A stretch of 64,000 nt of DNA, taken from contig CAWHLP010000009.1 in the NCBI GenBank assembly GCA_963830205.1, forward strand, positions 28,072 through 92,071, read 5' to 3'. This document shows, piece by piece, positions 1 through 64,000 of the stretch. The notes beneath the pieces are model-generated. The model was not told the origin of the DNA. It ran no database searches and worked only from the letters and a program-made list of their open reading frames with translations. Position numbers and translations under genes: made by a program. Origin of the DNA: an uncultured Alphaproteobacteria bacterium (GTDB lineage Bacteria > Pseudomonadota > Alphaproteobacteria > Rhizobiales > Kaistiaceae). Positions within the stretch are counted from its first letter, which is position 1, and each line of letters begins with the position of its first letter.

Positions 1-96
1 ATTGGCAAATGCGGGGTACGGCAGGGCGACGAGGGCGAGCAGTGCAAAGAGCGCAGCGGCGGCTCCGCCGTGCCGAATTCTGGCCTTGACGGTCAT
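1..96 (-). CDS. 5' end (32 codons) of a secreted/periplasmic protein that runs off the window edge
   Basis: Reverse-strand ATG at 94-96 preceded by GGAAG. Reads MTVKARIRHGGAAAALFALLALVALPYPAFAN: charged n-region, hydrophobic core, AFA-type cleavage motif. Mature protein not visible. Confidence 0.4.
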   Translation of the reverse strand, partial: MTVKARIRHGGAAAALFALLALVALPYPAFAN

Positions 97-363
97 GGAA
101 ACACTTCCGTTCGGTTGATCGGGATTTCTTTCGACTGCCTCAATGCGGCAGCCAGAAGGCGACGCTCAGCTCCGGTTTGCGCCGTTGACATCGATTATCC
201 CCCCTCTTATCTGTCTCCACGCTTGGCGTCCAGAACGCTTTAAATCCTTAGGCGGTGACGGCGGTATCCCATACCGGCGTTCGTCGCAGGGACAGCGATG
301 TCGGCAGCTAGCGCCGGCGCCATGCCCCGGCTGGGACACCTGAAGCTCAAGGATTTCATCATC

Positions 364-3120
<2,757 letters not shown>

Positions 3121-3265
3121 CGACGGGACCCTCTGAGGACTGTGTGCGTGTCCCGGGCGCTGCCTGGGCCGCATGAAGCGGATTGACCGCGGATCTGCGG
3201 CGCACCGCTGCGCGCTGCACCGCGTCCGGGGAACCTCACGCGCGATCGCTGCCTTGGAGAATGGC

Positions 3266-4582
3266 TCAGCCTGACGGTTGGGCACTGGCATCCGTGCCGG
3301 TGCCGTCGTCGCCCGGCCACAGGAACTTCTTCTTGACGAACTTGCCGACCGGCTGGATCGCCGGGGTCAAGTCGGGCGTGATCTTGGCGTCCGCGCCGCC
3401 GCCGGCCGTCATCGCCGGCGCCGCGGCAGGCTGCTGAACGACAGCCGGAGCCGCAATTACCGCAGCCGCCTTCTTGGGGGCCGCCGGCTTCGCGACCATC
3501 GCCGGAGCCACCGAGGCCACCGCCGGAGCGGGGCGTGGCGTCGGCACCGCTGCCTTGGGCGGCGCTACCGATAACTCGGCCTTGGGCGGCACGACCGGCG
3601 TGGCCGGCCCGGTTGCGGCAGGAGGCCGGGCCCCACCGCTCAGCATCCTCTGCAGGAACGACGGGTTGGCCGCGCGCTGGGCAGCCGCCTGCTGGCGGGC
3701 CGCATCCTGCTCGTCCTTCTGCTCGAGCATGGCGACGGCCTGGGCGAACTTGGCGTCGTCCTCGGCCTCCTTGCGCTGGAGCGCGTCGGCAAGCTCGGGC
3801 AGCACGGTATAGGACGGGCAAGCCCCCGACGGGTTGAAGCTGGCATTGCCCGCATCGGCGTTGAACACGTAGTGCCGGTCGCAGACATCGACCTTGGGCG
3901 GGACGTGCATCAGCTCGAAGGAATCGTAGCCGACCTTGAGCATGCGCCAGAAATCCATGTTGGGATCGTCGTGATGCCTGGCGAGGTTGGTCGGGGTCAT
4001 GCGGAACGGGAAGGCCTGGATCTCGAAGGCCCGCTGGCCGCCGCGGAAGGCGTCGCGCGCCAGACGGAAGATCTCGCCGGCGTCCTGGTCGCTCATCGAG
4101 TAGCAGCCCGACGACGAACAGGCGCCGTGCACCATCAGGTTGGAGCCGGTGCGCCCGAGCGAGCGGTCATAGGCGTTGGGATAGCCGATGTTGAAGGACA
4201 GGTAGTAGTTCGACTTGGGGTTCATCTGCGCCGGCGTGACCGTGTAGAAGCCCTCAGGCGCCTGGCGGTCGCCCTCGACCTTCTTCGGCCCCAACGCCCC
4301 CGACCACCGGCAGATGGAATAGGTCTTGAGCAGGCCGAAGCGGCCGTCGTCCTGCTGCTTCCAGATCTCCATCTGCGATTCTTCCTTGAAGATGCGGATG
4401 AAGATCGGCGCCGTGTCCTTCATGGCAAGCTGGCGCATCTTGGCGGTGAGCATGCCCGACACCGGGCGGTCTTCCTTGGGGAGATCGGAGTAGTTGCAGC
4501 CGGCCAGCGCCACGAGCGCCACCGAGAGCAGCGCCAGCGCAGGCAGCACTCTCCCCAAGCCTGGTCGAATCGCCATCAGCAC
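3266..4582 (-). CDS. L,D-transpeptidase (YkuD-like) family lipoprotein with Ala/Pro-rich C-terminal tail
   Basis: Lipobox LVALAGC near the N-terminus. Catalytic-type motif MVHGACSSSGCYSMSD (His...Ser-x-Gly-Cys). Long A/P/K-rich low-complexity C-terminus. Confidence 0.75.
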   Translation of the reverse strand: MLMAIRPGLGRVLPALALLSVALVALAGCNYSDLPKEDRPVSGMLTAKMRQLAMKDTAPIFIRIFKEESQMEIWKQQDDGRFGLLKTYSICRWSGALGPKKVEGDRQAPEGFYTVTPAQMNPKSNYYLSFNIGYPNAYDRSLGRTGSNLMVHGACSSSGCYSMSDQDAGEIFRLARDAFRGGQRAFEIQAFPFRMTPTNLARHHDDPNMDFWRMLKVGYDSFELMHVPPKVDVCDRHYVFNADAGNASFNPSGACPSYTVLPELADALQRKEAEDDAKFAQAVAMLEQKDEQDAARQQAAAQRAANPSFLQRMLSGGARPPAATGPATPVVPPKAELSVAPPKAAVPTPRPAPAVASVAPAMVAKPAAPKKAAAVIAAPAVVQQPAAAPAMTAGGGADAKITPDLTPAIQPVGKFVKKKFLWPGDDGTGTDASAQPSG

Positions 4583-4736
4583 CCCTTCCGGCTTCCCCAG
4601 CTCGCCGTCGGCAGAAGCGGAGATTCTCGTAATCCTGTCAAGATTGACGAGATGTTAACCGCCCGCGCCCGCGCTCACATTCATGCGAGCGCCGGCAGCA
4701 GTTTCCCGCCGCCGTGTGGCACAGAAAAGGCAGGCT

Positions 4737-5690
4737 CTAGAGGTTGCGTCCGATCGCCAGGAACTTCTCGCGCCGCTGCCGGCGGACCTCCTCCGGCGGC
4801 AGGTTGCCGAGCGAATCGAGCACCTCGGCGATGGCTTCGCCGGTCGCCTTGATGATCGTTTCCGGCTCGCGGTGAGCGCCGCCGATCGGCTCCGGGACGA
4901 TGCGGTCGATGACGCCGAACTTGAGCAGGTCCTCGGCCGTGATCCGCATGCCCGTGGCGGCGTCCTGCGCGCGGCTGGAATCGTGCCAGAGGATCGAGGC
5001 GGCGCCCTCCGGCGAGATCACCGTGTAGATCGAGTGCTCCAGCATCAGCACCTTGTTGGCGGTGGCAATCGAGATGGCGCCGCCCGAGCCGCCCTCGCCG
5101 ATGACCACGGCGACATTGGGCACGCCGAGGTTGACGCAGGCCTCCGTCGAGCGGGCGATGGCCTCGGCCTGGCCGCGCTCCTCGGCACCCAGCCCCGGAT
5201 AGGCGCCGGCGGTATCGACCAGCGCGATCACCGGCAGGCCGAAGCGGTCGGCCAGGTCCATGATGCGCACGGCCTTGCGATAGCCCTCCGGCCGCGCCAT
5301 GCCGAAATTGTGCTTGAGCCGGCTCTCGGTGTCGTTGCCCTTCTCATGGCCGATCAGCGCCACCCGCTTGCCGCGGAAGAAGCCGATGCCGGCGACGATC
5401 GCCGCGTCCTCGCCGAACTTGCGGTCGCCGGCCAGCGGCGTGAAGTCCTCGATCAGCAGGCGGGCATAATCGCTGGTGTGCGGCCGTTCCGGATGGCGGG
5501 CGACCTGGGTCTTCTGCCAGGGGGAAAGCTTGCCGTAGATCTCCGCCAGCGCCTGCGCCGCCTTGGCCTCCAGCCGGGCGATCTCCTCGCCGATGGCGAC
5601 CGCATCGCCTTCCTTTTCGAGCGCGCGCAGTTCCTGGACCTTGCCCTGAAGGTCGGCGACCGGTTTCTCGAAATCGAGGTAGCTGCGCAT
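4737..5690 (-). CDS. accA: Acetyl-CoA carboxylase carboxyltransferase alpha subunit
   Basis: 317 aa. MRSYLDFEKPVADLQGKV..., HPERPHTSDY, GHEKGNDTESRLKHNFGM, VIGEGGSGGA are typical AccA strings. Confidence 0.95.
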   Translation of the reverse strand: MRSYLDFEKPVADLQGKVQELRALEKEGDAVAIGEEIARLEAKAAQALAEIYGKLSPWQKTQVARHPERPHTSDYARLLIEDFTPLAGDRKFGEDAAIVAGIGFFRGKRVALIGHEKGNDTESRLKHNFGMARPEGYRKAVRIMDLADRFGLPVIALVDTAGAYPGLGAEERGQAEAIARSTEACVNLGVPNVAVVIGEGGSGGAISIATANKVLMLEHSIYTVISPEGAASILWHDSSRAQDAATGMRITAEDLLKFGVIDRIVPEPIGGAHREPETIIKATGEAIAEVLDSLGNLPPEEVRRQRREKFLAIGRNL

Positions 5691-5874
5691 CGCGTCTCGC
5701 GAGGAATGGAAGTCTCTGCTCCGCGGGCGTCCCGCCGGCGAAAAGCGGCGGCAAACTGACGGGAGCGTGGCGCCAAGTCAAGCAATGCCACCGCCAGCAC
5801 GCTAGTCCCGTCCGGTTACCGGTCCGTTCCGGGCCACCGGCCGCAGGCCCGCACGGCGTCGCGCCTCATGCGGG

Positions 5875-6828
5875 TTAAACCTTTTTCGCGCCCGCCAATG
5901 GGTGGTGCTCGCTGACCAGGGTCCGCAGCCGCTCTTCCAGGACGTGGGTGTAGATCTGGGTGGTGGAGATGTCGGCATGGCCGAGGAGCTGCTGCACGAC
6001 CCTGAGGTCGGCGCCGTGTTGCAGCAGGTGGCTGGCGAAGGCATGGCGCACCACATGCGGCGATATCTTCGCCGCCGGGATGCCGACCCTGACGGCCAAG
6101 TCCTTGAGATCACGGGCAAAAGCCTGCCGGGTCAGGTGCCCACTGTCGCCGAATGAGGGGAACAGCCAGGGGCTGCCGGCAACGCCGGAGGCCGCCCGTG
6201 CCGCGAGGTAGTTGGCAACCGCATCGCGCGCCTTGTCGGTCAGCGGCACAATGCGCTCATGCCCGCCCTTGCCGCGCACGGTGAACATGCGCTGGTCGCG
6301 ACGCATCACCGCAGCCTTGAGCGAGACCAGCTCCGACACTCTGAGACCGGTCGCGTAGAGCATCTCGACCAGGGCATGGAGGCGGAGCGCTCGCAAGTGT
6401 GCCGCCTCGCTCCCCTCTCCGTGCGTCTCCTCGCCCGCCCGCTCGATCAGGCGCGTGACCTCGTCCTCGCTCAGCACCGATGGCAGCCGGGCCGGGCGGC
6501 GCGGCCCCTCGATGATGCCGGTCGGGTCGTCGCCGCGCACGCCTTCGCTGACCAGGAAACGATGCAGCTGCCTGAGCGCCGAAAGCCTGCGGGCGGCCGA
6601 GGTTGCTGCAAATCCGCGCAGGTCTAGGTCGGCGAGATAGGCGCGCACCTGCTCCGCCCCGGCGCGCGCGAAGCCGCTGCCGTGGGCAGAGAGGAAGCGG
6701 CCGTAGTCCTCAAGATCACGGCGGTAGGAGGCAAGCGTATTCAACGCCGCGCCGCGCTCCGCGCTCATCATCTCGAGGAAGGCTTCGATGTGATGGCCGC
6801 CGGCGGCGGCCTTTGCCCCGCTTGCCAC
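5875..6828 (-). CDS. xerD: Site-specific tyrosine recombinase XerD
   Basis: [31 protein letters not shown]-terminal SAM-like domain. C-terminal [39 protein letters not shown] catalytic region. Start placed at in-frame GTG 6828; the ORF-track start 6939 adds an Arg-rich extension that looks spurious. Confidence 0.9.
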
Positions 6829-6838
6829 GGCGGCTCGC

Positions 6839-7048
6839 TTATGGCTGCGCCGCCGGCACTGCCGGCTGCGCATCGGCCTGCGGCGCCTGCGGCTGCTGCG
6901 GCTCCTGCACCTGCAGCCGCTCAGTCGGGATGCGCACACTCATCTGGCGCGTGTGCGGCCCGACGAACAGAGCGAGGTAGATCATCCCGGCACCGCCGAG
7001 TATGCCCAGGATCACGAGCACGATGAGGAAACGGAAAAGGCTCGGCAT
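6839..7048 (-). CDS. Small single-pass membrane protein (hypothetical)
   Basis: Internal ATG gives [29 protein letters not shown] (one clear TM helix) followed by a Q/P/A-rich tail. Stops 11 nt before the xerD start. No family recognised. Confidence 0.4.
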
Positions 7049-7250
7049 GTGAAGTCCCGGTCGGCCGCTCGCCGCGAATCGGAGCGGCGGACGCGAAACG
7101 CGCCCGTGCACCCCTCGCGGTATTCTGGACAATCGCGCCGCGAAGGCAAGTCATTGGCCGGATTAGCGTCGCCTGCCCGATCGCCGCCTTGACAGAGCCC
7201 CCCGAAACCGGCTCTTTCCTCGCCCGCGAAGGGTACATTGCGAGGGAGCT

Positions 7251-7853
7251 GTGGCGAAGGCCGAACTGGCACGCGACCATACGGAACCGCTGGAAACCAG
7301 GGTCTCGCGCCTGCTGGCCGGGCGGACGCTGGTCATGGTCGGGATGATGGGGGCCGGCAAATCGTCGATCGGCCGGCGGCTCGCCAACCGTCTGGGCATG
7401 GCCTTCGTCGACGCCGACGCCGAGATCGAGCTCGCCGCCAACGCCACCATTCCGGAAATTTTCGAGCAGCACGGCGAAGCCTATTTCCGCGACGGCGAGC
7501 GCCGCGTCATCCAACGCCTGCTCGACGGCCGCCCCAAGGTGCTGGCCACCGGCGGCGGCGCCTTCATCCAGCCCGATACCCGCGCCGCCATCCAGGCGGC
7601 CGGCATTTCGATCTGGCTCAAGGCCGACCGCGACCTGCTGCTGTCGCGGGTGCGGCGGCGCAACAACCGGCCGCTGCTCAAGGTCGAGGATCCCGCCGCC
7701 GCCATCGACCGGCTCATCGAGGAGCGCTATCCCGTCTACGCCAAGGCCGACGTCCAGGTGCAGTCGCGCGACGTCGCCCACGATGTCGTCATTGACGCCA
7801 TTCTCGAAGCCCTTGCCGACTATCTCAGCCGGGAGGCGGTGGCGGAGGCCTGA
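7251..7853 (+). CDS. aroK: Shikimate kinase
   Basis: GTG start after GAGGGAG. MVGMMGAGKSSIGRRLA P-loop, DADAEIE, GGGAF motifs. Immediately upstream of aroB. Confidence 0.93.
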   Translation: MAKAELARDHTEPLETRVSRLLAGRTLVMVGMMGAGKSSIGRRLANRLGMAFVDADAEIELAANATIPEIFEQHGEAYFRDGERRVIQRLLDGRPKVLATGGGAFIQPDTRAAIQAAGISIWLKADRDLLLSRVRRRNNRPLLKVEDPAAAIDRLIEERYPVYAKADVQVQSRDVAHDVVIDAILEALADYLSREAVAEA

Positions 7854-7856
7854 GCG

Positions 7857-8981
7857 ATGGAGACCAGCGCTGCCCCGACGGTGGTGACCGTCGATCTCGG
7901 ACCACGGTCCTACGACATCCTCATCGGCCGCGGCGTCCTCGAAAGCGCCGGGGCGGAGCTTGCCCGGCGCATGCCCGGCCGGCGCGTCGCCGTGGTCACC
8001 GACGAGACCGTCGCGCGCTATCACCTCAACACCCTGTCCGAGAGCCTCAAGGCCGCCGACGTCGATTTCACCGCCATCACCGTGCCGCCGGGAGAGAAGT
8101 CGAAGAGCTTCGAAAGGCTGGCGACCGTGGTCGACGGCATCTTGAGCGCGCGCATCGAGCGCTCCGACCTGGTGGTCGCCTTCGGCGGCGGCGTGGTCGG
8201 CGACCTCGCCGGCTTTGCCGCATCGATCGTGCGCCGCGGCGTGCGCGTCGTGCAGATCCCCACCACCCTGCTGGCCCAGGTCGATTCCTCGGTCGGCGGC
8301 AAGACCGGCATCAACACCGGCCGCGGCAAGAACCTGGTCGGCGCCTTCCACCAGCCGAGCCTGGTGCTGGCCGACGCCGCCGTGCTCGATTCGCTTACCC
8401 CGCGCATCTTCAACGCCGGCTATGCCGAAATCGCCAAATACGCCCTCCTCGGCGATGCCGACTTCTTCGCCTGGCTGGAGGAGAACTGGCGCGCCATTCT
8501 CGCCGGCTGGCCGGAGCGCGACCACGCCATCGCCGTCGCCTGCCGCGGCAAGGCCAGGACCGTCGCCGCCGACGAGCGCGAGCAGAGCGGGGCGCGCGCG
8601 CTCCTCAATCTCGGCCACACCTTCGGCCACGCGCTGGAGGCCGCCACCGGCTATTCCGACCGGCTGTTCCACGGCGAGGCAGTGTCGATCGGCACCGTTC
8701 TGGCCTTTGCCTTCTCGGCCCGGCGCGGGCTCATCTCGCCCGACGACACCAAGCGGGTCGCCGCCCACCTCGCCGCCATCGGCCTGCCCACCCGCATGGC
8801 CGACATCCCGGGCGAGCCGATGGTCGCCGAGGCGCTGATGCAGGCGATCGCCCAGGACAAGAAGGTGAGCCGCGGAAAGCTCACCTTCATCCTGGTCAAC
8901 GGCATCGGGGCCGCCTTCGTCGCCAACGACGTGCCGGCCGCCGAGGTCGCCGAATTCCTCGCGGAGCAACTGGCGACATGA
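7857..8981 (+). CDS. aroB: 3-dehydroquinate synthase
   Basis: 374 aa. GGGVVGDLAGFAAS, IPTTLLAQVDSSVGGKTGIN, LNLGHTFGHALE motifs. Confidence 0.95.
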   Translation: METSAAPTVVTVDLGPRSYDILIGRGVLESAGAELARRMPGRRVAVVTDETVARYHLNTLSESLKAADVDFTAITVPPGEKSKSFERLATVVDGILSARIERSDLVVAFGGGVVGDLAGFAASIVRRGVRVVQIPTTLLAQVDSSVGGKTGINTGRGKNLVGAFHQPSLVLADAAVLDSLTPRIFNAGYAEIAKYALLGDADFFAWLEENWRAILAGWPERDHAIAVACRGKARTVAADEREQSGARALLNLGHTFGHALEAATGYSDRLFHGEAVSIGTVLAFAFSARRGLISPDDTKRVAAHLAAIGLPTRMADIPGEPMVAEALMQAIAQDKKVSRGKLTFILVNGIGAAFVANDVPAAEVAEFLAEQLAT

Positions 8982-10301
8982 GCACGCTGCTCTGGGCGAT
9001 GGCCTTGGCCGTTCCCCTTCTGGTGGTGCTGTCGGCTTTCTTCTCAGGCTCCGAGACCGCACTCACCGCCGCTTCGCGAGCGCGCATGCTGGCGCTGGAG
9101 AAATCCGGCGACCGGCGCGCCGGCATCGTCGGCCGGCTGATCCAGGAGCGCGAGCGCCTGATCGGCGCGCTGCTGCTCGGCAACAACCTGGTCAACATCC
9201 TCGCCTCGGCGCTGGCGACCAGCCTGTTCCTCGAGCTCTTCGGCCAGGCCGGCGTGGTCTACGCTACCCTGGCGATGACCTTCTTGGTGCTGGTCTTCGG
9301 CGAGGTGCTGCCCAAGACGCTGGCGATCGGCGATCCCGACCGGGTGTCGCGCGCCATCGCCCCGATCGGTCTCGGTCATCGTGGCGGTGTTCTCGCCGGT
9401 CGTCATCGCCGTCCAGTTCATCGTCCGCGGCGTCTTGAGGCTCGCCGGCTGGAACGCCTCGGAAGGCAAGGCCATCCTGTCGCCGGCCGAGGAGATCCGC
9501 GGCCAGGTCGACCTGTTCCACGCCGAGGGCAGCGTGGTCAAAGCCGAGCGCGACCGCCTGGGCGGACTGCTCGACCTCTCCCAGCTCGACGTCTCCGACG
9601 TCATGGTCCACCGCACCGCCATGCACACCATCGACGCCGACGAGCCGATCGACACCATCGTCGACGATATCCTCGCCAGCCCCTATACGCGCGTGCCGCT
9701 GTGGGAGGAGGAGCCGGAGAACATCATCGGCATCGTCCACGTCAAGGACCTGCTCAAGGCGCTGAAGGCGGCCGGCGGCAAGGTCGATGCCATCGACGTC
9801 CGCACGATCGCCGCCAAGCCGTGGTTCGTGCCCGACACCACCAGCGTCACCGACCAGCTCAACGCCTTCCTCAAGCGCAAGGTCCATTTCGCCCTGGTGG
9901 TCGACGAGTACGGCGAGGTGCAGGGGGTGGTGACGCTCGAGGACATCCTCGAGGAGATCGTCGGCGACATCGCCGACGAGCACGACGTTGCCGTCGAGGG
10001 CGTGCGGCCACAGCCCGACGGCTCGGTCAATGTCGAGGGCTCGGTGCCGATCCGCGACCTCAACCGCGTCATGGACTGGAGCCTGCCCGACGAGGAAGCG
10101 ACCACCATCGCGGGGCTGGTCATCCACGAGGCGCGCATCATTCCCGAGCCCGGCCAGGCCTTCACCTTCCACGGCTTCCGCTTCCAGGTGCAGCGCCGCA
10201 GCCGCAACCGCCTGACCGCGCTCAGAATCACGCCACTCAGCCGGATCAAGCCGCCGGCCGCGCCGCCCGAACCGCCGAAAGCGCCGGGCCCGGCCGCCTG
10301 A
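8978..10301 (+). pseudogene. HlyC/CorC (CNNM) family transporter, DUF21-CBS pair-CorC_HlyC, interrupted by a +1 frameshift near 9365-9372
   Basis: The DUF21 N-terminus (FFSGSETALTAASRARM...GEVLPKTLAI) is in the frame of 8978. The rest (SVIVAVFSPVVIAVQFIVRG..., CBS pair, VVDEYGEVQGVVTLEDILEEIVG, CorC C-domain) is in the frame of 9381. Removing one G from ATCGGTCTCG restores ...APIVSVIVAVFSP.... Confidence 0.85.
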
Positions 10302-10367
10302 CCATCGGATTTCGGCCGCATTCTGCGGTTGTGATCGCTTCCCTTCCTGGAGAGAGGGCGATTCCCG

Positions 10368-11510
10368 ATGCAATTCGATCTCACCATCGTCGGCGCGAGC
10401 TTCGCCGGCCTCGCGGCGGCCCGCACGGCAGCTTCCCGCGGCCTCAAGACCGCCGTCATCGACGCCAAGCCCGATGTCGGCGCGCGGGTGGCAACCAGCG
10501 GCATCCTGGTGCGCGAGGCGATCGACGAGATCGACATTCCCCACCACCTGACCCGGCGCGTGCCGGGGGTCAGGCTCTATTCGCCGAGCCTGAAGAGCGT
10601 CGATCTGTTTTCTCCGGGCTATGCCTTCTTCACCACGCGCACGCCCGATCTTCTGCGCTGGATGGCGAAGGAGGCGCGCGACGCCGGCGCCCACATCCTC
10701 ACCGCCACCCGTTTTGATGGCGCCCACCGCGATGGCGAGCTCATTCGCCTTGACGGCATCGACATCGCCACGCGCTTCCTCGTCGGCGCCGACGGAATGC
10801 GCTCGCGCGTGGCGGCGCATTTCGCGCTGTCGGCCAACCGCAACTTCCTCACCGGCCTCGAAGTCGAGCTCGAACCGAACGACGCGGTCGATCCGCGCTT
10901 CCTGCACTGCTTCGTCGATTCCCGCCTGGCCCCCGGCTACATCGCCTGGGCGGCGCCGGGGCCGGACGTGATCCAGCTCGGCCTCGCCGTACGCCACGGC
11001 GACAAGCCGGACCTCGCCCGCTTCATGGCCCACACCGAGCGTCAGTTCGGCTGGAGCCGGCTCAAGGTCGTCGGCCGGCGGAGCGGCTTGATCCCCTGCG
11101 GCGGCCCCCTTCCCCGCATCGCCGCGCCCGGCGTGCTCCTCATCGGCGATGCCGCCGGCTGGGTATCACCGGCAACCGGCGGCGGCATCCAGCTCGCCTT
11201 CCGCTACGGCCGCCGCGCCGCAGCCCTCATCGCCGATCACCTGCAATGCGGCGGTCCGGCGCCCGAGATCGCGCTTTCCCGCGAGATTCCGCGTTTCCGC
11301 GCCAAATCGGCCCTCCGCCATGCCCTCGACCTGGCGCCCGCCAACGCCCTGATCAATCTGGCGCTTGCCACGACGCCGGCCCGGCGCTTTGCCGAGAAGC
11401 TCTATTTCCACAGCCGCAACGTGACCGGGGTCGACCGCGCCGCCTATCTGCGCTGGCTGGAGAACGAGATGCGCCCTGCCGGCGGCAGCACGCCGCTGCT
11501 GCAGGGCTAG
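10368..11510 (+). CDS. FAD-dependent oxidoreductase (geranylgeranyl-reductase-like family)
   Basis: N-terminal dinucleotide fold FDLTIVGASFAGLAAARTAASRGLKTAVIDAK. GDAAGWVSPATGGGI motif near the C-terminus. Confidence 0.8.
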   Translation: MQFDLTIVGASFAGLAAARTAASRGLKTAVIDAKPDVGARVATSGILVREAIDEIDIPHHLTRRVPGVRLYSPSLKSVDLFSPGYAFFTTRTPDLLRWMAKEARDAGAHILTATRFDGAHRDGELIRLDGIDIATRFLVGADGMRSRVAAHFALSANRNFLTGLEVELEPNDAVDPRFLHCFVDSRLAPGYIAWAAPGPDVIQLGLAVRHGDKPDLARFMAHTERQFGWSRLKVVGRRSGLIPCGGPLPRIAAPGVLLIGDAAGWVSPATGGGIQLAFRYGRRAAALIADHLQCGGPAPEIALSREIPRFRAKSALRHALDLAPANALINLALATTPARRFAEKLYFHSRNVTGVDRAAYLRWLENEMRPAGGSTPLLQG

Positions 11511-11776
11511 TTCGCCGCTGTCGCCCTGGCCTCGATGGCCAGCGCATGGACGTCGCTGCCGAGTTCCTCGGCCAGCGCCTCGTTGATCATGCGGTGGGTC
11601 TGAACCCGGCTCTTTCCGGCAAACGCCGCCGCCGTGATGCGCACGCGGAAATGGGTGTTCCCCTCCGGCCGATGGGCGTGATGGCCCTTGTGCCGATGGG
11701 ATTCGTCCACCACCTCCAGGGCGTCCGGGTGAAAAGCCTCGGTTAACTTGGACCTGATTCTATCCGCCACTGTCAT
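11507..11776 (-). CDS. BolA family protein
   Basis: From the internal ATG: MTVADRIRSKLTEAF...LEVVDESHRHKGH...HFRVRITAAAFAGKSRVQTHRMINEAL, a typical BolA fold signature. Confidence 0.85.
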   Translation of the reverse strand: MTVADRIRSKLTEAFHPDALEVVDESHRHKGHHAHRPEGNTHFRVRITAAAFAGKSRVQTHRMINEALAEELGSDVHALAIEARATAAN

Positions 11777-11846
11777 TGGTTTGATTCCGCCGGTTTTGGG
11801 CACCCACCGCCTTGTCGGCGTCACAGGTCGCGACCATAATCCAGCT

Positions 11847-12461
11847 ATGGATCTGAACTCCAAATATTTCGACCGCATCCGCATCGCTCCCGGCGAGGCG
11901 GAGGTCGAGGAGCCTGGCGCCGGCGCCTGCGAAGCGCCGGGCTGCGGCCGTTTGGGCGGCTATCGCGCCCCCAAGGGCCGCGGCCACGAGGGCGAGTACT
12001 TCAATTTCTGCCTCGACCACGTGCGCGAATACAATAAGTCCTACAACTACTTCGCCGGCATGGCCGATACCGAGATCGACAGTTACCAGCGCTCGGCGGC
12101 GACCGGCCACCGGCCGACCTGGACCATGGGCGTCAACCGCGCCGGCGCTGCTGAGGGGCGCGGCACGCGCTTCACCTGGTCGGCGGCCTTTGCCGATCCT
12201 TTCAGCATTTTCGGGGGCGAAGCCCGCCCCGCCGAGCCCAAGAACGAGCCGGAACGCCGCCCGCTGCGCAACCTGGAGCGCCGCTCCTTCGCCGCCCTCG
12301 ACCTCGATGGCCACGAGACCGGCAACGAGATCAAGGCCCGCTACAAGGCCCTGGTGAAGCAGCTTCACCCGGATGCCAACGGCGGTGATCGCAGCTCGGA
12401 AGACCGGCTGCGACAGATTATTCAGGCTTACCACTACCTGCGATCCGTCGGTTTTTGCTAA
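11847..12461 (+). CDS. J-domain-containing protein (DnaJ-like co-chaperone)
   Basis: C-terminal J domain [37 protein letters not shown] (HPD motif). Start set at [11 protein letters not shown]. Conserved bolA-divergent position. Confidence 0.8.
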
Positions 12462-12543
12462 GACGGCGTCGCTCCGCCGCAACCGGCGGCGGATTTCCTC
12501 AAATCTTCTTAAGCGTCCTCGCACGGCGCGACGGAGAATACCA

Positions 12544-13530
12544 ATGGCTGAAGCCGCGCTCGAACAAGCTCCCCTGCCGGACATGAGAATATCCGTGCGC
12601 CAGGTCTTCGGGATCGACACCGATCTCCAAGTGCCGGCCTATTCCGAGCCCGACGAGCATGTGCCGGATACCGATCCGGACTATCTGTTTGACCGCGAAA
12701 CCACGCTTGCGATCCTCGCCGGCTTTGCCCGCAACCGCCGCGTGCTGGTCACCGGCTATCACGGCACCGGCAAGTCGACCCACATCGAGCAGATCGCCGC
12801 CCGGCTCAATTGGCCATGCGTGCGCGTCAATCTCGACAGCCACATCAGCCGTATCGACCTGATCGGCAAGGACGCCATCGTCATCCGCGACGGCATGCAG
12901 GTGACCGAGTTCCGCGACGGCATCCTGCCATGGGCGTTGAAGAACAACATCGCGCTGTGCTTCGACGAGTACGATGCCGGCCGGCCTGACGTGATGTTCG
13001 TCATCCAGCGCGTGCTGGAAGTTTCCGGCCGCCTGACCCTGCTCGACCAGAACAAGGTCATCCGCCCGCACCCGGCCTTCCGCCTGTTCGCCACCGCCAA
13101 CACGGTCGGCCTCGGCGACACCTCCGGCCTCTATCATGGCACCCAGCAGATCAACCAGGGCCAGATGGACCGCTGGTCGATTGTCTCCACCCTCAACTAC
13201 CTGCCGCACGACAACGAGGTGAACATCGTTGCCGCCAAGGTGCCGAGCCACCGCGACGAGAAGGGCCGCGCCATCATCGCCAAGATGGTCCGCGTCGCCG
13301 ACATGACCCGCAACGCCTTCATCAACGGCGACCTGTCGACGGTGATGAGCCCGCGCACGGTGATCACCTGGGCGGAGAACGCCGACATCTTCGGCGACGT
13401 CGGCTTTGCGCTGCGCGTCACCTTCGTCAACAAGTGCGACGAGCTGGAGCGCAGCCTGGTCGCCGAGTTCTACCAGCGCTGCTTCAACGAGGAACTGCCC
13501 GAGTCGACCGCCAATGTGGTGATGACGTGA
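12544..13530 (+). CDS. cobS: Cobaltochelatase subunit CobS (MoxR-like AAA+ ATPase)
   Basis: [28 protein letters not shown]..., Walker [16 protein letters not shown], Walker [17 protein letters not shown] at 12544. Confidence 0.92.
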
Positions 13531-13536
13531 ATGACC

Positions 13537-13770
13537 TCAGCGGGTTTCCTCAAGAGACGCAAGGCGCTTCTCGATCGCCTCCAGCCGCTCTTCGACTTCG
13601 GCAGCGGCGTAGCGCCCGAGCACGCTCTCGCCGTTGAGTGCCTGGCGGATGTCATCCATGCGCGAACTGAGGCCCGTGCAAACTTCCTTCAGTCTGGACG
13701 CGGACATTGCCCTGAATTCCTCGCGAAATTCGCGAAGAATGCGCAAGGTGTGGTTCTCCGGTTCGGCCAT
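13537..13770 (-). CDS. Small coiled-coil hypothetical protein (77 aa)
   Basis: Only the last 77 codons of ORF 13537..14907 lie outside cobT. They read MAEPENHTLRILREFREEFRAMSASRLKEV...EERLEAIEKRLASLEETR, with heptad-like charge pattern. Sits in the cobS-cobT gap. Confidence 0.4.
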   Translation of the reverse strand: MAEPENHTLRILREFREEFRAMSASRLKEVCTGLSSRMDDIRQALNGESVLGRYAAAEVEERLEAIEKRLASLEETR

Positions 13771-13830
13771 GGCACGCTCCCGAGACACCCAATATAGGCA
13801 GAGCCGGCGGATTCGGAAAGTTAGCGTCTG

Positions 13831-15729
13831 ATGGCCATTCCCAACGACACTCCCCGCGCCAAGCCGGTCGAAAGCCCGACCGAGCCGTTCAAGCGCGCGG
13901 TGACCGGCTGCATGCGCGCCATCGCCGGCGAGCCGGAGCTGGAGGTGTCGTTCGCGGCCGACCGGCCGATGCTCGCCCACAACAAGGCGCGCCTGCCCGA
14001 GCCGCCGCGCAAGATGACCGCGCGCGACATTGCCATCACCCGCGGCGTCGGCGATTCGCTGGCGCTGAGGCTCGCCTGTCACGACCCGGCCGTCCACCGC
14101 GCCCACGCGCCCGCCGGCAAGAACGCTCGCGCCGTCTACGACGCCGTCGAGCAGGCGCGCGTCGAGGCGCTCGGCGCCAACCGCATGACCGGTGTCGCCG
14201 ACAACATCTCGGCCATGCTCGAGGAGCGCTACCACCGCGCCAACTACCAGGAGGTCACCGAGCGCGCCGATGCGCCGCTCGAGGACGCCATCGCGTTGAT
14301 GGTGCGCGAGCGCCTGACCGGCCGGGCGCCGCCGCGTTCGAGCCGCAAGATCGTCGAGCTGTGGCGCGACTGGATCGAGGACCGCGCCGGCAAGGACCTG
14401 GCGCGCCTCACCGGCGCCATCGACGACCAGGCGCGCTTCGCTGTCGAGGTGCGCGAGATCCTCTCCGCTCTGGAGATGGCCGACGAGCTCTCCGGCGAGG
14501 CCGGCGACCAGGGCGACGACAGCGACGAGACCGGCGACCAGGACGACGCCGAGGGCGCCGCCGAGAGCGCCGAGGGCGCCGAAGCGGCGAGCGACGACGA
14601 GATGGACGCGTCCGCCGACCAGGGCGACGCCGGCGAGGGCGAGGCGAGCGAGGCGCAATCCGCCGAGACGACCGAGGACGCCGACATGGCGGACGCGCGC
14701 GACACCGGCGAGGCCCATCGCGCCGACGCGGCCTTCTCCAACCTGCCGCCGCTCATCGACTACAGAGCCTTCACGCCCCGCTTCGACGAGACGGTCAATG
14801 CCGAGGAGCTGTGCGACATCGCCGAGCTCGAGCGCCTGCGCTCCTATCTCGACAAGCAGCTCGCCCATCTGCAGAGCGCCGTCGGCCGGCTCGCCAACCG
14901 CCTGCAACGCCGCCTGATGGCGCAGCAGAACCGCGGCTGGGATTTCGACCTGGAGGAAGGCGTCATCGACGCGGCGCGCCTGTCACGCGTCATCACCGAC
15001 CCGATGAACGCGCTCACCTTCAAGGCCGAGCGCGACACCGAGTTCCGCGACACCATCGTCACCCTGCTCCTCGACAATTCCGGCTCCATGCGCGGCCGCC
15101 CGATCACCGTCGCCGCCACCTGCGCCGACATCCTCGCCCGCACGCTCGAGCGCTGCGGCGTCAAGGTCGAGATCCTCGGCTTCACCACCCGCGCCTGGAA
15201 GGGTGGCCAGTCGCGCGAGGCCTGGTTGCAGGCCGGCAAGCCGCCCAATCCCGGCCGCCTCAACGATCTCAGGCACATCATCTACAAGGCCGCCGATGCG
15301 CCCTGGCGGCGCTCGCGCCGCAACCTCGGCCTGATGATGCGCGAGGGCCTGCTCAAGGAGAACATCGACGGCGAGGCGCTGGCCTGGGCGCACAGCCGCC
15401 TGCTGGTGCGCCCCGAGCAGCGCAAGATCCTGATGATGATCTCGGACGGCGCCCCGGTCGACGATTCCACCCTCTCGGTCAATGCCGGCAACTACCTCGA
15501 GCGCCACCTGCGCGCCGTCATCGAGGAGGTCGAGACGCGCTCGCCGGTGGAGCTGATCGCCATCGGCATCGGCCACGACGTGACGCGCTATTACCGCCGC
15601 GCGGTGACCATCGTCGACGCCGATGAACTTGCCGGCGCCATGACCGACAAGCTCGCCGAGCTTTTCGACGAACGCGCGCCGACCGAGCCGGTGCGCATGC
15701 CCCGTCCGAAGCGCGCGACGCTGCAATGA
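13831..15729 (+). CDS. cobT: Cobaltochelatase subunit CobT (acidic linker + vWA domain)
   Basis: 632 aa. Central D/E-rich stretch. C-terminal vWA-type [14 protein letters not shown]...[12 protein letters not shown]. Adjacent to cobS. Confidence 0.9.
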
Positions 15730-16793
15730 GGCGCCGGCGGCTTGCTGCCGCGCTCCTTGCCTGCCTGATCACCTCGCCGCCGCTGACCGCGACGGCGGCA
15801 GAATTGGGCTTTGCGCCGATCGAGGTCACCGCGCGGCCGATTGCGCGCTTCGCGCTCGGCTCGTCCGAGACGCGCTTCGGGGCGCTGGAATTCCGCGGCG
15901 GCCTCCAGCTTTCCTCGCCCGACCCGCGCTTCGGCTCGCTCTCCGCCCTCGACTTTGCCGCCGACGGCCACACGCTCACCGCGGTTGCCGACACCGGCTT
16001 CTGGTTCACCGCCGCCCTTACCGAGGTAGACGGGCGTCCGACCGGGCTCGCTGCTCCGATGCTGGCGCCGATGCTCGACGCCCGTGGGCGCCCCTTCGCC
16101 AGCAAGCTCGATTGCGACGCCGAGGGCCTGCGCATCGTCAGCCGCGACGGCCGGGCGACCGCCTACGTCTCCTTCGAGCGGCGGCCGGCGATCGGCCGCT
16201 ATGTCGCCGCTCCGGACTTCGCCACCGCCCGGCGGAGCGACCTTCCGCTGCCCAAGTTCGTGAACCATCTCCAGGCGAACAAAGGCCTCGAGGCCCTCGC
16301 CGTGGCGCCCGCGGCAGGGCCGCTCGCCGGCGCCATCGTCGCCATCGCCGAACGCTCGCTCGACCGCGCCGGCAACCATCGCGGCTTCATCGTCGGCGCC
16401 CGCCGTGACGGAACCTTTGCCCTGGTGCGCTCCGATCGGTTCGACGTGTCGGACGCCGCCTTCCTGCCCGACGGCGACCTCATCGTCCTCGAACGCCGCT
16501 TCAATTTCACCGATGGTCTGGCCGTGCGCATCCGGCGCATTCCCGGCGCTGCCATCCGCCCGGGGGCGATCGTGGACGGCCCGGTGCTCATCACGGCCGA
16601 CATGAGTGACCAGATCGACAACATGGAGGGGCTGGCCGTGCGCACCGACGAGCACGGCGAGACGATCCTCACCCTTATCTCGGACGACAACGGCAACCAC
16701 TTCCTGCAGCGCACGATCCTGCTGCAATTCGCCCTGACTGAGACCCCCGAGCCATCTCTGTCGCCGCCCTTGCCCACGCCGCGGCCGCACTGA
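15726..16793 (+). CDS. Secreted esterase-like-activity-of-phytase family protein
   Basis: Signal peptide [52 protein letters not shown] strings are typical of phytase-like beta-propeller proteins. Confidence 0.7.
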
Positions 16794-16853
16794 AGGGCCG
16801 CAACCTTCGGCAGGCGCGATGCGCTAGGCTCGGCCCGCGCGATCCCGAACGAG

Positions 16854-18791
16854 ATGGAGCTTGCCTTGACCGCCCCCCAAACCGCCCCCTTCGGCTCCTG
16901 GAAGTCGCCGCTCACTGCCGACCTCATCGTCTCGGGCAGCATTCGCCTCGGCATGATCGCGCTCGACGGCGCGGACATCTACTGGAACGAGGGGCGACCG
17001 GCCGAGCGCGGGCGCCAGGTTATCGTGCGTCAGCGACCGGACGGCACGCGCGAGGACGTCAACCCGGCGCCGTTCAACGCCCGCACGCGCGTTCACGAAT
17101 ATGGCGGCGGCGACTTCGCCGTGCACGAGGGCACCGTCTACTTCTCCAATTTCGCTGACCAGCGGCTTTACACGATCGAGCCGGGCAAGGCACCGCGGCC
17201 GTTGACCCATGCCGAGGGCCACCGCTACGCCGACGCCGTGGTCGATGCACCGCGCAACCGCCTGATCTCAGTGCTCGAAGATCACAGCGGCGCTGGCGAG
17301 GCGAAGAACGGCATCGTCGCGGTGAATTGCGATTCCGGTGACGAGACGCTGCTCATCGCCGGCGACGATTTCTACGCCAGTCCGCGCCTCAGCCCCGACG
17401 GTACGACGCTGGCCTGGCTCGCCTGGAACCACCCCAACATGCCTTGGGATGGCTGCGAGCTGCGCATCGCAACGCTTCGTCCGGACGGACTTCCGGGCGC
17501 CGCGCGCACGATCGCCGGCGGGGCGACAGAGGCCCTGTTCCAGCCGCAATGGTCGCCGGCGGGCGTGCTCCATTTCGTTTCCGACCGCACAGGCTGGTGG
17601 AACCTCTATCGCTGGCGCGACGGTACGGTCGAGGCAGTCGCGCCGATGGAGGCCGAGTTCGGCGTGCCCCTGTGGGTCTTCGGGCGCCCCACCTATGGCT
17701 TCGCCTCGGAGGAGCGCATCATCTCCGCCTATAACCGGCGCGGCACCTGGAGCCTGGCCGAAATCGAGACCGGCAGCGGCAGGCTGACCCCCATCGACAC
17801 GCCCTTCACCGATATCGGCAGCCTGCATGTGACGCCGACAAGCGTCGTCTTCACCGCCGGTTCGCCGTCGCTCGCTAGCGCCATCGTTTCGCGCGATCTT
17901 GCCAGCGGCGCGATCGAGACCGTCCGCCGCGCCAGCGACCTCGAAATCAACCCGCGCTACGTCTCGGCGCCGGAGACCATCGAATTTCCCACCGCAAACG
18001 GCCTCACCGCCTTCGGCTTCTTCTATCCCCCACACAACGACGACTATGCTGCACCCGCTGGCGAGCTGCCGCCGTTGCTCGTCATGAGCCATGGCGGCCC
18101 GACGAGCGCAACCAGCGCCACGCTCTCGGCGCGCGTGCAATACTGGACCAGCCGCGGCATCGCCGTGCTCGACGTGAACTACGGCGGAAGCACCGGCTAC
18201 GGCCGTCCCTATCGCGAGCGCCTCAACGGCAATTGGGGCGTTGTCGACGCCGACGACTGCGCCAATGGCGCCCGCTTCCTGGTCGGTGAGGGACGCGTCG
18301 ACGGGAACCGGCTGTGCGTTACCGGCGGCAGTGCCGGCGGCTACACGACGCTTTGCGCGCTTGCCTTCGGCGATACCTTCAAGGCCGGCGCCAGCCACTA
18401 CGGCATCGGCGACCTCGAGGGCATGGCGCGCGACACGCACAAGTTCGAATCCCGCTACCTGGACGGGCTGATCGGCCCTTACCCCGAACGCCGCGACCTC
18501 TACGTCGAGCGCTCCCCGATCCACCACCTCGACGGATTCGACTGCCCGGTCGTCTTCTTCCAGGGGCTGGAGGACGAGGTCGTGCCGCCCAACCAAGCCG
18601 AGGCGATGGTCGCGGCGCTGCGGGTCAAGGGCGTGCCGGTGGCTTACCTGCCGTTCCCAGGCGAGCAGCATGGCTTCCGCCAGGCGGAGAACATCAAGCG
18701 CGCGCTCGACGGCGAGCTTTATTTCTACAGCCGCGTCTTCGGCTTCGATCTCGCCGATCCGGTGGAACCGCTTGAGATCGACAATCTCTAG
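16854..18791 (+). CDS. S9 family serine peptidase (prolyl oligopeptidase/dipeptidyl aminopeptidase-like)
   Basis: N-terminal propeller region. C-terminal catalytic domain with GGSAGGY nucleophile elbow, plus the later Asp and His (GEQHGF). Confidence 0.9.
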   Translation: MELALTAPQTAPFGSWKSPLTADLIVSGSIRLGMIALDGADIYWNEGRPAERGRQVIVRQRPDGTREDVNPAPFNARTRVHEYGGGDFAVHEGTVYFSNFADQRLYTIEPGKAPRPLTHAEGHRYADAVVDAPRNRLISVLEDHSGAGEAKNGIVAVNCDSGDETLLIAGDDFYASPRLSPDGTTLAWLAWNHPNMPWDGCELRIATLRPDGLPGAARTIAGGATEALFQPQWSPAGVLHFVSDRTGWWNLYRWRDGTVEAVAPMEAEFGVPLWVFGRPTYGFASEERIISAYNRRGTWSLAEIETGSGRLTPIDTPFTDIGSLHVTPTSVVFTAGSPSLASAIVSRDLASGAIETVRRASDLEINPRYVSAPETIEFPTANGLTAFGFFYPPHNDDYAAPAGELPPLLVMSHGGPTSATSATLSARVQYWTSRGIAVLDVNYGGSTGYGRPYRERLNGNWGVVDADDCANGARFLVGEGRVDGNRLCVTGGSAGGYTTLCALAFGDTFKAGASHYGIGDLEGMARDTHKFESRYLDGLIGPYPERRDLYVERSPIHHLDGFDCPVVFFQGLEDEVVPPNQAEAMVAALRVKGVPVAYLPFPGEQHGFRQAENIKRALDGELYFYSRVFGFDLADPVEPLEIDNL

Positions 18792-18796
18792 GGAGA

Positions 18797-18822
18797 CGAA
18801 AACGGCGCCCCGAGGGCGCCGT
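18797..18822 (-). terminator. Rho-independent terminator for rpmB (hairpin between convergent genes)
   Basis: Perfect 9-bp stem ACGGCGCCC/GGGCGCCGT with a 3-nt loop at 18802-18822. On the minus strand it is followed by TTTCGTCT. Confidence 0.6.
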
Positions 18823-18849
18823 CCGCAATCCTGCTTTAGAACCGCCGGA

Positions 18850-19143
18850 TCACGCGCTGGCGGCAACCGACCGCTTGGCGACTTCGCGCTTCAGCTTCAG
18901 CGCCCGCGGCGACAGCTCGCTGTCGCGAGCGGCGGCCAGGAACTTGTCCAGCCCGCCGCGGTGCTCAACCGAGCGCAGCGCGTGGGAGCTGATCTTGAGG
19001 TTGACCGAGGTGCCCAGCGCCTCGCTCATCAGCGTCACCTGGTTGAGATTGGGCAGAAACCGCCGGCGCGTCCTGTTGTTCGCGTGGCTGACATTGTTGC
19101 CGGTCAGGACCGCTTTGCCGGTCAATTCGCAGCGCCGTGCCAT
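18850..19143 (-). CDS. rpmB: 50S ribosomal protein L28
   Basis: [36 protein letters not shown] is the canonical L28 N-terminus. Start at internal ATG 19143. Confidence 0.95.
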
Positions 19144-19386
19144 GGAAAAATCCTCGTTTGCCGCCGGTTTGCGCCAATTCGGCATGCAACGTGACGGGCC
19201 TTTTTTAGGAAAGTGGCATTGCTATAGTGACGGCCCATTTCGCCGTCAAGGCGGCATTCCGCCGGATCAAACGCCCAGCAATGTGAACGATCCCCTCTTT
19301 CGGGCGTGGTGACGTTCTTGGCAAATCAGCATAATAATGCTCTCGTTAACCAATGGTCAGCCATGATTTGAGGGGTCCCTGCCGTC

Positions 19387-20274
19387 ATGGCGGCCCTTGA
19401 TGCGACACTCGGCACAATGATGATGACCGCTTTTTCAGCCGCTGTCCGGACGTGCAGGAGGATTCTCCTGGCGGCGCTGGTCGTCGCGCCGATGGCCGCG
19501 GCCGGCGCCGAGGCCGCCGACACCACGCTCAAGGCGGGCTACCTGATCACCATCGCCGGCATCACCATCGGCAAGGTCAATGCCGAGGGCCGCTTCACCG
19601 ATACCGGCTACGCCGCCACCATCAGCGGACGGACCTACGGCATCAGCCGCATGGTCTCCGACGCCCATGCCGTGCTTGCTGGCAACGGCCGCATCCGCGG
19701 TGGCCACGTCACCCCGGCCAGCTATGCCCTCGATACCGACGAAAAGGGCTTCCAGACCCATGTCAGCATGGCCATGCGTGGCGGGTCGATCGTCAACGTT
19801 TCCGCCGCGCCGCACCTGATGCCCTATCCCGACCGCGTGCCGGTGACCCCCAACCACAAGCGCAACGTGGTCGATCCGGTGGGCGCCTTCATGGTGGCCG
19901 TCGACCAGCCGATGCAGGTGACCGGCCCCAGCGCCTGCAACCGCACCGTCAAGGTCTTCGACGGCTGGCAGCGCTACGACGTCAAGCTCACCTTCAAGGA
20001 AAGCCGGCACGTCAACAACGCCGACGGCGCCTATTCCGGCGAGGTGTTCATCTGCAGCGCCCGCTACGTTCCGGTTGCCGGCCATCGGTCGGGCCGCGAT
20101 TCGGTGCAATACATGGCCGACAACAAGCGCCTCGAGGTGTGGCTGGTGCCGGTCAACGGCACGCGCGTGCTCGTTCCCTACCGCATCCTGATCGGCACGC
20201 CGATGGGTGATCTGGTGATCATCAACTCCGACTTCACCGTCAGCGCCACCGAGCGGCAGGCGAACGCCGGTTAG
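19387..20274 (+). CDS. DUF3108-like secreted protein
   Basis: Signal-like N-terminus (ALVVAPMAAAGAEA) and KAGYLITIAGITIGKVNAEGRF... pattern. The position next to rpmB is conserved in related genomes to my knowledge. Start uncertain. Confidence 0.6.
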   Translation: MAALDATLGTMMMTAFSAAVRTCRRILLAALVVAPMAAAGAEAADTTLKAGYLITIAGITIGKVNAEGRFTDTGYAATISGRTYGISRMVSDAHAVLAGNGRIRGGHVTPASYALDTDEKGFQTHVSMAMRGGSIVNVSAAPHLMPYPDRVPVTPNHKRNVVDPVGAFMVAVDQPMQVTGPSACNRTVKVFDGWQRYDVKLTFKESRHVNNADGAYSGEVFICSARYVPVAGHRSGRDSVQYMADNKRLEVWLVPVNGTRVLVPYRILIGTPMGDLVIINSDFTVSATERQANAG

Positions 20275-20660
20275 GTCGCCCGGCCCGGTCTATCCACAGC
20301 TTGTCCACAGGGGCCGCCGCAACGCCTGCCGTCAAAATCCCGTCGCAATTGCGAGTCCGCCGAGGCGCCACGGGCGAAGCGCCAGCCCCATCGCTATTTC
20401 TGCGGAGGGATATCAACATGTCGTGGACGGCGACCGGCCGTGCCACACATATCGTGGCGAACGGAAAGGGACTCGACCCGAGTCTGTGATTCGGGCCGGT
20501 TTTGTTCCAGACTCGTTCGCCTGATGGAAAACCACCGGAAGTCAAAGGAATCTCGCGTATTCCGGCACCGCTGTGCTAGAGGGAAGGGGTTGGCTCAGCC
20601 CGCGCTCCGCATGCGTGGGCGAGCCCCTGAGCGGACGACGGAAGACACGCCAGTCCCGAT

Positions 20661-23600
20661 ATGAGTGTTTCCCCCAAGCCCGAACCGGCCGTCGGTGTGC
20701 ACGGCCGCAATGTCGTTGCCGTACTGGGACCCACCAATACCGGCAAGACGCACCTCGCCATCGAGCGGATGCTGGCCCATCCCTCCGGCATGATCGGCCT
20801 GCCGCTGAGGCTGCTTGCCCGCGAGGTCTACTCGAAGATCGCCGGGCGCATTGGCGCCGACCAGGTGGCGCTGATCACCGGCGAAGAAAAGATCGTCCCG
20901 GCCAATCCGCGTTTTCGCGTCTGCACCGTCGAGGCGATGCCGACCGAGACCGACGTGTCGTTCCTGGCGATCGACGAGATCCAGCTCGCCAGCGACCTCG
21001 AGCGCGGCCACGTCTTCACCGACCGCATGCTCAACCTGCGCGGCCGCGACGAGACCCTGCTGCTCGGCGCCGCCACCATGCGCGGCATCGTCGAGAAGCT
21101 GCTGCCCGGCGTCAACGTCGTCACCCGACCGCGCATGTCGCTGCTCACCTGGTCGGGCTCGAAAAAGATCACCCGCCTCCCGCGGCGCTCTGCCGTCGTC
21201 GCCTTCTCGGCTGACGAGGTCTACGCCATCGCCGAGCTGATCCGGCGCCAGCGCGGCGGCGCCGCCGTGGTGCTGGGCTCGCTCAGCCCCCGCACGCGCA
21301 ACGCCCAGGTCGAGATCTTCCAGTCGGGCGACGTCGATTTTCTGGTCGCCACCGACGCCATCGGCATGGGCCTCAACCTCGACGTCGATCACGTCGCCTT
21401 CGCCGGCGACCGCAAGTTCGACGGCTACCAGCACCGCCGCCTGACCCCGGCCGAGTTCGGCCAGATCGCCGGACGCGCCGGCCGCCACATGCGCGACGGC
21501 ACCTTCGGCGTCACCAGCCGCGTCGACCCATTCGACGACGACCTGGTCGAGGCGCTGGAGACCCACCGCTTCGACCCGGTGAAGACGGTGCAGTGGCGCA
21601 ACCGCGATCTCGACTTCTCGACGCTGGCCGCGCTTCATGCGAGCCTCGACCGGCCCCCGACGCGCGACGGCCTGGTCAAGGCGCCGCCGGCCGATGACGT
21701 GGCCGCGCTTCAGTTGGTCGGCCGCGACCCCGACATCCGGGAGCTCGCCGACAGGCGCGAGCGCGTCGCCACCCTGTGGGACGTCTGTCAGGTCCCCGAC
21801 TATCGCAAGATCGCACCGGCCAACCATGCCGAACTGATCGCCACGCTGTTCGGTTTCCTCGCCCGCGACGGCGTCATTCCCGACGACTGGTTCGCCGGCC
21901 AGATCGCCTTCGCCGACCATGTCGACGGCGACATCGATACGCTCGCCAACCGCATCGCCCACATCCGCACCTGGACGTTTGCGGCCAATCGGCCGCAATG
22001 GCTGCGCGACCCGGCCCATTGGCAGGAGCGGACGCGCGCGATAGAGGATCGCTTGTCGGACGCGCTGCATGAGCGGCTGACCGCCCGTTTTGTCGACCGG
22101 CGGACCAGCGTGCTGATGCGGCGGTTGAAAGAGAATGCAATGCTCGAAGCCGAGATTACGCCGGCCGGCGAGGTTCTGGTCGAAGGCCAGCACGTCGGCA
22201 GCCTGGAGGGGTTCCGCTTTGCACCTGACCCGTTAGCCGACGGGCCGGAGGCCAAGGCGCTGCGCAGCGCTGCCCAGAAGGCGCTCGCCGGCGAGATCGC
22301 CGAGCGCGCCGAAAAGGTGGCGACCGCCGCCAACAAGGACTTCATCCTCGCCGGCGACGGCACGCTGCGCTGGCAGGGCGCGGCGATCGCGCGCCTCACC
22401 CAGGGTGACGACGCGCTGAAGCCGCGGCTGATCCTCCTCGCTGACGAACTGCTGCCGGCCGCCGGCCGCGACCGGGTCCAGGCGCGCATCGACCTGTGGC
22501 TCTCGGCCCAGGCGGAGACGCTGCTCAAGCCGCTGTTCGACCTGCGCACCGCCGCCACCCTGGCGCCGGCCGCACGCGGCCTTGCCTTCCGCCTGAGCGA
22601 AGGCTTCGGCATCATCGACCGGGCAACGATCGCCGACGAGGTGCGCAACCTCGACCAGGAGGCCCGCGCCGGCATGCGGGCGCTGGGCGTGCGCTTCGGC
22701 GCCTATCACATCTACGTCCCGGCACTGCTCAAGCCCGGCCCCGGCGGGCTGCTCGCCACCTTCTGGGCGCTCAAGAACGGCGGCCTCGATACGCCCGGCC
22801 TCACCGACCTGCAGCGGCTGGCCGCTTCCGGCCGCACCAGCGTTCCCGTCGACCCGGTGATTCCGGCGGCGCTCTACCGCATCGTCGGCTACCGGCTGGC
22901 CGGCACGCGCGCCGTGCGCATCGACATTCTCGAGCGCCTCGCCGATCTCATCCGCCCGCTGATCGCCTGGCGGCCGACGCCAGAATCCCCGACGCCGCCC
23001 GACGGTGCCATCGCCGGCTACGGCTTCACCGTCACCGTCGCCATGACCTCGCTGCTCGGCTGCTCGGGCGAGGACTTCGCCTCGGTGCTGACCTCGCTCG
23101 GCTATCGCATGGAGCGCCGCCCGGCGCCGGAGAAGCCGGCCGCCGCCGAGCCGCCGGCCGAAGCAATTGCCGAGGCGGCCGCCGCCGAGGACGCGATGCC
23201 GACGCCGGCCGAGCCCGACGCGACAGCGCCTGCGACCGATGCCGAAGCGGCAGTGCCCGAGGCCGAGGCGACGTCCCAGGTGGAGGCCGAAGAAGTCGCG
23301 CCTGCCGTCACGACCGAGGAAGCATGCGAGCCGCTTGCTGCGGAGGAGCCGGTCGCGGAAGCGCCGTCGACCGAGGCGGCCATCGCAGAGCCGACAGCGG
23401 CAGAGCCGGTCGTCGCCGAGGCGCCGACCGCGGAGGCAGCCACGGCGGAGTCCGCACCGGCAGAACCGGGCACCGCGGAACCGGTCGCCACGGAAACCGC
23501 CGAGGCACCGGCCGAGCCGGCCTTCATCGAGGTCTGGCGTCCGGGCCGTCCCGGCGGCCAGCAGCGCCACCATCGCCGCGAGCGCCGCCCCGAGCGCGCC

Positions 23601-23945
23601 GCCCCGGCCGATGCCGCCCCGCGCACCGATGCCGCCCCGCCGGGCGAAGCGCCGGCCGAGAGCGGTGAGCCGCGAGAGCAGCGGGAGCCCAATCGCCGCA
23701 AGGGCAAGTCCGCCAGGCCCCACCGGCAATTCGACCGCTCCGATCGGCCGGACCGTTCCGATCGTCCCGAGCGTGGCGAGCGGCGCGACCGACCAGACCG
23801 CCGCGACCGCGACCGTCCCCACGGCGCTCCGCCACAGGCCACGGGCCGGCCGGAGCGCAAGGAGAAGGTCGCCGATCCGCTGTCGCCCTTCGCCGCACTG
23901 GCTGCGCTCAAGGCGCGGCTGGAAGGCCGCGAGGAAAAAAGCTGA
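20661..23945 (+). CDS. Helicase-related protein (Suv3-like superfamily-2 ATPase) with very long low-complexity C-terminal tail
   Basis: VLGPTNTGKTHLAIERM Walker A, AIDEIQL DExx box, helicase C region SPRTRNAQVEIFQSGDVDFLVATDAIGMGLNL. From ~23115 on, an A/E/P-rich then R/D/E/P-rich tail. Confidence 0.85.
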   Translation: MSVSPKPEPAVGVHGRNVVAVLGPTNTGKTHLAIERMLAHPSGMIGLPLRLLAREVYSKIAGRIGADQVALITGEEKIVPANPRFRVCTVEAMPTETDVSFLAIDEIQLASDLERGHVFTDRMLNLRGRDETLLLGAATMRGIVEKLLPGVNVVTRPRMSLLTWSGSKKITRLPRRSAVVAFSADEVYAIAELIRRQRGGAAVVLGSLSPRTRNAQVEIFQSGDVDFLVATDAIGMGLNLDVDHVAFAGDRKFDGYQHRRLTPAEFGQIAGRAGRHMRDGTFGVTSRVDPFDDDLVEALETHRFDPVKTVQWRNRDLDFSTLAALHASLDRPPTRDGLVKAPPADDVAALQLVGRDPDIRELADRRERVATLWDVCQVPDYRKIAPANHAELIATLFGFLARDGVIPDDWFAGQIAFADHVDGDIDTLANRIAHIRTWTFAANRPQWLRDPAHWQERTRAIEDRLSDALHERLTARFVDRRTSVLMRRLKENAMLEAEITPAGEVLVEGQHVGSLEGFRFAPDPLADGPEAKALRSAAQKALAGEIAERAEKVATAANKDFILAGDGTLRWQGAAIARLTQGDDALKPRLILLADELLPAAGRDRVQARIDLWLSAQAETLLKPLFDLRTAATLAPAARGLAFRLSEGFGIIDRATIADEVRNLDQEARAGMRALGVRFGAYHIYVPALLKPGPGGLLATFWALKNGGLDTPGLTDLQRLAASGRTSVPVDPVIPAALYRIVGYRLAGTRAVRIDILERLADLIRPLIAWRPTPESPTPPDGAIAGYGFTVTVAMTSLLGCSGEDFASVLTSLGYRMERRPAPEKPAAAEPPAEAIAEAAAAEDAMPTPAEPDATAPATDAEAAVPEAEATSQVEAEEVAPAVTTEEACEPLAAEEPVAEAPSTEAAIAEPTAAEPVVAEAPTAEAATAESAPAEPGTAEPVATETAEAPAEPAFIEVWRPGRPGGQQRHHRRERRPERAAPADAAPRTDAAPPGEAPAESGEPREQREPNRRKGKSARPHRQFDRSDRPDRSDRPERGERRDRPDRRDRDRPHGAPPQATGRPERKEKVADPLSPFAALAALKARLEGREEKS

Positions 23946-23951
23946 CCCCAT

Positions 23952-24365
23952 ATGGCCGGCGAGGGTCGCCAGCGCATCGACAAGTGGCTGTGGTTCGCCC
24001 GGCTGGTGAAGACCCGCACGCTGGCGCAGAAACTGGTGCTGTCCGGCCGCGTCCGCGTCAACCGCGAGAAGGTCGACGCCCCCAGCCATCTGGTCAAGGC
24101 TGACGACGTGCTCACCATCGCCGGCGAGCGCGGCGTGCGCGTGCTCAAGGTGCTGGCCCCCGGCACCCGCCGCGGCCCCGCCCCCGAAGCGCAGCTCCTC
24201 TACGACGACCTGTCGCCGGCACCGGCATCGCCCGAGGCCGCGGCCGAAGCTGCGCCCGCCGGCGACCGTCCGGCCGGCTCAGGCCGCCCCACCAAGCGCG
24301 ATCGTCGCGCCACGGACAGGCTGCGCGGCGCCATTGGCGAGGATTTTCCAGCCAAGGACGATTGA
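23952..24365 (+). CDS. RNA-binding S4 domain protein (Hsp15-like)
   Basis: RIDKWLWFARLVKTRTLAQKLVLSGRVRVNREKV is a typical S4/Hsp15 motif. 137 aa. Confidence 0.85.
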   Translation: MAGEGRQRIDKWLWFARLVKTRTLAQKLVLSGRVRVNREKVDAPSHLVKADDVLTIAGERGVRVLKVLAPGTRRGPAPEAQLLYDDLSPAPASPEAAAEAAPAGDRPAGSGRPTKRDRRATDRLRGAIGEDFPAKDD

Positions 24366-24491
24366 CGGGCAAATCCGATCCGCCCGGCCGCCCCGTCGCG
24401 ACTATCCGCGTCTTGCGCGGCCGGAGCAAACCGGATACCGAAATCCGCCATTCCTCTAGCGCCCGAATGGCGCAACCGGCCGGATGGACCT

Positions 24492-24830
24492 GTGACCTAC
24501 GTCGTCAACGACAACTGCATCAAGTGCAAGTACACCGACTGCGTCGAGGTGTGCCCCGTGGACTGTTTCTACGAGGGCGAGAACATGCTCGTCATCCATC
24601 CCGACGAGTGCATCGACTGCGGCGTCTGCGAGCCCGAATGCCCGGCCGACGCCATCAAGCCGGACACCGAGCCCGGCCTCGAGAAATGGTTGCAGGTGAA
24701 CGCCGAATACGCCTCAAAGTGGCCAAATATCACGGCCAAGAAGGACGCACCGCCGGACGCCAAGGACTTCGAAGGCGTGCCCGACAAGTTCGAGAAATAT
24801 TTCTCGCCTGAGCCAGGCGAGGGTGACTGA
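24492..24830 (+). CDS. fdxA: 7Fe ferredoxin (FdxA type)
   Basis: GTG start. [28 protein letters not shown]...[12 protein letters not shown], classical [3Fe-4S][4Fe-4S] cysteine spacing. Confidence 0.93.
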
Positions 24831-24936
24831 CGCCGCGCCAGCGGGAAACCGCAGAAATATCGGCTGAATCTGCTCCGGCGGCCGGTGAGGCGCCGCAATA
24901 AGCGTCAACATTGTTTACCGTCGGCCCGGTAAGCCA

Positions 24937-24964
24937 TTGAAAATTACCGATTTTGTGATATATT
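24937..24964 (+). promoter_or_regulatory. Near-consensus sigma-70-type promoter candidate upstream of carD, overlapping a TTTGTGA-N5-TCACAAA inverted repeat
   Basis: TTGAAA (24937-24942), 16-nt spacer, TATATT (24959-24964) with TG two nt upstream. An AT-rich island in otherwise GC-rich DNA. Inverted repeat at 24952-24970. Confidence 0.35.
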
Positions 24965-25213
24965 CACAAAACTGTCGGAACAAAACGAGCTCCTGCTCGC
25001 ACCCCGCGCATCGTCTTCAGCGTGACCGGTTCCAGGCGTTCACGAAGCTGGCCCAGCCGATAAGGCTGGCTGGAAGCCGTTGTGGACGCACCGGTTGCAT
25101 GCGCAGTGCCCTGCACGGAAGCCGAGCCGAACTGACAGGAGCGAACAAGAGGCGGCGCCGCCGCCGGTTCCCGCCTATCCCCAGGGGCGGCGTCAAACGG
25201 AGTTGATGTCTCA

Positions 25214-25777
25214 ATGGCCACCGCAAAGAAGTCCACGCAGCGTTCCGGGTTCAAGACCGGCGAGTTCATCGTCTACCCGGCTCACGGCGTCGGCAAGATC
25301 GTCGGGGTCGACACGCAGGAGGTGGCCGGGCTCAAGCTTGACCTGTTCGTGATCAGCTTCGCCAAGGACAAGATGACGCTCCGCGTTCCGGTGACCAAGG
25401 CGACGACGGTCGGCATGCGCAAGCTCGCCGACGCTGCCACCGTGAAGAAGGCGCTCGAGACCGTGCGCGGCCGCGCCCGCATCAAGCGCACCATGTGGAG
25501 CCGCCGCGCCCAGGAATACGAGGCCAAGATCAATTCCGGCGATCTCATCTCCATCGCCGAGGTGGTGCGCGACCTCTTCCGCTCCGACACCCAGCCCGAG
25601 CAGTCCTATTCCGAGCGCCAGCTCTACGAGGCCGCGCTTGACCGCATGTCACGCGAGATTTCCTCGGTGAGCAAGATTTCGGAGACCGAGGCGATCCGCC
25701 AGATCGAGCAGAATCTGGCCAAGAGCCCGCGCCGCGGCGCCCGCACCAACGAGACCGCCGACGCCGAAGCCGCCTGA
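25214..25777 (+). CDS. carD: CarD/CdnL family transcriptional regulator
   Basis: FKTGEFIVYPAHGVGKIVGVDTQEVAG... Tudor-like RNAP-interacting domain. 187 aa. Confidence 0.92.
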   Translation: MATAKKSTQRSGFKTGEFIVYPAHGVGKIVGVDTQEVAGLKLDLFVISFAKDKMTLRVPVTKATTVGMRKLADAATVKKALETVRGRARIKRTMWSRRAQEYEAKINSGDLISIAEVVRDLFRSDTQPEQSYSERQLYEAALDRMSREISSVSKISETEAIRQIEQNLAKSPRRGARTNETADAEAA

Positions 25778-25801
25778 TCAAGCGACCCGCTTCTTAGCCG
25801 A

Positions 25802-25835
25802 AACGCCCGGGCCACCGCCCGGGCGTTTTTCTTTT
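25802..25835 (+). terminator. Rho-independent terminator of carD
   Basis: AACGCCCGGG / CCCGGGCGTT 10-bp stem with a 6-nt loop, followed by TTTCTTTT. Confidence 0.8.
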
Positions 25836-25952
25836 GGTTAACCGGAATTAATCGGCGTTCACGCCAATGTGTGTCCACACCGGCGCGCCCGCCGTTACAG
25901 TGAAGCCTTGGGCGATTCCTCGGGCGGCCCTTGAAGCCGCAAGGAGGGTACG

Positions 25953-26819
25953 ATGGGCCAGTCAGCCGCATCCCGCCGCGATTTCGTCAGGGCCGCCATG
26001 CGCGCGCCCTACCTCGAGCGCGACGAGGAACATGAACTCGCAGTGCGATGGAAGGATGAGCAGGATCAGGCGGCCCTGCACCGTCTGACCGCGGCGCATA
26101 TGCGCCTGGTCATTGCCATCGCCGCACGGTTCCGCAATTTCGGCCTGCCGATGGGCGATCTCATCCAGGAGGGCCATGTCGGCCTGCTCGAGGCGGCCGC
26201 GCGCTTCGATCCGGAGCGTGACGTGCGCTTCTCCACCTATGCCACCTGGTGGATCCGCGCCTCCATCCAGGACTACATCCTGCGCAACTGGTCGATCGTG
26301 CGCGGCGGCACCTCGTCGTCGCAGAAGGCGCTGTTCTTCAACCTGCGCCGCCTGCGCGCGCGCATGGCGCAGAACGCGGCAGAGCGGCCGCGCCAGACCA
26401 TGTATGCCGAGATCGCCGAGGCGCTGGGCGTGCCGACCAGCGACGTCGAACTGATGGATTCGCGCCTGTCGGCCCCCGACACCTCGCTCAATGCCCCCAT
26501 CCACGAGTCGGAGAGCGAGGCCGCCAACCGTCAGGACTTCCTGGTCGACGATGTCGCCCTGCCCGACGAGACGGTGGGCGAGCGCATCGACAGCGAGCGC
26601 CAGCTCTCCTGGCTGCAGAAGGCGCTGAACGTGCTCAACGAGCGCGAGCTGAAAATCGTGCGCGAGCGGCGGCTGCGCGAGGAAGGCGCCACGCTGGAAT
26701 CGCTGGGCGCCAGCCTCGGCATCTCCAAGGAGCGCGTGCGCCAGATCGAGAATCGCGCCCTGGAGAAACTGCGCGAGGCGTTGCTCCGCGACCACCCCGA
26801 CCGCGCATCCTTCCTGTAG
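25953..26819 (+). CDS. rpoH: RNA polymerase sigma-32 factor RpoH
   Basis: 288 aa. Region 2 DLIQEGHVGLLEAAARFDPERDVRFSTYATWWIRASIQDYI, RpoH-box-like QKALFFNLRRLR, region 4 LGISKERVRQIENRALEKLR. Confidence 0.93.
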   Translation: MGQSAASRRDFVRAAMRAPYLERDEEHELAVRWKDEQDQAALHRLTAAHMRLVIAIAARFRNFGLPMGDLIQEGHVGLLEAAARFDPERDVRFSTYATWWIRASIQDYILRNWSIVRGGTSSSQKALFFNLRRLRARMAQNAAERPRQTMYAEIAEALGVPTSDVELMDSRLSAPDTSLNAPIHESESEAANRQDFLVDDVALPDETVGERIDSERQLSWLQKALNVLNERELKIVRERRLREEGATLESLGASLGISKERVRQIENRALEKLREALLRDHPDRASFL

Positions 26820-26838
26820 GCCCGCCCTCGCGCCGTTC

Positions 26839-26860
26839 ATGCCCGGCTCCGGCCGGGCAT
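26839..26860 (+). terminator. Terminator-like hairpin after rpoH (no U-tract)
   Basis: Perfect 9-bp stem ATGCCCGGC/GCCGGGCAT with a 4-nt loop, 20 nt after the rpoH stop. The downstream sequence is not T-rich. Confidence 0.35.
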
Positions 26861-27062
26861 CCAGGCGAGATTCGCCGCTTGGCGAGTCCGGCCTGGTTCC
26901 CCGCCTCCCGCGGGGACGAACGGGAAGGCTTGCGATCCCGCATGCGGCGAAGCGGAATGCGGACAGCCGGAAGAGCCTCGCGGTGAGGCGCTCGCGACGC
27001 AAGCCTCGAACCATGAGGCCATCCTTCGAGGGCTGCCTTCGGCTCAGGATGCAGGATGAGGC

Positions 27063-28548
27063 TCAGCTGTCGTTGACGATCTTCAGCTTGGTGCCGGGCT
27101 CGAGTTTCGCCCCGGCGTCGAGATCGTTGAGCGCCCGGAAGAGTTCCAGCGGCCGGTCGACGCCGCTCATGCGCCTGACCAGCCTGGCCTCGGTGTCGCC
27201 GGGGGCGACGGTGACGATGTGGATGTGCAGTGCGCGGAAATCGGCCAGTTCGCTTGCCGACAGCGTGCGGAAGCCGTCGACCGTCTCGGTCGCCGCCTTG
27301 AGGAAGGCCGGGGTCACCGCCTCATTGGCGAAGATGAAGCGATAGGTGGCATTGCCGCCCGTGCGGATGACGGCGATGCGGAAGTGCCAGCCCTTGGCCT
27401 CGGCCATCGCCGAGGCCGCATCCAGGCCGTTGACCGAGAAGCTCTGCACACTCGCTTCGTCGAGGCCGTTGACCCAGCCCGACTTCAGGTAGTCGGCCAG
27501 CTGCGTGTCGCGCGCCAGGCCGACCGCATCGAAGCGCAGCGCCGTGCCGTCGATGCCGGTCGCCAGCACCGCGTCGCTGGTATTGTCGATGACGAACCCT
27601 TCCGGCACCGTGAAGCCGATGCCGAGACCCGGATGGACGAAGGTGCGGTCGCGCACGAAACCCTGGTTGGGGTCGTCGCCGTAGACCATGCCGTCGATGC
27701 CGGCGAGATAGCGGTCGCGATCGACCGTGCCGACGCCGGGAGCGCCGAACTGCCGCGCCGCCTTGATGGCAAACGCCACCCGCTCGGGCGTCGCCGGATG
27801 GGTGGCCAGGAAGTCCGGCCGCTGGTCCTGCAATCGTCAGCTTGGCGCGATAGGCGGCATAGCCTTGCATGGAACTGAGGAAACGGGCGGCGGCGAAGGG
27901 ATCGTAGCCGGCGCGGCCGATCGTCTTGACGCCGATGGCGTCGGCTTCCAGCTCCTGCTGCTGCGAGAAGGCGGCGAGCGTCCGCTGGCTGGCGGCAAGC
28001 GCCAGTTGGCCACCGGCATTATTGTCGAGCACGTCGTTGACCACGCGGCTGACCACCAGCGCGTCGCGCGCCTTCTGCTCGCGCTTGGCGGCATGGTTGG
28101 CGATGACGTGGCCCATCTCGTGGGCGAGCACCGCGGCGACCTCGGAGGAATCGTTGGCCAGCGCCAGCAGGCCGCGGGTGACGTAGAGGTAGCCGTCAGG
28201 CAGCGCGAAGGCGTTCACCGCCGGCGCGTTGAGGATGGTGATCCGGTAGGGCTGGTCGGGCTGGTCCGAGGCGGCGACGATCTTGCTGACGATCGGCGCC
28301 AGCGTCTGCTCCACCTTGGCGTCGTGGAAGATGCCGCCATAGGCCGCCACGATGCGTGCGTGCTCGCGGCTGTCGACGGCGTTGCCCGCCGCCTGGCCAC
28401 CGTCGTTGAAGACGTTGGCGGTCGGCCCGCCACCATCCATGAGCGCATTGCAGCCGGAGAGCGCCACGGCCGCCAGAATCGCAGCCAGCGCCGCCGGCCA
28501 ACGCCGGCGCGACGCCCCCCCAATCCTTGCGACCGCGATTGCCCGCAC
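27063..28548 (-). pseudogene. M48 family metalloprotease with C-terminal LysM domain, interrupted by a frameshift near 27831-27840
   Basis: The N-terminal part (lipobox ALSGC, HEMGHVIANH zinc motif, ELEADAIG) is in the frame of 28548. The C-terminal part (QDQRPDFLATHPATPERV... LysM-like KLEPGTKLKIV) is in the frame of 27833. Dropping one base in ACGATTG joins ...YRAKLT to LQDQRPDF.... Confidence 0.85.
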
Positions 28549-28549
28549 C

Positions 28550-29356
28550 TTACTTCCCGTTCAGCAACTCGATCTCGCCGGGCTCGACCAACCGGATGGC
28601 CGGGCCCCCGCTCTGCTCGATCACGCCACGGACCCTGACGCGCCGGCCTTGCAGCGCGTCCGCCGGCAGCGGCAGCTTATCGGCCAGTGCTGTCGGCACC
28701 ATGACGGTGAAGTCACGATGATAATCCCGTCCGAAGTCCAGGAAAACCATGCGCTTTCCATGACCGACCGACGTGATCCGGCCTTCGACCAGTTCATATA
28801 ATCCGGTTCGCTCCAGAAGCGAAGGATCGTCGGCGGCACGGACGGCGAAATTGGCGAGCGCCCACACGCCCCGGCCAGCCGCGCGGGCGCCGGCTTCAGC
28901 GGCCAACAGGTTGGCAAGACAGGGCTTTTCGCCGGGGAACAAGCGCACGCGGGCAAATCCGGCAGTGACCAGCGTCACAGCCAGCGAGCGGCCATCGGCA
29001 AGCCGCACGTCGCCGTGCAGCCGGCCATAGCGGTCCGCCGCCGCCGGTGCGGGCGATACCGTCACCATGCCGGCGCCCACCAGCCGCATGGCCTCGTCCC
29101 GCGCCGCCTCGGCCAGGGCGGCCGCCGGCGCGTCACCGGGCGCAGCCGTCACCGCCTCGATGCCGGCGACATGGATCATGCGGCCATCGGCAAGCCGCAA
29201 GGTGTCGCCAACGATGACATCGGCCACCGCAACCGCGACGCCGCCAGCCGGCTCGCACGCCCCGGCCAGAGAGGCGCCATCGCCGGCCAGCGCGGCGCCG
29301 GCCGTCGCCAGCAGCACGGCCGCCCACAGCGGTTGCAGCATCCGTCCCGCAGCCAT
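28550..29356 (-). CDS. Secreted thermonuclease (SNase-like) family protein
   Basis: Signal peptide LLATAGAALAG. VIVGDTLRLADGRMIHVAGIEA and a later LAEAGARAAGRGVWA are typical OB-fold SNase strings. Confidence 0.65.
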   Translation of the reverse strand: MAAGRMLQPLWAAVLLATAGAALAGDGASLAGACEPAGGVAVAVADVIVGDTLRLADGRMIHVAGIEAVTAAPGDAPAAALAEAARDEAMRLVGAGMVTVSPAPAAADRYGRLHGDVRLADGRSLAVTLVTAGFARVRLFPGEKPCLANLLAAEAGARAAGRGVWALANFAVRAADDPSLLERTGLYELVEGRITSVGHGKRMVFLDFGRDYHRDFTVMVPTALADKLPLPADALQGRRVRVRGVIEQSGGPAIRLVEPGEIELLNGK

Positions 29357-29432
29357 GACGGCAATCCTATCACCTGCCGCGCCGACCAGCGGGTTTCGCG
29401 CGTCCCCGCCTCTGTGCTAAACGGGCGGCTGG

Positions 29433-29509
29433 GGCCCCGTAGCTCAGCAGGATAGAGCATCAGATTCCTAATCTGAGGGTCGTGCGTTCGAATCGCGCCG
29501 GGGTCACCA
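29433..29509 (+). tRNA. tRNA-Arg (anticodon CCT)
   Basis: Cloverleaf folded by hand. Acceptor GGCCCCG/CGGGGTC. D arm GCTC..GAGC. Anticodon stem TCAGA/TCTGA with loop TTCCTAA. T arm GTGCG-TTCGAAT-CGCGC. Encoded CCA. Confidence 0.95.
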
Positions 29510-29579
29510 ATCTTTTCAAAGGCTTAGGCGGACCCATAACTTGGCGATGATGCCATCAGGTCACAAATAGGTCACAGAC

Positions 29580-29870
29580 CTAGTTCTCCTCAAACTTGGA
29601 ATCTCGCGCCCGGTATATCTCTAGCAGTACGTTGGCCTTGCGGTCATCCGACACGCCTTCATAGCCGCTGATCTCAGACGACAGCTCTACGAAGAACTCC
29701 ACGGCCTGCTCGGGGCTCGTCGCCATAGCTTCCTTCAGCACGGCGCGGTGGACCACCGGGTGCAGGTTCATGAAGTTCACGCCGATTGCTCTGAACGCGA
29801 CCGTCAGTTCCCGCTGCGCTGTCTTCGCCCGGTCGTGCTGCTGCTTGGCTGCCTTTAATGTCTCGAACAT
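29580..29870 (-). CDS. Hypothetical protein (96 aa), island cargo
   Basis: Clean ORF in lower-GC DNA right after the tRNA. No family recognised. 24 nt downstream of the 97-aa ORF on the same strand. Confidence 0.45.
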   Translation of the reverse strand: MFETLKAAKQQHDRAKTAQRELTVAFRAIGVNFMNLHPVVHRAVLKEAMATSPEQAVEFFVELSSEISGYEGVSDDRKANVLLEIYRARDSKFEEN

Positions 29871-29894
29871 CGTCGCCCTCCGTCCGAGACCACA

Positions 29895-30188
29895 TCATAG
29901 CAGGCCGCCCGGCGGATCGGAGGATTTCGGCAGGTCAGCGGACGGGTGATCCAGGAGAGCTGCCCACTCGACCTCCATCCGAGCGAGCGTCCGAACGACC
30001 CGGAGCTTCTTCAGGCCGGGGAGCGCGAACACGTCGTCAAACCGGCGCGTATAGCCGGGCATGCCTTTGATCGTGACCTGGACGATGGGTAGTCCGATCC
30101 AGTCCAGCCGAGCGAGCACGAGCTTCCCGCCGTTCTCCCAGTCGCGCAGCAGGACCAACCTGTCTCGCCTATAGCCGATCAACGTCAT
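29895..30188 (-). CDS. Hypothetical protein (97 aa), island cargo
   Basis: ORF MTLIGYRRDRLVLLRDWENGGKLVLARLDW.... No family recognised. Forms a two-gene unit with 29580..29870. Confidence 0.45.
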   Translation of the reverse strand: MTLIGYRRDRLVLLRDWENGGKLVLARLDWIGLPIVQVTIKGMPGYTRRFDDVFALPGLKKLRVVRTLARMEVEWAALLDHPSADLPKSSDPPGGLL

Positions 30189-30256
30189 CCACAGTTATCT
30201 GAGGACCGCGAAGTCGAGGGGCCACCATAAATTGGTCACCTCTGGGGCCGGGTCCT

Positions 30257-30589
30257 TCAGGGCGCGTTCACGTAGATGATGTAGAGGTTCGGATCAGACC
30301 AGCCCGAACTCGTTCCGTCGGTCATCAGCAGTTCGCCCGCGACGTATTTGACCGGCTTGAGCCTCGACGAGGCGACGAACCGGCAGTCGTTCTTCTGCGC
30401 GACCTTCTCAGCGATGGCCCGGTCGACCCACACTCCTGTCCGCTGTACCGTAAGCAGGTCGCTGTAGAAGTTGCCGGCGATCAGTGGCGAGCGGCAAAGG
30501 AACATACCGATGTCGACAGCGAGGGCCGATGCCGGCGAAGCCGTCACGGCCGCAAGCATAATCACGATCCGGTGAAGCACGAGCTTCAT
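30257..30589 (-). CDS. Small secreted hypothetical protein (110 aa)
   Basis: Internal ATG 30589 preceded by GGGAGACGGGAAACG. MKLVLHRIVIMLAAVTASPASALA signal peptide. Confidence 0.55.
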   Translation of the reverse strand: MKLVLHRIVIMLAAVTASPASALAVDIGMFLCRSPLIAGNFYSDLLTVQRTGVWVDRAIAEKVAQKNDCRFVASSRLKPVKYVAGELLMTDGTSSGWSDPNLYIIYVNAP

Positions 30590-30875
30590 CGTTTCCCGTC
30601 TCCCTCGTAGGACTATGTTCATACCGCTTTTGAGCACTGATTCGTTGATTTGACGAAGGATTTCGAAGAATGACTTTCTTGGTGCGCTGGACCGTGCCCA
30701 TGCCGGTCGGCAAGGATGATCTTCAATGGCATTTCCGCATGGAGAGTGTTCGGTCCCAAGGCCACGCGCTTGCCGTCATCAAGCGTGATCGCCAATACCG
30801 TCCAGAGCACCGGCTGCAGATCGTCGCGCGTTTGGACTGATCTTCGCGGTGCAAGGCGCCTCGGCGCGCTGTTTT

Positions 30876-31097
30876 TCATCTTGGCCGCAGCGCCCGGAAG
30901 GCCTGCCGCAGCCGGGCGTGTCGGTCCTCGACCCGCCGGACCTTGGCCCGCGCGAATCCCTCTGTGATCTGGCGCCCGCTGCCCGGCTCGTCGTCAGCCA
31001 TGATCTTCTCGACGAATCGGCGGTCCCCGGGACTGAGATCAGCGACGACCGCCGCCACGCGCTCGCGCAGGAGCCTCTCCCGCTCTTCGGCGAGCAT
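30876..31097 (-). CDS. Hypothetical protein (73 aa), possibly a gene fragment
   Basis: ORF only. Arg/Glu-rich helical sequence. Lies directly downstream of the decayed excisionase-like gene. No family recognised. Confidence 0.25.
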   Translation of the reverse strand: MLAEERERLLRERVAAVVADLSPGDRRFVEKIMADDEPGSGRQITEGFARAKVRRVEDRHARLRQAFRALRPR

Positions 31098-31221
31098 GGC
31101 CTTCTCCGGACTCGGCCCGGGCGACGGGATCGAGTTCGAACAGGTCCATGGCCTCGCCGCCCTCGCCGACGTGGTTCGAGCTAATGATCTCGACCTCCAC
31201 CTCCTGCCGCGGCCTCAGCTT

Positions 31222-31398
31222 GTAGACATAGCCGTGCTTGACCTTGTGCCGGCCCTGCTTGAGGAGGTGCGGCGGCGACGCCCGATAGCGGGCCCGACTT
31301 CCGAACTTGTAGTCGGCGGGGCCTTAGGACTTGTACCGCCACTGCCTCAGCGTGCTCGACTTCATTCTCAGGTACCGGGCAGCCTCCTCTTCGGGCAT
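31222..31398 (-). pseudogene. Excisionase/AlpA-type helix-turn-helix gene remnant with in-frame stop
   Basis: MPEEEAARYLRMKSSTLRQWRYKS-stop(TAA at 31324-31326)-GPADYKFGSRARYRAS... matches the excisionase-family HTH pattern (eAAeyL..s.sTl..w...g.gP..yk.G...rY). No integrase follows. Confidence 0.5.
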
Positions 31399-31637
31399 TA
31401 GGCGATCGGTCGTTTGGGCCATGGCAACCTGCTGCTGGTTGTTAACCGAGCGGGAGGGAGTGACCCGCCGTTGATCGTTCGATCGCCCTTAGGTCGAGAG
31501 CACCAATCATCCTTGCTTGCCAATGAGCCGCTTCGAGTCGGCGACCCGAAGCGGCTCTGCCGCGGAGCCTTGTTGCCAGACATACCTGGAATCGTTCTAC
31601 CACAAGTTGACGGGTCAGCACGGAGGTGCCAAACTTA

Positions 31638-31660
31638 ACTTGTCTGATGAGTAGACAAGT
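31638..31660. promoter_or_regulatory. Operator-like palindrome upstream of the GntR-family gene
   Basis: ACTTGTCT-N7-AGACAAGT (perfect 8-bp arms), 49 nt upstream of the GTG start at 31709. Contains the GT...AC core common in GntR-family operators. TTGACG lies ~30 nt upstream. Confidence 0.3.
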
Positions 31661-31708
31661 GGGGATCAAAATCGTGGTCCCCATCTGCCTGGCACTAAGC
31701 GGGGCGGC

Positions 31709-32438
31709 GTGGATCCGGTCAAGAAAGTCAGGCTCTCGGAGAGCGCCATCGCCGCGATCGAACGCATGATCGCCGATGGCGGCTTTGCGCCGGGCGACAA
31801 GTTCTATTCAGAGAACGAACTGACCGTCCGACTGGGGATCAGCCGTTCATCGTTGCGCGAGGCCGTACGCATCCTGGAAGCGCGTGGTCAGTTGTCGGTT
31901 GCGCACGGCAAGGGCATCTTCATCGCGGACAGCGAAAGCCGCTCCTTCGAAGCCTTCGCCATCTGGCTCAAGAGCAACCAGCAGTCGCTGCGTGAGCACT
32001 TCGAAGTCCGTCTGATCATCGAACCGCAGGTCGCCAGGCTCGCTGCGCTCAACGCCACGCGCAAGGACGTCGCGTTGCTAGACCCGCGTACATGGCGAGT
32101 TCGTGCGTCATGCCAGGCGCGGCCTCACAGCCGAATCCATTCACCACGATCAGGAATTCCACGAGCTGCTGGGCAGGGGCACCCGCAACAAAGTGCTGGT
32201 CGCCCTGATTCGCTCACTGATCAAATCGCAGATCGACGACTGGATCTCCAGTCTCCATACCCCCGGCCGCATGGAGAAGACGATCAACGAGCACGGAATG
32301 ATCCTCGACGCCGTCAAGGCCGGAGACGGCGAGGCGGCCATGGCGCATATGGCCGCGCATCTGAGCAATGCCATTCGGGACATCGAGGCTTCGGCCACGC
32401 GCAGACCGGCCCGGCGAAGCCCGAAGGAGGTCACGTGA
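31709..32438 (+). pseudogene. GntR/FadR-family transcriptional regulator, frameshifted near 32081-32088
   Basis: The winged-helix part (ENELTVRLGISRSSLREAVRILEARGQLSVAHGKGIFI) is in the frame of 31709. The FCD ligand domain (HHDQEFHELLG...INEHGMILDAVKAGDGEAAMAHMAAHL) is in the frame of 32103, ending TGA 32436-32438. Deleting one C of GACCCGCG gives ALLDRVHGEFVRHARRG. Confidence 0.8.
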
Positions 32439-33265
32439 TTCGGATTACAACCATCGTCGAGAATTCGGCGGGTGAGCACAAGGCGCTCAGGAACGAGCAC
32501 GGAATCAGTTTTCATATCGAGAATGGTGGCGATCCGCTGCTCTTCGATACCGGGCAGTCGGACGCACTGATCCATAACGCCACGCGATTGCATCTTGACC
32601 TCGGACGGGTGCGCCGAGTCGTCCTCAGCCACGGCCACTATGATCATACCGGCGGGCTGCGTTCTCTGGCGGCGTTGAACTCCGACTTCGATCTGGTCAC
32701 GGGCAAGGGCTTCTTCGCCGAGAAGTTCGGCAAACTGGGTGCGGCGGCGTGCGAATATCTCGGCAACGATTTCGACGCCCAGTGGCTAGCCAACTCCGGC
32801 ATCGCCCACGTTACGGTCTCCCACCCCGTGCAACAGGTGGCGCCGGGTATCCACGCCATCACTGATTTTCCGCGCGTTCACCTCGACGAGGTGATCAACC
32901 CACGCTTCGCGCTGCGCATCGATGGCGCCTTCGTCGCCGACAAGTTCGACGACGAGGTGATGCTGGCCGTCGATACACCGCGCGGGCTGGTCGCGTTGGT
33001 TGGCTGCTCGCACCCGGGGATCAAGAACATGCTGGACGCTACGGCGGAGCGCCTGGGCCAGCCGATCCATGCAGTGCTCGGCGGCACGCACTTGGTGGAG
33101 GCTTCGCCCGACAGCCTCGCGCTCACGCTCGCCTATCTGGACCAGAAAGGAATCCAGGTCATCGGGGCATCGCACTGCACTGGGACCGTCGCGTCAGAAC
33201 GCCTGGCGGCCTTCGGCGAGCGCTACTACCCCAACCGGACTGGCACCGCCCTCTTCTTCGAGTAA
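32435..33265 (+). CDS. MBL-fold metallo-hydrolase
   Basis: GTG at 32435 after GAAGGAGG, overlapping the GntR stop (GTGA). LSHGHYDHTGG metal motif. Later CSHPG and GGTHL. The 518-aa ORF 31709..33265 is an artefactual read-through fusion. Confidence 0.8.
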   Translation: MIRITTIVENSAGEHKALRNEHGISFHIENGGDPLLFDTGQSDALIHNATRLHLDLGRVRRVVLSHGHYDHTGGLRSLAALNSDFDLVTGKGFFAEKFGKLGAAACEYLGNDFDAQWLANSGIAHVTVSHPVQQVAPGIHAITDFPRVHLDEVINPRFALRIDGAFVADKFDDEVMLAVDTPRGLVALVGCSHPGIKNMLDATAERLGQPIHAVLGGTHLVEASPDSLALTLAYLDQKGIQVIGASHCTGTVASERLAAFGERYYPNRTGTALFFE

Positions 33266-33342
33266 CCGCGTCGACCGCAACTGCCACGGGACGTCTAGCC
33301 CCTGGCAAGAAACAAGAAGCAAGCACAGAGAGGAAATAAGCA

Positions 33343-34395
33343 ATGCTGACGAGAAAGAAATTCCTGGGCCTTAGTGCTATAGCCGCCGCAGCACCGCTCG
33401 CCGCGCCCTTCGTCATCTCGGCCAAGGCCGCCGACAAGATCGTCTGGAAGTCGTCGGGGCACGGTCCGGCATCCGATCCATCGCAAATCTACCACGACGC
33501 GCTCTGCAACGCGATCACCAAGGCCAGCAACGGCCGCCTGACCGTGAAGCCGTTCGTCGGCGGCTCCATCGTTCCTGCCTACCAGGAACTGGACGCTGTC
33601 GAGCAGAGTGTCCTGCAGATGGCCTACACCTGCCCGATGTACAACCTCGACAAATGGCCGGCCGCCGGACTGATTAGCTCGCGCCCGGGCTGCCTGCCGG
33701 GCAATGCGCTGAGAAGCTGGTTCGACTTCGGCGGCGGCGCCGACCTCATGAACAAGATGATGGGCGAGGACTACAACGCACTGACCTTCCCCGGCGCGCT
33801 GTCGCCGCTTCCGCAGGAGGTCTTCTTCCATTCCAAGGTCAAGCTGGAAAGCATGGCGGACGTCAGGGGGCTCAAAGCCCGTTGCATGGGCGACGGCGGC
33901 GAGATCTTCAAGCGCCTCGGCGCGGCGACTGTCATCATTCCGGGCGGCGAGCTTTACGAGGCGATGCAGCGCGGCACCATCGATGCCTTCGAGTACTCGA
34001 CCCTCGCGTCGAACTGGAAGATGCACTTCAATGAGGTCGCGAAGTACGTCTACATCTCGCCCACCCGCGCCCCCAGCGACCCGCAGGTGTTCTTCGTGAA
34101 CAAGACTGCCTGGCAGGCGCTTCCCGATGACCTCAAGGAGCTCGTCCAGGGAGAGATCGCGAAGTTCACCCAGGATCAGCACGAATACCTGGCGGCCGAA
34201 TCCATCAAGGCCATGGACGGTTTCCGCGCGGCCGGCAACGAAGTGCTGCGCGTGCCGAAGGATATCGATGAGGCGGTGCTGGCCGAGGCAGACAAGTTCT
34301 ATTCGGAAAAGAGCCAAAGCGAGTCGCCAATCTTCGGAGAGATTTACAACTCGATGAAGGGGTATGGCGAAGCTTATGACGCTGCCAACACATAA
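33343..34395 (+). CDS. TRAP transporter substrate-binding protein (DctP family)
   Basis: Signal peptide MLTRKKFLGLSAIAAAAPLAAPFVISAKA. DctP-like length and strings (GGELYEAMQRGTIDAFEYS). Followed by Q and M subunits. Confidence 0.88.
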   Translation: MLTRKKFLGLSAIAAAAPLAAPFVISAKAADKIVWKSSGHGPASDPSQIYHDALCNAITKASNGRLTVKPFVGGSIVPAYQELDAVEQSVLQMAYTCPMYNLDKWPAAGLISSRPGCLPGNALRSWFDFGGGADLMNKMMGEDYNALTFPGALSPLPQEVFFHSKVKLESMADVRGLKARCMGDGGEIFKRLGAATVIIPGGELYEAMQRGTIDAFEYSTLASNWKMHFNEVAKYVYISPTRAPSDPQVFFVNKTAWQALPDDLKELVQGEIAKFTQDQHEYLAAESIKAMDGFRAAGNEVLRVPKDIDEAVLAEADKFYSEKSQSESPIFGEIYNSMKGYGEAYDAANT

Positions 34396-34445
34396 GGCTC
34401 CGACTGTCCCGCAATAACCGCAGTCAGGACTGACGGGAGGAAAGC

Positions 34446-34964
34446 ATGTCGTTTATCCGGAAGCTGCCAAGCTACATCGACCGATTAAGTCTGGCCTCGG
34501 GTGCTTTGGGAAAGTGGTTTGCTTTTCTCCTGGTCCTGATCGGAACCTACGAAACCATCTCCCGCCATTTCTTCGACGCTCCGACCATCTGGGCTTACGA
34601 TTCCATGTGCATGGCGGGCGGCGCGATCTACCTGCTTGGCGCGTCCTATACGTATCTCAAGGATTCGCATACGCGGGTCGATCTGCTCTACAGCCGCTGT
34701 TCACCGCGGACGAAGGCACTCATCGACATCATCGGCGCGGCGATCTTCTTCTTCCCGTTGACTATCGTCATGCTGGAAATGGCTGTCCGCTGGGCCATCC
34801 GGGCCTGGCGGATCAAAGAAGTCATGTTCACCAGCTTCTGGTATCCGCCGGCTGGCCCCTACCGCACGCTGTTCGCGATCGGTCTTTTCCTGCTGATCCT
34901 ACAGGGCGCCGCAAAGTTCGCCCGGGACGTCTATTTCTTGGCGAAGGACAAAAACCTTGATTGA
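34446..34964 (+). CDS. TRAP transporter small permease (DctQ family)
   Basis: 172 aa, four predicted TM segments. Overlaps the large permease start by 8 nt. Confidence 0.85.
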   Translation: MSFIRKLPSYIDRLSLASGALGKWFAFLLVLIGTYETISRHFFDAPTIWAYDSMCMAGGAIYLLGASYTYLKDSHTRVDLLYSRCSPRTKALIDIIGAAIFFFPLTIVMLEMAVRWAIRAWRIKEVMFTSFWYPPAGPYRTLFAIGLFLLILQGAAKFARDVYFLAKDKNLD

Positions 34965-36303
34965 AATCAGCCCGGAAATCGTCGCCGTCCTCATGCTCGG
35001 GGGCGTATTCGTCCTCGCCTTGACGGGATTTCCAATTGCCTTCGTGATCGGCAGCATCGCCTTTTTCATCGGCATCGTGGCGTTCGGCGCGACCACGACG
35101 TTCCACATCCTCTACACCCGCTTCTACGACCTGTCCCTGAACTATCCGTATCTGGCGGTGCCGCTTTTCACCTTCATGGGTGTGGTCCTTCAAAAATCGG
35201 GAATCACCAAAGAGCTTTACCAACGGCTCTATGAAGCGCTGGGGACCGTCCGCGGCGGGCTATTGTTGGTGACGATCATCTTCGGAACCATCCTGGCCGC
35301 TTGCCTTGGCGTCATCGCCGCATCGGTGACAATCCTTGCTCTCATCGCCCTCAGCCCCATGGTCAGTCGTGGCTACGACAGGCCACTCGCTGCCGGCACC
35401 ATCGTAGCCTCCGGCACGCTGGGCATCCTCATCCCGCCCAGTATCATGCTCGTTGTTTACGCGCCGCAAGCCGGCCTTTCCATCGGGCAGATGTTCATGG
35501 GGGCGGTGTTCCCCGGACTGATCCTCTCCGCCCTTTACATCATCTACGTCGTCGTTCGCTGCAGGCTCGACCCGGCACTCGGCCCCCCCATCCCCGCCGA
35601 CCAGATGACGCCATTCACCTTCGACAAGATTCTGGGCCTGCTCATGGCGCTGGTGCCGCCGGTGGCGCTCATGCTCGCCGTTTTAGGGACCATCTTCGCG
35701 GGCATCGCCCCGCCAACCGAGGCCGCTGCGGTCGGAAGCTTCGCCTCGATCCTGTTGGCGATCCTCTATCGCAGGTTCAGCTGGGAGCTCATCAAGCAGG
35801 CCAGCATAGAAACCCTGCGGGTCAGCGCATTCGTGGTGCTCATCGCCGCCCTCTGCTACGCCTTCGTCGGAATCTTCATGAACGCGGGCTCGGGCGACGT
35901 GGTGGCCGAGATGATCTTGGCCGTGCCAGGTGGAAAATGGGCGTCCTTCCTCGTGATCATGCTCATCGTGTTTGCGCTCGGCATGTTCATCGAGTGGATC
36001 GGCATCGTGTTCATCATCGTGCCGATCTTCTCGCCCATCCTCGCGGCGCTCGGCTTCGATCCGCTGTGGGCCGGCATGATGATTTGCATCAACCTGCAGA
36101 TGGCCTTCCAGACGCCGCCGATGGCGATGTCCATCTTTGTGCTCAAGGGCGCTGCGCCCGCCGAAATCGGATTGACCATGGGAGAGATCATAAAGGGAGT
36201 TCTCCCCTTCGTGCTCATCATCATGTTCTCGCTGGTCCTGTTCACGATCTTTCCCGGGATCATCACTTGGTTGCCAGCGCAAATGATCGGCACTTCGCAC
36301 TAA
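34957..36303 (+). CDS. TRAP transporter large permease (DctM family)
   Basis: 448 aa, polytopic. Typical DctM strings (GILIPPSIMLVVY, FGMFIEWIGIVFIIVPIF). Confidence 0.92.
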   Translation: MIEISPEIVAVLMLGGVFVLALTGFPIAFVIGSIAFFIGIVAFGATTTFHILYTRFYDLSLNYPYLAVPLFTFMGVVLQKSGITKELYQRLYEALGTVRGGLLLVTIIFGTILAACLGVIAASVTILALIALSPMVSRGYDRPLAAGTIVASGTLGILIPPSIMLVVYAPQAGLSIGQMFMGAVFPGLILSALYIIYVVVRCRLDPALGPPIPADQMTPFTFDKILGLLMALVPPVALMLAVLGTIFAGIAPPTEAAAVGSFASILLAILYRRFSWELIKQASIETLRVSAFVVLIAALCYAFVGIFMNAGSGDVVAEMILAVPGGKWASFLVIMLIVFALGMFIEWIGIVFIIVPIFSPILAALGFDPLWAGMMICINLQMAFQTPPMAMSIFVLKGAAPAEIGLTMGEIIKGVLPFVLIIMFSLVLFTIFPGIITWLPAQMIGTSH

Positions 36304-36371
36304 GGTCCGTACCAATGGGGGTTCCGACGCGCGGTAGATGTGATTCAAGGTCTTCAGCGAACGAGGCCTTG

Positions 36372-36637
36372 ATGTGGAAGCATCTTTATTGGCTGAGCGA
36401 CAGCGAGGGGGCGAAGATCGAACCGCGACTGTCACGGGGGTCGGCGAACAGCGCGCCGGGTTGACGACCGCCGGGCAATCAATCAGCGGGATCATCCACA
36501 TGGTGAAGACCGGCGCCCGCTGGCGGGATTGCCGATTGGCCCATGGTCCCTACAGGACGAGCCCGCAGGGGATGTGGTTGGCCATCTTCCAAGCACTGAC
36601 CGACAAGACTTCCGGGCAAATGGCCTCGCCGCGTTGA
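36372..36637 (+). mobile_element. Decayed 5' fragment of an IS5-family (IS427-group-like) transposase gene
   Basis: MWKHLYWLSDSEGAKIEPRL (one frame) then ...SGIIHMVKTGARWRDCRLAHGPYRT (next frame). This resembles the conserved LFWLSDxQxxRLxP...LSGIxxVxRxGxRWRDxPxxYGPxxT N-terminus of this IS group. Frameshifted and truncated; no inverted repeats found. Confidence 0.55.
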
Positions 36638-36661
36638 CAACCGGCGCAGGCGATGCACAAT
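36634..36661 (+). promoter_or_regulatory. Promoter candidate for giant repeat-protein gene 1 (duplicated at 40401)
   Basis: TTGACA (36634-36639), 16 nt, CACAAT (36656-36661) with TG upstream. The same elements with the same spacing recur upstream of the paralog. Confidence 0.4.
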
Positions 36662-36942
36662 CGCTAGTTACAAATTGATCTAATTCCGAAGAGTTGGGGC
36701 CGACCAGGGGCAGCGATCGTCGGGTGCCTCGTGCCAGATCGGGATTTGCCGGCATCCGGCGGGACGCCGGCAAGGTCTTGACTGCCAAGCGCCGTGGCTG
36801 ACCGCGACGGGGATGCTGGGTGGGGCGTGTTGTGTGAGGCGCGAACGGCGCGGGCCAGTCTCCTGCGACGACCGAAAGCGATCGACGGATTGAAACCTGC
36901 GTCCGGGTCGGGCGTGACGGCCGCAAAGGAGAACACGTACCG

Positions 36943-39900
36943 ATGACCACCCCTCTCAAGGTCACCAACACCAACGACGCGGGCGCCGGCTCGCTGCGCG
37001 CCACCATCGCCGGTGCCAATGCCGGCGACACCATCGAGTTCGACCCGTCCCTCAAGGGACAGACCATCACGCTCACCTCTGGCGAGCTGGCGCTCACCCA
37101 GGACATCACCATCGACGGTGATATCGACGGCGACCACAAGGCCGACATCACCATCTCGGGCGGCGGCAACAGCCGGGTCTTCGACATCAGCGACGGCGCG
37201 AACACGACGATCGCCGCGACGCTCGAGAGCCTCGTCATAACGGACGGCAGCATCACAGGCAGCGGCGGCGGCATCTATGTGGGAGCGAACGACAAACTGA
37301 CGCTGATCGACTCGACGGTTTCGGACAACACCGCAACGACTCGGGGCGGCGGCATATTCGGTGCGGTGGGCGCCGGCACCGCGATCACCGTCGTCAACTC
37401 GACCATTGCGGACAACAACAGCGTATACGTATCGGGCGGCGGCATCGCGGCCGGGTCCTACGCAGCCATCACGTTGGTCAACGCGACCGTCTCGGGCAAC
37501 AGCGCCGGCGGCTCGGGCGGTGGCATCTACGGATTTCAGTTCAACGCAATTGCACTCTACAATTCTACCGTGACCGGCAACTATGCCGTTAGCACGGCCG
37601 GCGGCATCTACAACGACGGCACGACCGGGGTGACGACGCTGGGCAACTCCATCGTCGCTGGCAATGCCGCCCACACAAGTGGCAACGATCTCTACGGCGG
37701 CGGCACCCCCAGCGCGTTCGTGCTCTCGGGCAGCAACATCATCGGCTCGGCGCCGGTCAATTTCGCATCGACCTTGGGGCCGGCCGCGACGCAGATCGAC
37801 GGCACCAGCCAGACCGCCCTGGAGACGGTGTTCGCCTCGGTTGCGAACGATCCGCATTCCGGCGTGCTCTCGGGCGTTCTCGGCAACAATGGCGGGCCGA
37901 CCAAGACCGTTGCCATCGCGCCCGACGGGATTGCCGACGGCGCCGGCTACACCGGTGCGCTGCCCACCGAAGCGGACCTCGGCGTCGACGTGAATGGCAA
38001 CGGCACCATCGAGTCGGCGGCGATCTCGGTCGACCAGACGGGCAACGCGCGCGTCCAGGGCGGGCTCGACATCGGTGCCTATGAGGTCGCCGGCCCGGTA
38101 GTGACCACCAACAGCGACAGCGGCGCCGACCAGGGGTTCGCCGGCTCATTGGCCGCCGATGCTGCCGACGGCGGCGGGCTTAGCCTGCGCGAGGCGATCC
38201 ATTGGGCGCAAGCAGGCGACACAATCACCTTCGATTCGTCCCTGAAGGGACAGACCATCACCTTGTTGGCCGGCCAGTTGACGCTGGCCCAGGACCTGAC
38301 CATCGACGGCGACGTCAACGGCGACCACAAGGCCGACATCACCATCTCGGGCAACGATGCTAGCCGTATCTTCAACATCGGCAACTCGGGCACGGACGTC
38401 ACGCTTCACAGCCTGACGCTGACCCACGGCCGTGTTTCAGGGGGCCTTAATTTCTCTTACTCCGGTGGAGCGATCTCTGCCGTGGACGGTACGTCGCTCA
38501 ATATTGTCGACAGCTCGATCACCGACAGCTATGCGTCCGCCTCCGGCGGCGGAATTTCTAGCAACGGCTTGCTGAGCATCGCGAACTCGACGGTCTCGGG
38601 CAATATCGGGTATTACGGCGGCGGTATCAGCGTTGCCGGGCTTGGCTCCGCCTCCTATCTCTCCAACGTCACCGTCAGCGGGAATTTCGGGGAACATGGC
38701 GGCGGCATCGCGACCGCATCCGTCGTGAAGCTCTACGACAGTACGCTCGCAGGCAATACGGCGGTCGACGGCGGGGGCCTCGATTTCTTCGTCGGTTCGA
38801 CGGTGACCGTCATCAATACGGTCGTTGCCGGCAACTCGGCCAGTGGCGCCGGCATCGACATTGCGGTCGACGGCGGCAGCGGCATCGGCACACTGCGAGC
38901 TGGTGCCAGCTTCCTGGGCTCGGCGGTCGGTATCGCCAGTTCCGCCACGTATGCCTTCACCGATTACGGCATAAATCAGCTTGCCGCCGGCAATCCGCTG
39001 CTTGGGCCGCTGGGCGATCACGGCGGCACCGTCCAGACGATGGGCATCCTGGCTGGCAGCCCGCTGATCGGAGCGGGCTACGGCCATTCTCCGGCACTGC
39101 CCGTCGATTATCTCGACGTCGATCATGACGGCAACACCGCCGAGCTGCTGCCGATCGACGCCAACGGCAACCCGCGCGTTCAGGGCGTCCTCGATATCGG
39201 CGCCACCCAGTTCACCGGCCAGCCGCAGTTCTTCATGAGCGGCGACTTCAACGGCGACGGCATCGACGACATGGCCTGGCGCAGCCGTTCGAGCGGCTAC
39301 GTCGCCACCTGGCTGCTAAACAGCAGTACCCACCGGACGTTGGTTCATCCAAGCAATGCCACCACCGACTGGGAGGCGCTCGCCCCCGGCGACTATAACG
39401 GCGACGGCATCGATGACATCGCTTGGCGCAACACCTCGACCGGCTATGTGTCGGTGTGGCTGATGGACAGCAACGGCCACCGGCACGCCGTCCATTCCGG
39501 CGACGCCAGCAGCGCCTGGGAGGCGCTCGCCCCCGGCGACTTCAACGGCGACGGCATCGATGACATCGCCTGGCGCAACAGTTCGACCGGCTATGTGTCT
39601 GTCTGGCTGATGGACAAGAACGGCCACCGGCACGTCGTCCATTCCGGCGATGCCAGCAGCGCCTGGCAGGCGCTCGCCCCCGGTGACTACAACGGCGACG
39701 GCATCGACGACATCGCCTGGCGCAACAGTTCGACCGGCTATGTGTCTCTCTGGCTGATGGACAAGAACGGCCACCGGCACGTCGTCCATCCCAGCGACGC
39801 CACCAGCGACTGGCAGGCGCTTGCCCCCGGCGACTACAACGGCGACGGCATTACCGACATCGCCTGGCGCAACACCTCGACCGGCTATGTGTCGGTGTGG

Positions 39901-40266
39901 CTGATGGACAAGAACGGCCACCGGCACGCCGTCCATTCCGGCGATGCCGGCAGCGACTGGCAGGCGCTCGGCTCCGGCGACTACAACGGCGACGGCATCG
40001 ACGACATGGCCTGGCGCAACACCGCGACCGGCTATGTGTCGGTGTGGCTGATGGACAAGAACGGCAAGCGGCACTTCGTCCATTCCGGCGACGCCACCGC
40101 CGACTGGCAGGCGCTCTCGCCCGGTGACTACAACGGCGACGGGATTACCGACATCGCCTGGCGCAACACGTCGACCGGCTATGTGTCGGTGTGGCAGATG
40201 GACAAGAACGCCCATCGCCACGTCGTCCATCCCAGCGATGCCCCCAACATCTGGCAAGCGGTCTGA
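36943..40266 (+). CDS. Large repeat protein 1: two CSLREA/choice-of-anchor-Q-like parallel beta-helix modules + C-terminal seven-blade FG-GAP/VCBS-like propeller
   Basis: 1107 aa. Module starts TNTNDAGAGSLRATIAGANAGDTIEFDPSLKGQTITL and TTNSDSG...GGLSLREAIHWAQAGDTITFDSSLKGQTITL. NST/NAT..GN.A..GGGI rungs. Each module ends LLGPLGDHGGTVQTM..GSPLIGAG. Then 7 x 49-aa GDYNGDGIDDIAWRN.STGYVSVWLMD.NGHRH repeats. No N-terminal signal peptide. Confidence 0.85.
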   Translation: MTTPLKVTNTNDAGAGSLRATIAGANAGDTIEFDPSLKGQTITLTSGELALTQDITIDGDIDGDHKADITISGGGNSRVFDISDGANTTIAATLESLVITDGSITGSGGGIYVGANDKLTLIDSTVSDNTATTRGGGIFGAVGAGTAITVVNSTIADNNSVYVSGGGIAAGSYAAITLVNATVSGNSAGGSGGGIYGFQFNAIALYNSTVTGNYAVSTAGGIYNDGTTGVTTLGNSIVAGNAAHTSGNDLYGGGTPSAFVLSGSNIIGSAPVNFASTLGPAATQIDGTSQTALETVFASVANDPHSGVLSGVLGNNGGPTKTVAIAPDGIADGAGYTGALPTEADLGVDVNGNGTIESAAISVDQTGNARVQGGLDIGAYEVAGPVVTTNSDSGADQGFAGSLAADAADGGGLSLREAIHWAQAGDTITFDSSLKGQTITLLAGQLTLAQDLTIDGDVNGDHKADITISGNDASRIFNIGNSGTDVTLHSLTLTHGRVSGGLNFSYSGGAISAVDGTSLNIVDSSITDSYASASGGGISSNGLLSIANSTVSGNIGYYGGGISVAGLGSASYLSNVTVSGNFGEHGGGIATASVVKLYDSTLAGNTAVDGGGLDFFVGSTVTVINTVVAGNSASGAGIDIAVDGGSGIGTLRAGASFLGSAVGIASSATYAFTDYGINQLAAGNPLLGPLGDHGGTVQTMGILAGSPLIGAGYGHSPALPVDYLDVDHDGNTAELLPIDANGNPRVQGVLDIGATQFTGQPQFFMSGDFNGDGIDDMAWRSRSSGYVATWLLNSSTHRTLVHPSNATTDWEALAPGDYNGDGIDDIAWRNTSTGYVSVWLMDSNGHRHAVHSGDASSAWEALAPGDFNGDGIDDIAWRNSSTGYVSVWLMDKNGHRHVVHSGDASSAWQALAPGDYNGDGIDDIAWRNSSTGYVSLWLMDKNGHRHVVHPSDATSDWQALAPGDYNGDGITDIAWRNTSTGYVSVWLMDKNGHRHAVHSGDAGSDWQALGSGDYNGDGIDDMAWRNTATGYVSVWLMDKNGKRHFVHSGDATADWQALSPGDYNGDGITDIAWRNTSTGYVSVWQMDKNAHRHVVHPSDAPNIWQAV
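39241..40263 (+). repeat. Seven tandem 147-bp coding repeats (propeller blades) in gene 1
   Basis: Blade unit GD(Y/F)NGDGI(D/T)D(I/M)AWRN(T/S)(S/A)TGYVS(V/L)WLMD(K/S)NGHRH.VH(S/P)(G/S)DA...W(Q/E)AL.P counted seven times. The last copy is two codons short. Confidence 0.9.
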
Positions 40267-40400
40267 GGGGCACCGCCGGAAAAACGGCACGCAAACGCCC
40301 CTCCGCGCATACGCCCGGACAGCACGGCGCCGCTCTCGCCGCAACTTCTTGGCGCAGCGGCGGAAGCTGCGCACGGCTTCGGTCGCCACCGCGCGCCGCG

Positions 40401-40428
40401 TTGACAACCGACGCTGGCAATGCACAAT
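40401..40428 (+). promoter_or_regulatory. Promoter candidate for giant repeat-protein gene 2 (copy of 36634)
   Basis: TTGACA (40401-40406), 16 nt, CACAAT (40423-40428). Flanking ~85 nt are nearly identical to the copy upstream of gene 1. Confidence 0.4.
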
Positions 40429-40718
40429 CTCCAGTTATGAATTGATAAAATTCCGAAGAGTTGGGGCCGGCCGAAGGGCGACCGGTATCGGAACCCAACG
40501 CCAAGCCGAAATTGCGCCGGCATCCTGCGGGACGCGGCACAGCTTTGATCGCCCCACGCCTTGATTGGTCGCGTGGGCGAATTGGAACGGTGCACTTTTC
40601 GGTGCTGAGTCGCGAGCACCGGCGCAGACGATTTCACACGAATACCATTCGCTGAAGCGGTCGAGCGATCTGAGCCCGGAATCCGACCGACGCAACAGCT
40701 TCCTGGAGGACGAGTGTG

Positions 40719-40883
40719 ATGACCCTGCCCACTATCCGGACTGTCACCAAAACCGCCGACTCCGACATCGCCTGGCGGCGCAGTTCGGGCCGTGCCGTCG
40801 CCATCTGGCGGATCAAGAGCGCCGACCAGATCGGCCCCTCCGGCAGTCCCGGCAGCCTCGGCACCACATGGAGCGCCATCTGA
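40719..40883 (+). CDS. Possible 54-aa ORF encoding a single degenerate propeller-blade-like module
   Basis: GGAGGA 8 nt before ATG 40719. MTLPTIRTVTKTADSDIAWRRSSGRAVAIWRIKSADQIGPSGSPGSLGTTWSAI echoes the blade consensus DIAWRNSSTGYVSVWLMD...W.AL. Below the ORF-track size cutoff. Confidence 0.25.
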   Translation: MTLPTIRTVTKTADSDIAWRRSSGRAVAIWRIKSADQIGPSGSPGSLGTTWSAI

Positions 40884-40956
40884 AGCGGACACCAGGACAG
40901 ATACTTCGAACCAACGCCAGCTACGCACAACCCAACCCAGGAGGGGGATAGGCATC

Positions 40957-43900
40957 ATGACCGTCGCGATTACCGTCACTAATACCAATGATCATGGCGA
41001 CGGCTCGCTGCGCCAGGCGATCCTCGACGCCACTGCCGGCGAGACCATCGAGTTCGACCCGTCCCTCAAGGGCAAGACCATCACGCTCACATCGGGCCAG
41101 CTCATGCTGTACCAGGACGTCACGATCATTGGTGACGTCGACAACGACGGCAAGGCGGACATCACCATCTCCGGCGATGCCAATCACAGCGGCACGGCCA
41201 ATTCCGGCGACAGCCGCATCTTTCTCATCAACTACGCTGGTACCGATGTCGAACTCGACAGCCTGACGCTGACCGGAGGATACAGCTACGTCGGTGGCGC
41301 AATCGCCGCGTACAACGGCACGAGCCTCACACTCATCAACAGCACCATCTCCGGGAACACCGCGTCCGCAGGCGCCGGCGGCATTTTCATGCTGCCCAAC
41401 ACCGTGCTCACCGTCGAGAACTCGACCATCTCGGGCAATGCCGCGCCCATCGGCGGCGGCCTCGTCATCGAAGGAACGGCCACTCTCACCAACGTCACCA
41501 TGACCGGGAATACCGCCACCGGTCACGATGGTGGGGCCATCGAAACGACCCAAGCGACGGTGACCATCCTCGACAGCACGATCGTGGGCAACACCGCTCA
41601 CCAGTATGGCGGGGGCATCAACCTCGCCGTGGCCTCGTCCCTGACCATCTCCAATTCGGTGGTTGCGAACAACACGGCCAGCACCGGTCCCGACATCGGC
41701 GACACAACCGGCAACAACACGATCGTCGCCGGATACGACTTCTTTGGCACCGACGTCTCAGGGATTGCCGGCTTCACCAGCAACGGCAGCAACTTCCTCA
41801 ACGCCGGCGACCCCAGGCTGGGGCCGCTCGGTGACCATGGCGGCCCGGTCAAGACCATGGTGCCTCTCGCCAACAGTCCGCTGGTCGACGCGGGATTGGC
41901 CGGGCTGTTGCCCACCGATGCGCTGGATATCGATCACGACGGGAACTACGACGAAAGACTGCCGCTCGACGCCAACGGCAAACCCCGCGTCCAGGGCGCG
42001 CTCGATATCGGCGCCGTGGAGGTCGGCGGCCCGGTGGTGACCACCAATAGCGACACCGGTGTGGACAAGGTGATTGGCACTTCTTTCGCCGCCGATGTCG
42101 CCGACGGCAGCGGCCTCAGCCTGCGCGAGGCGCTCGCATGGGCCGCGCAGGGCGACACCATCACCTTCGCTTCGTCGCTCAAGGGCCAGACCATCAGGCT
42201 GATCGGCGGCCAACTGAATTTGACCCGCGACGTCACCATCGATGGCGACGTCAACGGCGACCACAAGGCCGACATCACCATCTCCGGCGATGCCAACAAC
42301 AGCGGCACTGCCAACGCCGGCGACAGCCGCATCTTCAACGTCGGCAACGACCTCGACGTCGGGCTCGCCAGCCTGACGCTGACCAACGGCTATACCACCG
42401 GCAGCGGCGGCGCGATGTATGTCGGGGCTGGGACGACGCTGCTCCTCGCCGACAGCACCATCACACGGAGCGTCGCCGGCCTTGGGGGCGCAATCGCTAC
42501 CAAAGGCGACCTGTTCATCGGCAATTCGACGATCGCGAACAATTCGGCAGGCAGTGGCGGCGGCATCGACATCACGGCCACGGGTACTGCCACCATCGTT
42601 AACGCCACCATCACTGGGAACACTGCCACATACTTTGGCGGCGGCATCGAGACCAACACCAGCATTCTCTACATCCACAGCAGCACGATCGTCGGCAATC
42701 ACTCTGGCGGCTACAGCGGCGGCATCGATCTCTTCCATGGCTCGTTGTCGAACATCTTCAATACGGTCGTCGCCGGCAATACGGCGGCGTCGGGGCCCCC
42801 CGACGTCGGCGATTCAGGCGGCGGCTACAATGCGCTGCTAGTCGCGGCCAGTTTCTTCGGCACTGACGTTTCCGGGTTGCCCCACTTCACGGACAACGGC
42901 GGCAACATCAACAACGGCGGCAATCCACTGCTCGGTCCGTTGGGCGACCATGGCGGCAGCGTCAAGACTATGGACATCCTCAACGGCAGCCCGCTGATCG
43001 ACGGCGGCGATGCGAGCTGGCTGCCCGTCGACCTGCTCGACGTCGATCACGACGGCAACACGGCGGAGAGGCTACCCGTCGACGCCAACGGCAATCCGCG
43101 CACCCAGGGCGTCCTCGACATCGGCGCCACCCAGTTCGTCGCCGAGCCGCAGTTCTTCATCAGCGGCGACTTCAACGGCGACGGCATCGACGACATAGCC
43201 TGGCGCAATCGTTCGAGCGGATACGTGTCCGCCTGGCTGATGGACAAGAACGCCCACCGCCACGCCGTCCATCCGAGCAACGCCACCAGCGACTGGGAGG
43301 CGCTCAGCCCCGGCGACTACAACGGCGACGGCATCGACGACATCGCCTGGCGCAATACGTCGAGCGGCTATGTGTCGGTGTGGCTGATGGACAAGAACGG
43401 CAATCGGCACGCCGTCCATTCCGGCGACGCCAGCAGCGCCTGGCAGGCGCTCGCCCCCGGCGACTTCAACGGCGACGGGATTACCGACATCGCTTGGCGC
43501 AACAGTTCGACCGGCTATGTGTCCGTCTGGCTGATGGACAGCAACGGCCACCGGCACGTTGTCCATTCCGGCGACGCCACCAGCGCCTGGCAGGCGCTCG
43601 CCCCCGGCGACTACAACGGCGACGGCATTACCGACATCGCCTGGCGCAACACGTCGACCGGCTACGTGTCTGTCTGGCTGATGGACAGCAACGGCCACCG
43701 GCACGTCGTCCATCCCAGCGACGCCACCAGAGGCTGGGAGGCGCTTGCCCCCGGCGACTATAACGGCGACGGCATTACCGACATCGCCTGGCGCAACACC
43801 GCGACCGGCTATGTGTCTCTCTGGCTGATGGACAAGAACGGCCACCGGCACGCCGTCCATTCCGGCGACGCCGGCGGCGGCTGGCAGGCGCTCGGCTCCG

Positions 43901-44190
43901 GCGACTACAATGGCGACGGCATCGACGACATGGCCTGGCGCAACACCGCGACCGGCTACGTGTCGGTGTGGCTGATGGACAAGAACGGCAAGCGGCACTT
44001 CGTCCACTCCGGCGATGCCACCGCCGACTGGCAGGCGCTCTCGCCCGGCGACTACAACGGCGACGGGATTACCGACATCGCCTGGCGCAACACGTCGACC
44101 GGCTATGTGTCGGTGTGGCAGATGGACAAGAACGCCCATCGCCACGTCGTCCATCCCAGCGATGCCACCAACATCTGGCAGGCCGTCTGA
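40957..44190 (+). CDS. Large repeat protein 2 (paralog of 36943..40266): two beta-helix modules + seven-blade propeller
   Basis: ATG 40957 after [52 protein letters not shown]. Second module ...[32 protein letters not shown]. Same [10 protein letters not shown]..KTM endings and 7 x 49-aa blades. No signal peptide. Confidence 0.85.
   Translation: [1077 protein letters not shown]
43165..44187 (+). repeat. Seven tandem 147-bp coding repeats (propeller blades) in gene 2
   Basis: Same unit and the same array length (1023 nt) as 39241-40263. The last two blades are almost identical at DNA level between the two genes. Confidence 0.9.
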
Positions 44191-44251
44191 GGCGGGGAGC
44201 TCTCCGCGGGGGTGGCCCTCCTCCTGGCTGCAAATGCCCGACTTCCAGCAG

Positions 44252-44275
44252 CGCCGCGCCCGAAAAGGCGCGGCG
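44252..44275 (+). terminator. GC-rich hairpin between convergent genes (possible terminator, no U-tract)
   Basis: CGCCGCGCC-CGAAAA-GGCGCGGCG perfect 9-bp stem, 62 nt after the stop of gene 2. Confidence 0.35.
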
Positions 44276-44506
44276 TCAATACCAGTCGTGGTCGTTTCAG
44301 CGTTTTCGGCAGTGCATTGGCCGCAGTGCAGCCTTTCCCCGGCTACCTCTTATTTAAACTATCTCAGAAATAGTCCGCGGCAATCATACGTTGCTTGCAG
44401 TCGGCTGTGATCGCAAGGCTCTTCGGGCCGCGGGCAAAGCGCCGCATCGCCGATCAAGTGAACGGCAGCTTGGTTGCAAAGAAGGGCGCTCAATCGTTTC
44501 TCAACG

Positions 44507-45295
44507 TCAGAGCAAAGGTCGTTCCACAAACGCTGCCGCCAACCGCGACCGGTTGTGTGCCAAGTCGTCCGCCGATACCTGCCCGGCGATTCCGGCCAGA
44601 TACTGCGACCAGCGTTCCGTCAGGTCGGCCGCAACGAGGTCGCGGCCCATTGTCAGGTCGGTGCTGAATTCCCTCCATCGCTGAATATTGTGCGCTTGTT
44701 CGGCCTCGCTGGCCTCGCCCCCGTAGCCGCTTATGTGCTGCGTACCGGTGTCCCACCGGTAGATATACGAGGTGCGACCGCCAAGATCGGTCGTGGCAAG
44801 CAGCCCCGCCTCCTCGATCTGCATCATGACGGGATGATCGGTGTATAGCGGATGGGTATCGATCGGAGCGTGCCGCACATATTCGGCCCGGAGAAGCCAC
44901 GAGGGTTCGAGGCGATTGGCGATGCGGCTGAAGGTTGTATTTCGCTCTGAAAACCACGCGGTCGCCGGCTTCCAGGCCATCTTGGTACCGATGTTCTCGA
45001 GGCAATCCTCCAGGTGCCAGGGCAGACACAGATCGTCGTCATCCCACCAATGAATGAAATCGGCGCTCGGATCGGCCAACTCAACCATCCTCTGCTTGAT
45101 GTATCGCAGGGGTTGGGGACCACACTGCTCGTTCACCACCCGGACGCGCGGATGTGTGAAGTTCAGCTCCTGGGGGTGCTGGTTGTAGATCAGCAGCGTC
45201 GCGTTCGACAGCGCCGACTGCGCCAGAAAGCAGGCCAACGCTTCGCTCGCCAGGCCGTGACGGCCGTAGGTCCCCATCAGGCAGTCTATCCGCAT
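44507..45295 (-). CDS. Small glycosyltransferase (GT2-like fold)
   Basis: 262 aa. CLMGTYGRHGLASEALACFLAQS resembles the GT-A N-terminal motif (P-TYNR...l.S.l.Q). Acidic cluster HWWDDDDL. Last gene of the minus-strand unit with the kinase-GT fusion. Confidence 0.65.
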   Translation of the reverse strand: MRIDCLMGTYGRHGLASEALACFLAQSALSNATLLIYNQHPQELNFTHPRVRVVNEQCGPQPLRYIKQRMVELADPSADFIHWWDDDDLCLPWHLEDCLENIGTKMAWKPATAWFSERNTTFSRIANRLEPSWLLRAEYVRHAPIDTHPLYTDHPVMMQIEEAGLLATTDLGGRTSYIYRWDTGTQHISGYGGEASEAEQAHNIQRWREFSTDLTMGRDLVAADLTERWSQYLAGIAGQVSADDLAHNRSRLAAAFVERPLL

Positions 45296-45353
45296 AAGTC
45301 TCGCCCCCGATGCGACCGCACTTCTGCGGGCTCACTCGTCCGCCAGCGTGCTG

Positions 45354-47207
45354 TCATTTCGATCCCGCGGGCGTGACGGATTGCACGACGGGATCGTTCT
45401 CGACGGCCGCGACAATGCGCTTCCCAACCTCCTCCCCGAGGTGCTCCTTGAAGTGTTCTCCGATCGGGGCGGTGTCCCATCCGATCTCACGGAACCCGAT
45501 GAAGTAATTGCGAATACGGTCCTCCCAAACGTTGCGGTAGGGGATGCCCATCGGCCGATTGAAGCGGTGAACCCACCTGAGAAAGGGGGCGCACAGCACG
45601 CGTCCGCCGCGCAGCCGGAACTTCTCGTGGATGTACCCTTCCTCGCCGCCGAAGCCGTGAAAGAGCGGGTTGAAGCCCGGCCAGGCGGCGCGCCGGCAGG
45701 CAAACAGACCCAGGCCCTGCATGGGAATTTCAAACGGAGGCGTCTCGGCGTCCGCTGCCGCCTCGTCGACCTCCCATCGTCCGTACATTCCGGATCTCCA
45801 GCCTGGGGAGAAATGGCTCGAGAATGTCTTGAGGCCGTCATAGAGGAGCGGTCCCTGGATCAGGTCTTTGGACTGCGGGTTCCCGGCGAAGTAGGCCATC
45901 AGGCGCGCGATGGCGCCCGGCGCAATCAGCACATGGCAGTCAATGCAAAGGACAAATTCGCCGCTCGCCTCGGTAAAGACGAAGTCGCGGACCGCGGTGC
46001 CTTTCACCTCGGTATTCGGAATATATCGCAGGTTCGGAATCCAGTACTCAAGCGCATACAGCGCCTCGCCGCACGGGCCATCCGGATTGTTGTCCACGAC
46101 GACGAACTCAACGTCCTCAAGGACCTCGGGATGATACATGCGGATGGCCTGGATGGTGAAATAGACGCCATCGTAGTCATCGTAGGTCGCCATCCCGATG
46201 GTCAGTCTCGGCGCAACGTCCGGCTTGGGTCGGAGCGGCGGGCGGGCTTTGGGAATCGCGGCCGGCACCGCCGTTGTGCTCTGCGTCTGGCTCGCTTGCG
46301 CTTGCGCCGCCGCGGTGTCGGTGGCCGCCGCGAAGGCAGCGAACAGGTCGCGCGTCGCGCCCGCATCGAAATTCTGCGCAACGGCCAGCCTGACCAGTCT
46401 GTCGAGAATGCCCTCGAACTGATCGAACCCGCCGTGCGTGACTTCGATGGCGGGAACGCTGCCGGCCAGGCCCTTGAGGAGGTCCAGCCCGTGGTCGGCC
46501 ATGTTGCGCGCGTTGAGGTTGCACTCCATGAGGCGCATCAGGGTCCGGGCCGCCGTCAGCGGTTCGATGCGGAGCTGGGCCGCCTCGACGAAGCGCGGAA
46601 AAACGATGAGACCCGCCTGCTGCGATTGCGATCTGGCGTCCGGAATGGTGATCGCCATGCCGGCTCCTGTGGCCACGGCCGTCGCGTGGATGCTGTCCGC
46701 AAGCAGACTGACGAGCCTGTCCTGCTGCGACTTGGTCAGCAGTGGCCGCGGAAAGGTGACCGTGTTGCGGCCCCCGGTCGCAATGACAATCTCGTCGGAA
46801 AGGAAGGAGAAACCGCGCGCGGCGAACCAGCCCGCCATCGTCGTCTTCCCCGCACCCGTGGGGCCAGCGATCAGGATGGCGCGATTGTCCCAGGCGACCG
46901 CGGCGGCGTGGAGCGCGACGGCATCGTCGACGTCGGTGATGAGGCTGCGCACGACCTGGTCGAGCGCCACATCGAGCGCCAGTTCGGCGCTCGCCCCCCG
47001 CACAACCGGTCGACGATCGACCTGAACGGAGTAGAGCCCCTCGCCATCGTCGCCGATGACGATGAAATGCGATGGCGGCTTCGACGACTCGACGGGACCG
47101 TAGATCAGGTCGACACGGGCCTTCAGGTCATCCGGAAACGTCAGCGCAGACGTGACGTTTCGCAGATCGATCAGGCGCGTGTGCAATTGGCCCTGCGAAC
47201 CGATCAA
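45354..47207 (-). CDS. Fusion protein: HPr-kinase-C-like (HprK-related) P-loop kinase domain + family-2 glycosyltransferase domain
   Basis: N-half LHAAAVAWDNRAILIAGPTGAGKTTMAGWFAARGFSFLSDEIV. An Ala/Thr/Gln/Pro linker. C-half RLTIGMATYDDYDGVYFTIQAI...VEFVVVDNNPDG...FVLCIDCHVL. TTG start 3 nt after the stop of the poly-Thr ORF. Confidence 0.8.
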   Translation of the reverse strand: MIGSQGQLHTRLIDLRNVTSALTFPDDLKARVDLIYGPVESSKPPSHFIVIGDDGEGLYSVQVDRRPVVRGASAELALDVALDQVVRSLITDVDDAVALHAAAVAWDNRAILIAGPTGAGKTTMAGWFAARGFSFLSDEIVIATGGRNTVTFPRPLLTKSQQDRLVSLLADSIHATAVATGAGMAITIPDARSQSQQAGLIVFPRFVEAAQLRIEPLTAARTLMRLMECNLNARNMADHGLDLLKGLAGSVPAIEVTHGGFDQFEGILDRLVRLAVAQNFDAGATRDLFAAFAAATDTAAAQAQASQTQSTTAVPAAIPKARPPLRPKPDVAPRLTIGMATYDDYDGVYFTIQAIRMYHPEVLEDVEFVVVDNNPDGPCGEALYALEYWIPNLRYIPNTEVKGTAVRDFVFTEASGEFVLCIDCHVLIAPGAIARLMAYFAGNPQSKDLIQGPLLYDGLKTFSSHFSPGWRSGMYGRWEVDEAAADAETPPFEIPMQGLGLFACRRAAWPGFNPLFHGFGGEEGYIHEKFRLRGGRVLCAPFLRWVHRFNRPMGIPYRNVWEDRIRNYFIGFREIGWDTAPIGEHFKEHLGEEVGKRIVAAVENDPVVQSVTPAGSK

Positions 47208-47210
47208 GGA

Positions 47211-47597
47211 TCAGGTGTTGGTGGTGGTGGTGGTAGTCGTGGCCGTTGTCACAGTTGTCGAGACCGTGGTCGTGGCGGTTGTGGTCGGCGTCGTCGTGAC
47301 CGTGGTCGTGGCGGTTGTGGTCGGCGTCGTGGTGGCGGTGGTCGTGGCGGTGGTCGTGGCGGTTGTGGTCGGCGTCGTGGTAGCGGTCGTGGTCGCAGTT
47401 GAAGTCGTGGCGGTTGTGGTCGCCGTCGTAGTTGTGCCCGTCGTCGTGCCGGTTGTTGTGGTCGTGTCGAGCGGTGACGCTGCGGCATGCGCGGGGACGA
47501 CGACCCACTCGACAACGGGCTTTTTCCACGCTGCCGGCAGCAGTGCGGCCGATACCGAACCCGCCAGTACAACCAACAATGCTCGACGAGTGGACAT
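47211..47597 (-). CDS. Poly-threonine protein (128 aa): 44-aa N-terminal leader/signal-like region + 84-aa tail that is ~75% Thr
   Basis: ATG 47597 preceded by GGGAG. MSTRRALLVVLAGSVSAALLPAAW (RR + hydrophobic stretch)...PAHAAASPLD, then (TTTX)n with X=A/P/V/G; 63 Thr in 84 residues by my count. Stop is 3 nt before the kinase-GT ORF. Caveat: all frames are open across this repeat. Confidence 0.55.
   Translation of the reverse strand: MSTRRALLVVLAGSVSAALLPAAWKKPVVEWVVVPAHAAASPLDTTTTTGTTTGTTTTATTTATTSTATTTATTTPTTTATTTATTTATTTPTTTATTTVTTTPTTTATTTVSTTVTTATTTTTTTNT
47214..47465. repeat. Imperfect tandem DNA repeats encoding the poly-Thr tract
   Basis: A 33-nt string gaccgtggtcgtggcggttgtggtcggcgtcgt occurs at 47262 and again at 47298 (36-bp period). 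Its 27-nt core recurs at 47352. The whole tract is (GGT/CGT/GGC/TGT)n on the plus strand. Confidence 0.85.
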
Positions 47598-47701
47598 GGA
47601 ATCTCCCAATCCAAGGTGGTCCCGATGCGCCTAGACTGCGCCACGTCTGTCAGCGACGCAAGCCTCCGGCGCAGCATGTTTGTTGACGGTTTTGGCCAGG
47701 A

Positions 47702-48937
47702 ATGGAAAGACATTGGGCCCGGTTCGGTTCGCCTGCGATGACGTCGTCCGACCAGACCTTTGATCTCTTCGGTTCCCTGCTCGGCGAGCTTGGAAGCGGT
47801 GCTGCGTTGCCGGCAAGCAGCAACGACCCGTTCCGAGACCAAATGCGCATCGCCGATCTGATGTGGGAACATGTTCCGGACCAGGCTCACTATCACGGCG
47901 TCGCCCGACTGGTCATGCCGGCCATTGTGCGGCTCGCCGCCGCAACGCAGTCGCCGCGCGCGGCCACCGCACGGCGCAGGCTCACGGCAATTGTTCATCG
48001 GCAGAATGCGGCGGTCGACGCGCGCGAGGAGGCGGTCAGCATCCTGTTGACCGCCATGAAGTCGGCTGGAATACGATTGGTTCTTCTGAAGGGTGCCGCA
48101 CTCGCCCACCTCATATACAAGGCACCCGAGGATCGCCCCTCGCTCGACATCGACGTGCTGGTCGACCGCGAAAACATCGTAGCGGCCGCAAGGGTCGCGG
48201 AGTCTATCGGCTACGTGTTCGCGGATGGGTACGCGTCGGCGTTCACCCCGACCAAGCACCATCTTCCCGAGGCAGCCATATGGACACAGGGCTTCCGCAT
48301 TGCGCTGGAAATCCACGTCGATGCGATGTCTCCCACCCGGCGAGAGCACCTTACGCTCGAGGACCTGAGCGGCCCGCTGCAGGAGGTTGCCCGGACTGGT
48401 GGACCATCGGGTCTGGCGCTTGGACACTTCGACATGCTGCGCCACCTCGCCCACCACACATTCGAGCCGAGCCAGAGGGTACGACTGGTCCACCTCTTTG
48501 ACCTGTGGCGCTATGGTATGCTCCATCTGGACTCGGTCGGTTTGGGTGTCCCCCCTCGCCAGCTTCGGCACATTCGCGTGGCGCACGACCTCGTCGGACT
48601 GGTGTTCAAGGGACCTCAGCCGTCCCCGCAATATCCAATTCCAGCCGGCGTCGGGGAGGGCTTGCTTCCGTTTACGAGCATCGGCCGCGATGCAGACGGT
48701 TTGTGGGTGCGCGCCAGGTTGCTGTTCGCGCCGTCCGAGTGGTGGCTCAGAGGCTTCTACGGCATCCCCCCGGGGCGCTCTCTCGCTGGCGCAACCCTCG
48801 TCCGCCACCCCTTGAACATTGTAGGCTGGGTTATCTCCCGGTACGTCGCAAGGATCAGGCGCATGTTCCGGCGGAACCGGGAGAACGTCACCCGACTCCG
48901 CGTAAGCAAAGGAAAGACCATGAAGGTGAGGCTATGA
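47702..48937 (+). CDS. Uncharacterised nucleotidyltransferase family protein (NTP_transf_5-like)
   Basis: IRLVLLKGAALAHLIYKAPEDRPSLDIDVLVDRENIVAAARVAESIGYVF matches the family hallmark (LKG...Y....R...DIDLLV). Start could also be ATG 47738. Confidence 0.78.
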   Translation: MERHWARFGSPAMTSSDQTFDLFGSLLGELGSGAALPASSNDPFRDQMRIADLMWEHVPDQAHYHGVARLVMPAIVRLAAATQSPRAATARRRLTAIVHRQNAAVDAREEAVSILLTAMKSAGIRLVLLKGAALAHLIYKAPEDRPSLDIDVLVDRENIVAAARVAESIGYVFADGYASAFTPTKHHLPEAAIWTQGFRIALEIHVDAMSPTRREHLTLEDLSGPLQEVARTGGPSGLALGHFDMLRHLAHHTFEPSQRVRLVHLFDLWRYGMLHLDSVGLGVPPRQLRHIRVAHDLVGLVFKGPQPSPQYPIPAGVGEGLLPFTSIGRDADGLWVRARLLFAPSEWWLRGFYGIPPGRSLAGATLVRHPLNIVGWVISRYVARIRRMFRRNRENVTRLRVSKGKTMKVRL

Positions 48938-49242
48938 TGGATGAGGCCCGTTTGTTGGATATCCCTCAGCGGGTCGCCGGCGTGCGCGAGGATCAGGTGG
49001 AGGGCGAGTTGCTCGTTTACCTGCCCGAAGCCACCCGCGCGGTCTTTCTCAACGGTCCCGCCGCAACAATCTGGGGTCTCTGCGACGGATCGCGCACGCT
49101 CGCATCGATGGTCGAACTCCTGGCGGAGTCCTACCCCGAAGCTGCCGACAATCTGGGTGCGGACGTGGTCGAGACAATCGATCAGCTTCGCGCCGCCGGC
49201 ATCATCACGCCAAAGTCAGATCATCTGCCGATCGGCGCCTAG
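48934..49242 (+). CDS. PqqD-family protein (RiPP-recognition-element-like peptide chaperone)
   Basis: 102 aa from ATG 48934 (ATGA overlap with the upstream gene). ELLVYLPEATRAVFLNGPAATIWGLCDGSRTLASMVELLAESYPEAADNLGADVVETIDQLRAAGII fits the PqqD pattern. The stop TAG lies inside the MITE terminal repeat. Confidence 0.8.
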   Translation: MMDEARLLDIPQRVAGVREDQVEGELLVYLPEATRAVFLNGPAATIWGLCDGSRTLASMVELLAESYPEAADNLGADVVETIDQLRAAGIITPKSDHLPIGA

Positions 49243-49513
49243 AGCGCTTCTTGGTCAGATAGAAGCAGTTCCGTTTCTCGACCGGCGAAGCGATCCGGCG
49301 TCGAGATCGGCGAAGGGCGATGCCGGGCATCGGTCGAGCCGGGATCGGCGTCGGGCGCCCGCCGGTCGGAAACCCGAAGGGACGGGTGCTTTTGCGCCAT
49401 TATCGGCGCCGTCGGTCTCGGTCGTACCCCGGGTACGTCCGTCGCCCGCCGGCTTGATCCTGTCGCAAAATCGCTCCGTCGGAACCATTCTATCTGACCA
49501 AGAAACGCTCTAG
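49239..49513. mobile_element. 275-bp MITE-like non-autonomous element with 26-bp terminal inverted repeats
   Basis: Left CTAGAGCGCTTCTTGGTCAGATAGAA (49239-49264). Right end reverse-complements to CTAGAGCGTTTCTTGGTCAGATAGAA (49488-49513), 25/26 identical. No credible ORF inside. CTAG at both tips could be a target-site duplication. Confidence 0.6.
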
Positions 49514-49589
49514 ATATCGACCTGATAAACCGCAAGCCGACAATGAGGCGGGCAACCGTGTGCGCCGCCAGCCGATGCTGCCCGCCACG

Positions 49590-50363
49590 TCAGCGGGGAC
49601 CACTGAAAGCGGATTCCTCGAGGGTCGCCTGTGCGGCGGTACGGATGCGCTGGAGGTCCTTCGCCAGTGACTGCATCAGAGCCTGCGAGGCGACCTTCGC
49701 AAAGACCGTGGCGACGAGCGCACCGACGGCTGGCCCGCCGAAATTCAGCCCGATCGCAACCGAGGCCGTGCCGCCGCGACCGACGAGCCTCAGCCCATAG
49801 CCGCGCGATCTGGCGAGCCCGATCTTGCGTTCGAGCACGGCCCGCGCCTCGCTGCCGCGGCTGAAATCGGCGACGGCATCGAGCTCGCGCTCGCATCGCT
49901 CGGGTGTCATGGTGGAGAGGGCCGCCTGCCCCATTGCGCTGCTCAGATCCAGCCGCTCGTAAAGCGTGCTCGGCTTCAACGTCTGCGTGGTCAAGGGCCG
50001 CGTACTGAACGTCACGACCATCTCGCCGTGATCGAGAAAACCGATGGCCAGCGGCCACGACCGGTCGAGCGTCACCCGGCGCGCATGGGGCTCGATCGCG
50101 TCGAGAATCATGATCCGGTCATCGACCTGCCGTCCGATCCGCCCGAGAGCACCCGTCAGGCGATATTCGCCGGCCCGGCCGTCCTTGGCGACCAGCCCGG
50201 CGTCGACAAGGTTCGCCAGAATGCGGTGGGCCGTCGACCGGGTGAGGCCGGTTCGTTCGGAAAGCTCGCCAAGGCTGACGCGGAACATGCCTGCCAGCGC
50301 TTCCAGGACAAGCAGATTGCGACCGAGCACGGAAGTGGGAGGAAGTGACGACGAGACGCTCAT
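49590..50363 (-). CDS. IclR family transcriptional regulator
   Basis: 257 aa. N-terminal wHTH (LGELSERTGLTRSTAHRILANLVDAGLV) and C-terminal IclR effector domain. Confidence 0.9.
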   Translation of the reverse strand: MSVSSSLPPTSVLGRNLLVLEALAGMFRVSLGELSERTGLTRSTAHRILANLVDAGLVAKDGRAGEYRLTGALGRIGRQVDDRIMILDAIEPHARRVTLDRSWPLAIGFLDHGEMVVTFSTRPLTTQTLKPSTLYERLDLSSAMGQAALSTMTPERCERELDAVADFSRGSEARAVLERKIGLARSRGYGLRLVGRGGTASVAIGLNFGGPAVGALVATVFAKVASQALMQSLAKDLQRIRTAAQATLEESAFSGPR

Positions 50364-50456
50364 GTGTCCGTTTCTCGAGCCAAGTCAAGCCAATGCGTTT
50401 CCGAAGACCGGAATCATCGGACTCCGCCGTTGCAAAGGCAAGCGGCCGGCTTAAGC

Positions 50457-51341
50457 GTGTTGAGCTTGTTCCATCGGGCCAACCGAACAACCGACTGCAG
50501 CGTTGTTACTGCCCATCGTAACGTTGGCCCGCCGTTACTCGTTCGAACCGACAAAGGTGCGGCCATTTCTTCCTTCCGGCAGAAGTTCGCAAACCGCGAA
50601 ACGCTCATAGGTACGTTCATCAAGACGCCGACGACCCACGCCACCGAGATCATCGGCGGGGTCGGCTTCGACTTCGTGGTGATCGACGAGGAACACGCGC
50701 CCTTCGACCGGCTCGCCATCGACGTCTGTCTGCTTGCCGCCAGGGCGAGCGGGCTCGCCGGCCTGGTCCGCGTCGCCAATGCCGCGCCGTCGACCATCCT
50801 CTCGGCGCTCGACTGCGGTGCCACCGGGCTGCTCGTGCCCCATGTCGCAACGGCCGCGAAAGCGCGCGACGTGGCGGCGTCGGCCCGGTATCGCGGCGGG
50901 CGGCGGGGGTATTCCGGATCGGTGCGCCCCGCCGGCTTCGGCACCAAGCCGATGTGGTCGTTCATCGACGAGTCCGACGCGCAGACGACCGTCATCGCCC
51001 AGATCGAGGACCCCGAGGCGCTGGACGAGATCGACGCGATCGCCGGCGTCGACGGCATCGACGGCCTGTTCATCGGGCGCGGCGACATGACCGCCGCCTT
51101 CGGTGCGCCGTCGAACGACGCGCCGCAGATCAGGGACGCGGTCGAGCGGATCGCCAAGGCGGCGGACAAAGCTGGCAAACCTGTCGCGGTGTTCATCTCG
51201 AACAAGGTCGAAGCGTCGTGGCTGAGAGAGTACGGAGCGACGACATTCGTGGTTGGCTCTGATCAGTCCTTCTTGCGGCGGGGCGCAGCCAGCGCTCTTT
51301 CCGAACTGCGTCCGGCGGCGGCAGAGAAGCCGAAGGCGTAG
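50457..51341 (+). CDS. HpcH/HpaI family aldolase (2-keto-3-deoxy-acid aldolase-like)
   Basis: FRQKFANRETLIGTFIKTPTTHATEIIGGVGFDFVVIDEEHAPFD...LVRV...LLVPHV...IAQIEDPEALDEIDAIAGVDGIDGLFIGRGDM. Start uncertain: no in-frame ATG near the expected N-terminus, so GTG 50457 is used provisionally. Confidence 0.8.
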   Translation: MLSLFHRANRTTDCSVVTAHRNVGPPLLVRTDKGAAISSFRQKFANRETLIGTFIKTPTTHATEIIGGVGFDFVVIDEEHAPFDRLAIDVCLLAARASGLAGLVRVANAAPSTILSALDCGATGLLVPHVATAAKARDVAASARYRGGRRGYSGSVRPAGFGTKPMWSFIDESDAQTTVIAQIEDPEALDEIDAIAGVDGIDGLFIGRGDMTAAFGAPSNDAPQIRDAVERIAKAADKAGKPVAVFISNKVEASWLREYGATTFVVGSDQSFLRRGAASALSELRPAAAEKPKA

Positions 51342-51386
51342 CAATCGCCGCCTCCGGCCTGCCTGCGCCGGCTTGCCCCTTCCCCC

Positions 51387-52259
51387 TCACGACTCCTGCG
51401 GCGCGGCGTAATCGTCGGCGTTGAGTATCTGCCCCTTGGCGATGAAGTCGGAGCGCGGCGGCGAGAACACGTCGATCAGGATGTGACGCGTTGCCCCGAC
51501 CCCTTCCGAGGTGTGGATGATCGGCGGCGGGATCAGCGCAATCGTGCCCGGGGCCGCCAGAATATGCTCGTCCGGGCGCCAGCGGTCGGCGTCGATCACC
51601 CAGCTCGTCCGGTAATGGTGGGTGAATTCGCCCTCGAGTGCGATCGATGCCTGTTCGATGTCGGTGTGGAAGTGCGGCGACAGGTTCTTGCGGTCGCGCG
51701 GGCCGGCATACTCGACCCAGTTGATGCTCATCGTCTCGGTCTGAAAGAGCTTGGCGCGCGGCATACCAACCGAGTTCGGCATATCGGCGAGCACGTGGAC
51801 CGCTGGCATACCGGCGTTCTTGACGCGGCGATACGGCTTGACCGGGCGAAGCGCCGGCATCGACCCGCCGAGCCCCTGGTCGTAGATGCCGACCGTCCTC
51901 AGCGAATCCGGGATTGGCGAGAACAGCCGCACGCAGGTTCCAGCGTCGTGGAACTGGACGGCCGTCTTTCCGGCCGGAATGATGCAGACTGAGCGGCCGG
52001 GCGCCGTCCTCTCGCCGCCCGCCCAGGTAATCGTCGCGCCGACATCGGGAAGCAGCAGGAAATATTCCGCGGGCGAGTCGATCGCCAGGCTGGCCGGTGC
52101 CTTCTCGATCTCGGACCATGCGATCAGGAAACTGTAGGAGCGCATGAGGCGCGTCTTGACCGAGCCGTCCTTCGTGGTGACGAGGTCCTCCCTCCGCGCC
52201 ACGATGGCCGAGGCCGGATAGGCCGTCGCAAGGATTTCCTTCTGGGCGGTGCTGCTCAT
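51387..52259 (-). CDS. Cupin-like (possible bicupin) protein
   Basis: About 290 aa from ATG 52259 (or 52271). C-terminal half has SPHFHTDIEQASIALEGEF, a cupin-type metal motif. The longer 653-aa ORF is a read-through into the antisense of the next gene. Confidence 0.5.
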   Translation of the reverse strand: MSSTAQKEILATAYPASAIVARREDLVTTKDGSVKTRLMRSYSFLIAWSEIEKAPASLAIDSPAEYFLLLPDVGATITWAGGERTAPGRSVCIIPAGKTAVQFHDAGTCVRLFSPIPDSLRTVGIYDQGLGGSMPALRPVKPYRRVKNAGMPAVHVLADMPNSVGMPRAKLFQTETMSINWVEYAGPRDRKNLSPHFHTDIEQASIALEGEFTHHYRTSWVIDADRWRPDEHILAAPGTIALIPPPIIHTSEGVGATRHILIDVFSPPRSDFIAKGQILNADDYAAPQES

Positions 52260-52318
52260 GTCGTTCCCCATGTTCTGGCGTGATTGTTGTTGGCGGCCTG
52301 GTGCCCGGGCATGCGGGT

Positions 52319-53566
52319 TCACCGCGGCTCCCACTGCAGGATGTAGAGGCCGGCGTCGTAGTCGGTGACGAAGGCGAGACCGTCGGTGGTGACGAAGACG
52401 TCCGCGGTGTGCAGGACCTTCTTGCGGCCGCGCAACGGCTCCATCCATCGCCGCGGCGTCGGCGGCACGAACCAGCCGATCTCCTCCGGCCGAAATGGGT
52501 TGGAGATGTCGTAGGCGCGCACCCCGGCGTTCTGGTAGGTGGCGAAGATCGTCGTCGAACTCTGCAAGGAGCCGGGCCTGTTTTCGTGGAGATTGTGCGG
52601 CCCGAAATGCCCGCCCTTGGCGACATAGTCCTGGTCCGATGGAACCGGAAACGTCGCGATGGTCACCGGGTTCGACGGCGCCCGGATGTCCACGACCCAG
52701 ATCGGCTTGAGTGGCTCCTGGTCGATGTCCTGCACCGCTTCGTCGGCGACGATGGCGAGGCCGCGGTCGACCAGCGGCAGCGGACTGTGCGTGCCACCGG
52801 CGAACGGCGGCGACCAGTTGCGGTGGGCGATGAGCTTCGGCTGCGTCTTGTCGGCGACATCGATCAGCGTGAAGCCGCCATCGCGCCAGGCACCGTAGGC
52901 GACGTCGCCGGCGACCACCGCGTGGTGCAACCCGACGCGGCCGGCGAGCTCGTTGCGCTCGCCGCCGGCGACCCACATCCCCGGAAGCCACCAGCGCCCA
53001 ACGATCTCGGGCCGCGTCGGATCGGCCAGGTCGATGACGATCAGGATGTGATCGATGAAGCCGTCGAGCAAGGCAGAGCCATAGGCGTAGCGCCCGCCGA
53101 CCCACCAGAGCCGGTGGATGCCGAGCCCTTCGACCTGGAGAAACCCGATCGCCCGCGGATTGGCCGGGTCCGAGGTGTCGTAGACCCGCATGCCGCCGGA
53201 GAAGTCCTTGCCGCGCGTTCCGAAGCGGGCGCTGTCGATGCCGCCAATGGTCTTCAGGTAGTACTCGGAGTCCGGCATGATCCCGCGGAAATCGAGCGCT
53301 TCGGCAACCAGCAGCAGATCGTCGTGGGTCTGCAGATGCAGCGCCCATGAATGGGCGTGGTGGGGCAACAGGTTGACGACGCGCGGCTTGCGTGGGTCGC
53401 GCACGTCGACCACCGAGGTGCCGCGCGTCTTGCTGTGGCCGATATAGGCGTGGCCCTTCGCAACCATGATTTGGTCGCTGTGACCGCGCTCATCGAGGGG
53501 GCTGTAGCCGACGAGCGAGAAGTTGCGCGCACTCTCCGGGACGATCTCCGCCTGGCTCGCCGACAT
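52319..53566 (-). CDS. LVIVD-repeat-type beta-propeller protein, cytoplasmic (paralog A)
   Basis: Repeated hhhhDhxDPxxP strings (SVVDVRDPRKP, MRVYDTSDPANP, ILIVIDLADPTRP, FTLIDVADKTQP, VVDIRAPSNP, VRAYDISNPFRP). No signal peptide. About 65% identical by eye to 58539..59774. Confidence 0.7.
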   Translation of the reverse strand: MSASQAEIVPESARNFSLVGYSPLDERGHSDQIMVAKGHAYIGHSKTRGTSVVDVRDPRKPRVVNLLPHHAHSWALHLQTHDDLLLVAEALDFRGIMPDSEYYLKTIGGIDSARFGTRGKDFSGGMRVYDTSDPANPRAIGFLQVEGLGIHRLWWVGGRYAYGSALLDGFIDHILIVIDLADPTRPEIVGRWWLPGMWVAGGERNELAGRVGLHHAVVAGDVAYGAWRDGGFTLIDVADKTQPKLIAHRNWSPPFAGGTHSPLPLVDRGLAIVADEAVQDIDQEPLKPIWVVDIRAPSNPVTIATFPVPSDQDYVAKGGHFGPHNLHENRPGSLQSSTTIFATYQNAGVRAYDISNPFRPEEIGWFVPPTPRRWMEPLRGRKKVLHTADVFVTTDGLAFVTDYDAGLYILQWEPR

Positions 53567-53621
53567 GGCCTGCTCCGTTGCCTCCGCTCATGCCTCGACC
53601 AACCGGTGGTCCTGGCGCCGA

Positions 53622-54332
53622 CTAGATTCCGAGATGCGCTTCCAGCTTCGCGCGGTTCGCGGCGAAATCCACCTTGGCGATCTCGTCGACCACGACACCG
53701 TCCTCGACGACGTATTGGCGGTCGGCAAGCGACGAGGCGAATTTCACGTTCTGCTCGACCAGGAGGATGGTCAGTCCCCGCTGCTTGAGGTTCATCACCA
53801 CCTGGCCGATCTGGTGGACGAGAACCGGGGCCAGCCCCTCGGTGGGCTCGTCGAGCAGCAGGAGCCTGGCGCCGGTGCGCAGCAGCCGCCCGACTGCCAG
53901 CATCTGTTGCTCGCCGCCCGACAACTTGGTTCCGGCGCTGTGGCGCCGCTCGCGCAGATTGGGGAAGAGCGCGTAGATGTCGGCGTGCGACATGCCGCCG
54001 GGGGCCACCACCGGCGGCAGTTCGAGATTTTCCTCGACGGTGAGGCTGGCGAATATGCCGCGCTCCTCGGGGCAGTAGCCGACACCCAGGCGCGCGATCT
54101 CGTGCGACTGCATGGCGATCAGCTCGCGACCGGCAAGCCTCACCGAGCCTTCCCGCCGGCCGATGATGCCGATGATCGAGCGCAAAGCCGTCGTCTTGCC
54201 GGCACCATTGCGGCCAAGCAGGGCGACCACTTCGCCGCCGTGCACGGCGAGGCTCATGCCATGAAGCACGTGCGACTCGCCGTAATAGGCGTGCAGGTCG
54301 CGCACTTCGAGCAAGGGCTGGCCGCTACTCAT
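53622..54332 (-). CDS. livF: Branched-chain-amino-acid-type ABC transporter ATP-binding protein (LivF-like)
   Basis: LLEVRDLHAYYGESHVLHGMSL, GRNGAGKTT, LSGGEQQML, LLLLDEP. Confidence 0.88.
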   Translation of the reverse strand: MSSGQPLLEVRDLHAYYGESHVLHGMSLAVHGGEVVALLGRNGAGKTTALRSIIGIIGRREGSVRLAGRELIAMQSHEIARLGVGYCPEERGIFASLTVEENLELPPVVAPGGMSHADIYALFPNLRERRHSAGTKLSGGEQQMLAVGRLLRTGARLLLLDEPTEGLAPVLVHQIGQVVMNLKQRGLTILLVEQNVKFASSLADRQYVVEDGVVVDEIAKVDFAANRAKLEAHLGI

Positions 54333-55086
54333 CGCCGGTCCCCAGATAGGCGTCGATCACCTCGGGATTGCGCGAGATGTTCTCGTAGTCGCCCTCGGCC
54401 AGAACCTCGCCACGGCGCAGCACCGTGATCACGTCGCAGAGATCGGCAACCACCTTGATGTTGTGCTCCACCATCAGGATCGTCCGATTGGCGGAAATCC
54501 GGCGGATGAGTTCGCTGATGCGCCCGACGTCCTCGCGGCCAAGGCCGGCCATCGGCTCGTCGAGGAGGAGCATCTGCGGATCGAGCGCCAGGGTCGTGGC
54601 GATCTCGAGAGCGCGCTTGCGACCGTAGGAGAGGTCGGCGGCGACGTGGTCGGCCTGGTCGGCAAGGCCCACCTGGTCGAGAAGCGCCAGGCTCTGCTCG
54701 TCGAGAACCGCCAGGCTCGCCGACGACCGCCAGAAACGGTAGGTGAGCCCAAGCTTCCTCTGCAGCGCCAGGCGCACGTTCTCGCGCAGGGTCAGATAGG
54801 GGAAGATCGCCGAGATCTGGAAGGAGCGGGCAATGCCGAGGGCGGTGATCTCGAATGGCTTGGCGTTGGTGATGTCGCGCCCGGCATAGAAGATCTGGCC
54901 GCTGGTCGGCGTGATGAACTTCGTCAGCATGTGAAAGCAGGTCGTCTTGCCCGCTCCGTTGGGTCCGATGAGGGCGTGAACCGAGCCACGGGCGACGCTG
55001 AGGTCGACGTTCTTCACGGCGAAGAAGCCGCCGAACTGCTTGGTCAGGCCCCTGGTCTCGAGAACGGCATCGGCGCGGGCGCTCAC
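54325..55086 (-). CDS. livG: Branched-chain-amino-acid-type ABC transporter ATP-binding protein (LivG-like)
   Basis: GTG 55086 overlaps the permease stop (GTGA). LETRGLTKQFGGFFAVKNVDL, GPNGAGKTT, LSYGRKRALEIA, LLLLDEPMAG, and the LivG-specific C-terminal extension. Confidence 0.88.
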   Translation of the reverse strand: MSARADAVLETRGLTKQFGGFFAVKNVDLSVARGSVHALIGPNGAGKTTCFHMLTKFITPTSGQIFYAGRDITNAKPFEITALGIARSFQISAIFPYLTLRENVRLALQRKLGLTYRFWRSSASLAVLDEQSLALLDQVGLADQADHVAADLSYGRKRALEIATTLALDPQMLLLDEPMAGLGREDVGRISELIRRISANRTILMVEHNIKVVADLCDVITVLRRGEVLAEGDYENISRNPEVIDAYLGTGDE

Positions 55087-56918
55087 AGCGGCCTCCCGGT
55101 CAGGCGCATGAGCTGGCCCACGATGCCCTGTCTGAGCGCCAGGACGCAGACGACGAACACAGTGCCCTGGATGACGTTCACCCAGCTTCCCCAGGAGGCG
55201 AAGTAGTACTGCATGCCGACAACGGTGAAGGCACCGACGACCGGTCCGAAGATCGTGCCGGCGCCGCCGACGAGAACCATCAGGATCACGTCGCCGGACG
55301 TCGAGTGGTAGACATCCGGCAGGGAGGCGATGTGGAACGCCAGGACCTTCAGCGATCCGGCAAGACCGGCGATCGCGGCTGAAAGCACGAAGGCGAGGAG
55401 CTTGACGCGATCGGTGTTGTAGCCGAGCGACACCGCGCGTGGCTCGTTCTCGCGGATCGCCTTGAGCACCTGGCCGAACGGCGAGTGCACCGTCCGGAAC
55501 ACCAGCAGGAATCCCGCCAGGAAGAGCGCCAGGACGACGTAATAGAAGGCGCGGTCGTTGTCGATGTCGAGGAGGCCGAACAACCGACCACGCGGCACGC
55601 TGGAGAGACCGTCTTCGCCACCGGAGAAAGGCGCCTCGAGAAAGAAGAAATAGACCAGTTCGCCGAGCGCCAGCGTGATCATGGCGAAGTAGATCTTCTG
55701 CCGCTTGACCGACAGCAGACCGACCACCACGCCCAGCGCGGTCGCGGCCAGCGTGCCGGCAAGGATCGACATCTCCGGCGTCCAGCCCCAGACCTTGGCG
55801 ACGTGCCCGGTGATGTAGCCGGCGGTGCCGAGGAACATCGCGTGTCCGAACGACCCGAGCCCGAGGAAGCCGATCAGCAGATTGAGCGCGAGCGCGAAGA
55901 GCGAGAAGCACAGCGCCTTGATGAGGAACGACGGATAGAAGAAGAAGGGCGCGACCAGGAGCGCGGCCGTCATCCCCCAGAAAACCAGCGCGTAATCCTT
56001 CGGTTTGCCCGAGGCGACGGGACGGATCGCGGGATCGAGCGTCGCCGCCTGGCTGACGAGCGACGGGGCGGAGCCGAAAAGACCAGCCGGCTTGACCAGC
56101 AGCACGACCGCCATGATGACGAAGATGACGAGATTGGATGCCTGCGGGAAGAAGGTCTTGGTCAGTCCCTCGAGAAGACCGAGGGCGAAGCCGCTGGCGA
56201 TCGAACCGACGATCGACCCCATGCCGCCGATGACGACGACGGCGAACACCACGATGATGAGGTTTGTCCCCATCAACGCGTTGACCTGGTAGATGGGTGC
56301 TGCGAGTACGCCCGCGAGCCCGGCGAGCGCCGCCCCGAAGCCGAACGTCACCGTCACCATGCGCGGAACGTTGACGCCGAAGGCCTGCACCAGAGACGGG
56401 TTTTCGGTGGCGGCGCGCAGATAGGAACCGATCTTGGTCCGCTCGATGACCAGCCAGGTCGTCAGGCACACCGCGGCGGACGCCAGGATCACCCAGCCGC
56501 GATAGACCGGCAGGACCATGAAGCCCAGCTGCCAGGCGCCCCGGAGCTGCGACGGGATGCCGTAAGGCTTGCCCAAAGCGCTGAAATAATTGAGGAAGAG
56601 GCCCTCGATGACCGTCGCGAGACCGAGCGTGAGGAGCAGCCCGTACAGGTGTTCCAGCTTGTAGACACGGCGGATGATCGTGCGCTCGAGCACCATGCCG
56701 AAGGCGCCAACGATCAGCGGAGCGAGGATCAGCGCCGGCCAGTAGCCGATGCCGAGATAGGTCAGCATCAACCAGGCGGCGAACGCGCCCATCATGTAGA
56801 GGGCGCCGTGGGTGAAGTTGATGATGTTGAGCAGGCCGAAGATCACCGCGAGGCCGAGGCTCAGCATCGCGTAGAACGAGCCGTTTATCAGCCCAAGAAG
56901 CAGCTGCCCCATCAGCAT
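55083..56918 (-). CDS. Fused LivH-LivM type ABC permease (single 611-aa polypeptide)
   Basis: N-half is LivH-like (LLGLINGSFYAMLSLGLAVIFGLLNIINFTHGALYMMGAF). C-half is LivM-like (LNLLIGFLGLGSFGHAMFLGTAGY...). One uninterrupted frame. Confidence 0.88.
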   Translation of the reverse strand: MLMGQLLLGLINGSFYAMLSLGLAVIFGLLNIINFTHGALYMMGAFAAWLMLTYLGIGYWPALILAPLIVGAFGMVLERTIIRRVYKLEHLYGLLLTLGLATVIEGLFLNYFSALGKPYGIPSQLRGAWQLGFMVLPVYRGWVILASAAVCLTTWLVIERTKIGSYLRAATENPSLVQAFGVNVPRMVTVTFGFGAALAGLAGVLAAPIYQVNALMGTNLIIVVFAVVVIGGMGSIVGSIASGFALGLLEGLTKTFFPQASNLVIFVIMAVVLLVKPAGLFGSAPSLVSQAATLDPAIRPVASGKPKDYALVFWGMTAALLVAPFFFYPSFLIKALCFSLFALALNLLIGFLGLGSFGHAMFLGTAGYITGHVAKVWGWTPEMSILAGTLAATALGVVVGLLSVKRQKIYFAMITLALGELVYFFFLEAPFSGGEDGLSSVPRGRLFGLLDIDNDRAFYYVVLALFLAGFLLVFRTVHSPFGQVLKAIRENEPRAVSLGYNTDRVKLLAFVLSAAIAGLAGSLKVLAFHIASLPDVYHSTSGDVILMVLVGGAGTIFGPVVGAFTVVGMQYYFASWGSWVNVIQGTVFVVCVLALRQGIVGQLMRLTGRPL

Positions 56919-57011
56919 TTCGGGTTCTCTACACGTTCACCGTCTGGGAATGTCCGACAATCCGGAAAGCGATGCGGGGTGCACCGCTTTCCGGATTGTT
57001 TGGAACGGCGG

Positions 57012-58259
57012 CTACTTCACCAGAGGACAACCACCCTCGTTGAGCGGGCGGAAGGCCTGATCGCCAGGAACGGTCGCGATCAGCTTGTAGAGATCCCAGT
57101 CGGACTTCGATTCGGCCGGCGACTTCACCTGGAAGACGTAGACGTCGTGGATGACGCGCCCATCGGCACGAACATAGCCGTCGCTGAAGAGCCCGTCATG
57201 GGTCGGCATCTTCTTCATCTGCGCCACGACCTTGTCGCCGTCGCGGGTGCCGGCGGCCTTCAGGGCGCGCAGATAGTGGAGCACCGAGGCATACATGCCG
57301 GCGTGGTGCAGCGTCGGATAGGACGTGCTGTAGATGGCGTTGAAGCGCTTGGTCCACGCGCGCGTGCTGTCGTTCAGGTCCCAGTAGAACGGCTCGACCA
57401 GTGTCGTTCCTTGCGCGGCATCCAGGCCAAGGCCCTTGATGTCGACGACATTGGCGTTGATCGCCGCAAGCGTCTGCTTGTCCGCCAGGCCAAATTCATG
57501 CGCCTGCTTGATCGAGGTCACCAGGTCGCCGCCGGCGTTGGCAAAGCCGACGACCTTGGCGCCTGACGACTGGGCCTGCAGCAGGAACGAGGAGAAGTCC
57601 TGGGTGTTGACGGGGTGGAGGACCTGGCCGAGCACCTTGCCGCCCGCCTTGATCACAGCGTTGGCGGCGGCGGATTCGAGATCCTTGCCGAAGGAGTAGT
57701 CCGCGGTCAGGAAGAACCAGCTGTCGCCGCCAGCGGCCGTGATCGCCTTGGCGACGGCATTGCCGACCTCGTAGGTGTCGTAGGTCCAGTGGATCGTGTT
57801 GGGCGTGCACAGCTCGCCGGTCAGGCGGGCGGAGCCGGCAGCACTGAGCAGGGCTACCTTGTTATATTGCTTGACGACATCCACGACGGCGAACGCAACC
57901 GACGAATTGGTGACGTCGAGGACCGCGTCGACACCCTCCTTCTCGAACCACTGCTTGGCGATCGCAGCGCCGACGTCAGCCTTCTGCTGATGGTCGGCAT
58001 AGATGATCTCGACGTTGAATCCCGCGTCCGGGTTCTCTTTCATGAAGTCTTCGACCGCGAGCTTCGCACCGGCGACCAGGCCAAGTCCGCCGGAGGTCGA
58101 GTAGATGTTCGAGAAATCGCTGAGCACGCCCAGCTTGACAGTTCCGGTGACGCCACCGGCGAGCGACGGCGAAGCTGCTGCAAGTACAAGCGCGGCCATT
58201 CCGAGTCCAAATGCATGCGCGACGCGTCGGCCGGTCGGCCACTTTCCGGTCTTGTTCAT
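57012..58259 (-). CDS. ABC transporter substrate-binding protein (LivK/amide-urea family fold)
   Basis: Signal peptide ...LVLAAASPSLAG. VKLGVLSDFSNIYS and a type-I periplasmic binding fold of typical length (415 aa). Confidence 0.88.
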   Translation of the reverse strand: MNKTGKWPTGRRVAHAFGLGMAALVLAAASPSLAGGVTGTVKLGVLSDFSNIYSTSGGLGLVAGAKLAVEDFMKENPDAGFNVEIIYADHQQKADVGAAIAKQWFEKEGVDAVLDVTNSSVAFAVVDVVKQYNKVALLSAAGSARLTGELCTPNTIHWTYDTYEVGNAVAKAITAAGGDSWFFLTADYSFGKDLESAAANAVIKAGGKVLGQVLHPVNTQDFSSFLLQAQSSGAKVVGFANAGGDLVTSIKQAHEFGLADKQTLAAINANVVDIKGLGLDAAQGTTLVEPFYWDLNDSTRAWTKRFNAIYSTSYPTLHHAGMYASVLHYLRALKAAGTRDGDKVVAQMKKMPTHDGLFSDGYVRADGRVIHDVYVFQVKSPAESKSDWDLYKLIATVPGDQAFRPLNEGGCPLVK

Positions 58260-58538
58260 GGGTTCCCTCCCTCGATGGCGCCGTCACCGAAATCACACTA
58301 CGATTTGTGGTCCAGCACCTGCATGGAAACCTACGCCCGGGTCTCACCCGCACAACGAAATAGACGCCGGATTCCGACCAATGGAATCACTCGCCATTGG
58401 ATTCTCGCTTGCGCCGTTGGGAGGGTAAGATCAGGCGCTGCAGCGTGTTTGGCGGCCGGGCAGGTCGCGACATCGTCCTCACGCGCATATCGAACGGCGT
58501 GTCAGCGCGAGCCGCCAGGATACGCTCGTGACCGGCCC

Positions 58539-59774
58539 TCAGCCGGTCCACTCCACGATGTTCAGCCCGCTGTCATAGTCGGTGATGTAGGCAAGCCCGT
58601 CGGCCGCCACGAACACGTCGCCGGTGTGCAGCACCTTGGTGCGTCCGCGCAGCGGCTCGAACCACGCCCGCGGCGCCGCCGGCACATAATAGCCGATCTC
58701 CTCTGGGCGAAACGGGTTGCTGATGTCGAAGGCTCTCAGCCCGGCATTCTGGTAGGTCGCGAAGATGATCGACGAGCTCTGGAAGGAGCCGGGTCGGTTC
58801 TCATGAAGATTGTGGGGACCGAAATGGCCGCCCTTGCGCACGTAATCCTGGTCGCAGGGAATTGGAAACGTTGCGATCGTGACCGGATTGGCCGGGGTGC
58901 GGATATCGAGGACCCAGGTATGCTTCATCGGCTCCTGGTCGATGTCGAGCACGGCTTCATCGGCGACCACGAGAAGTCCGCGATCATGCAGCGGCAAGGC
59001 GCTGTGCGTTCCCCCGGCGAATGGCGGCGACCAATTGCGGCGAGCGATGAGGGCGGGCCGCGACTTGTCCTTGACGTCGAGGATCGCCAGCCCACCGTCG
59101 CGCCAGGAGCCGTAGGCGATGTCGTCGGCGACCACTGCGTGGTGCAGCGCTACCCGGCCAGGCCCCGCGGCGGTTTCCCCGCCGGCCGTCCACATGCCGG
59201 GCATCCACCAGCGGCCGACTTCAACCGGACGGGTGGGATCGTTCAGGTCGACGATGATGAGGATGTGATCGGTGAAGCCGTCCAGGATCGCCGAGGCGTA
59301 GGCGTAGCGGCCGCCGACCCAGAAGATGCGGTGGATGCCGAGACCTTCGACCTCGAGAAATCCGATCGCGCGCGGCTGGCGCGGATCGGCAATGTCGTAG
59401 ACGCGCATACCGGCGGAAAAATCCACGCCGCGCTTGCCGAACTGCGCGCTGTGCATGTTCGGGATCGAGCCGGCGTAATAGTCCCGTTGCGAGATGTACG
59501 ATTTGAAGTCGAGTTCCTCGACGGCGAGCATGATGTCGCCGTGGGTCTGCAGGTGGATCGACCAGGAACTGCTGTGGATCGGCACGAAATTGACCGGCGT
59601 CGGCCGTCGCGGATCGCGGACATCCACGACGCTGATCCCGCGGCTGATGCGATGGCCGAGGAAGGCATAGCCGCGCTCGACCATGACCTGCATGGCGTCG
59701 CCGCGGCCGTTCAGGTCGGATTGTCCGACGAAGCTGAAGTTCCTCGCCGCCTCTGTCGTCCCGCTGCCCGTCAT
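58539..59774 (-). CDS. LVIVD-repeat-type beta-propeller protein, cytoplasmic (paralog B)
   Basis: Collinear with 52319..53566 (ARNFSFVGQSDL..., ISVVDVRDPRRP, MRVYDIADPRQP, ILIIVDLNDPTRP, LRAFDISNPFRPEEIG). No signal peptide. Confidence 0.7.
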   Translation of the reverse strand: MTGSGTTEAARNFSFVGQSDLNGRGDAMQVMVERGYAFLGHRISRGISVVDVRDPRRPTPVNFVPIHSSSWSIHLQTHGDIMLAVEELDFKSYISQRDYYAGSIPNMHSAQFGKRGVDFSAGMRVYDIADPRQPRAIGFLEVEGLGIHRIFWVGGRYAYASAILDGFTDHILIIVDLNDPTRPVEVGRWWMPGMWTAGGETAAGPGRVALHHAVVADDIAYGSWRDGGLAILDVKDKSRPALIARRNWSPPFAGGTHSALPLHDRGLLVVADEAVLDIDQEPMKHTWVLDIRTPANPVTIATFPIPCDQDYVRKGGHFGPHNLHENRPGSFQSSSIIFATYQNAGLRAFDISNPFRPEEIGYYVPAAPRAWFEPLRGRTKVLHTGDVFVAADGLAYITDYDSGLNIVEWTG

Positions 59775-60820
59775 GTCCGGCGCTTCCTCGTCAGCACTTC
59801 GGGATTGACGATGTCGGGGCAGGTTTCACCCCGCGCCACCGCCACAAGATTGCGGGCCGCGCGCCAGCGGCGATCGAGGAAGACCTCGAGCGAGCGCGCC
59901 GCCACGTGCGGCGTCACTAGGACGTTGCTGAGCGTGAACAGTTCGTCGCGCGGGTCCGGCGGCTCCGGCTCAAAGACGTCGAGCGCCGCACCGCCGAGGA
60001 GGCCGGACTTCAATCCGTCGACAAGCGCGCCCGGTTCGACAAGCGACGCCCGCGCGGTGTTGATCAGCACCGCGCCCGGCTTGATGCCGGCGAGGCTGCT
60101 CCGATTGAGCAGGTGACGGTTCTCGCGGGTCGCCGCGCAGTGAAGCGTCACGATGTCGGACCGGGCGAGGAGATCGCCAAGGTCCGTCCACACGACATCG
60201 CCATCCGTCGGATGCGCAAATGGATCGTGGACGAGGATCTTCACATTCCAGCCGCGCAGCCGCTGCGCGACCGCCCGCCCGATTCGTCCATAGCCGATGA
60301 TGCCGACCGTCGAACCGTCCAAGGTTCCGGAGAATTCCTCGCCCTGCCGCCAGCCGCCCTCGCGCATGTGGGCAAGGGTCCAATGCGGCAGGCGTTTGAG
60401 CACCGCCAGCATCGCGGCGATCGCGTGTTCGGCGACGGCGACGACGCCGGCGGATTCGGGCGTGTTGGTTACGACGATTCCGTGTTCGGTCGCCGCAATC
60501 AGGTCGATGGAGTCGGTGCCGATGCCGATCTTGGAGATGAAGCGGAGTTCGGGAAGGCGCTCGATGACGCTGCGCGTGAAGTGGGCGGTGCTGGCGCCCA
60601 GCACGGCGGCGAAGCCCTGCGCATCGGCGACGATCTGGTCCTCGCTGTAGCGCCCAAAGCCCGGCACGCGGTCAGCCCGACCCGTGTGAACATCGACGCC
60701 GTTCTGGCGCAGCCAGGCGAGCGAGGCGTCGCGCGGGTCGCTGCGATCGAAGGCGAGCAGCTTCAGGCTGGCGCGATCGGGCTTGAGCGTGGTCGGGCTT
60801 TCATTGGTTTCGGCTGGCAT
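59771..60820 (-). CDS. D-isomer-specific 2-hydroxyacid dehydrogenase family protein
   Basis: GIIGYGRIGRAVAQRL NAD fold. HCAATRENRHLLN and TPHVAA catalytic region. Start at ATG 60820; GTG 60883 (overlapping the upstream stop) is an alternative. Confidence 0.85.
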   Translation of the reverse strand: MPAETNESPTTLKPDRASLKLLAFDRSDPRDASLAWLRQNGVDVHTGRADRVPGFGRYSEDQIVADAQGFAAVLGASTAHFTRSVIERLPELRFISKIGIGTDSIDLIAATEHGIVVTNTPESAGVVAVAEHAIAAMLAVLKRLPHWTLAHMREGGWRQGEEFSGTLDGSTVGIIGYGRIGRAVAQRLRGWNVKILVHDPFAHPTDGDVVWTDLGDLLARSDIVTLHCAATRENRHLLNRSSLAGIKPGAVLINTARASLVEPGALVDGLKSGLLGGAALDVFEPEPPDPRDELFTLSNVLVTPHVAARSLEVFLDRRWRAARNLVAVARGETCPDIVNPEVLTRKRRT

Positions 60821-60879
60821 TGTCTCTGGTCCGTGTTGCCGTGTGCTCGGGACAGGGATCGCGCCGCGCGCGCGGCAGC

Positions 60880-61755
60880 TCACCCGAGATCGAGCATGGT
60901 CCGCGCCTCACCGGGGCTGGCGATCGATCCGCCGAGCAGTTCGACCAGGTCAACGGCTTTGTCGACGAGCTGCGCATTGTCGCGGCACAGCTCGCCCTGG
61001 CGGATATGGATGTTGTCTTCCATGCCGACACGGACATGGCCTCCCAGCAGCCACGCTTGCGCCAGCATCGGGAACTCGTGCCTGCCGATGCCGAACCCGC
61101 TCCACACGGAGCCGGGCGGCAGCTGGGAAACGAGGAAGAGCAGCGTCTCGGGATTTGCGACCGCGCCGTAGCGTACGCCGAGAACGAACTGGACCAGCAG
61201 AGGCCCTTTGAGAATCCCTTGCTCCAGGAAATGTCTCGCCATGTGCAGGTCGCCGCTGTCGAAAATCTCGATCTCGGGCCTGACACCGGCGGCATAGATG
61301 CGCTCAGCCATGCGCGCGACGCTGCGCGGCGGATTGATGACGGCGGCCTGGCCTGACCACATCGTGTCGAAATCGAGCGAACAGAGTTCGGGCTTGAGCT
61401 TCTCCACATGGGCGACGCGGGCATCGGGATGGGCGAGCGTGGTTCCGGCCGCGGCCACGCGTGGCTCATCCTCCGACGGAACGAAGCGTCCGCCTTCGCC
61501 GGTCGTGATGTTGAGGATCACCGAGGCGTCCACGTCGCGAATGCGGGCAACGACTTCCTCGTAGAGCGCCAAGTCCATGGAGCCCTTGCCGGTCTGTGGA
61601 TCGCGCACGTGAAGATGGACAATGGCGGCGCCGGCCTTCGCGGCACCGATTGCGGCCTCGGCAATTTCTTCTGGCGTGACCGGGAGTCCCGGATGCTGCT
61701 CCCTGGACGTCAGGTTGCCGGTGACGGCACAGGTCAGGATAGTCTTGCGTCCCAT
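60880..61755 (-). CDS. Beta-keto acid cleavage enzyme (BKACE/DUF849, 3-keto-5-aminohexanoate cleavage family)
   Basis: MGRKTILTCAVTGNLTSREQHPGLPVTPEEIAEAAIGAAKAGAAIVHLHVRDPQTGK is the family-defining N-terminus. 291 aa TIM barrel size. Confidence 0.85.
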   Translation of the reverse strand: MGRKTILTCAVTGNLTSREQHPGLPVTPEEIAEAAIGAAKAGAAIVHLHVRDPQTGKGSMDLALYEEVVARIRDVDASVILNITTGEGGRFVPSEDEPRVAAAGTTLAHPDARVAHVEKLKPELCSLDFDTMWSGQAAVINPPRSVARMAERIYAAGVRPEIEIFDSGDLHMARHFLEQGILKGPLLVQFVLGVRYGAVANPETLLFLVSQLPPGSVWSGFGIGRHEFPMLAQAWLLGGHVRVGMEDNIHIRQGELCRDNAQLVDKAVDLVELLGGSIASPGEARTMLDLG

Positions 61756-62121
61756 TCCTGCCTCGGGGGCCCGGCCCAGACTCTGGACGGCGCAGCCGCA
61801 GATGCCAGGCGAGGTGCTGGCACCAACTCTGCCCGTTGCTGCGTAGGGCTAGCTGGGAACGGCGGAACGGAACAATCGGATAGTTGCGATTTTCCGCTCG
61901 GTGGAAAATGTGGCCGACAACGCGCCGAATGCCCCCGTGGCGGCCCGCCGAACGCCCGGCGGCGATGATCGCCGAGGAAATCCGTCGTCATGTCGATAGG
62001 GAACCGCCACTCAACGTGGATTGATCCTACGATAGGATTTGATATACCTCAAATATCATCATACTAATGATGCTACCGCGAGAGGAGCAGGATTGCTCCT
62101 GCACATTGGAGGGAGAGAGTA

Positions 62122-63108
62122 ATGAAGAAGTGGCTGGTAGTAGCGGGCGTGTGCGCCTTTATGGCGAGCCCGAGCGCATATGCTGCTGCCGACCTCAGCT
62201 GCGCCGGCAAGAACTTCGTGTTCTTCCCTGGCGGGCCCGAGGGCGGTCCGTTTGCTTCGATTGTTTACGCCGGTGCCAAGGCTGCGGCCGATTTGACCGG
62301 CTGCAAGGTCGACTATGTCTGGTCGGACTGGAACCCGCAGAAGATGGTCCAGCAGTTCAGCGAGGCGATCGCCCGCAAGCCTACGGGCATCTCCATCATG
62401 GGTCACCCGGGTGAAGAGGCCCTTGGACCGCTGATCGACCAGGCTGAGAAGGCGGGCATCATCGTCGTCGACTCGAACGTGCCGCTGCCCAACAAGCTGG
62501 CCGAATACCAGGCCGAGGGCTTCGGCTATGCCGGCGCTGCGGACCTGCTCGCCGCTGGCTCGACCCTGGGCAAAGGTGCCGTGAAGGCCTGCGGCCTGAA
62601 GGAAGGCGACACCGCCTTCGTATGGGGCCTGCTCGGCCAGGCCGGCCGTGGCCAGCGCACCCAGGGCGTGCTCGACGCCTTGAAGGCAGCCGGCGTGAAG
62701 GTCGTGTACCAGGAGATTTCCGACGCCATCAACGCCGACTCGACCCAGGGCATCCCGGTGTTCGCCAGCGTCGCGGCGTCCAATCCCGACCTCAAGGCGA
62801 TCATCACCGATCACGGCGCTCTGACGGCCACCATTCCTGCCTATCTGCAGGCGGCCAACAAGAAGCCGGGCGAGATTTGCGGCGCCGGCTTTGACCTCTC
62901 GGCCCCGATCGTCAAGGGCATCGAGGACGGCTACATCGCAGTGGTCGAGGACCAGCAGCCCTTCCTCGAGGGCTTCCTGCCGGTCATCCAGATGTACCTC
63001 ACCTCGAAGTGGGGCTTCGCCGGCATGAACATCGACACCGCTTCGTCCCTGATCACCAAGGACAACATCGCGGCGGTCGCGGCTCTCGCCAAGGAAGGCG
63101 TCCGCTAG
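62122..63108 (+). CDS. Sugar ABC transporter substrate-binding protein (RbsB-like)
   Basis: ATG after GGAGGGAGAGAG. Signal peptide MKKWLVVAGVCAFMASPSAYA. Type-I PBP strings (GIIVVDSNVP). Confidence 0.85.
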   Translation: MKKWLVVAGVCAFMASPSAYAAADLSCAGKNFVFFPGGPEGGPFASIVYAGAKAAADLTGCKVDYVWSDWNPQKMVQQFSEAIARKPTGISIMGHPGEEALGPLIDQAEKAGIIVVDSNVPLPNKLAEYQAEGFGYAGAADLLAAGSTLGKGAVKACGLKEGDTAFVWGLLGQAGRGQRTQGVLDALKAAGVKVVYQEISDAINADSTQGIPVFASVAASNPDLKAIITDHGALTATIPAYLQAANKKPGEICGAGFDLSAPIVKGIEDGYIAVVEDQQPFLEGFLPVIQMYLTSKWGFAGMNIDTASSLITKDNIAAVAALAKEGVR

Positions 63109-63202
63109 GCATCCTGGCGACCGACAGCAAGAAACCCGAGGCGGAGCGTCACCTGTGGCGCTCCGCCTCATCCTGCCTCCAGCACGTCATGTGTGTTGAT
63201 CG

Positions 63203-63967
63203 ATGATAGCCAACGGCCCCCTTTTGGAAATGAAGGGCATCCAGAAGTCCTTCGGACACGTTCAGGTCCTCAGGGACATCAACCTGGAAATCAACAGCGG
63301 CGAGATCGTCGCCCTTATCGGCGACAACGGTGCCGGCAAGTCGACGCTGATCAAGCTCATCACCGGCGTGCATACGCCCACCGCCGGCGAGATCTACTTC
63401 AAGGGCAAGAGCATCGGCGCCCGCGACGCGCGTTCCTCTCGCGCTCTGGGCATCGAGTGCGTCTATCAGGAGCGCGCGCTGGCCGAGCAGCAGGAGCTGT
63501 GGCGCAACGTCTTCGCCGGCCACGAGCGCACCACCTTCCTCGGCTTCCTCGACCTCGCCGGGCAGCGGCGCGAGACCGAGAACCTGATGCGCACGCGCAT
63601 GGGCCTGACCTCGTCGGCGATCACCGTCGACAGCGAGGTCGGCGGCCTCTCCGGTGGCGAGCGCCAGGGCGTGGCGATCGCCCGCGCGCTCTATTTCGAC
63701 GCCGATCTCATCATCCTCGACGAGCCGACCATGGGCCTGTCGATCACCGAGACCGAGCGCGTCCTCAATTTCACCCGCTCGATCCGCGAGCAGGGCAAAT
63801 CGGCGATCTTCATCGATCACAACATCTTCCACGTCTACGACGTGGCCGATCGCTTCATCATCATTGATCGCGGCCGCATTGCCGAGCGCTTCCTCAAGTC
63901 CGAGGTCACCCGCGACAAGCTGGTCGAGACTATGGTGGCCCTGCACCATGCCGGCAAGGTGAGCTGA
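63203..63967 (+). CDS. Sugar-type ABC transporter ATP-binding protein (single NBD)
   Basis: LEMKGIQKSFGHVQVLRDINL, GDNGAGKST, LSGGERQGVAIARAL, IILDEPT. Confidence 0.9.
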   Translation: MIANGPLLEMKGIQKSFGHVQVLRDINLEINSGEIVALIGDNGAGKSTLIKLITGVHTPTAGEIYFKGKSIGARDARSSRALGIECVYQERALAEQQELWRNVFAGHERTTFLGFLDLAGQRRETENLMRTRMGLTSSAITVDSEVGGLSGGERQGVAIARALYFDADLIILDEPTMGLSITETERVLNFTRSIREQGKSAIFIDHNIFHVYDVADRFIIIDRGRIAERFLKSEVTRDKLVETMVALHHAGKVS

Positions 63968-64000
63968 AACCCGTGACCACGACAACCCAAAGCCAACCCC

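Follow-up and report, generated by a model that had tools for sequence, protein, structure and literature searches.

Polypeptide GalNAc-transferases of family GT27 initiate mucin-type O-glycosylation in animals and Toxoplasma, and the kinase family TIGR04352 belongs to a catalogued system that also includes a PqqD protein and a nucleotidyltransferase. To our knowledge, neither a glycosyltransferase (GT) fusion nor a precursor with a twin-arginine (Tat) leader is part of the definition of the latter system. In Bacillota, the pathway to linear polyphosphorylated peptides (LPP; Popov et al., Nat Commun 2026; PMC13381572) brings a RiPP recognition element (RRE) together with an HprK-like kinase and a member of the NTP_transf_5 family, and Ser3 is polyphosphorylated. 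LppK polyphosphorylates the Ser at core position +3 of the LPP precursors, LppN had no detectable activity in the heterologous host, LPP loci are located in capsule loci, and the supplement of that work scores the RRE as Pfam PqqD and lists NTP_transf_5 as a core gene (PMC13381572). Similarly, PadeK and PsmK, the HprK-like kinases of the lasso peptides paeninodin and pseudomycoidin, (poly)phosphorylate one Ser, D158/D159 of PsmK being essential, and the addition of a hexose to the phospho-Ser depends on PsmN, an NTP transferase with the annotation 'uncharacterised' (PMC6993621). We consider it probable that the locus described here directs the RRE-dependent modification of an exported peptide or small protein, as a Gram-negative counterpart of the LPP pathway and of the phospho-glyco tailoring of lasso peptides. 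The original prediction matched the locus to no described pathway; with LPP, a pathway of this type has now been described (PMC13381572), and our literature search found no prior description of the proteobacterial system.

The locus comprises five genes at positions 44507-49242 of the window (the whole stretch of DNA that was analysed, 64,000 nucleotides), and these genes encode a precursor, a kinase-GT fusion, a second GT-A protein, an NTP_transf_5 protein and a PqqD protein (Table 1). The precursor ORF starts with an ATG at 47597, 6-11 nt downstream of the Shine-Dalgarno sequence GGGAGA, and 3 nt lie between its stop codon (47211-47213) and the TTG (47207) with which the 617-aa fusion ORF (45354-47207, minus strand) begins. 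The fusion ORF is in turn followed by the 262-aa ORF after 58 nt. In divergent orientation, the 411-aa ORF begins 104 nt from the precursor ATG and is joined to the 102-aa ORF by an ATGA overlap, which suggests translational coupling of the PqqD gene to the nucleotidyltransferase gene. From the 128-aa poly-Thr ORF and the two gaps to the divergence and the overlap, this layout is as originally described. Two promoters are presumably present in the divergent intergenic region; a sigma-70 consensus scan of this region gave no match, and promoter and terminator scans were uninformative.

Table 1. Features of the locus, in positions of the window.
Feature	Position	Strand	Extent and basis
Stand-alone GT-A glycosyltransferase, 262 aa	44507..45295	-	AlphaFold model and Foldseek
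GT-A domain of fusion, ppGalNAc-T (GT27)-like	45354..46208	-	residues 334-617 and stop; PF00535, Foldseek
HprK-like P-loop kinase domain	46323..47207	-	about residues 1-295 of fusion; TIGR04352, 1ko7
Precursor gene	47211..47597	-	128 aa and stop (38-aa leader, 90-aa core); leader-HMM homologues
Core, residues 39-128	47214..47483	-	A-A-S41, P-L-D, then 84-aa Thr tract
Leader, residues 1-38	47484..47597	-	column statistics of 72 homologues
Divergent intergenic region	47598..47701	.	104 bp between precursor operon and NTP_transf_5/PqqD operon; gene layout
NTP_transf_5 nucleotidyltransferase-fold protein, 411 aa	47702..48937	+	PF14907, E 2e-24
Discrete PqqD-family RiPP recognition element, 102 aa	48934..49242	+	PF05402, E 1e-13

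This gene arrangement is far beyond chance and is seen again in dozens of genomes. In a set of 53 loci that encode the fusion and have 4 kb or more of flank on each side, PqqD is present in 38, NTP_transf_5 in 35 (every time together with PqqD), the second GT-A in 13 and leader ORFs in 33, 31 of the latter with PqqD; leader genes are thus carried by 31 of the 38 loci with fusion and PqqD, in one to six tandem copies. This co-occurrence agrees with the original view of the cluster as a conserved functional unit of five genes. The fusion enzyme is found in at least 405 species, and the family of leader and fusion extends over Alpha-, Gamma- and Deltaproteobacteria. The Pfam survey of the ~46 predicted genes of the window revealed no Asn_synthase, transglutaminase, radical-SAM or YcaO proteins, as had been noticed before, and no peptidase S26; the only ABC genes encode Liv-type uptake components at least 6 kb from the cluster. 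Lasso, sactipeptide and YcaO readings were rejected because the window contains no cyclase, B2 peptidase, rSAM or YcaO gene. Similarly, the lasso macrolactam synthetase and the B2 peptidase are not conserved in the related loci, and no conserved peptidase S26 or transporter was found beside the fusion across 80 related loci. Two giant FG-GAP/W_rich_C proteins encoded upstream (36943-44190) were rejected as partners, given that they have no tblastn match in these 80 loci.

In about 45 of the 80 related loci, a leader HMM identified 72-74 ORFs homologous to the precursor. The leader is composed of a twin-arginine motif (T3-R4-R5), a hydrophobic region, the sequence W24-K-K-P27-V-V29, in which W24, P27 and V29 occupy positions -15, -12 and -10 and form a WxxPxV motif of the RRE-binding type, and P35-A-H-A38, an AxA signal-peptidase site predicted from the sequence. 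In 72 homologues, RR, W-15, P-12, P-4 and A-1 are invariant (72/72 each), A-3 and H-2 are present in 71/72 and 67/72, respectively, and the twin-arginine context is RRx[VLI][LM]K. TIGR01409 (TAT_signal_seq) matches 25 of 36 relatives, the window copy (TRRALLV) being below threshold, and some leader-bearing relatives carry NCBI names as Tat-signal proteins. The register W-15/P-12/V-10 is that of the crystallographically defined RRE contacts of PbaA (W-15/P-12/L-10) and is one residue off that of LppA (Y-16, P-13, V-11). An A-x-A sequence preceded by Pro at -4 corresponds to the classical site for signal peptidase I. Based on these features, we suggest that the PqqD protein is very probably the recognition element of the poly-Thr precursor, and we infer that the leader is also a twin-arginine signal peptide with an AxA cleavage site, both export and cleavage being predicted. 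In the original prediction, a 44-aa N-terminal region had been taken as the leader; the RRE motif is in line with that proposal, which had overlooked the twin-arginine signal and the AxA site.

With its conserved N-terminal recognition region and variable C-terminus, the poly-Thr ORF is, as judged from its homologues, a real and conserved gene of substrate type. The leader is conserved at the amino-acid level across phyla and, therefore, translated. A plus-strand mirror ORF (47152-47634, poly-Val) that is high in a GC3 heuristic was rejected as an artefact of the Thr codons, because only the minus-strand frame has conserved homologues. Of the last 84 residues of the precursor, 75% are Thr (63/84), and this tract is made of imperfect 36/48-nt tandem repeats. 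Ser41 (codon 47475-47477, minus strand) is at position +3 of the core, and this position is S or T in 69/72 fusion-adjacent homologues and in 254/255 homologues from the wider leader family (4,892 representatives, i.e. ~4,900 clusters at 50% identity), even in cores of 2-12 residues without a Thr tract. Thr-rich stretches, on the other hand, are present in 60/72 precursors adjoining the fusion vs 25/256 in the wider family. The poly-Thr tail is not a general feature, being present in ~10% of the leader family at large, and is frequent beside the fusion enzyme. In loci with PqqD in which no precursor was detected, a regex search for divergent precursors gave nothing convincing, and a metagenome scan with a narrow leader alignment yielded short contigs for the most part.

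The N-terminal part of the fusion matches TIGR04352 (HprK_rel_A; residues 91-270 on profile positions 91-279, E 3e-21) at 75.7 bits, far below the equivalog cutoff of 200, and membership of the fusion kinase in this family was rejected on this ground. Likewise, the PqqD protein of the window matches no model specific to the TIGR04352 system. The catalogued HprK_rel_A trio of kinase, PqqD and nucleotidyltransferase mentioned in the original prediction is, therefore, only a relative of the present system. The kinase domain has a Walker A motif (G115-PTGAGK121-TT) and a metal-site pair (D138-E139), and G120, K121, D138 and E139 are invariant in 24 aligned homologues, the window protein included. 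In a PDB search, the HprK/P structure 1ko7 matches this domain with E 0.006 and its ADD is aligned to LSDE.

Among the aligned homologues, conservation of the fusion is highest in the GT domain. Residues 337-444 match PF00535 (E 7e-8), and the domain contains the motifs D372-N, D423-C-H425 (DxH), G520-G-E-E523 and H547. In Foldseek, the top 32 matches are all polypeptide GalNAc-transferases (E 7e-10 to 2e-8), the preference for GT27 over generic GT2 being only about 10-30-fold in E-value. The best PDB-sequence match of the GT-domain profile is ppGalNAc-T10 (2d7i, E 0.0014), in which LDCH, GFGGEEGY and RWVHRF of the fusion are paired with LDSH, IWGGEQYE and RVGHIY, respectively. The fusion terminates with its GT-A domain and, hence, has no C-terminal lectin domain. 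Given that S/T at +3 is conserved family-wide and poly-Thr is found in just ~10%, the previously suggested poly-phosphorylation of the Thr tail is not the best-supported mode of Thr modification; glycosylation of the Thr-rich tract is plausible, and its plausibility is strengthened by the ppGalNAc-T-like character of the fused GT.

The 262-aa GT-A protein has no Pfam or NCBIfam match in HMM searches; its AF2 model (pLDDT 87) has a GT-A fold that in Foldseek matches SpsA, TarP, TarS and RmlT (E ~1e-9), it carries a D85-D-D-D88 motif, and one of its 281 homologues (P0240) is fused to PqqD. The NTP_transf_5 protein has an intact LDIDVLV (DxD) motif and shares its Pfam family with LppN. A PDB sequence search with the PqqD protein gave weak matches only, among them LppB (9x8z) at E 1.7. 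All five domain assignments of the original prediction were recovered, by matches to TIGR04352, PF00535, PF14907 and PF05402 and, for the 262-aa protein, by the structure model.

Combining these data, we suggest that the five genes probably encode a small exported Thr-rich protein and the enzymes that phosphorylate and glycosylate it before export. The chemical steps, their order, the Tat route and the cleavage site we infer from the gene set, the motifs, their conservation and their co-occurrence: (i) the 38-aa leader of the 128-aa precursor would have a dual role as a twin-arginine signal and, in the cytoplasm, as the carrier of the WxxPxV motif bound by PqqD, (ii) the PqqD-bound precursor would be handed to the 617-aa fusion enzyme, (iii) the HprK-like domain would use ATP to phosphorylate Ser41 at core +3, possibly repeatedly, (iv) the NTP_transf_5 protein would elaborate the Ser41 phosphate in the way PsmN does with hexose, (v) the ppGalNAc-T-like domain and the second GT-A would attach O-linked sugars and elongate them, with the mucin-like Thr tract as the most probable site, (vi) the bulky product would exit via the Tat pathway, and (vii) signal peptidase I would cut after Ala-His-Ala to yield a phospho-glycopeptide in the envelope or medium.

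Alternatively, the system may be one for glycosylation only, i.e. a bacterial mucin, in which the GT27-like domain and the second GT-A O-glycosylate the Thr tract in the absence of peptide phosphorylation, the HprK-like domain is a nucleotide-binding scaffold or a sugar kinase (cf. POMK on O-mannose) and the NTP_transf_5 protein makes or transfers a phospho-sugar. The conservation of the ppGalNAc-T-like domain and the enrichment of Thr-rich precursors beside the fusion are in agreement with this scenario, as is an RRE-less subtype in which the fusion is paired with OMP-like proteins with C-terminal Ser/Thr-rich tails. Moreover, a few relatives have degenerate P-loops, and one relative (L101) unites PqqD, a GT27-like GT and a GT2 domain in one protein, in a variant without kinase and NTP_transf_5; phosphorylation is therefore not obligatory in the wider family. 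However, neither the Walker A Lys nor the D-E pair varies in the alignment of 24 homologues, the characterised relatives of this kinase type all phosphorylate peptide Ser, and S/T is found at +3 in 99% of cores, including the shortest ones that have no Thr tract. Weighing these arguments, we regard glycosylation alone as unlikely and favor the combined phosphorylation and glycosylation of the precursor.

Less probable still is a scheme in which the leader is an uncleaved signal anchor or sorting tag, the cargo is anchored to a polymer or lipid of the envelope through the modified Ser/Thr next to AHA and the Thr tract is a spacer. Leader-bearing genes are often scattered, distant from the enzyme genes and linked to large folded cargo domains, and a roughly 90%-identical leader heads many unrelated cargo domains of 100-300 aa (among them Hint, Gly-rich and Cys-rich beta domains); these dispersed genes look more like carriers of a sorting or modification tag than like a classical RiPP. 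That conservation reaches exactly +1 to +4 and that LPP loci are located in capsule loci (PMC13381572) also fit a tethering function. Against an uncleaved leader speak the AxA site with Pro at -4, the presence of a signal peptidase I gene (bacterial-type, TIGR02227) after the precursor genes in three Desulfobulbaceae loci and cores of 2-8 residues, which would make pointless cargo. Finally, although polysaccharide loci often contain GT2-type enzymes, sugar-nucleotide epimerases or dehydratases occur in some of the related loci and a collection with 15 billion predicted proteins lacks the exact poly-Thr ORF, it is very improbable that enzymes for exopolysaccharide or LPS adjoin by coincidence a poly-Thr ORF that is spurious or encodes an unrelated Tat-secreted low-complexity protein, given the PqqD gene in 31/33 loci with a leader ORF, the cross-phylum conservation of a leader that is hence translated, the fusion of PqqD to both GT types in relatives (L101, P0240) and the lack of conserved polysaccharide polymerase, flippase or export genes nearby in the 80 loci.

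If a precursor is phosphorylated and glycosylated in this manner, Proteobacteria gain the logic of a pathway described in 2026 as confined to Bacillota. The work on LPP left the roles of the nucleotidyltransferase and of the surrounding glycosyltransferases unsolved; here, the covalent joining of kinase and GT, and in relatives of RRE and GT, is a direct genetic argument for phospho-glycopeptides as end products. More tentatively, we propose as a possibility that the c-region of a Tat signal doubles as a lasso-type RRE leader in a very widespread Gram-negative system of cytoplasmic phospho-O-glycosylation, Tat export and release by signal peptidase I, in which the kinase-GT fusion and its partners would make a mucin-like phospho-O-glycopeptide or glycoprotein. 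If true, RiPP-type substrate recognition would be tied to Tat proofreading and export via a dual-role signal peptide, and the system would rank as the first RiPP-like one with a Tat leader and as the first bacterial analogue of mucin-type (GT27-like) O-glycosylation. Also, hundreds of unrelated cargo proteins would be tagged via one conserved Ser/Thr beside the cleavage site. With a ppGalNAc-T-like enzyme beside Thr-rich repeats, dense mucin-type O-glycosylation may become tractable in a bacterial model, which could possibly serve as a tool as well, and abundant bacteria of soil and sediment may use the products in their matrix or envelope.

Compared with known systems, the locus most completely parallels LPP: both have a discrete PqqD-type RRE, an HprK-like kinase and NTP_transf_5, a setting among glycosyltransferases, and precursors, one to several in number and 35-200 aa long, that combine a conserved leader with strongly varying C-termini and show a [Y/W]xxPxV motif 15-16 residues ahead of the cleavage site, a Ser (here S/T) at core +3, which is the LppK target residue, and leader removal by a type I signal-peptidase-type cut, predicted here from the sequence. 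In contrast, LPP loci have a SipW-type peptidase (TIGR02228) and an MsbA-like exporter, neither of which is present here, the LPP leader lacks a twin-arginine signal, the kinase of LPP has no fused GT, the remaining LPP leader consensus (VLxHQxIxFET) is missing from the window family, Thr-rich mucin-like cores are undescribed for LPP, and LPP was reported as restricted to Bacillota whereas the present family is proteobacterial. Paeninodin and pseudomycoidin share the HprK-like kinase, the NTP transferase and an RRE that binds W-15xxP-12xL-10; however, the survey of the window found neither the macrolactam synthetase nor the B2 peptidase of lasso clusters, the lasso phospho-site is the C-terminal Ser instead of +3, and lasso systems have no signal peptide. 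The HprK-related kinase A system provides the best NCBIfam match of the fusion kinase domain (TIGR04352). The hallmarks of SunS-type glycocins, i.e. a Cys-stabilised helical hairpin and a double-glycine leader in the precursor and a C39-peptidase ABC exporter, are absent from the precursor and the window. With GT27 enzymes, the fusion shares the GT-A domain, DxH in place of DxD, the GGE (Gal/GalNAc-T) motif and the downstream His, all of which align, as well as a Thr/Pro-rich tandem-repeat tract as putative neighbouring substrate; it differs by an identity of just ~15-20%, the lack of a ricin-type lectin domain, a cytoplasmic location and the fusion to a kinase. Bufferins and lipidated MNIO peptides, RiPPs with a general-secretion signal peptide as leader, resemble the route predicted here in housekeeping export and a cut at a signal-peptidase site, have unusually long cores as well, and differ in having Sec or lipoprotein signals and MNIO oxidation, as opposed to the predicted Tat-type signal here (PMC11626156, PMC13056109). 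These peptides need no dedicated exporter or protease because of housekeeping export and the signal-peptidase cut. The signal peptide of bufferins is dispensable for modification, whereas in the present family the RRE motif is part of the signal's own c-region.

Re-checking of the ORF layout showed the originally noted coordinates and sequence features of the cluster to be correct throughout (see the table), and profile searches upheld the domain identities: the fusion combines an HprK-like kinase domain (TIGR04352, E 3e-21, residues 91-270) with a GT2 domain (Glycos_transf_2, E 7e-8, residues 337-444), the 411-aa protein is an NTP_transf_5 nucleotidyltransferase (E 2e-24) and the 102-aa protein matches the PqqD model (E 1e-13). 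The 262-aa protein has zero HMM matches in the profile search; its AlphaFold model (pLDDT 87) has the GT-A fold that had been proposed, and a DDDD motif is present. A Pfam survey of the ~46 window genes bore out the claimed absence of lasso cyclase, transglutaminase-type peptidase, radical-SAM and YcaO genes; it turned up genes for housekeeping functions (SecA, AccA, XerD-type integrase, AroK/AroB, CobS/CobT, CarD) and transporters. Two giant paralogues directly upstream of the cluster carry beta-helix-like repeats N-terminally and FG-GAP/W_rich_C repeats C-terminally; a counterpart was sought in 80 related loci and found in none, and these proteins are not part of the conserved gene unit. Third-position GC is 0.71-0.85 at window positions ~28000-51000, cluster included, vs 0.83-0.95 in the flanks, which may be a sign of horizontal acquisition; overall GC drops to 0.58-0.62 at 30-36 kb.

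Coordinates of features in the window and in loci of relatives
Feature	Sequence	Position	Strand	Remarks
Giant paralogue 1	window	36943-40266	plus	1107 aa
Giant paralogue 2	window	40792-44190	plus	about 1078-1132 aa; in tandem with paralogue 1
Small GT-A ORF	window	44507-45295	minus	262 aa; 58 nt beyond fusion ORF
Kinase-GT fusion ORF	window	45354-47207	minus	617 aa; TTG start, 3 nt from precursor stop
Precursor ORF	window	ATG 47597 to stop 47211-47213	minus	128 aa; last 84 residues 75% Thr
Poly-Val mirror ORF	window	47152-47634	plus	160 aa; artefact
NTP_transf_5 ORF	window	47702-48937	plus	411 aa; divergent, starts 104 nt from precursor ORF
PqqD ORF	window	48934-49242	plus	102 aa; ATGA overlap with 411-aa ORF
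Tandem precursors, DUF192, signal peptidase I	L082	1-2468		three precursors
Tandem precursors, DUF192, signal peptidase I	L025	6029-8288		two precursors
Precursor, DUF192, signal peptidase I	L046	6682-8411		one precursor
Precursor and triple fusion	L101	470-3699		fusion 767 aa; marine-sediment contig
Long fusion homologue	L036	9779-13243
Long fusion homologue	L049	9863-13150
OMP-like protein	L042	11815-12753	minus	second subtype
Thr-rich small ORF, other leader	L071	13459-13770	minus	twin-arginine motif, no WxxP

Sequence comparison shows that the poly-Thr ORF is a conserved gene and that its leader is bipartite. Full-length homologues of the fusion number more than 1,384, and at least 405 GTDB species encode it, from which 80 loci were retrieved (mostly Hyphomicrobiales; also Desulfobulbaceae, Arenicellales and others). 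In these loci, tblastn and a leader HMM picked out 72-74 ORFs, spread over ~45 loci, with homology to residues 1 to ~42 of the poly-Thr ORF, usually immediately 5' of the fusion gene and in 1-6 tandem copies. Counted column by column, 72 of these ORFs share an invariant RR in the context [D/T/N]RRx[VLI][LM]K, then a Gly/Ala-rich hydrophobic stretch and, counted back from the predicted cleavage site, W(-15)-x-K/R-P(-12)-V/I-V/I(-10)-x-x-V-I-x-P(-4)-A-H-A(-1), in which the W, the two P and the last A are likewise invariant; the window precursor has R4-R5, W24, P27, V29, P35-A-H-A38 and S41 at the equivalent positions. Because this amino-acid conservation spans phyla, the minus-strand frame is translated, and a GGGAGA Shine-Dalgarno sequence lies upstream of its ATG. 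The plus-strand mirror ORF, despite its gene-like GC3, was rejected as an artefact of ACC/ACG codon repeats; it might lead gene callers astray. No exact copy of the 128-aa protein is present among 15 billion predicted proteins, and the poly-Thr tract of this protein consists of tandem repeats of 36/48-nt units.

The core opens x-x-S/T; position +3 is S or T in 69/72 ORFs and in 254/255 of the wider leader family (256 further members), even where the core comprises only 2-12 residues (AHA|QTTK, AHA|QATGQR); S/T at +3 is the sole core feature conserved family-wide. The remainder is variable, with a Thr-rich stretch in 60/72 ORFs and added Cys-rich or Ig-like domains in some. Leader ORFs occur in 33 of the 53 loci in which >=4 kb flanks the fusion on either side. 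At L071, which also has PqqD and NTP_transf_5, a small Thr-rich ORF carries another leader (SRRATLKRLIGTGAFVAPVVVSFAMADLSIDAFMHAAAANITTTTTTS...), which has a twin-arginine motif and lacks WxxP.

Two readings of the leader, as a Tat signal peptide and as an RRE-recognised leader, would apply at once. For the former, RRxΦLK occurs without exception, P-A-H-A has the form of a canonical AxA site, TIGR01409 (TAT_signal_seq) matches 25/36 relatives, the window copy (TRRALLV) falling below the HMM threshold, and NCBI labels some family members 'twin-arginine translocation signal domain-containing protein'. Three Desulfobulbaceae loci have, after the precursor genes, DUF192 and a gene for bacterial signal peptidase I (TIGR02227, 145 bits), a parallel to the dedicated peptidase in clusters for the linear polyphosphorylated peptides (LPPs) of Bacillota. 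For the latter, RREs bind [Y/W]xxPx[V/L] in crystal structures, PbaB1 holding W-15, P-12 and L-10 of a paeninodin-type leader and LppB holding Y-16, P-13 and V-11 of LppA (PMC13381572); W-15, P-12 and V/I-10 of the window family stand in the same register as in the paeninodin-type leader.

Among the 53 loci, PqqD is present in 38, NTP_transf_5 in 35 (two subfamilies, never without PqqD) and the small GT-A in 13; 31 of the 33 loci with leader ORFs also have PqqD. No conserved transporter, protease or polysaccharide export gene was found around the fusion in these loci. A second subtype of fusion loci (L039, L040, L042, L049, L051, L060, L062, L064, L065, L070, L077; Labrys, Taklimakanibacter and others) is devoid of PqqD, NTP_transf_5 and leader ORF. 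Its conserved neighbour is an OMP-like protein of ~300 aa that bears a Sec signal and falls in no Pfam family; in most loci (at L065 the contig stops within the gene) it finishes with a conserved KSLIRRHREDDP- or REREDVAPLW-type motif and a Ser/Thr/Pro-rich tail. The fusion is therefore accompanied by Ser/Thr-rich tails in two substrate architectures that are unrelated.

AlphaFold modelling of the fusion (pLDDT 76) places a disordered linker (residues 296-333) between two domains, and the model's best 32 Foldseek matches are all polypeptide GalNAc-transferases (E 7e-10 to 2e-8). The GT-domain profile has ppGalNAc-T10 (2d7i) as its best match among PDB sequences (E 0.0014); VVDNNPD aligns with VLVDDFSD, LDCH with LDSH (DxH motif), GFGGEEGY with IWGGEQYE (Gal/GalNAc-T motif) and RWVHRF with RVGHIY (third metal ligand), and the motif residues so paired are invariant among fusion homologues. 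Polypeptide GalNAc-transferases start mucin-type O-glycosylation; the fusion GT-A domain therefore resembles the initiators of this modification, and its gene adjoins a Thr-rich tandem-repeat tract. Protein P0240 is a PqqD domain fused to the small GT-A. The L101 triple fusion unites PqqD, a GT27-like GT (56% identical to window fusion residues 334-605) and one more GT2 domain, beside a precursor with leader, Thr/Pro-rich stretch and Gly-rich domain (Gly_rich_2). Together with the second-subtype tails, these fusions tie the glycosyltransferases to the precursors. Many fusion homologues (P0008, P0012-P0015, P0020, others) reach ~1,050-1,150 aa with an extra LicD (PF04991), GT9-like or second GT2 domain, which suggests phospho-alcohol or further sugar additions.

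The wider leader family limits the poly-Thr reading. The leader profile found 4,892 representatives (50% clusters) among 1.84 billion proteins; Thr-rich stretches occur in just 25/256 members, and many members of 150-345 aa carry unrelated cargo (Cys-rich beta domains, Hint domain, Gly-rich domains). In one lineage (P0362-P0506, e.g. P0461, P0390) a single ~55-aa leader, ~90% identical (MTDKKSxESRRKLLKSIAAGSGAIVAGKSLPESWSRPVVDSVMLPAHAQTSP), precedes unrelated cargo of 100-300 aa, Hint-type, Gly-rich and Cys-rich beta domains among it. The leader genes sampled are often distant from enzyme genes (L083-L086 and 49/50 metagenome loci, L089-L138, mostly short contigs), orphan leader genes having zero modification enzymes within 8-10 kb; in one MAG, enzymes (L041) and precursors (L082) lie on separate contigs. 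The leader genes of L084 and L085 adjoin unrelated GT2/GT4 or sugar-modifying genes. The leader acts as a tag for modification and sorting in general, comparable to Nif11/NHLP-type leaders or sorting signals; the poly-Thr core is lineage-typical cargo, not the defining substrate.

Combining these data, we suggest as the probable course a five-step mechanism, the chemistry of which we infer entirely: (i) in the cytoplasm, PqqD would bind WxxPxV of the nascent precursor, (ii) the HprK-like domain would phosphorylate Ser41 (+3), possibly repeatedly, (iii) the NTP_transf_5 protein would elaborate this phosphate, (iv) the GT27-like domain and the second GT-A would O-glycosylate the core, most likely its Thr tract, and (v) the bulky product would be exported by Tat and cleaved after AHA by signal peptidase I. 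That the system only glycosylates, the kinase domain having a non-peptide role, is unlikely. In its favour, kinase and NTP_transf_5 were absent within 10 kb of the L101 fusion and a few relatives have degenerate P-loops; against it, the window kinase domain keeps GPTGAGKTT and LSDE, equivalent to motifs of the pseudomycoidin kinase PsmK, which requires D158/D159 (PMC6993621). We doubt still more that the modified +3 residue serves anchoring or sorting: one leader preceding many unrelated cargo domains favours this reading, and the AxA site, the signal peptidase I genes and the shortest cores speak against it. Coincidental neighbourhood is highly improbable given the joint occurrence of leader ORFs and PqqD.

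In the literature searched we found neither this proteobacterial family described, nor a Tat-type RiPP leader, nor any kinase joined to a ppGalNAc-T-like partner; RiPPs with Sec or lipoprotein signals as leaders, e.g. bufferins, are known but rare (PMC11626156, PMC13056109). The original view that the cluster matches no described pathway needs qualification. LPP loci, embedded among capsule and glycosyltransferase genes, have five core genes, for a SipW-type signal peptidase, a discrete RRE (Pfam PqqD), an HprK-like kinase, an NTP_transf_5 protein and an MsbA-like exporter; their precursors (35-200 aa) share a conserved leader, YxxPxVLxHQxIxFET|xxS, and vary greatly at the C-terminus, core Ser3 is polyphosphorylated by LppK, and LPPs and paeninodins are stated to be restricted to Bacillota (PMC13381572). 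This phospho-site is matched by S/T at +3 in the window family. Hexose addition to phospho-Ser in pseudomycoidin requires PsmN, whose annotation is uncharacterised NTP transferase and which depends on D134/D136 (PMC6993621); the equivalent motif, LDIDVLV, is kept in the window nucleotidyltransferase. Given the RRE, HprK-like kinase and NTP_transf_5 and the motif register, the window family thus shares with LPPs the leader logic and three of their five core families. The LPP peptidase and exporter are without counterpart in the window cluster, where signal peptidase I and Tat plausibly take over their roles; leader type, export and processing, and the fused mucin-type-like glycosyltransferase set the window family apart from the LPP systems.

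Follow-up and report, generated by a model that had tools for sequence, protein, structure and literature searches.

Within the window analysed here (64,000 nucleotides of contig CAWHLP010000009.1, from an uncultured bacterium of the Kaistiaceae) we find a gene that joins an HprK/PEPCK-fold kinase-like domain covalently to a GT-A glycosyltransferase domain. This kinase::glycosyltransferase gene is widely conserved and uncharacterised. We show that the gene is genuine, that its product has both folds with conserved catalytic motifs, and that it is linked to a recurrent set of neighbours. With moderate confidence, we consider that its product is a soluble, cytoplasmic, bifunctional tailoring enzyme in a leader-guided (RiPP-like) pathway of peptide or protein modification.

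A continuous two-domain gene on the minus strand

The fusion gene and its parts are located as follows.

45354..47207, minus strand: entire kinase::glycosyltransferase reading frame, 617 codons counting from the first TTG
46338..47186, minus strand: HprK/PEPCK-fold P-loop kinase-like domain, residues ~8-290 (NCBIfam, PDB profile, AF2/Foldseek)
46236..46331, minus strand: low-complexity A/T/Q/P linker, residues 293-324, predicted disordered
45354..46229, minus strand: soluble GT-A glycosyltransferase domain, residues ~326-617 (Pfam PF00535, Foldseek, motif alignment)

The original prediction had described an uninterrupted frame of 617 codons at 45354-47207. We confirm that frame and assign it to the minus strand (none had been named); GC at its three codon positions is 0.66/0.46/0.81, as is usual for a coding gene in a window of 66% GC. 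Translation of the plus strand over the same interval gives a stop-free shadow frame, which is R/G/D-rich and unsupported, and which we rejected as the gene. No stop or frameshift splits the two halves: the two-domain frame is continuous in >100 listed full-length homologues, at ~95% coverage, and in most of the 80 loci that we fetched from other species. The fusion is thus confirmed as a real gene, not an artefact of sequencing or assembly.

The start codon was only partly as proposed. The TTG at 47207 does sit 3 nt past the TGA of the poly-Thr ORF, but the N-termini of homologues align exactly with a second TTG at 47186. This second TTG, 7 codons further in, is probably the true start and would yield a protein of 610 aa, the length given in its database record; it lies 24 nt downstream of the stop codon of the poly-Thr ORF, with a weak SD (CAGGG) ahead of it. 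A scan for promoters and terminators returned nothing above chance level. The fusion protein contains no membrane segment, its sole hydrophobic stretch being a core beta-strand. The A/T/Q/P linker quoted in the original prediction was located at residues 293-324; residues 306-319 have pLDDT <50 in the AF2 model, and the length of the linker differs across the fusion family. The pTM of the full model is 0.56, so the inter-domain geometry is unreliable.

An HprK/PEPCK-type kinase-like domain

The kinase-like part and its Walker A motif, earlier placed at about residue 114, are borne out, with GPTGAGKT at residues 115-122. The key residues of the domain are H100, the Walker A segment G115-T122 (K121), D138-E139 and R154. 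The NCBIfam model HprK_rel_A (TIGR04352) matches residues 91-270 with E 3e-21 and 75.7 bits, which does not reach its equivalog threshold of 200 bits; the best PDB profile match is HprK/P (1ko7). The AF2 model of the domain has a pLDDT of 94; among its 50 listed Foldseek matches in the PDB, the 34 that reach E <= 0.001 (ranks 1-34) are all either ATP-PEPCK or HprK/P. H100, the P-loop G115-T122 and D138-E139 align with the H, P-loop and D-D of 1ko7, 2qmh and 3tqf, and H100, K121, D138, E139 and R154 are invariant in 34-38 close homologues, both fused and stand-alone. Precomputed annotations assign Pfam PF27840 to this domain.

A glycosyltransferase domain with a GT27-like fold

The GT-A domain is confirmed by its fold matches and by Pfam Glycos_transf_2 (PF00535), which matches residues 337-444 with 33 bits against a gathering threshold of 23.3. 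Domain searches therefore detect both halves of the protein, and both look catalytically intact from their motifs. Those of the glycosyltransferase are YDDYDG (342-347), VVDNNPDG (370-377), D423-x-H425, GFGGEEGY (518-525) and H547-R548, and its catalytic residues are invariant in 80/80 loci in a MAFFT alignment. When the full model was compared with the PDB by Foldseek, the best 50 of 398 significant matches were all GT27 polypeptide GalNAc-transferases (best match: E 4e-14, ~300 columns). The GT27 motif set is present in order, as D423-C-H425, F519-G-G-E-E523 and H547, and a profile of the family aligns GFGGEE...RWxH with WGGEN...RVGH of 6iwq (GalNAc-T7). We assign ligand roles to these motif residues by reference to GalNAc-T2. 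In sequence, the GT27 profile match is not significant (E 0.57, with identity of only 15-20%), and the best PDB sequence match of this half is TarP, a teichoic-acid GlcNAc-transferase. A Pfam search of the fusion gave no C-terminal ricin-type lectin domain, and there is no type II membrane anchor. As modelled, the glycosyltransferase half is most like the enzymes with which animals initiate the sugar chains of mucins.

Neighbouring genes and a Thr-rich precursor

Four genes surround the fusion.

47211..47597, minus strand: Thr-rich precursor gene, upstream of the fusion, with an RR-containing hydrophobic N-terminus, W-K-K-P-V-V, P-A-H-A-A-A-S and a (TTTX)n tail
44507..45295, minus strand: conserved 262-aa protein of no assigned family, WWDDDD motif, downstream of the fusion, homologues near the fusion elsewhere
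47702..48937, plus strand: NTP_transf_5 nucleotidyltransferase (PF14907, E 1.8e-24), divergently transcribed
48934..49242, plus strand: PqqD-family peptide chaperone (RRE), its start overlapping the nucleotidyltransferase stop (ATGA)

Conservation of these neighbours was scored within 7 kb of the fusion in the 80 fetched loci. The PqqD gene is present in 52 of them and NTP_transf_5 in 31; a homologue of the 262-aa protein (~60% identity) is found in 17. The window PqqD scores 15.9 with PqqD_rel_X (TIGR04353), against a threshold of 35. A 190-aa ORF at 48941-49513 on the plus strand, Arg/Ser-rich, reads as non-coding and was rejected; the true gene is PqqD, in another frame. The Pfam entry for PF14907 says only 'uncharacterised nucleotidyltransferase', and we take the family to be of Pol-beta type rather than a sugar-1-phosphate nucleotidylyltransferase. 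The 262-aa protein, which had no match in Pfam, NCBIfam or PDB sequence searches, may be a second glycosyltransferase.

The window precursor carries W24-K-K-P-V-V and then P-A-H-A-A-A-S41. Precursors with the same leader (W-x-x-P-V/I) occur near the fusion in 43 of the 80 loci, often in multiple copies, and in many species the precursor is conserved immediately upstream of the fusion. At position +3 after P-A-H-A, 56 of 69 precursors have Ser and a further 11 have Thr (67/69 Ser or Thr). The leader looks like a twin-arginine-type signal peptide ending in A-H-A, the predicted cleavage site. Between 36.9 and 54.3 kb of the window there is no gene for an SpI-like leader peptidase or an MsbA-like exporter, and the sole ABC ATPase in this interval gives no match to an MsbA-type membrane domain.

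Distribution and architectural variants

The fusion is no rarity: full-length relatives number >1,382 clusters, and 422 species genomes carry one, with hosts among the Alphaproteobacteria, Gammaproteobacteria, Desulfobulbaceae and others. Homologues of the N-domain, in whatever architecture, number about 6,600. That kinases of this type normally stand alone does hold for the wider HprK_rel_A family, 116 of whose 150 best representatives are 240-330 aa long. Literature searches on the fusion itself, on HprK-related kinases and on bacterial GT27 turned up no account of the enzyme. New here are the GT27-like fold, the GalE, PqqD, LicD and GT25 variants, the linkage between the H-K-D-E-R signature and PqqD, and the W-x-x-P-V leader with its conserved Ser.

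This linkage is tight: of the 42 loci that share the window's kinase signature, H-K-D-E-R, all but one (41) have a PqqD gene no more than 7 kb away. On the other hand, about one third of the fetched loci have the fusion without PqqD, NTP_transf_5 or precursor within 7 kb, and in five such orphan genomes a precursor of the W-x-x-P-V leader type is absent genome-wide; the fusion family is therefore not uniformly tied to a Thr-rich precursor. In a 'split' variant, GalE::GT stands beside a separate kinase, PqqD, NTP_transf_5 and precursor in one cluster. One relative has a PqqD::GT fusion, and further partners fused to the same glycosyltransferase are LicD (next to a cytidylyltransferase) and GT25. 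The GalE::GT fusion is the only hint, and an indirect one, at transfer of GalNAc from UDP-GalNAc to peptide Ser/Thr.

A proposed pathway and its alternatives

Gene neighbourhood supports the view that the kinase and glycosyltransferase domains belong to one peptide pathway. The original prediction had gone further, proposing coupled phosphorylation and glycosylation of one substrate, for example as a phosphoglycosyl decoration. Coupling draws its support solely from genomic context (adjacent PqqD, NTP_transf_5 and Thr-rich precursor; the split variant). A phosphoglycosyl linkage is unsupported; the glycosyltransferase has the fold and motifs of enzymes that act directly on Ser/Thr hydroxyls. 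We infer a scheme of five steps, and with it all of the chemistry, the residues modified, the sugar that is donated and the way out of the cell; taken whole, it is the explanation that we find reasonably probable. PqqD would bind the Thr-rich precursor at its N-terminal W-x-x-P-V motif. The flexibly tethered HprK-type domain would phosphorylate the precursor, likeliest at the conserved Ser +3 after P-A-H-A, for which the action of LppK on Ser3 is the model. The GalNAc-transferase-like domain would O-glycosylate the Thr-rich tail from UDP-hexose or UDP-HexNAc, probably UDP-Gal or UDP-GalNAc. NTP_transf_5 and the 262-aa protein could add further decoration, and the product would leave by a general export route via its twin-arginine-type signal, cleaved after A-H-A. 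The two domains may target different residues on the same precursor, because the Ser at +3 is conserved and by comparison with the linear polyphosphorylated peptides (LPPs; PMC13381572); since LppK rejected Thr in place of Ser (PMC13381572), the kinase is unlikely to act on the poly-Thr tail. The domain pairing, beside a peptide chaperone and an apparently exported Thr-rich peptide, suggests that such bacteria phosphorylate and glycosylate Thr-rich peptides inside the cell before export.

One alternative is that the kinase-like domain, active or not, serves chiefly to dock the PqqD-leader complex for the glycosyltransferase, phosphorylation being dispensable. The N-terminal domain indeed evolves much faster than the glycosyltransferase (22-48% versus 56-69% identity), and many family members have other residues at its key positions (e.g., R-K-D-D-L in Labrys and Taklimakanibacter), whereas the key residues of the glycosyltransferase are invariant. 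Nevertheless, the window protein and its 41 closest signature-mates keep the H, the Walker A Lys, D-E and R, which are also invariant in stand-alone homologues, and we regard mere docking as unlikely. We are a little more sceptical that the domain serves sugar chemistry, either phosphorylating a peptide-bound sugar, as POMK does on dystroglycan O-mannose, or producing a sugar phosphate for activation by NTP_transf_5 and use by the glycosyltransferase. Other partners of the same glycosyltransferase are donor or glycan enzymes (GalE, LicD beside a cytidylyltransferase, GT25), the N-domain model fits PEPCK, a kinase of small molecules, no less well than HprK/P, and the function of LppN and PsmN is not settled in the literature. 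Yet all characterised HprK homologues in RiPP contexts phosphorylate the peptide itself, the window-type signature is almost perfectly linked to PqqD, and the presumed Pol-beta character of PF14907 does not fit sugar-1-phosphate activation.

It is very improbable, in our judgement, that the enzyme decorates a glycopolymer (teichoic-acid-like, capsule or EPS) and that the Thr-rich ORF is unrelated. The best PDB sequence matches of the glycosyltransferase half (TarP, chondroitin synthase, TarS), the LicD and cytidylyltransferase partners typical of polymer decoration, and the orphan copies without peptide-pathway genes nearby would all fit such a role. Set against them are the lack of a membrane segment in the protein and of polysaccharide export or polymerase genes in the window cluster, the multicopy precursor kept directly upstream in many species, the direct fusion of PqqD to the same glycosyltransferase in one relative, and the 50 best fold matches, all of them peptide O-GalNAc transferases.

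The five-step scheme can be extended to a bolder proposal, which we offer tentatively and with more doubt than belief: a cytoplasmic, mucin-type-like O-glycosylation in which PqqD presents a signal-bearing Thr-rich product, one polypeptide phosphorylates a Ser by the cleavage site and densely adds Gal/GalNAc to the Thr tail, and Tat exports the result. The glycosyltransferase module, with its kinase, GalE, PqqD, LicD and GT25 partners, would then define a large and so far unrecognised family of enzymes that O-glycosylate proteins in prokaryotes. The known general O-glycosylation of bacteria mostly uses lipid-linked glycans and takes place in the periplasm, or else depends on GT4/GT-B enzymes acting on serine-rich adhesins; to our knowledge, glycosylation of RiPPs is limited to a few glycocins and lasso peptides. 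If our reading is true, there is an unexplored route to bacterial mucin-like glycopeptides, via a soluble GalNAc-transferase-like enzyme guided by a RiPP recognition element and tethered to an HprK-type kinase, in hundreds of soil and marine Proteobacteria species. The orphan 'HPr-rel-A' cassette would thereby acquire a function. The LPP study proposed a partner activity for LppN, its silent NTP-transferase (PMC13381572), and the enzyme described here could provide it; the glycosyltransferase module might also be useful for producing defined O-glycopeptides in E. coli.

Comparison with known systems

With the GT27 enzymes of animals and Toxoplasma (GalNAc-T2, T10, T7) the window enzyme shares the GT-A fold and, in the same order, D-x-H, (W/F)GGE and a later His; their acceptors are Thr-rich and mucin-like, as the acceptor here is presumed to be. 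It differs from them in being cytoplasmic rather than Golgi-luminal, in having neither ricin-type lectin domain nor membrane anchor, and in its fusion to a kinase. The glycocin S-/O-glycosyltransferases SunS, ThuS and GccA are likewise GT2 enzymes, soluble and cytoplasmic, with a ribosomal peptide as their acceptor, but they use D-x-D, recognise the peptide themselves, are not known to need an RRE and have no kinase domain; glycocin glycosyltransferases are absent from the 50 best fold matches of the window enzyme's model.

The nearest curated family of the N-domain is the NCBIfam 'HPr-rel-A system' (TIGR04352 plus TIGR04353), and PqqD and NTP_transf_5 are both in the window cluster. Typical members are stand-alone proteins of ~280 aa, the function of the system is itself undescribed, and the window proteins score below both cut-offs. 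[quoted passage not shown] Lasso systems have a cyclase and B2 protease, both absent from the window cluster, and a stand-alone kinase with a C-terminal Ser target; no GT-A enzyme belongs to their clusters.

The closest described system is the LPP family of Bacillota, with related lasso tailoring. LPP clusters comprise LppA/K/B/S/D/N (Popov et al. 2026, PMC13381572), and there is precedent in LPP and lasso pathways for modification of linear or lasso precursors by an HprK-like kinase, an RRE and an NTP-transferase (PMC13381572). This trio is found together in the window: as in the LPPs, the kinase is accompanied by a separate RRE of PqqD type and by an NTP-transferase that is uncharacterised, and the linear precursor is conserved towards its N-terminus and varies towards its C-terminus. 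In LPPs the leader motif bound by the RRE is [Y/W]xxPx[V/L] (PMC13381572); window-type precursors carry W-x-x-P-V/I. LppK phosphorylates core Ser3 and does not accept Thr instead (PMC13381572); the window-type counterpart would be the Ser/Thr at +3 after P-A-H-A, counted from the predicted cleavage site. Leader removal by a signal-peptidase-type enzyme in LPPs is predicted here too, although the dedicated SpI-like peptidase and MsbA exporter of LPP clusters are both absent from the window cluster. The window system is further set apart by a kinase fused to a glycosyltransferase, a leader that resembles a twin-arginine signal peptide, and Thr-rich cores.

A kinase–glycosyltransferase gene and its neighbourhood

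The fusion is a genuine, widespread bifunctional enzyme whose chemistry we infer throughout. Translation places its open frame on the minus strand of the window (66% G+C), in the following arrangement:

Features at the fusion locus, by window position
44507–45295, minus strand: 262-aa conserved protein with a WWDDDD motif, without family match
45354–47207, minus strand: kinase–glycosyltransferase fusion (P0002)
47211–47597, minus strand: Thr-rich ORF (precursor), first in a gene order that continues with the fusion and then the 262-aa protein
47702–48937, plus strand, divergent from the fusion: NTP_transf_5 nucleotidyltransferase
48934–49242, plus strand: PqqD-family chaperone, overlapping the NTP_transf_5 stop

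The G+C content of the minus frame by codon position (0.66/0.46/0.81) marks it as coding; the plus-strand reading of 45354–47207 is likewise stop-free, and we rejected it as a shadow frame. We also set aside a 190-codon ORF from the mechanical ORF list (48941–49513, plus strand) as an Arg/Ser-rich non-coding frame. The original prediction of a one-frame fusion is confirmed, with the strand corrected to minus. Its first TTG (47207) does lie 3 nt past the stop of the poly-Thr ORF; the start is probably 7 codons further in, since the initiator Met of homologues aligns exactly with the second TTG (47186) and the protein's database copy is 610 aa long. The sequence CAGGG is found 4–5 nt upstream of TTG 47186. 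P0002 carries the Walker A motif GPTGAGKT at residues 115–122, the A/T/Q/P linker at residues 293–324, and GT-A motifs that begin at residue 336; as predicted, both halves are detected in domain searches (NCBIfam HprK_rel_A; Pfam Glycos_transf_2). In most homologues the linker has a semi-conserved I-P-A-P-T-P-R-K directly before the glycosyltransferase (family alignment, columns ~420–435); the window fusion has I-P-K-A-R-P-P at this position. Proline-flanked Thr is the type of site favoured by polypeptide GalNAc-transferases.

The neighbours recur. Within 7 kb of fusion relatives, PqqD is present at 52/80 loci and NTP_transf_5 at 31/80; a homologue of the 262-aa protein (~60% identity), which itself has no match among Pfam, NCBIfam or PDB sequences, accompanies 17/80. 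Thr-rich ORFs that share the precursor's N-terminal region occur at 43/80 loci, several of which have 2–4 copies. This region comprises R-R-x-[LV]-[LV]-K, a hydrophobic stretch, and then L-P-x-x-W-x-[KR]-P-[VI]-[VI]; next come [VI]-x-P-A-H-A-x-x-S and a variable, mostly Thr-rich tail. At +3 from A-H-A, 56 of the 69 genuine precursor sequences from the loci have Ser and 11 have Thr. Precursors at three loci (L045, L063, L068) have non-Thr cores that start ...NDPC(T/S)..; it is therefore the leader that stays constant, whereas the core varies.

Folds of the two halves

NCBIfam HprK_rel_A (TIGR04352) matches P0002 at residues 91–270 (E 3e-21; 75.7 bits, far under the model's cut-off of 200). A profile built from 34 full-length homologues has HprK/P structures as its best match (1ko7, E 7e-4), and the alignment puts H100, the P-loop and D138-E139 on their HprK/P counterparts (His, P-loop, D-D). 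In an AF2 model of residues 8–305 (pLDDT 94), every significant PDB match is an ATP-dependent PEP carboxykinase or HprK/P; the N-domain is thus predicted to adopt the known PEPCK/HprK kinase fold. Members of the close family, stand-alone homologues included, all keep H100, G120, K121, D138, E139 and R154.

For the other half, Pfam Glycos_transf_2 matches residues 337–444 (33 bits against a cut-off of 23.3). The AF2 model of the full-length fusion (pLDDT 86, pTM 0.56, linker disordered) has 398 significant PDB matches, the best 50 of which are all GT27 polypeptide GalNAc-transferases, each aligned over ~300 columns at 14–20% identity: pp-GalNAc-T10 leads (2d7i, E 4e-14), and GalNAc-T2, T4, T7, T12 and T1, Drosophila PGANT9 and Toxoplasma GalNAc-T3 are also included. 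By sequence, the glycosyltransferase's N-terminal half is similar to generic GT2 enzymes (TarP, E 1e-3; chondroitin synthase; TarS), and the C-terminal half aligns weakly with GalNAc-T7 (E 0.57), GFGGEEGY...LRWxHRF falling on WGGENFE...SRVGHIY. The motifs run in the order D-x-H (D423-x-H425), GGE, His, with a spacing similar to that of D224, H226, W331-GGEN and H359 of GalNAc-T2, which we take to be the GT27 metal and Gal/GalNAc-T motif set. These residues are invariant at 80/80 loci, where the kinase residues vary. A Pfam search and a hydrophobicity check of P0002 found neither a membrane segment nor a lectin domain. Judged from the model, this half is GT27-like in fold and motifs, and it falls short of GT27 membership on several counts.

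Distribution and subclasses

Searching 5.8 billion protein clusters, we found more than 1,382 relatives of the fusion, the best 120 of which have ~95% query coverage, 44–58% identity and mostly ~600 aa; a scan with one genome per species found a relative in 422 species. Hosts include Hyphomicrobiales (Bradyrhizobium, Xanthobacteraceae, Labrys, Oricola, Hyphomicrobium), Rhodobacterales, Arenicellales, Binatia, Desulfobulbaceae (including Desulfofustis glycolicus DSM 9705) and others; the window's genome carries one copy. Source annotations read merely 'glycosyltransferase' or 'hypothetical'. The two halves share one frame in nearly all 80 fetched loci: the fusion makes up a large, established lineage rather than a one-off event. 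With the N-domain alone as query we obtained 6,605 cluster representatives; of the top 150, 116 stand alone at 240–330 aa and 22 reach at least 450 aa, so that the earlier description of such kinases as normally stand-alone is fair for the wider family.

We classed the 80 fusions by five kinase residues. The window's signature, H-K-D-E-R, is found at 42/80 loci, of which 41 have PqqD nearby and one, on a contig of 2.5 kb, does not. At the remaining 38 the gene is truncated or the signature differs (R-K-D-D-L, for instance, in Labrys, Taklimakanibacter and a Brucella sp.), and PqqD accompanies just 11 of them (Fisher p 2e-11, shared ancestry ignored). A leader profile detects the precursor in the window's genome, Oricola, Desulfofustis and a Hyphomicrobium MAG, and found none in the five 'orphan' genomes searched. 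The window gene is thus assigned to a PqqD-linked, putatively catalytically intact subclass; the other subclasses may have a different role.

At L055, L041, L046, L056 and L066 (Labrys, Taklimakanibacter, Brucella sp., Yoonia), the fusions have altered kinase residues; no PqqD, NTP_transf_5 or precursor lies nearby, and the leader profile finds no precursor genome-wide. The Taklimakanibacter fusion has gained a third GT2 domain (1,076 aa), and that of Labrys okinawensis is surrounded by unrelated housekeeping genes.

Architectural variants

Several variants of the architecture are informative about function. At locus L070 (6005–8062; uncultured alphaproteobacterium MFD05841), the same glycosyltransferase and part of the linker are fused to a bona fide GalE (TIGR01179, 345 bits, over cut-off), beside PqqD, NTP_transf_5, an HprK_rel_A kinase that stands alone, two further glycosyltransferases (GT2-TPR, GT4) and a Thr-rich precursor whose leader differs (MSEDNPGFKG...AAAANITTTTTT). 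Kinase and glycosyltransferase are here separable partners within one cluster, and the GalE fusion hints at a 4-epimerised UDP-sugar donor. Locus L074 looks the same. A direct PqqD–glycosyltransferase fusion of 510 aa (P0173, L084:6001–7533; one relative) is the strongest single clue that the glycosyltransferase may act on an RRE-bound peptide.

Many relatives bear one or two C-terminal LicD domains; P0025 (L001:7968–11195) and others of ~1,050 aa extend the kinase–glycosyltransferase fusion by two. At L001, the sole LicD-type locus examined, a CTP_transf_like cytidylyltransferase gene adjoins and the same type of precursor lies upstream; as an idea only, this combination brings to mind the kinase/LicD-family/cytidylyltransferase set behind the dystroglycan O-glycan. 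In another large group the glycosyltransferase has a C-terminal GT25 (P0180, L085:7001–8449, Bryobacteraceae, and ~50 similar proteins); the L085 gene adjoins that for a 1,669-aa eCIS_core protein and has no Thr-rich ORF nearby. Found with GalE, PqqD, LicD and GT25 partners, the glycosyltransferase is thus a module joined to substrate-presenting, donor-supplying and further decorating domains.

A proposed pathway

With the gene, its folds and motifs, their conservation across species and the linkage to PqqD, NTP_transf_5 and the precursor in hand, we propose the following scheme. PqqD, a putative RRE, would bind W-x-x-P-V of the precursor; the kinase domain would phosphorylate the precursor, most likely at the conserved +3 Ser rather than in the Thr tail; the glycosyltransferase domain would O-glycosylate that tail, Gal or GalNAc being possible sugars. 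Further elaboration of the product may fall to NTP_transf_5 and the 262-aa protein, and general machinery would export and cleave it. Because the precursor is the putative target of both domains, the predicted coupling of phosphorylation and glycosylation on one substrate is plausible at the precursor level, whereas the phosphoglycosyl bond that was also envisaged found no specific support.

We also considered that the kinase-like domain might act on a sugar or in donor activation, that the N-domain might serve mainly in docking, and that the fusion might decorate a polymer and not a peptide.

Comparison with known systems

The lasso precursors of paeninodin and pseudomycoidin receive a phosphate on their C-terminal Ser from HPrK-superfamily kinases, and the nucleotidyltransferase PsmN is required for the addition of one or two hexoses to that phosphate (PMC8498205, PMC6993621, PMC12639078). 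Closer still are the linear polyphosphorylated peptides (LPPs) of Bacillota described by Popov et al. 2026: the leader has a [Y/W]xxPx[V/L] motif for the RRE, the kinase polyphosphorylates core residue Ser3 and refuses Thr, and the NTP-transferase stayed silent on heterologous expression; the authors suspect that it requires a partner encoded elsewhere (PMC13381572). That paper does not mention a kinase–glycosyltransferase fusion, Proteobacteria or Thr-rich cores.

The window cluster shares with LPP clusters the kinase/RRE/nucleotidyltransferase trio, the W-x-x-P-V motif and a Ser at +3; the +3 Ser/Thr of window-type precursors corresponds in position to Ser3, the phosphorylated residue of LppA, the LPP precursor. 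It differs in that its precursor leader is twin-arginine-like and ends in A-H-A, in that it is without a dedicated peptidase or exporter, and in that its kinase is fused to a glycosyltransferase. The fusion varies the HprK/RRE/nucleotidyltransferase type of peptide tailoring by the attachment of a mucin-type-like glycosyltransferase: if the proposed function, which is directly testable, is true, it would constitute a new route to bacterial protein O-glycosylation.

Follow-up and report, generated by a model that had tools for sequence, protein, structure and literature searches.

Results

Gene content of the locus

The window analysed here, by which we mean the whole stretch of 64,000 nucleotides from an uncultured bacterium of the Kaistiaceae, contains an island of five genes, for a small precursor, a fusion enzyme, a second GT-A glycosyltransferase, an NTP_transf_5 nucleotidyltransferase and a PqqD-family protein (Table 1). 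The island is flanked by ordinary transport and metabolism genes, and its GC content (62-66%) does not mark it clearly as foreign. Two flanking FG-GAP proteins of 1,100 aa were considered as parts of the system and set aside, since other loci do not conserve them next to the cluster. An Rfam scan returned a distant tRNA only, and the promoter and terminator scan performed no better than on shuffles.

Table 1. Coordinates of the island genes and of the features within the precursor gene
Feature	Position	Strand	Remarks
Second glycosyltransferase (predicted), 262 aa	44507..45295	-	GT-A/SpsA-like; invariant W-D-D-D-D
Fusion enzyme, 617 aa	45354..47207	-	TTG start abuts the precursor stop
GT-A glycosyltransferase domain (predicted)	45357..46205	-	about residues 335-617; C-terminus of the fusion, beyond a disordered linker
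HPr-kinase-like P-loop domain (predicted)	46293..47207	-	about residues 1-305; N-terminus of the fusion
Precursor (candidate substrate) gene	47211..47597	-	128 aa; from translation; family HMM match E = 4e-18; leader M1-A38, then AAS-PLD, then 84-residue (TTTX)n tail
Precursor stop codon	47211..47213	-	TGA
Mature/core part (predicted)	47214..47483	-	A-A-S (Ser at +3), P-L-D, then 84 residues including 63 Thr
Tandem DNA repeats encoding the TTTX units	47257..47429	.	periods 12/24/36/48; Tandem Repeats Finder
Leader / Tat-like signal (predicted)	47484..47597	-	residues 1-38; STRR, then hydrophobic ALLVVLAGSVSAALL; ends P21-x-x-W24-K-K-P27-VVEWVVV-P35-A-H-A38
Shine-Dalgarno sequence GGGAG	47603..47607	-	5 nt ahead of the ATG at 47597..47595; read from the sequence
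NTP_transf_5 nucleotidyltransferase (predicted), 411 aa	47702..48937	+	PF14907 E = 1.8e-24; divergent from the precursor
PqqD-family peptide chaperone / RiPP recognition element (predicted), 102 aa	48934..49242	+	TIGR03859 E = 9.5e-10

Reading frame of the precursor

The original prediction placed a 128-aa ORF with a threonine-rich tail at the precursor locus, and our retranslation gave the same protein, with the same count of threonines in the tail and with the predicted GGGAG ahead of the ATG at 47597. The exact 33-nt duplication that it described was also recovered (copies starting at 47262 and 47298, period 36 nt). A third copy, predicted as 27 nt at 47352, does exist but comprises 29-32 nt and begins at 47350. 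Threonine is encoded in the tail by ACC (26), ACG (23), ACA (9) and ACT (5), and this variation lies at the wobble position. The tract is 75% one residue over 84 residues (Thr, or Val on the antisense strand), and none of the window's other six-frame ORFs holds an 84-residue stretch with more than 56% of a single residue. The repeat is open in all three sense frames and in an antisense frame.

No gene is called at this position in the public annotation. Neither the 128-aa and 132-aa products nor any of four ORFs in alternative frames had an exact match in a collection of 15 billion proteins, which does contain the neighbours from the same 96-kb contig; the precursor region therefore appears to be unannotated. 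JGI metagenome contigs contained no match to a degenerate DNA pattern made for the leader subtype of the window.

In order to judge the frame by comparison, we used 80 related loci that were gathered independently, by way of the fusion enzyme, and that span several orders. Homologous small ORFs stand beside the fusion enzyme gene in 42 of these loci (73 ORFs). The same N-terminus thus recurs in frame with Thr-rich tails, which makes the precursor more than a chance ORF and rules out another reading frame or a non-coding repeat. Orthologs keep the Thr frame and not the His/Asp- or Val-rich frames that had been named as alternatives, and the ORF accompanies the enzymes in related loci instead of being lost beside them. 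The codon-level comparison with the closest relative (locus L082, 85% nucleotide identity) pointed the same way, with 14 synonymous and 7 non-synonymous changes in the leader and with 5, 4 and 14 differences at codon positions 1, 2 and 3. The tail of the L082 ortholog drifts among the Thr, Arg/Pro and His/Asp frames. As judged from this conservation, the Thr-frame ORF is a real gene in a conserved frame.

A family with a conserved leader and hypervariable tails

A homology search with the window's leader as a single sequence gave no match, which reflects a limit of the word index, and an alignment of 39 leaders was therefore needed for the family search. A full HMM scan of public protein data then gave 4,901 cluster representatives (2,730 at E <= 1e-10), and a word-indexed search gave 420 proteins. 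We found no Pfam or NCBIfam model for this family, and no paper in the open-access literature on it or on the kinase-glycosyltransferase fusion.

Residues R4, R5, W24, P27, P35, A36 and A38 are invariant in the 39 leaders and P21 and H37 nearly so; in a set of 79 sequences A36 is merely nearly invariant. The leader module of the family reads LP-x-x-W-x-[KR]-P-V-V-x-x-V-x-x-P-A-H-A, and a Ser or Thr follows at +3 after PAHA in 250 of 252 members. The tail begins with [Q/A]-[T/A]-[S/T] and is hypervariable beyond, in most cases rich in Thr, Pro and Ala (22% T, 14% P and 10% A over the family). Many tails have only 6-20 residues, such as QATGQE or QTSPKGT, and many other members are 150-250 aa long. 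The number of Cys residues is even (4, 2, 6 or 8) in 97 of 108 long-tailed members, which implies disulfides. In many loci there are 2-6 paralogs in tandem, whose leaders are almost identical and whose tails differ, and some members are encoded alone, far from any enzyme gene.

Two of the original claims have to be adjusted in the light of the family. Poly-Thr tracts had been called unusual in Proteobacteria, and this is weakened since Thr-rich tails are common in a widespread, mostly proteobacterial family. Length polymorphism between strains had been expected from the repeats; we did see length variation, but among orthologs and paralogs and not among strains.

Enzymes of the island

The fusion enzyme matched the HprK_rel_A model TIGR04352 (E = 3e-21) with a score of 75.7 bits where the cutoff is 200, and its homologs carry a recorded PF27840 (ScmC) annotation. 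HPr kinases were weak matches of its profile in the PDB (E = 0.0035), and the same sequence-profile search found no glycosyltransferase. The Walker A motif GPTGAGKTT fits G-x-x-G-x-G-K-[ST], and H100, G120, K121, D138, E139 and R154 are invariant in 30 fusion homologs. The N-terminal domain thus has the sequence features of an HPr kinase/phosphorylase-like P-loop domain and is a predicted kinase.

The transferase part belongs to PF00535 (Pfam GT2) and contains C421-x-D423-x-H425, which is also invariant in the homologs. We take this D-x-H, where GT2 enzymes usually have DxD, to be a motif of the type seen in polypeptide GalNAc-transferases (ppGalNAc-Ts), and D423-x-H425 would be a putative metal site. 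An AF2 model of the fusion (pLDDT 83.8) had ppGalNAc-Ts as all of its best 50 fold matches in the PDB (E = 4e-13 to 1e-10), a likeness at the level of the fold only, with 14-19% identity. The modelled GT-A fold with its D-x-H is therefore predicted to be closest to the ppGalNAc-Ts. Neither sequence-level membership of GT27 nor a C-terminal ricin-type lectin domain was found by Pfam or PDB profile. Structures of ppGalNAc-Ts are heavily over-represented in the PDB.

By itself, the 262-aa protein had no match among the Pfam and NCBIfam models. A profile built from 12 homologs matched SpsA (1h7l, E = 4.8e-5, positions 4-130) as well as other GT2 enzymes, and with an N-terminal nucleotide-binding Rossmann-like half and a DxD motif the protein is a predicted GT-A enzyme. 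Its homologs recur across the related loci. Alignment of the 262-aa family to the fusion enzyme with hhalign indicated no relationship, and the single-sequence AF2 model was unusable (pLDDT 38.8). The ATG of the PqqD gene overlaps the stop of the NTP_transf_5 gene (ATGA). The PqqD protein matched TIGR04353, the PqqD model of HPr-rel-A, with E = 0.02 and 15.9 bits against a cutoff of 35, and PF05402 is recorded on its L082 ortholog.

Linkage of the precursor to the enzymes

Precursor, HprK-GT fusion, PqqD and NTP_transf_5, with or without a second GT, co-occur in varying gene orders. PqqD and the precursor were found together in 29 loci, PqqD only in 7, the precursor only in 2 and neither in 13 (Fisher p = 1.2e-5), and the corresponding value for NTP_transf_5 and the precursor was p = 2e-4; the loci are phylogenetically related, so both values overstate independence. 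Several of the domains are also fused to each other, as NTP_transf_5-PqqD (L028), GT2-NTP_transf_5 (L023), GT-A-NTP_transf_5 (L002) and HprK-GT-LicD. About 25 loci have the fusion enzyme and no precursor, PqqD or NTP_transf_5 inside 6 kb.

Set beside RRE-dependent RiPP clusters, the loci show a small ORF adjoining modifying enzymes, a PqqD/RRE in the cluster, a conserved leader with a hypervariable core, and as many as 6 copies in tandem at one locus. Within 6 kb in the 80 loci we found no conserved protease or transporter dedicated to the leader, as such clusters have, and no other conserved gene family.

Export signal

A Tat signal is expected to have an [ST]-R-R-x-F-L-K motif, an h-region of moderate hydrophobicity, basic residues in the c-region and an AxA site, and the leaders were compared with this pattern. 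Among 79 family members, TIGR01409 was matched by 25 (E <= 0.01), formate_TAT by 13 and PF10518 by 6; one of the members (L017) reached 20.2 bits against TIGR01409, for which the cutoff is 16.7, and NCBI already labels some members as Tat-signal proteins. The window's own copy matched none of the Tat models (TIGR01409, PF10518). Its leader begins S-T-R-R-A-L-L-V, with the RR present and the Lys of RRxxLK absent, and has K25 and K26 in the c-region. The h-region has a mean Kyte-Doolittle value of 2.45, which is Sec-like, versus 1.1-2.2 in two other members. The leader ends in P-A-H-A and thus offers an AxA-type cleavage site, with A-H-A at residues 36-38.

The original prediction of a Tat/Sec-type signal is partly supported by the family, with its invariant RR, its 25 of 79 matches to TIGR01409 and its AxA end, but less so by the window's copy, which the Tat models left unscored and which has the Sec-like core. 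Cys-rich globular members would be awkward cargo for Tat.

Discussion

Proposed function of the precursor

The original prediction gave export signal and PqqD-bound leader as alternatives. The evidence fits both at once, so that each is partly supported, and the best reading of these sequences is that the N-terminus may be a Tat-like export signal that doubles as a PqqD-docking leader. For the leader, the small ORF tracks the presence of PqqD by the Fisher test. For the secreted, O-modified protein resembling a mucin that would go with an export signal, the neighbouring transferase has the mucin-type ppGalNAc-Ts as its nearest structural relatives.

Taken as a whole, we favour with some confidence an explanation in which a real gene encodes a protein whose leader would recruit PqqD and the enzymes, and whose Thr tail would be decorated and exported. 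With the same confidence, the precursors would be small exported proteins of two parts each, and their family is very large and so far undescribed. The twin-arginine N-terminus probably recruits a peptide chaperone, a kinase and a sugar-transferase to decorate the Thr tail in the fashion of mucins. The first part would be an N-terminus of about 40-45 residues with RR, a Gly/Ala-rich hydrophobic core, a basic c-region, P-A-H-A and the extra module. In the cytoplasm, the PqqD chaperone would dock on the leader module and offer the tail to the enzymes. The kinase/ppGalNAc-T-like fusion, NTP_transf_5 and the second GT-A enzyme would then put phosphate and sugars on Ser/Thr hydroxyls, which would amount to mucin-type O-glycosylation and/or phosphoglycosylation. 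Export by a general pathway would come after modification, with Tat favoured and Sec possible, and cleavage after A-H-A would release a densely modified, mucin-like poly-Thr peptide into the periplasm or onto the cell surface. The length of the tail would evolve fast through the tandem DNA repeats.

A more specific version we put forward only tentatively. It holds that the leader is a Tat signal doubling as a RiPP-style leader, in which PqqD reads the W-x-x-P...P-A-H-A module and holds the substrate. It holds as tentatively that the fusion and the nucleotidyltransferase build decorations of mucin or phosphoglycan type on Ser/Thr, that export follows only afterwards, and that this system is widespread in Proteobacteria and comprises at least 4,900 clusters missed by annotation.

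Alternative readings

The precursor could instead be a classical RiPP precursor, its N-terminus a PqqD leader only, with the RR and the hydrophobic stretch serving recognition instead of export, and with a small modified peptide that an unlinked protease would free and an unlinked transporter would carry out. The correlated presence of PqqD, the tandem precursors with one leader and hypervariable cores, the many tails of just 6-20 residues and the HPr-kinase and NTP-transferase homologs, which are known RiPP tailoring enzymes, would all suit such a precursor. Nonetheless we regard this as unlikely: the neighbourhoods of the clusters contain no conserved protease or transporter, 25 of 79 members match a Tat-signal HMM in a family with an AxA end, many members have the 150-250 aa and even Cys typical of exported folded domains, and the gene for a member may lie at a distance from those of the enzymes.

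It is rather improbable that the precursor is just another low-complexity protein, secreted or anchored in the membrane, which happens to be encoded beside glycan or cell-envelope enzymes with other acceptors (a polysaccharide, a lipid or another protein). Polysaccharide loci often contain GT2, LicD and nucleotidyltransferase genes, the fusion enzyme occurs with no precursor nearby in about 25 loci, and there are orphan precursor genes. Against this, 42 of the 80 loci, in several orders, have the small ORFs next to the fusion gene, in varied gene orders and often in tandem arrays, and these ORFs are associated with PqqD, a peptide-binding chaperone, by the Fisher test. In addition, the leader invariants (W, P, PAHA and the Ser/Thr at +3) exceed what export needs, and the window's precursor stop abuts the enzyme start.

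That there is no gene in the Thr frame at all, the frame being a by-product of a stop-free repeat whose real product is His/Asp-rich, Arg/Pro-rich or antisense Val-rich, is hardly credible: the openness of every sense frame and the antisense across the repeat, the missing public annotation and the frame switching of the L082 tail would fit it, whereas 73 ORFs and thousands of database proteins conserve the leader as protein and continue it in frame into tails rich in Thr, the leader substitutions are mostly synonymous, the Thr codons vary at the wobble position, and a Shine-Dalgarno sequence and ATG are present.

Comparison with known systems

HPr-kinase homologs phosphorylate Ser of RiPP precursors, and in pseudomycoidin an NTP-transferase-type enzyme puts hexoses on that phosphate (PMC8498205). 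The lasso peptides paeninodin and pseudomycoidin share with the island an HPr-kinase homolog, an NTP-transferase-type enzyme and a PqqD-type recognition element (PMC8498205). However, the island lacks the Asn-synthase-like lasso cyclase and the transglutaminase-like B2 protease, neither of which was found in the island or its flanks, and a lasso peptide cluster was rejected for this reason. The island kinase is moreover fused to a GT-A transferase, and its candidate substrate joins a Tat-like signal to a long tail rich in Thr, where theirs have a short core with a C-terminal Ser.

The best NCBIfam match of the kinase-like domain is the HPr-rel-A model TIGR04352 and PqqD matches its companion TIGR04353 weakly, but the scores of the island are far below the curated cutoffs, which indicates related families and not members. 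Through PF27840, recorded on the fusion homologs, there is a further link to ScmC of the SynChlorMet cassette. The glycosyltransferase fusion and the linked precursor family are seemingly not part of the HPr-rel-A and ScmC definitions.

RiPP precursors with a Sec signal peptide are known from the bufferins (PMC11626156). In these (MNIO/DUF2063) and in lipoprotein-pathway RiPPs, a signal peptide takes the place of a dedicated leader/transporter pair, and cytoplasmic modification with an RRE-containing partner is followed by export and signal peptidase cleavage (PMC11626156, PMC12710340). Bufferins have Sec signals, which are dispensable for modification, and MNIO enzymes with Cys-to-thiooxazole chemistry, whereas the island combines a Tat-like signal, which carries an additional invariant motif, with enzymes of kinase and glycosyltransferase types.

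Eukaryotic mucin-type O-glycosylation (GT27) resembles the island in the ppGalNAc-Ts as best fold matches, in the D-x-H and in Thr/Pro/Ala-rich unstructured repeat acceptors. GT27 enzymes are type II membrane proteins of the Golgi, whereas the island enzyme has no lectin domain, is putatively cytoplasmic and soluble, shares 14-19% identity with them and has GT2 as its Pfam class. The serine-rich repeat adhesins GspB and Fap1 of Gram-positives have repeats that dedicated, clustered glycosyltransferases glycosylate in the cytoplasm before export by the accessory Sec system. They are similar in their low-complexity hydroxy-amino-acid repeats and in an unusually long, conserved signal peptide. Unlike them, the island has neither SecA2/SecY2 nor a KxYKxGKxW signal; its precursors come from Proteobacteria, are rich in Thr and have a small size of 60-250 aa, and PqqD and a kinase-like domain are in the cluster. 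Dedicated chaperones of the TorD/DmsD type (REMPs) bind a Tat signal until cytoplasmic maturation ends; they are all-helical and serve cofactor-containing redox enzymes, whereas the candidate binder here has the PqqD/RRE fold and maturation would be glycosylation, so that the parallel is purely one of analogy.

Implications

If the explanation that we favour is true, thousands of uncalled or hypothetical small ORFs would be linked to a single conserved set of enzymes. HPr-kinase-like/PqqD/NTP_transf_5 cassettes have so far been known only as lasso tailoring, and the precursor family is a concrete candidate substrate for them. Bacterial relatives of mucin-type glycosyltransferases acting on poly-Thr could be useful for glyco-engineering. 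The recent finding of general secretion signals on ribosomal natural-product precursors would be extended to a Tat-like signal with a built-in recognition motif. The more specific and tentative version, if true, would describe a bacterial cytoplasmic counterpart of mucin/proteophosphoglycan biosynthesis with chaperone-gated export. The hypervariable, slippage-prone Thr tails and the tandem paralogs suggest a fast-evolving coat at the surface or in the periplasm, which could bear on interactions with phages, predators or hosts.

Reading frame of the repeat ORF

The translation of the precursor, a 128-aa ORF with a leader of about 40-45 residues and a poly-Thr tail, was reproduced as originally predicted: its opening residues are MSTRRALLVVLAGSVSAALLPAAWKKPVVEWVVVPAHAAASPLD, the next 84 include 63 Thr, and a Shine-Dalgarno GGGAG lies 5 nt 5' of its ATG. 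The 33-nt exact repeat (copies at 47262 and 47298, period 36 nt) was also recovered, although the third copy, predicted as 27 nt at 47352, spans 29-32 nt from 47350. Tandem Repeats Finder gave nested periods of 12, 24, 36, and 48 across 47257..47429. Among all 84-residue stretches of the six-frame ORFs in the window, the poly-Thr tract is 75% one residue and the runner-up 56%.

Since every frame is open across the repeat, composition alone is insufficient to choose between them. We used the adjacent fusion enzyme, a 617-aa protein joining an HPr-kinase-like domain to a GT-A glycosyltransferase and having more than 1,384 homologs, as bait for relatives; 30 homologs were aligned (alignment A1) and 80 genome loci were retrieved, mostly from Hyphomicrobiales, Bradyrhizobium/Xanthobacteraceae, Oricola, Desulfobulbaceae, and Arenicellales. 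An HMM of the N-terminal 45 residues detected 73 homologous small ORFs in 42 of these loci, usually immediately 5' of the fusion-enzyme gene on the same strand, and in every one the leader is in frame with a variable tail. The closest relative, locus L082, has 85% DNA identity to the window and 37 of 44 identical leader residues. At codon level, the leader changes between the two are 14 synonymous and 7 non-synonymous (5/4/14 at codon positions 1/2/3), and the Thr codons of the window tail differ at wobble (ACC 26, ACG 23, ACA 9, ACT 5). The in-frame leaders, the codon changes relative to L082, and the wobble variation leave the Thr frame standing against the conserved alternative frame or non-coding region that the original prediction had named as its competitors. 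The ORF is almost certainly a real gene of the precursor family.

The gene appears to be unannotated. Its product and the alternative-frame ORFs are absent from a 15-billion-protein collection that does contain two neighbours encoded on this 96-kb contig, and L082 has no gene call at the orthologous position. The L082 tail is about 72 residues long compared to 84 in the window, with the unit TTTTP versus TTTA/TTTP, and Thr-run length also differs among paralogs of one locus. A degenerate DNA pattern of the leader subtype found no near-identical sequences in JGI metagenome contigs. The L082 ortholog tail (L082:7647-8000, ENA ERZ25039495 contig_24441) is open throughout and ends at the same point as the window copy, reading in the order Thr, Arg/Pro, Thr, His/Asp, Thr. 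The pattern suggests 1-nt indels within the 15-nt repeat, in two mutually compensating pairs, and the frame switches could be long-read assembly error or genuine frame drift.

Island enzymes

Features of the island and its surroundings (positions within the window)
Feature	Position	Strand	Remarks
Five-gene island	44507..49242		precursor and four partner genes
Second glycosyltransferase, 262 aa	44507..45295	(-)	profile match to GT-A enzyme SpsA
Fusion enzyme	45354..47207	(-)	directly 3' of precursor; start abuts precursor stop
Precursor	47211..47597	(-)	
NTP_transf_5	47702..48937	(+)	divergent from precursor; PF14907 E = 1.8e-24
PqqD-family chaperone	48934..49242	(+)	start overlaps NTP_transf_5 stop
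Two FG-GAP proteins	36943-40266, 40792-44190	(+)	paralogous, ~1,100 aa; FG-GAP repeats, W_rich_C, choice-of-anchor Q domains; adjoin island
Two LVIVD-repeat beta-propeller proteins	52319-53566, 58539-59774	(-)	bracket branched-chain amino-acid ABC transporter operon
tRNA gene	29433-29506	(+)	sole Rfam match in 64 kb

The N-terminal half of the fusion enzyme is HPr-kinase-like (TIGR04352 E = 3e-21, under the equivalog cutoff); homologs carry the PF27840 ScmC annotation, and a PDB search hits HPr kinases at E = 0.0035. Invariant among the 30 aligned homologs are the P-loop GPTGAGKTT and H100, D138, E139, and R154. A GT2-type transferase forms the C-terminal half and has an invariant D-x-H (C421-x-D423-x-H425) in place of DxD. 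The AlphaFold model (pLDDT 83.8) has two domains and a disordered linker, and its best 50 PDB fold matches are all polypeptide GalNAc-transferases (E = 4e-13 to 1e-10), the initiators of mucin-type O-glycosylation. The transferase resembles them in predicted fold and would act in a similar manner, although it is not a member of that family at the sequence level. The 262-aa protein has no Pfam match; a 12-homolog profile matches SpsA at E = 4.8e-5, with an invariant W-D-D-D-D. The kinase-like domain and PqqD are related to the NCBIfam HPr-rel-A families, both scoring under the curated cutoffs.

The island is flanked on one side by the two FG-GAP proteins and on the other by an IclR regulator, an aldolase, the LVIVD proteins, and ABC/TRAP transport genes; these flanking genes are unrelated to it. 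The FG-GAP proteins are not conserved beside the cluster in other loci, and the NCBIfam fosfomycin-resistance (FosA/FosC2-type) models listed for them score far under their cutoffs. A BKACE enzyme and a 2-hydroxyacid dehydrogenase lie near the LVIVD proteins.

Precursor family

Leaders were aligned in sets of 39 and 79 sequences, with R4, R5, W24, P27, P35, and A38 invariant in both, A36 invariant in the 39-leader set only, and P21 and H37 nearly so. The consensus starts [STD]-R-R-x-h-L-K, continues with about 15 hydrophobic residues rich in Gly/Ala, and ends L-P-x-[KR]-W-x-[KR]-P-V-V-x-S-V-x-x-P-A-H-A, then [Q/A]-[T/A]-[S/T]; the +3 position after P-A-H-A is Ser/Thr in 250 of 252 members. A word-indexed profile search gave 420 proteins, and an exhaustive HMM search gave 4,901 representatives of 50%-identity clusters (2,730 at E <= 1e-10). 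No member carries a Pfam domain over the region covered by the profile, and neither a family model (Pfam, NCBIfam) nor a paper in the open-access literature was found. In the source records members are called 'hypothetical protein'; some from Desulfobulbaceae are called 'twin-arginine translocation signal domain-containing protein'.

Tails are hypervariable, from 6 to about 260 residues. Short ones are mostly Thr/Pro/Ala/Ser/Gly-rich, with poly-Asp or poly-Ser in a few, and long ones begin with a Thr/Pro linker and go on to a variety of domains; the Cys count is even (4, 2, 6, or 8) in 97 of 108 long-tail members. The window copy is the extreme case, with a pure, long poly-Thr tail and no globular domain. 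Many loci hold 2-6 tandem paralogs having near-identical leaders and different tails. Methyloceanibacter precursors (L020:1800-4100) have tails with (APPTTQTE)n repeats and Cys-rich segments (e.g. CDDGNLDVGDGCDATC) that look like extracellular Cys-repeat modules, in keeping with a destination outside the cytoplasm. In 30 of the 108 long members (among P0243-P0375; e.g. P0254, P0272, P0279), another internal motif, D-x-[LF]-[VI]-x-x-A-H-A-G, resembles the leader end and lies 25-60 residues past the first P-A-H-A; it is not accounted for by a simple signal-peptidase site.

Linkage across loci

The island components recur in related loci with varying gene order and orientation. In the 51 loci with full flanks, which are phylogenetically non-independent, precursor and PqqD were both present in 29, both absent in 13, PqqD alone in 7, and precursor alone in 2 (p = 1.2e-5), and precursor and NTP_transf_5 co-occur with p = 2e-4. 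Domain fusions also link the components to one another, namely NTP_transf_5-PqqD (L028), GT2-NTP_transf_5 (L023), GT-A-NTP_transf_5 (L002), and HprK-GT-LicD (L004 and others). What the loci show is a genetic coupling: a conserved small ORF, whose N-terminus is Tat-like and bears the motif and whose tail is hypervariable and rich in hydroxyls, goes together with a peptide chaperone, a kinase-like domain, a nucleotidyltransferase, and two glycosyltransferases.

Members P0192 and P0173 stand alone in L083 (5.18-Mb contig) and L084, with kinase-transferase, PqqD, and NTP_transf_5 genes absent within 8 kb, so substrates can be encoded in trans. The Arenicellales loci L032, L035, and L045 have the enzymes and no precursor within 6 kb; L038 has six precursors. 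About 25 loci (Labrys, Taklimakanibacter, a Brucella sp., Yoonia, and others; including L040, L041, L043, L048, L050, L052, L056, L057, and L060) carry the HprK-like/GT fusion with no precursor, PqqD, or NTP_transf_5 nearby and may represent a separate subfamily with a different acceptor. Many fusion-enzyme homologs (L004:5938-9183; L002, L005, L009, L029, L037; P0008, P0012-P0015, P0020) have a third, C-terminal domain, LicD, a phosphotransferase of nucleotidyltransferase fold; some of these loci have no separate NTP_transf_5, which hints that LicD substitutes for it. In L082, IS91/Y2 transposases, phage-type integrases, a TacA antitoxin, and a T4SS coupling-protein-like gene (3780-6004 and 10761-16622) surround the PqqD, NTP_transf_5, precursor, and fusion block, which suggests a mobile cassette; the second glycosyltransferase there is truncated at about 300 nt.

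Proposed pathway and alternatives

HPr-kinase homologs phosphorylate a Ser hydroxyl in ribosomal precursor peptides, and in pseudomycoidin a nucleotidyltransferase puts one or two hexoses onto the Ser phosphate (PMC8498205). PqqD-type domains are general leader-recognition elements in RiPP pathways (PMC7470986, PMC12710340). In our model, PqqD would dock on the invariant W-x-x-P...P-A-H-A module of the leader, the enzymes would phosphorylate and/or glycosylate Ser/Thr, possibly beginning at the invariant +3 hydroxyl and extending along the Thr tract, and the product would be exported and cut after A-H-A. The precursor is probably a substrate of the adjacent enzymes, and we hold the complete sequence of leader binding, tail decoration, and export to be somewhat more probable than not. 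The original prediction had offered a Tat/Sec-exported mucin-like protein or a PqqD-bound RiPP leader; its interpretation largely survives, except for the either/or, since both appear to be halves of one system.

Judged from sequence, Tat would be the favoured route: every aligned leader has RR, the family agrees with RRxhLK, and the TIGR01409 Tat-signal model accepts 25 of 79 members. Tat would suit a substrate that needs completed maturation in the cytoplasm. The window copy matches no Tat model and its hydrophobic core is Sec-like, and the Cys-rich members would be unusual Tat cargo.

A classical RiPP whose leader has no role in export would agree with the very short tails and the tandem precursors; we consider it unlikely given the Tat matches, the AxA end of the leader, the disulfide-type domains, and the failure to find an extra conserved gene family, notably a protease or transporter, within 6 kb of the clusters in the 80 loci. 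A secreted protein without relation to its neighbours is quite improbable, as the linkage is repeated independently of gene order and the leader carries extra invariants. A wrong frame or a non-coding repeat is excluded by conservation and merits hardly any credence.

The three enzymes resemble those that tailor phosphorylated/glycosylated lasso peptides; neither the lasso cyclase nor the protease that define such clusters is present in the island or its flanks, which rules out a lasso cluster. By analogy, the proposed logic would be like that of serine-rich-repeat glycoproteins and of Tat proofreading chaperones. It would match that of signal-peptide-bearing RiPPs such as the bufferins, whose precursors have a Sec signal peptide and leave the cell by general export (PMC11626156).
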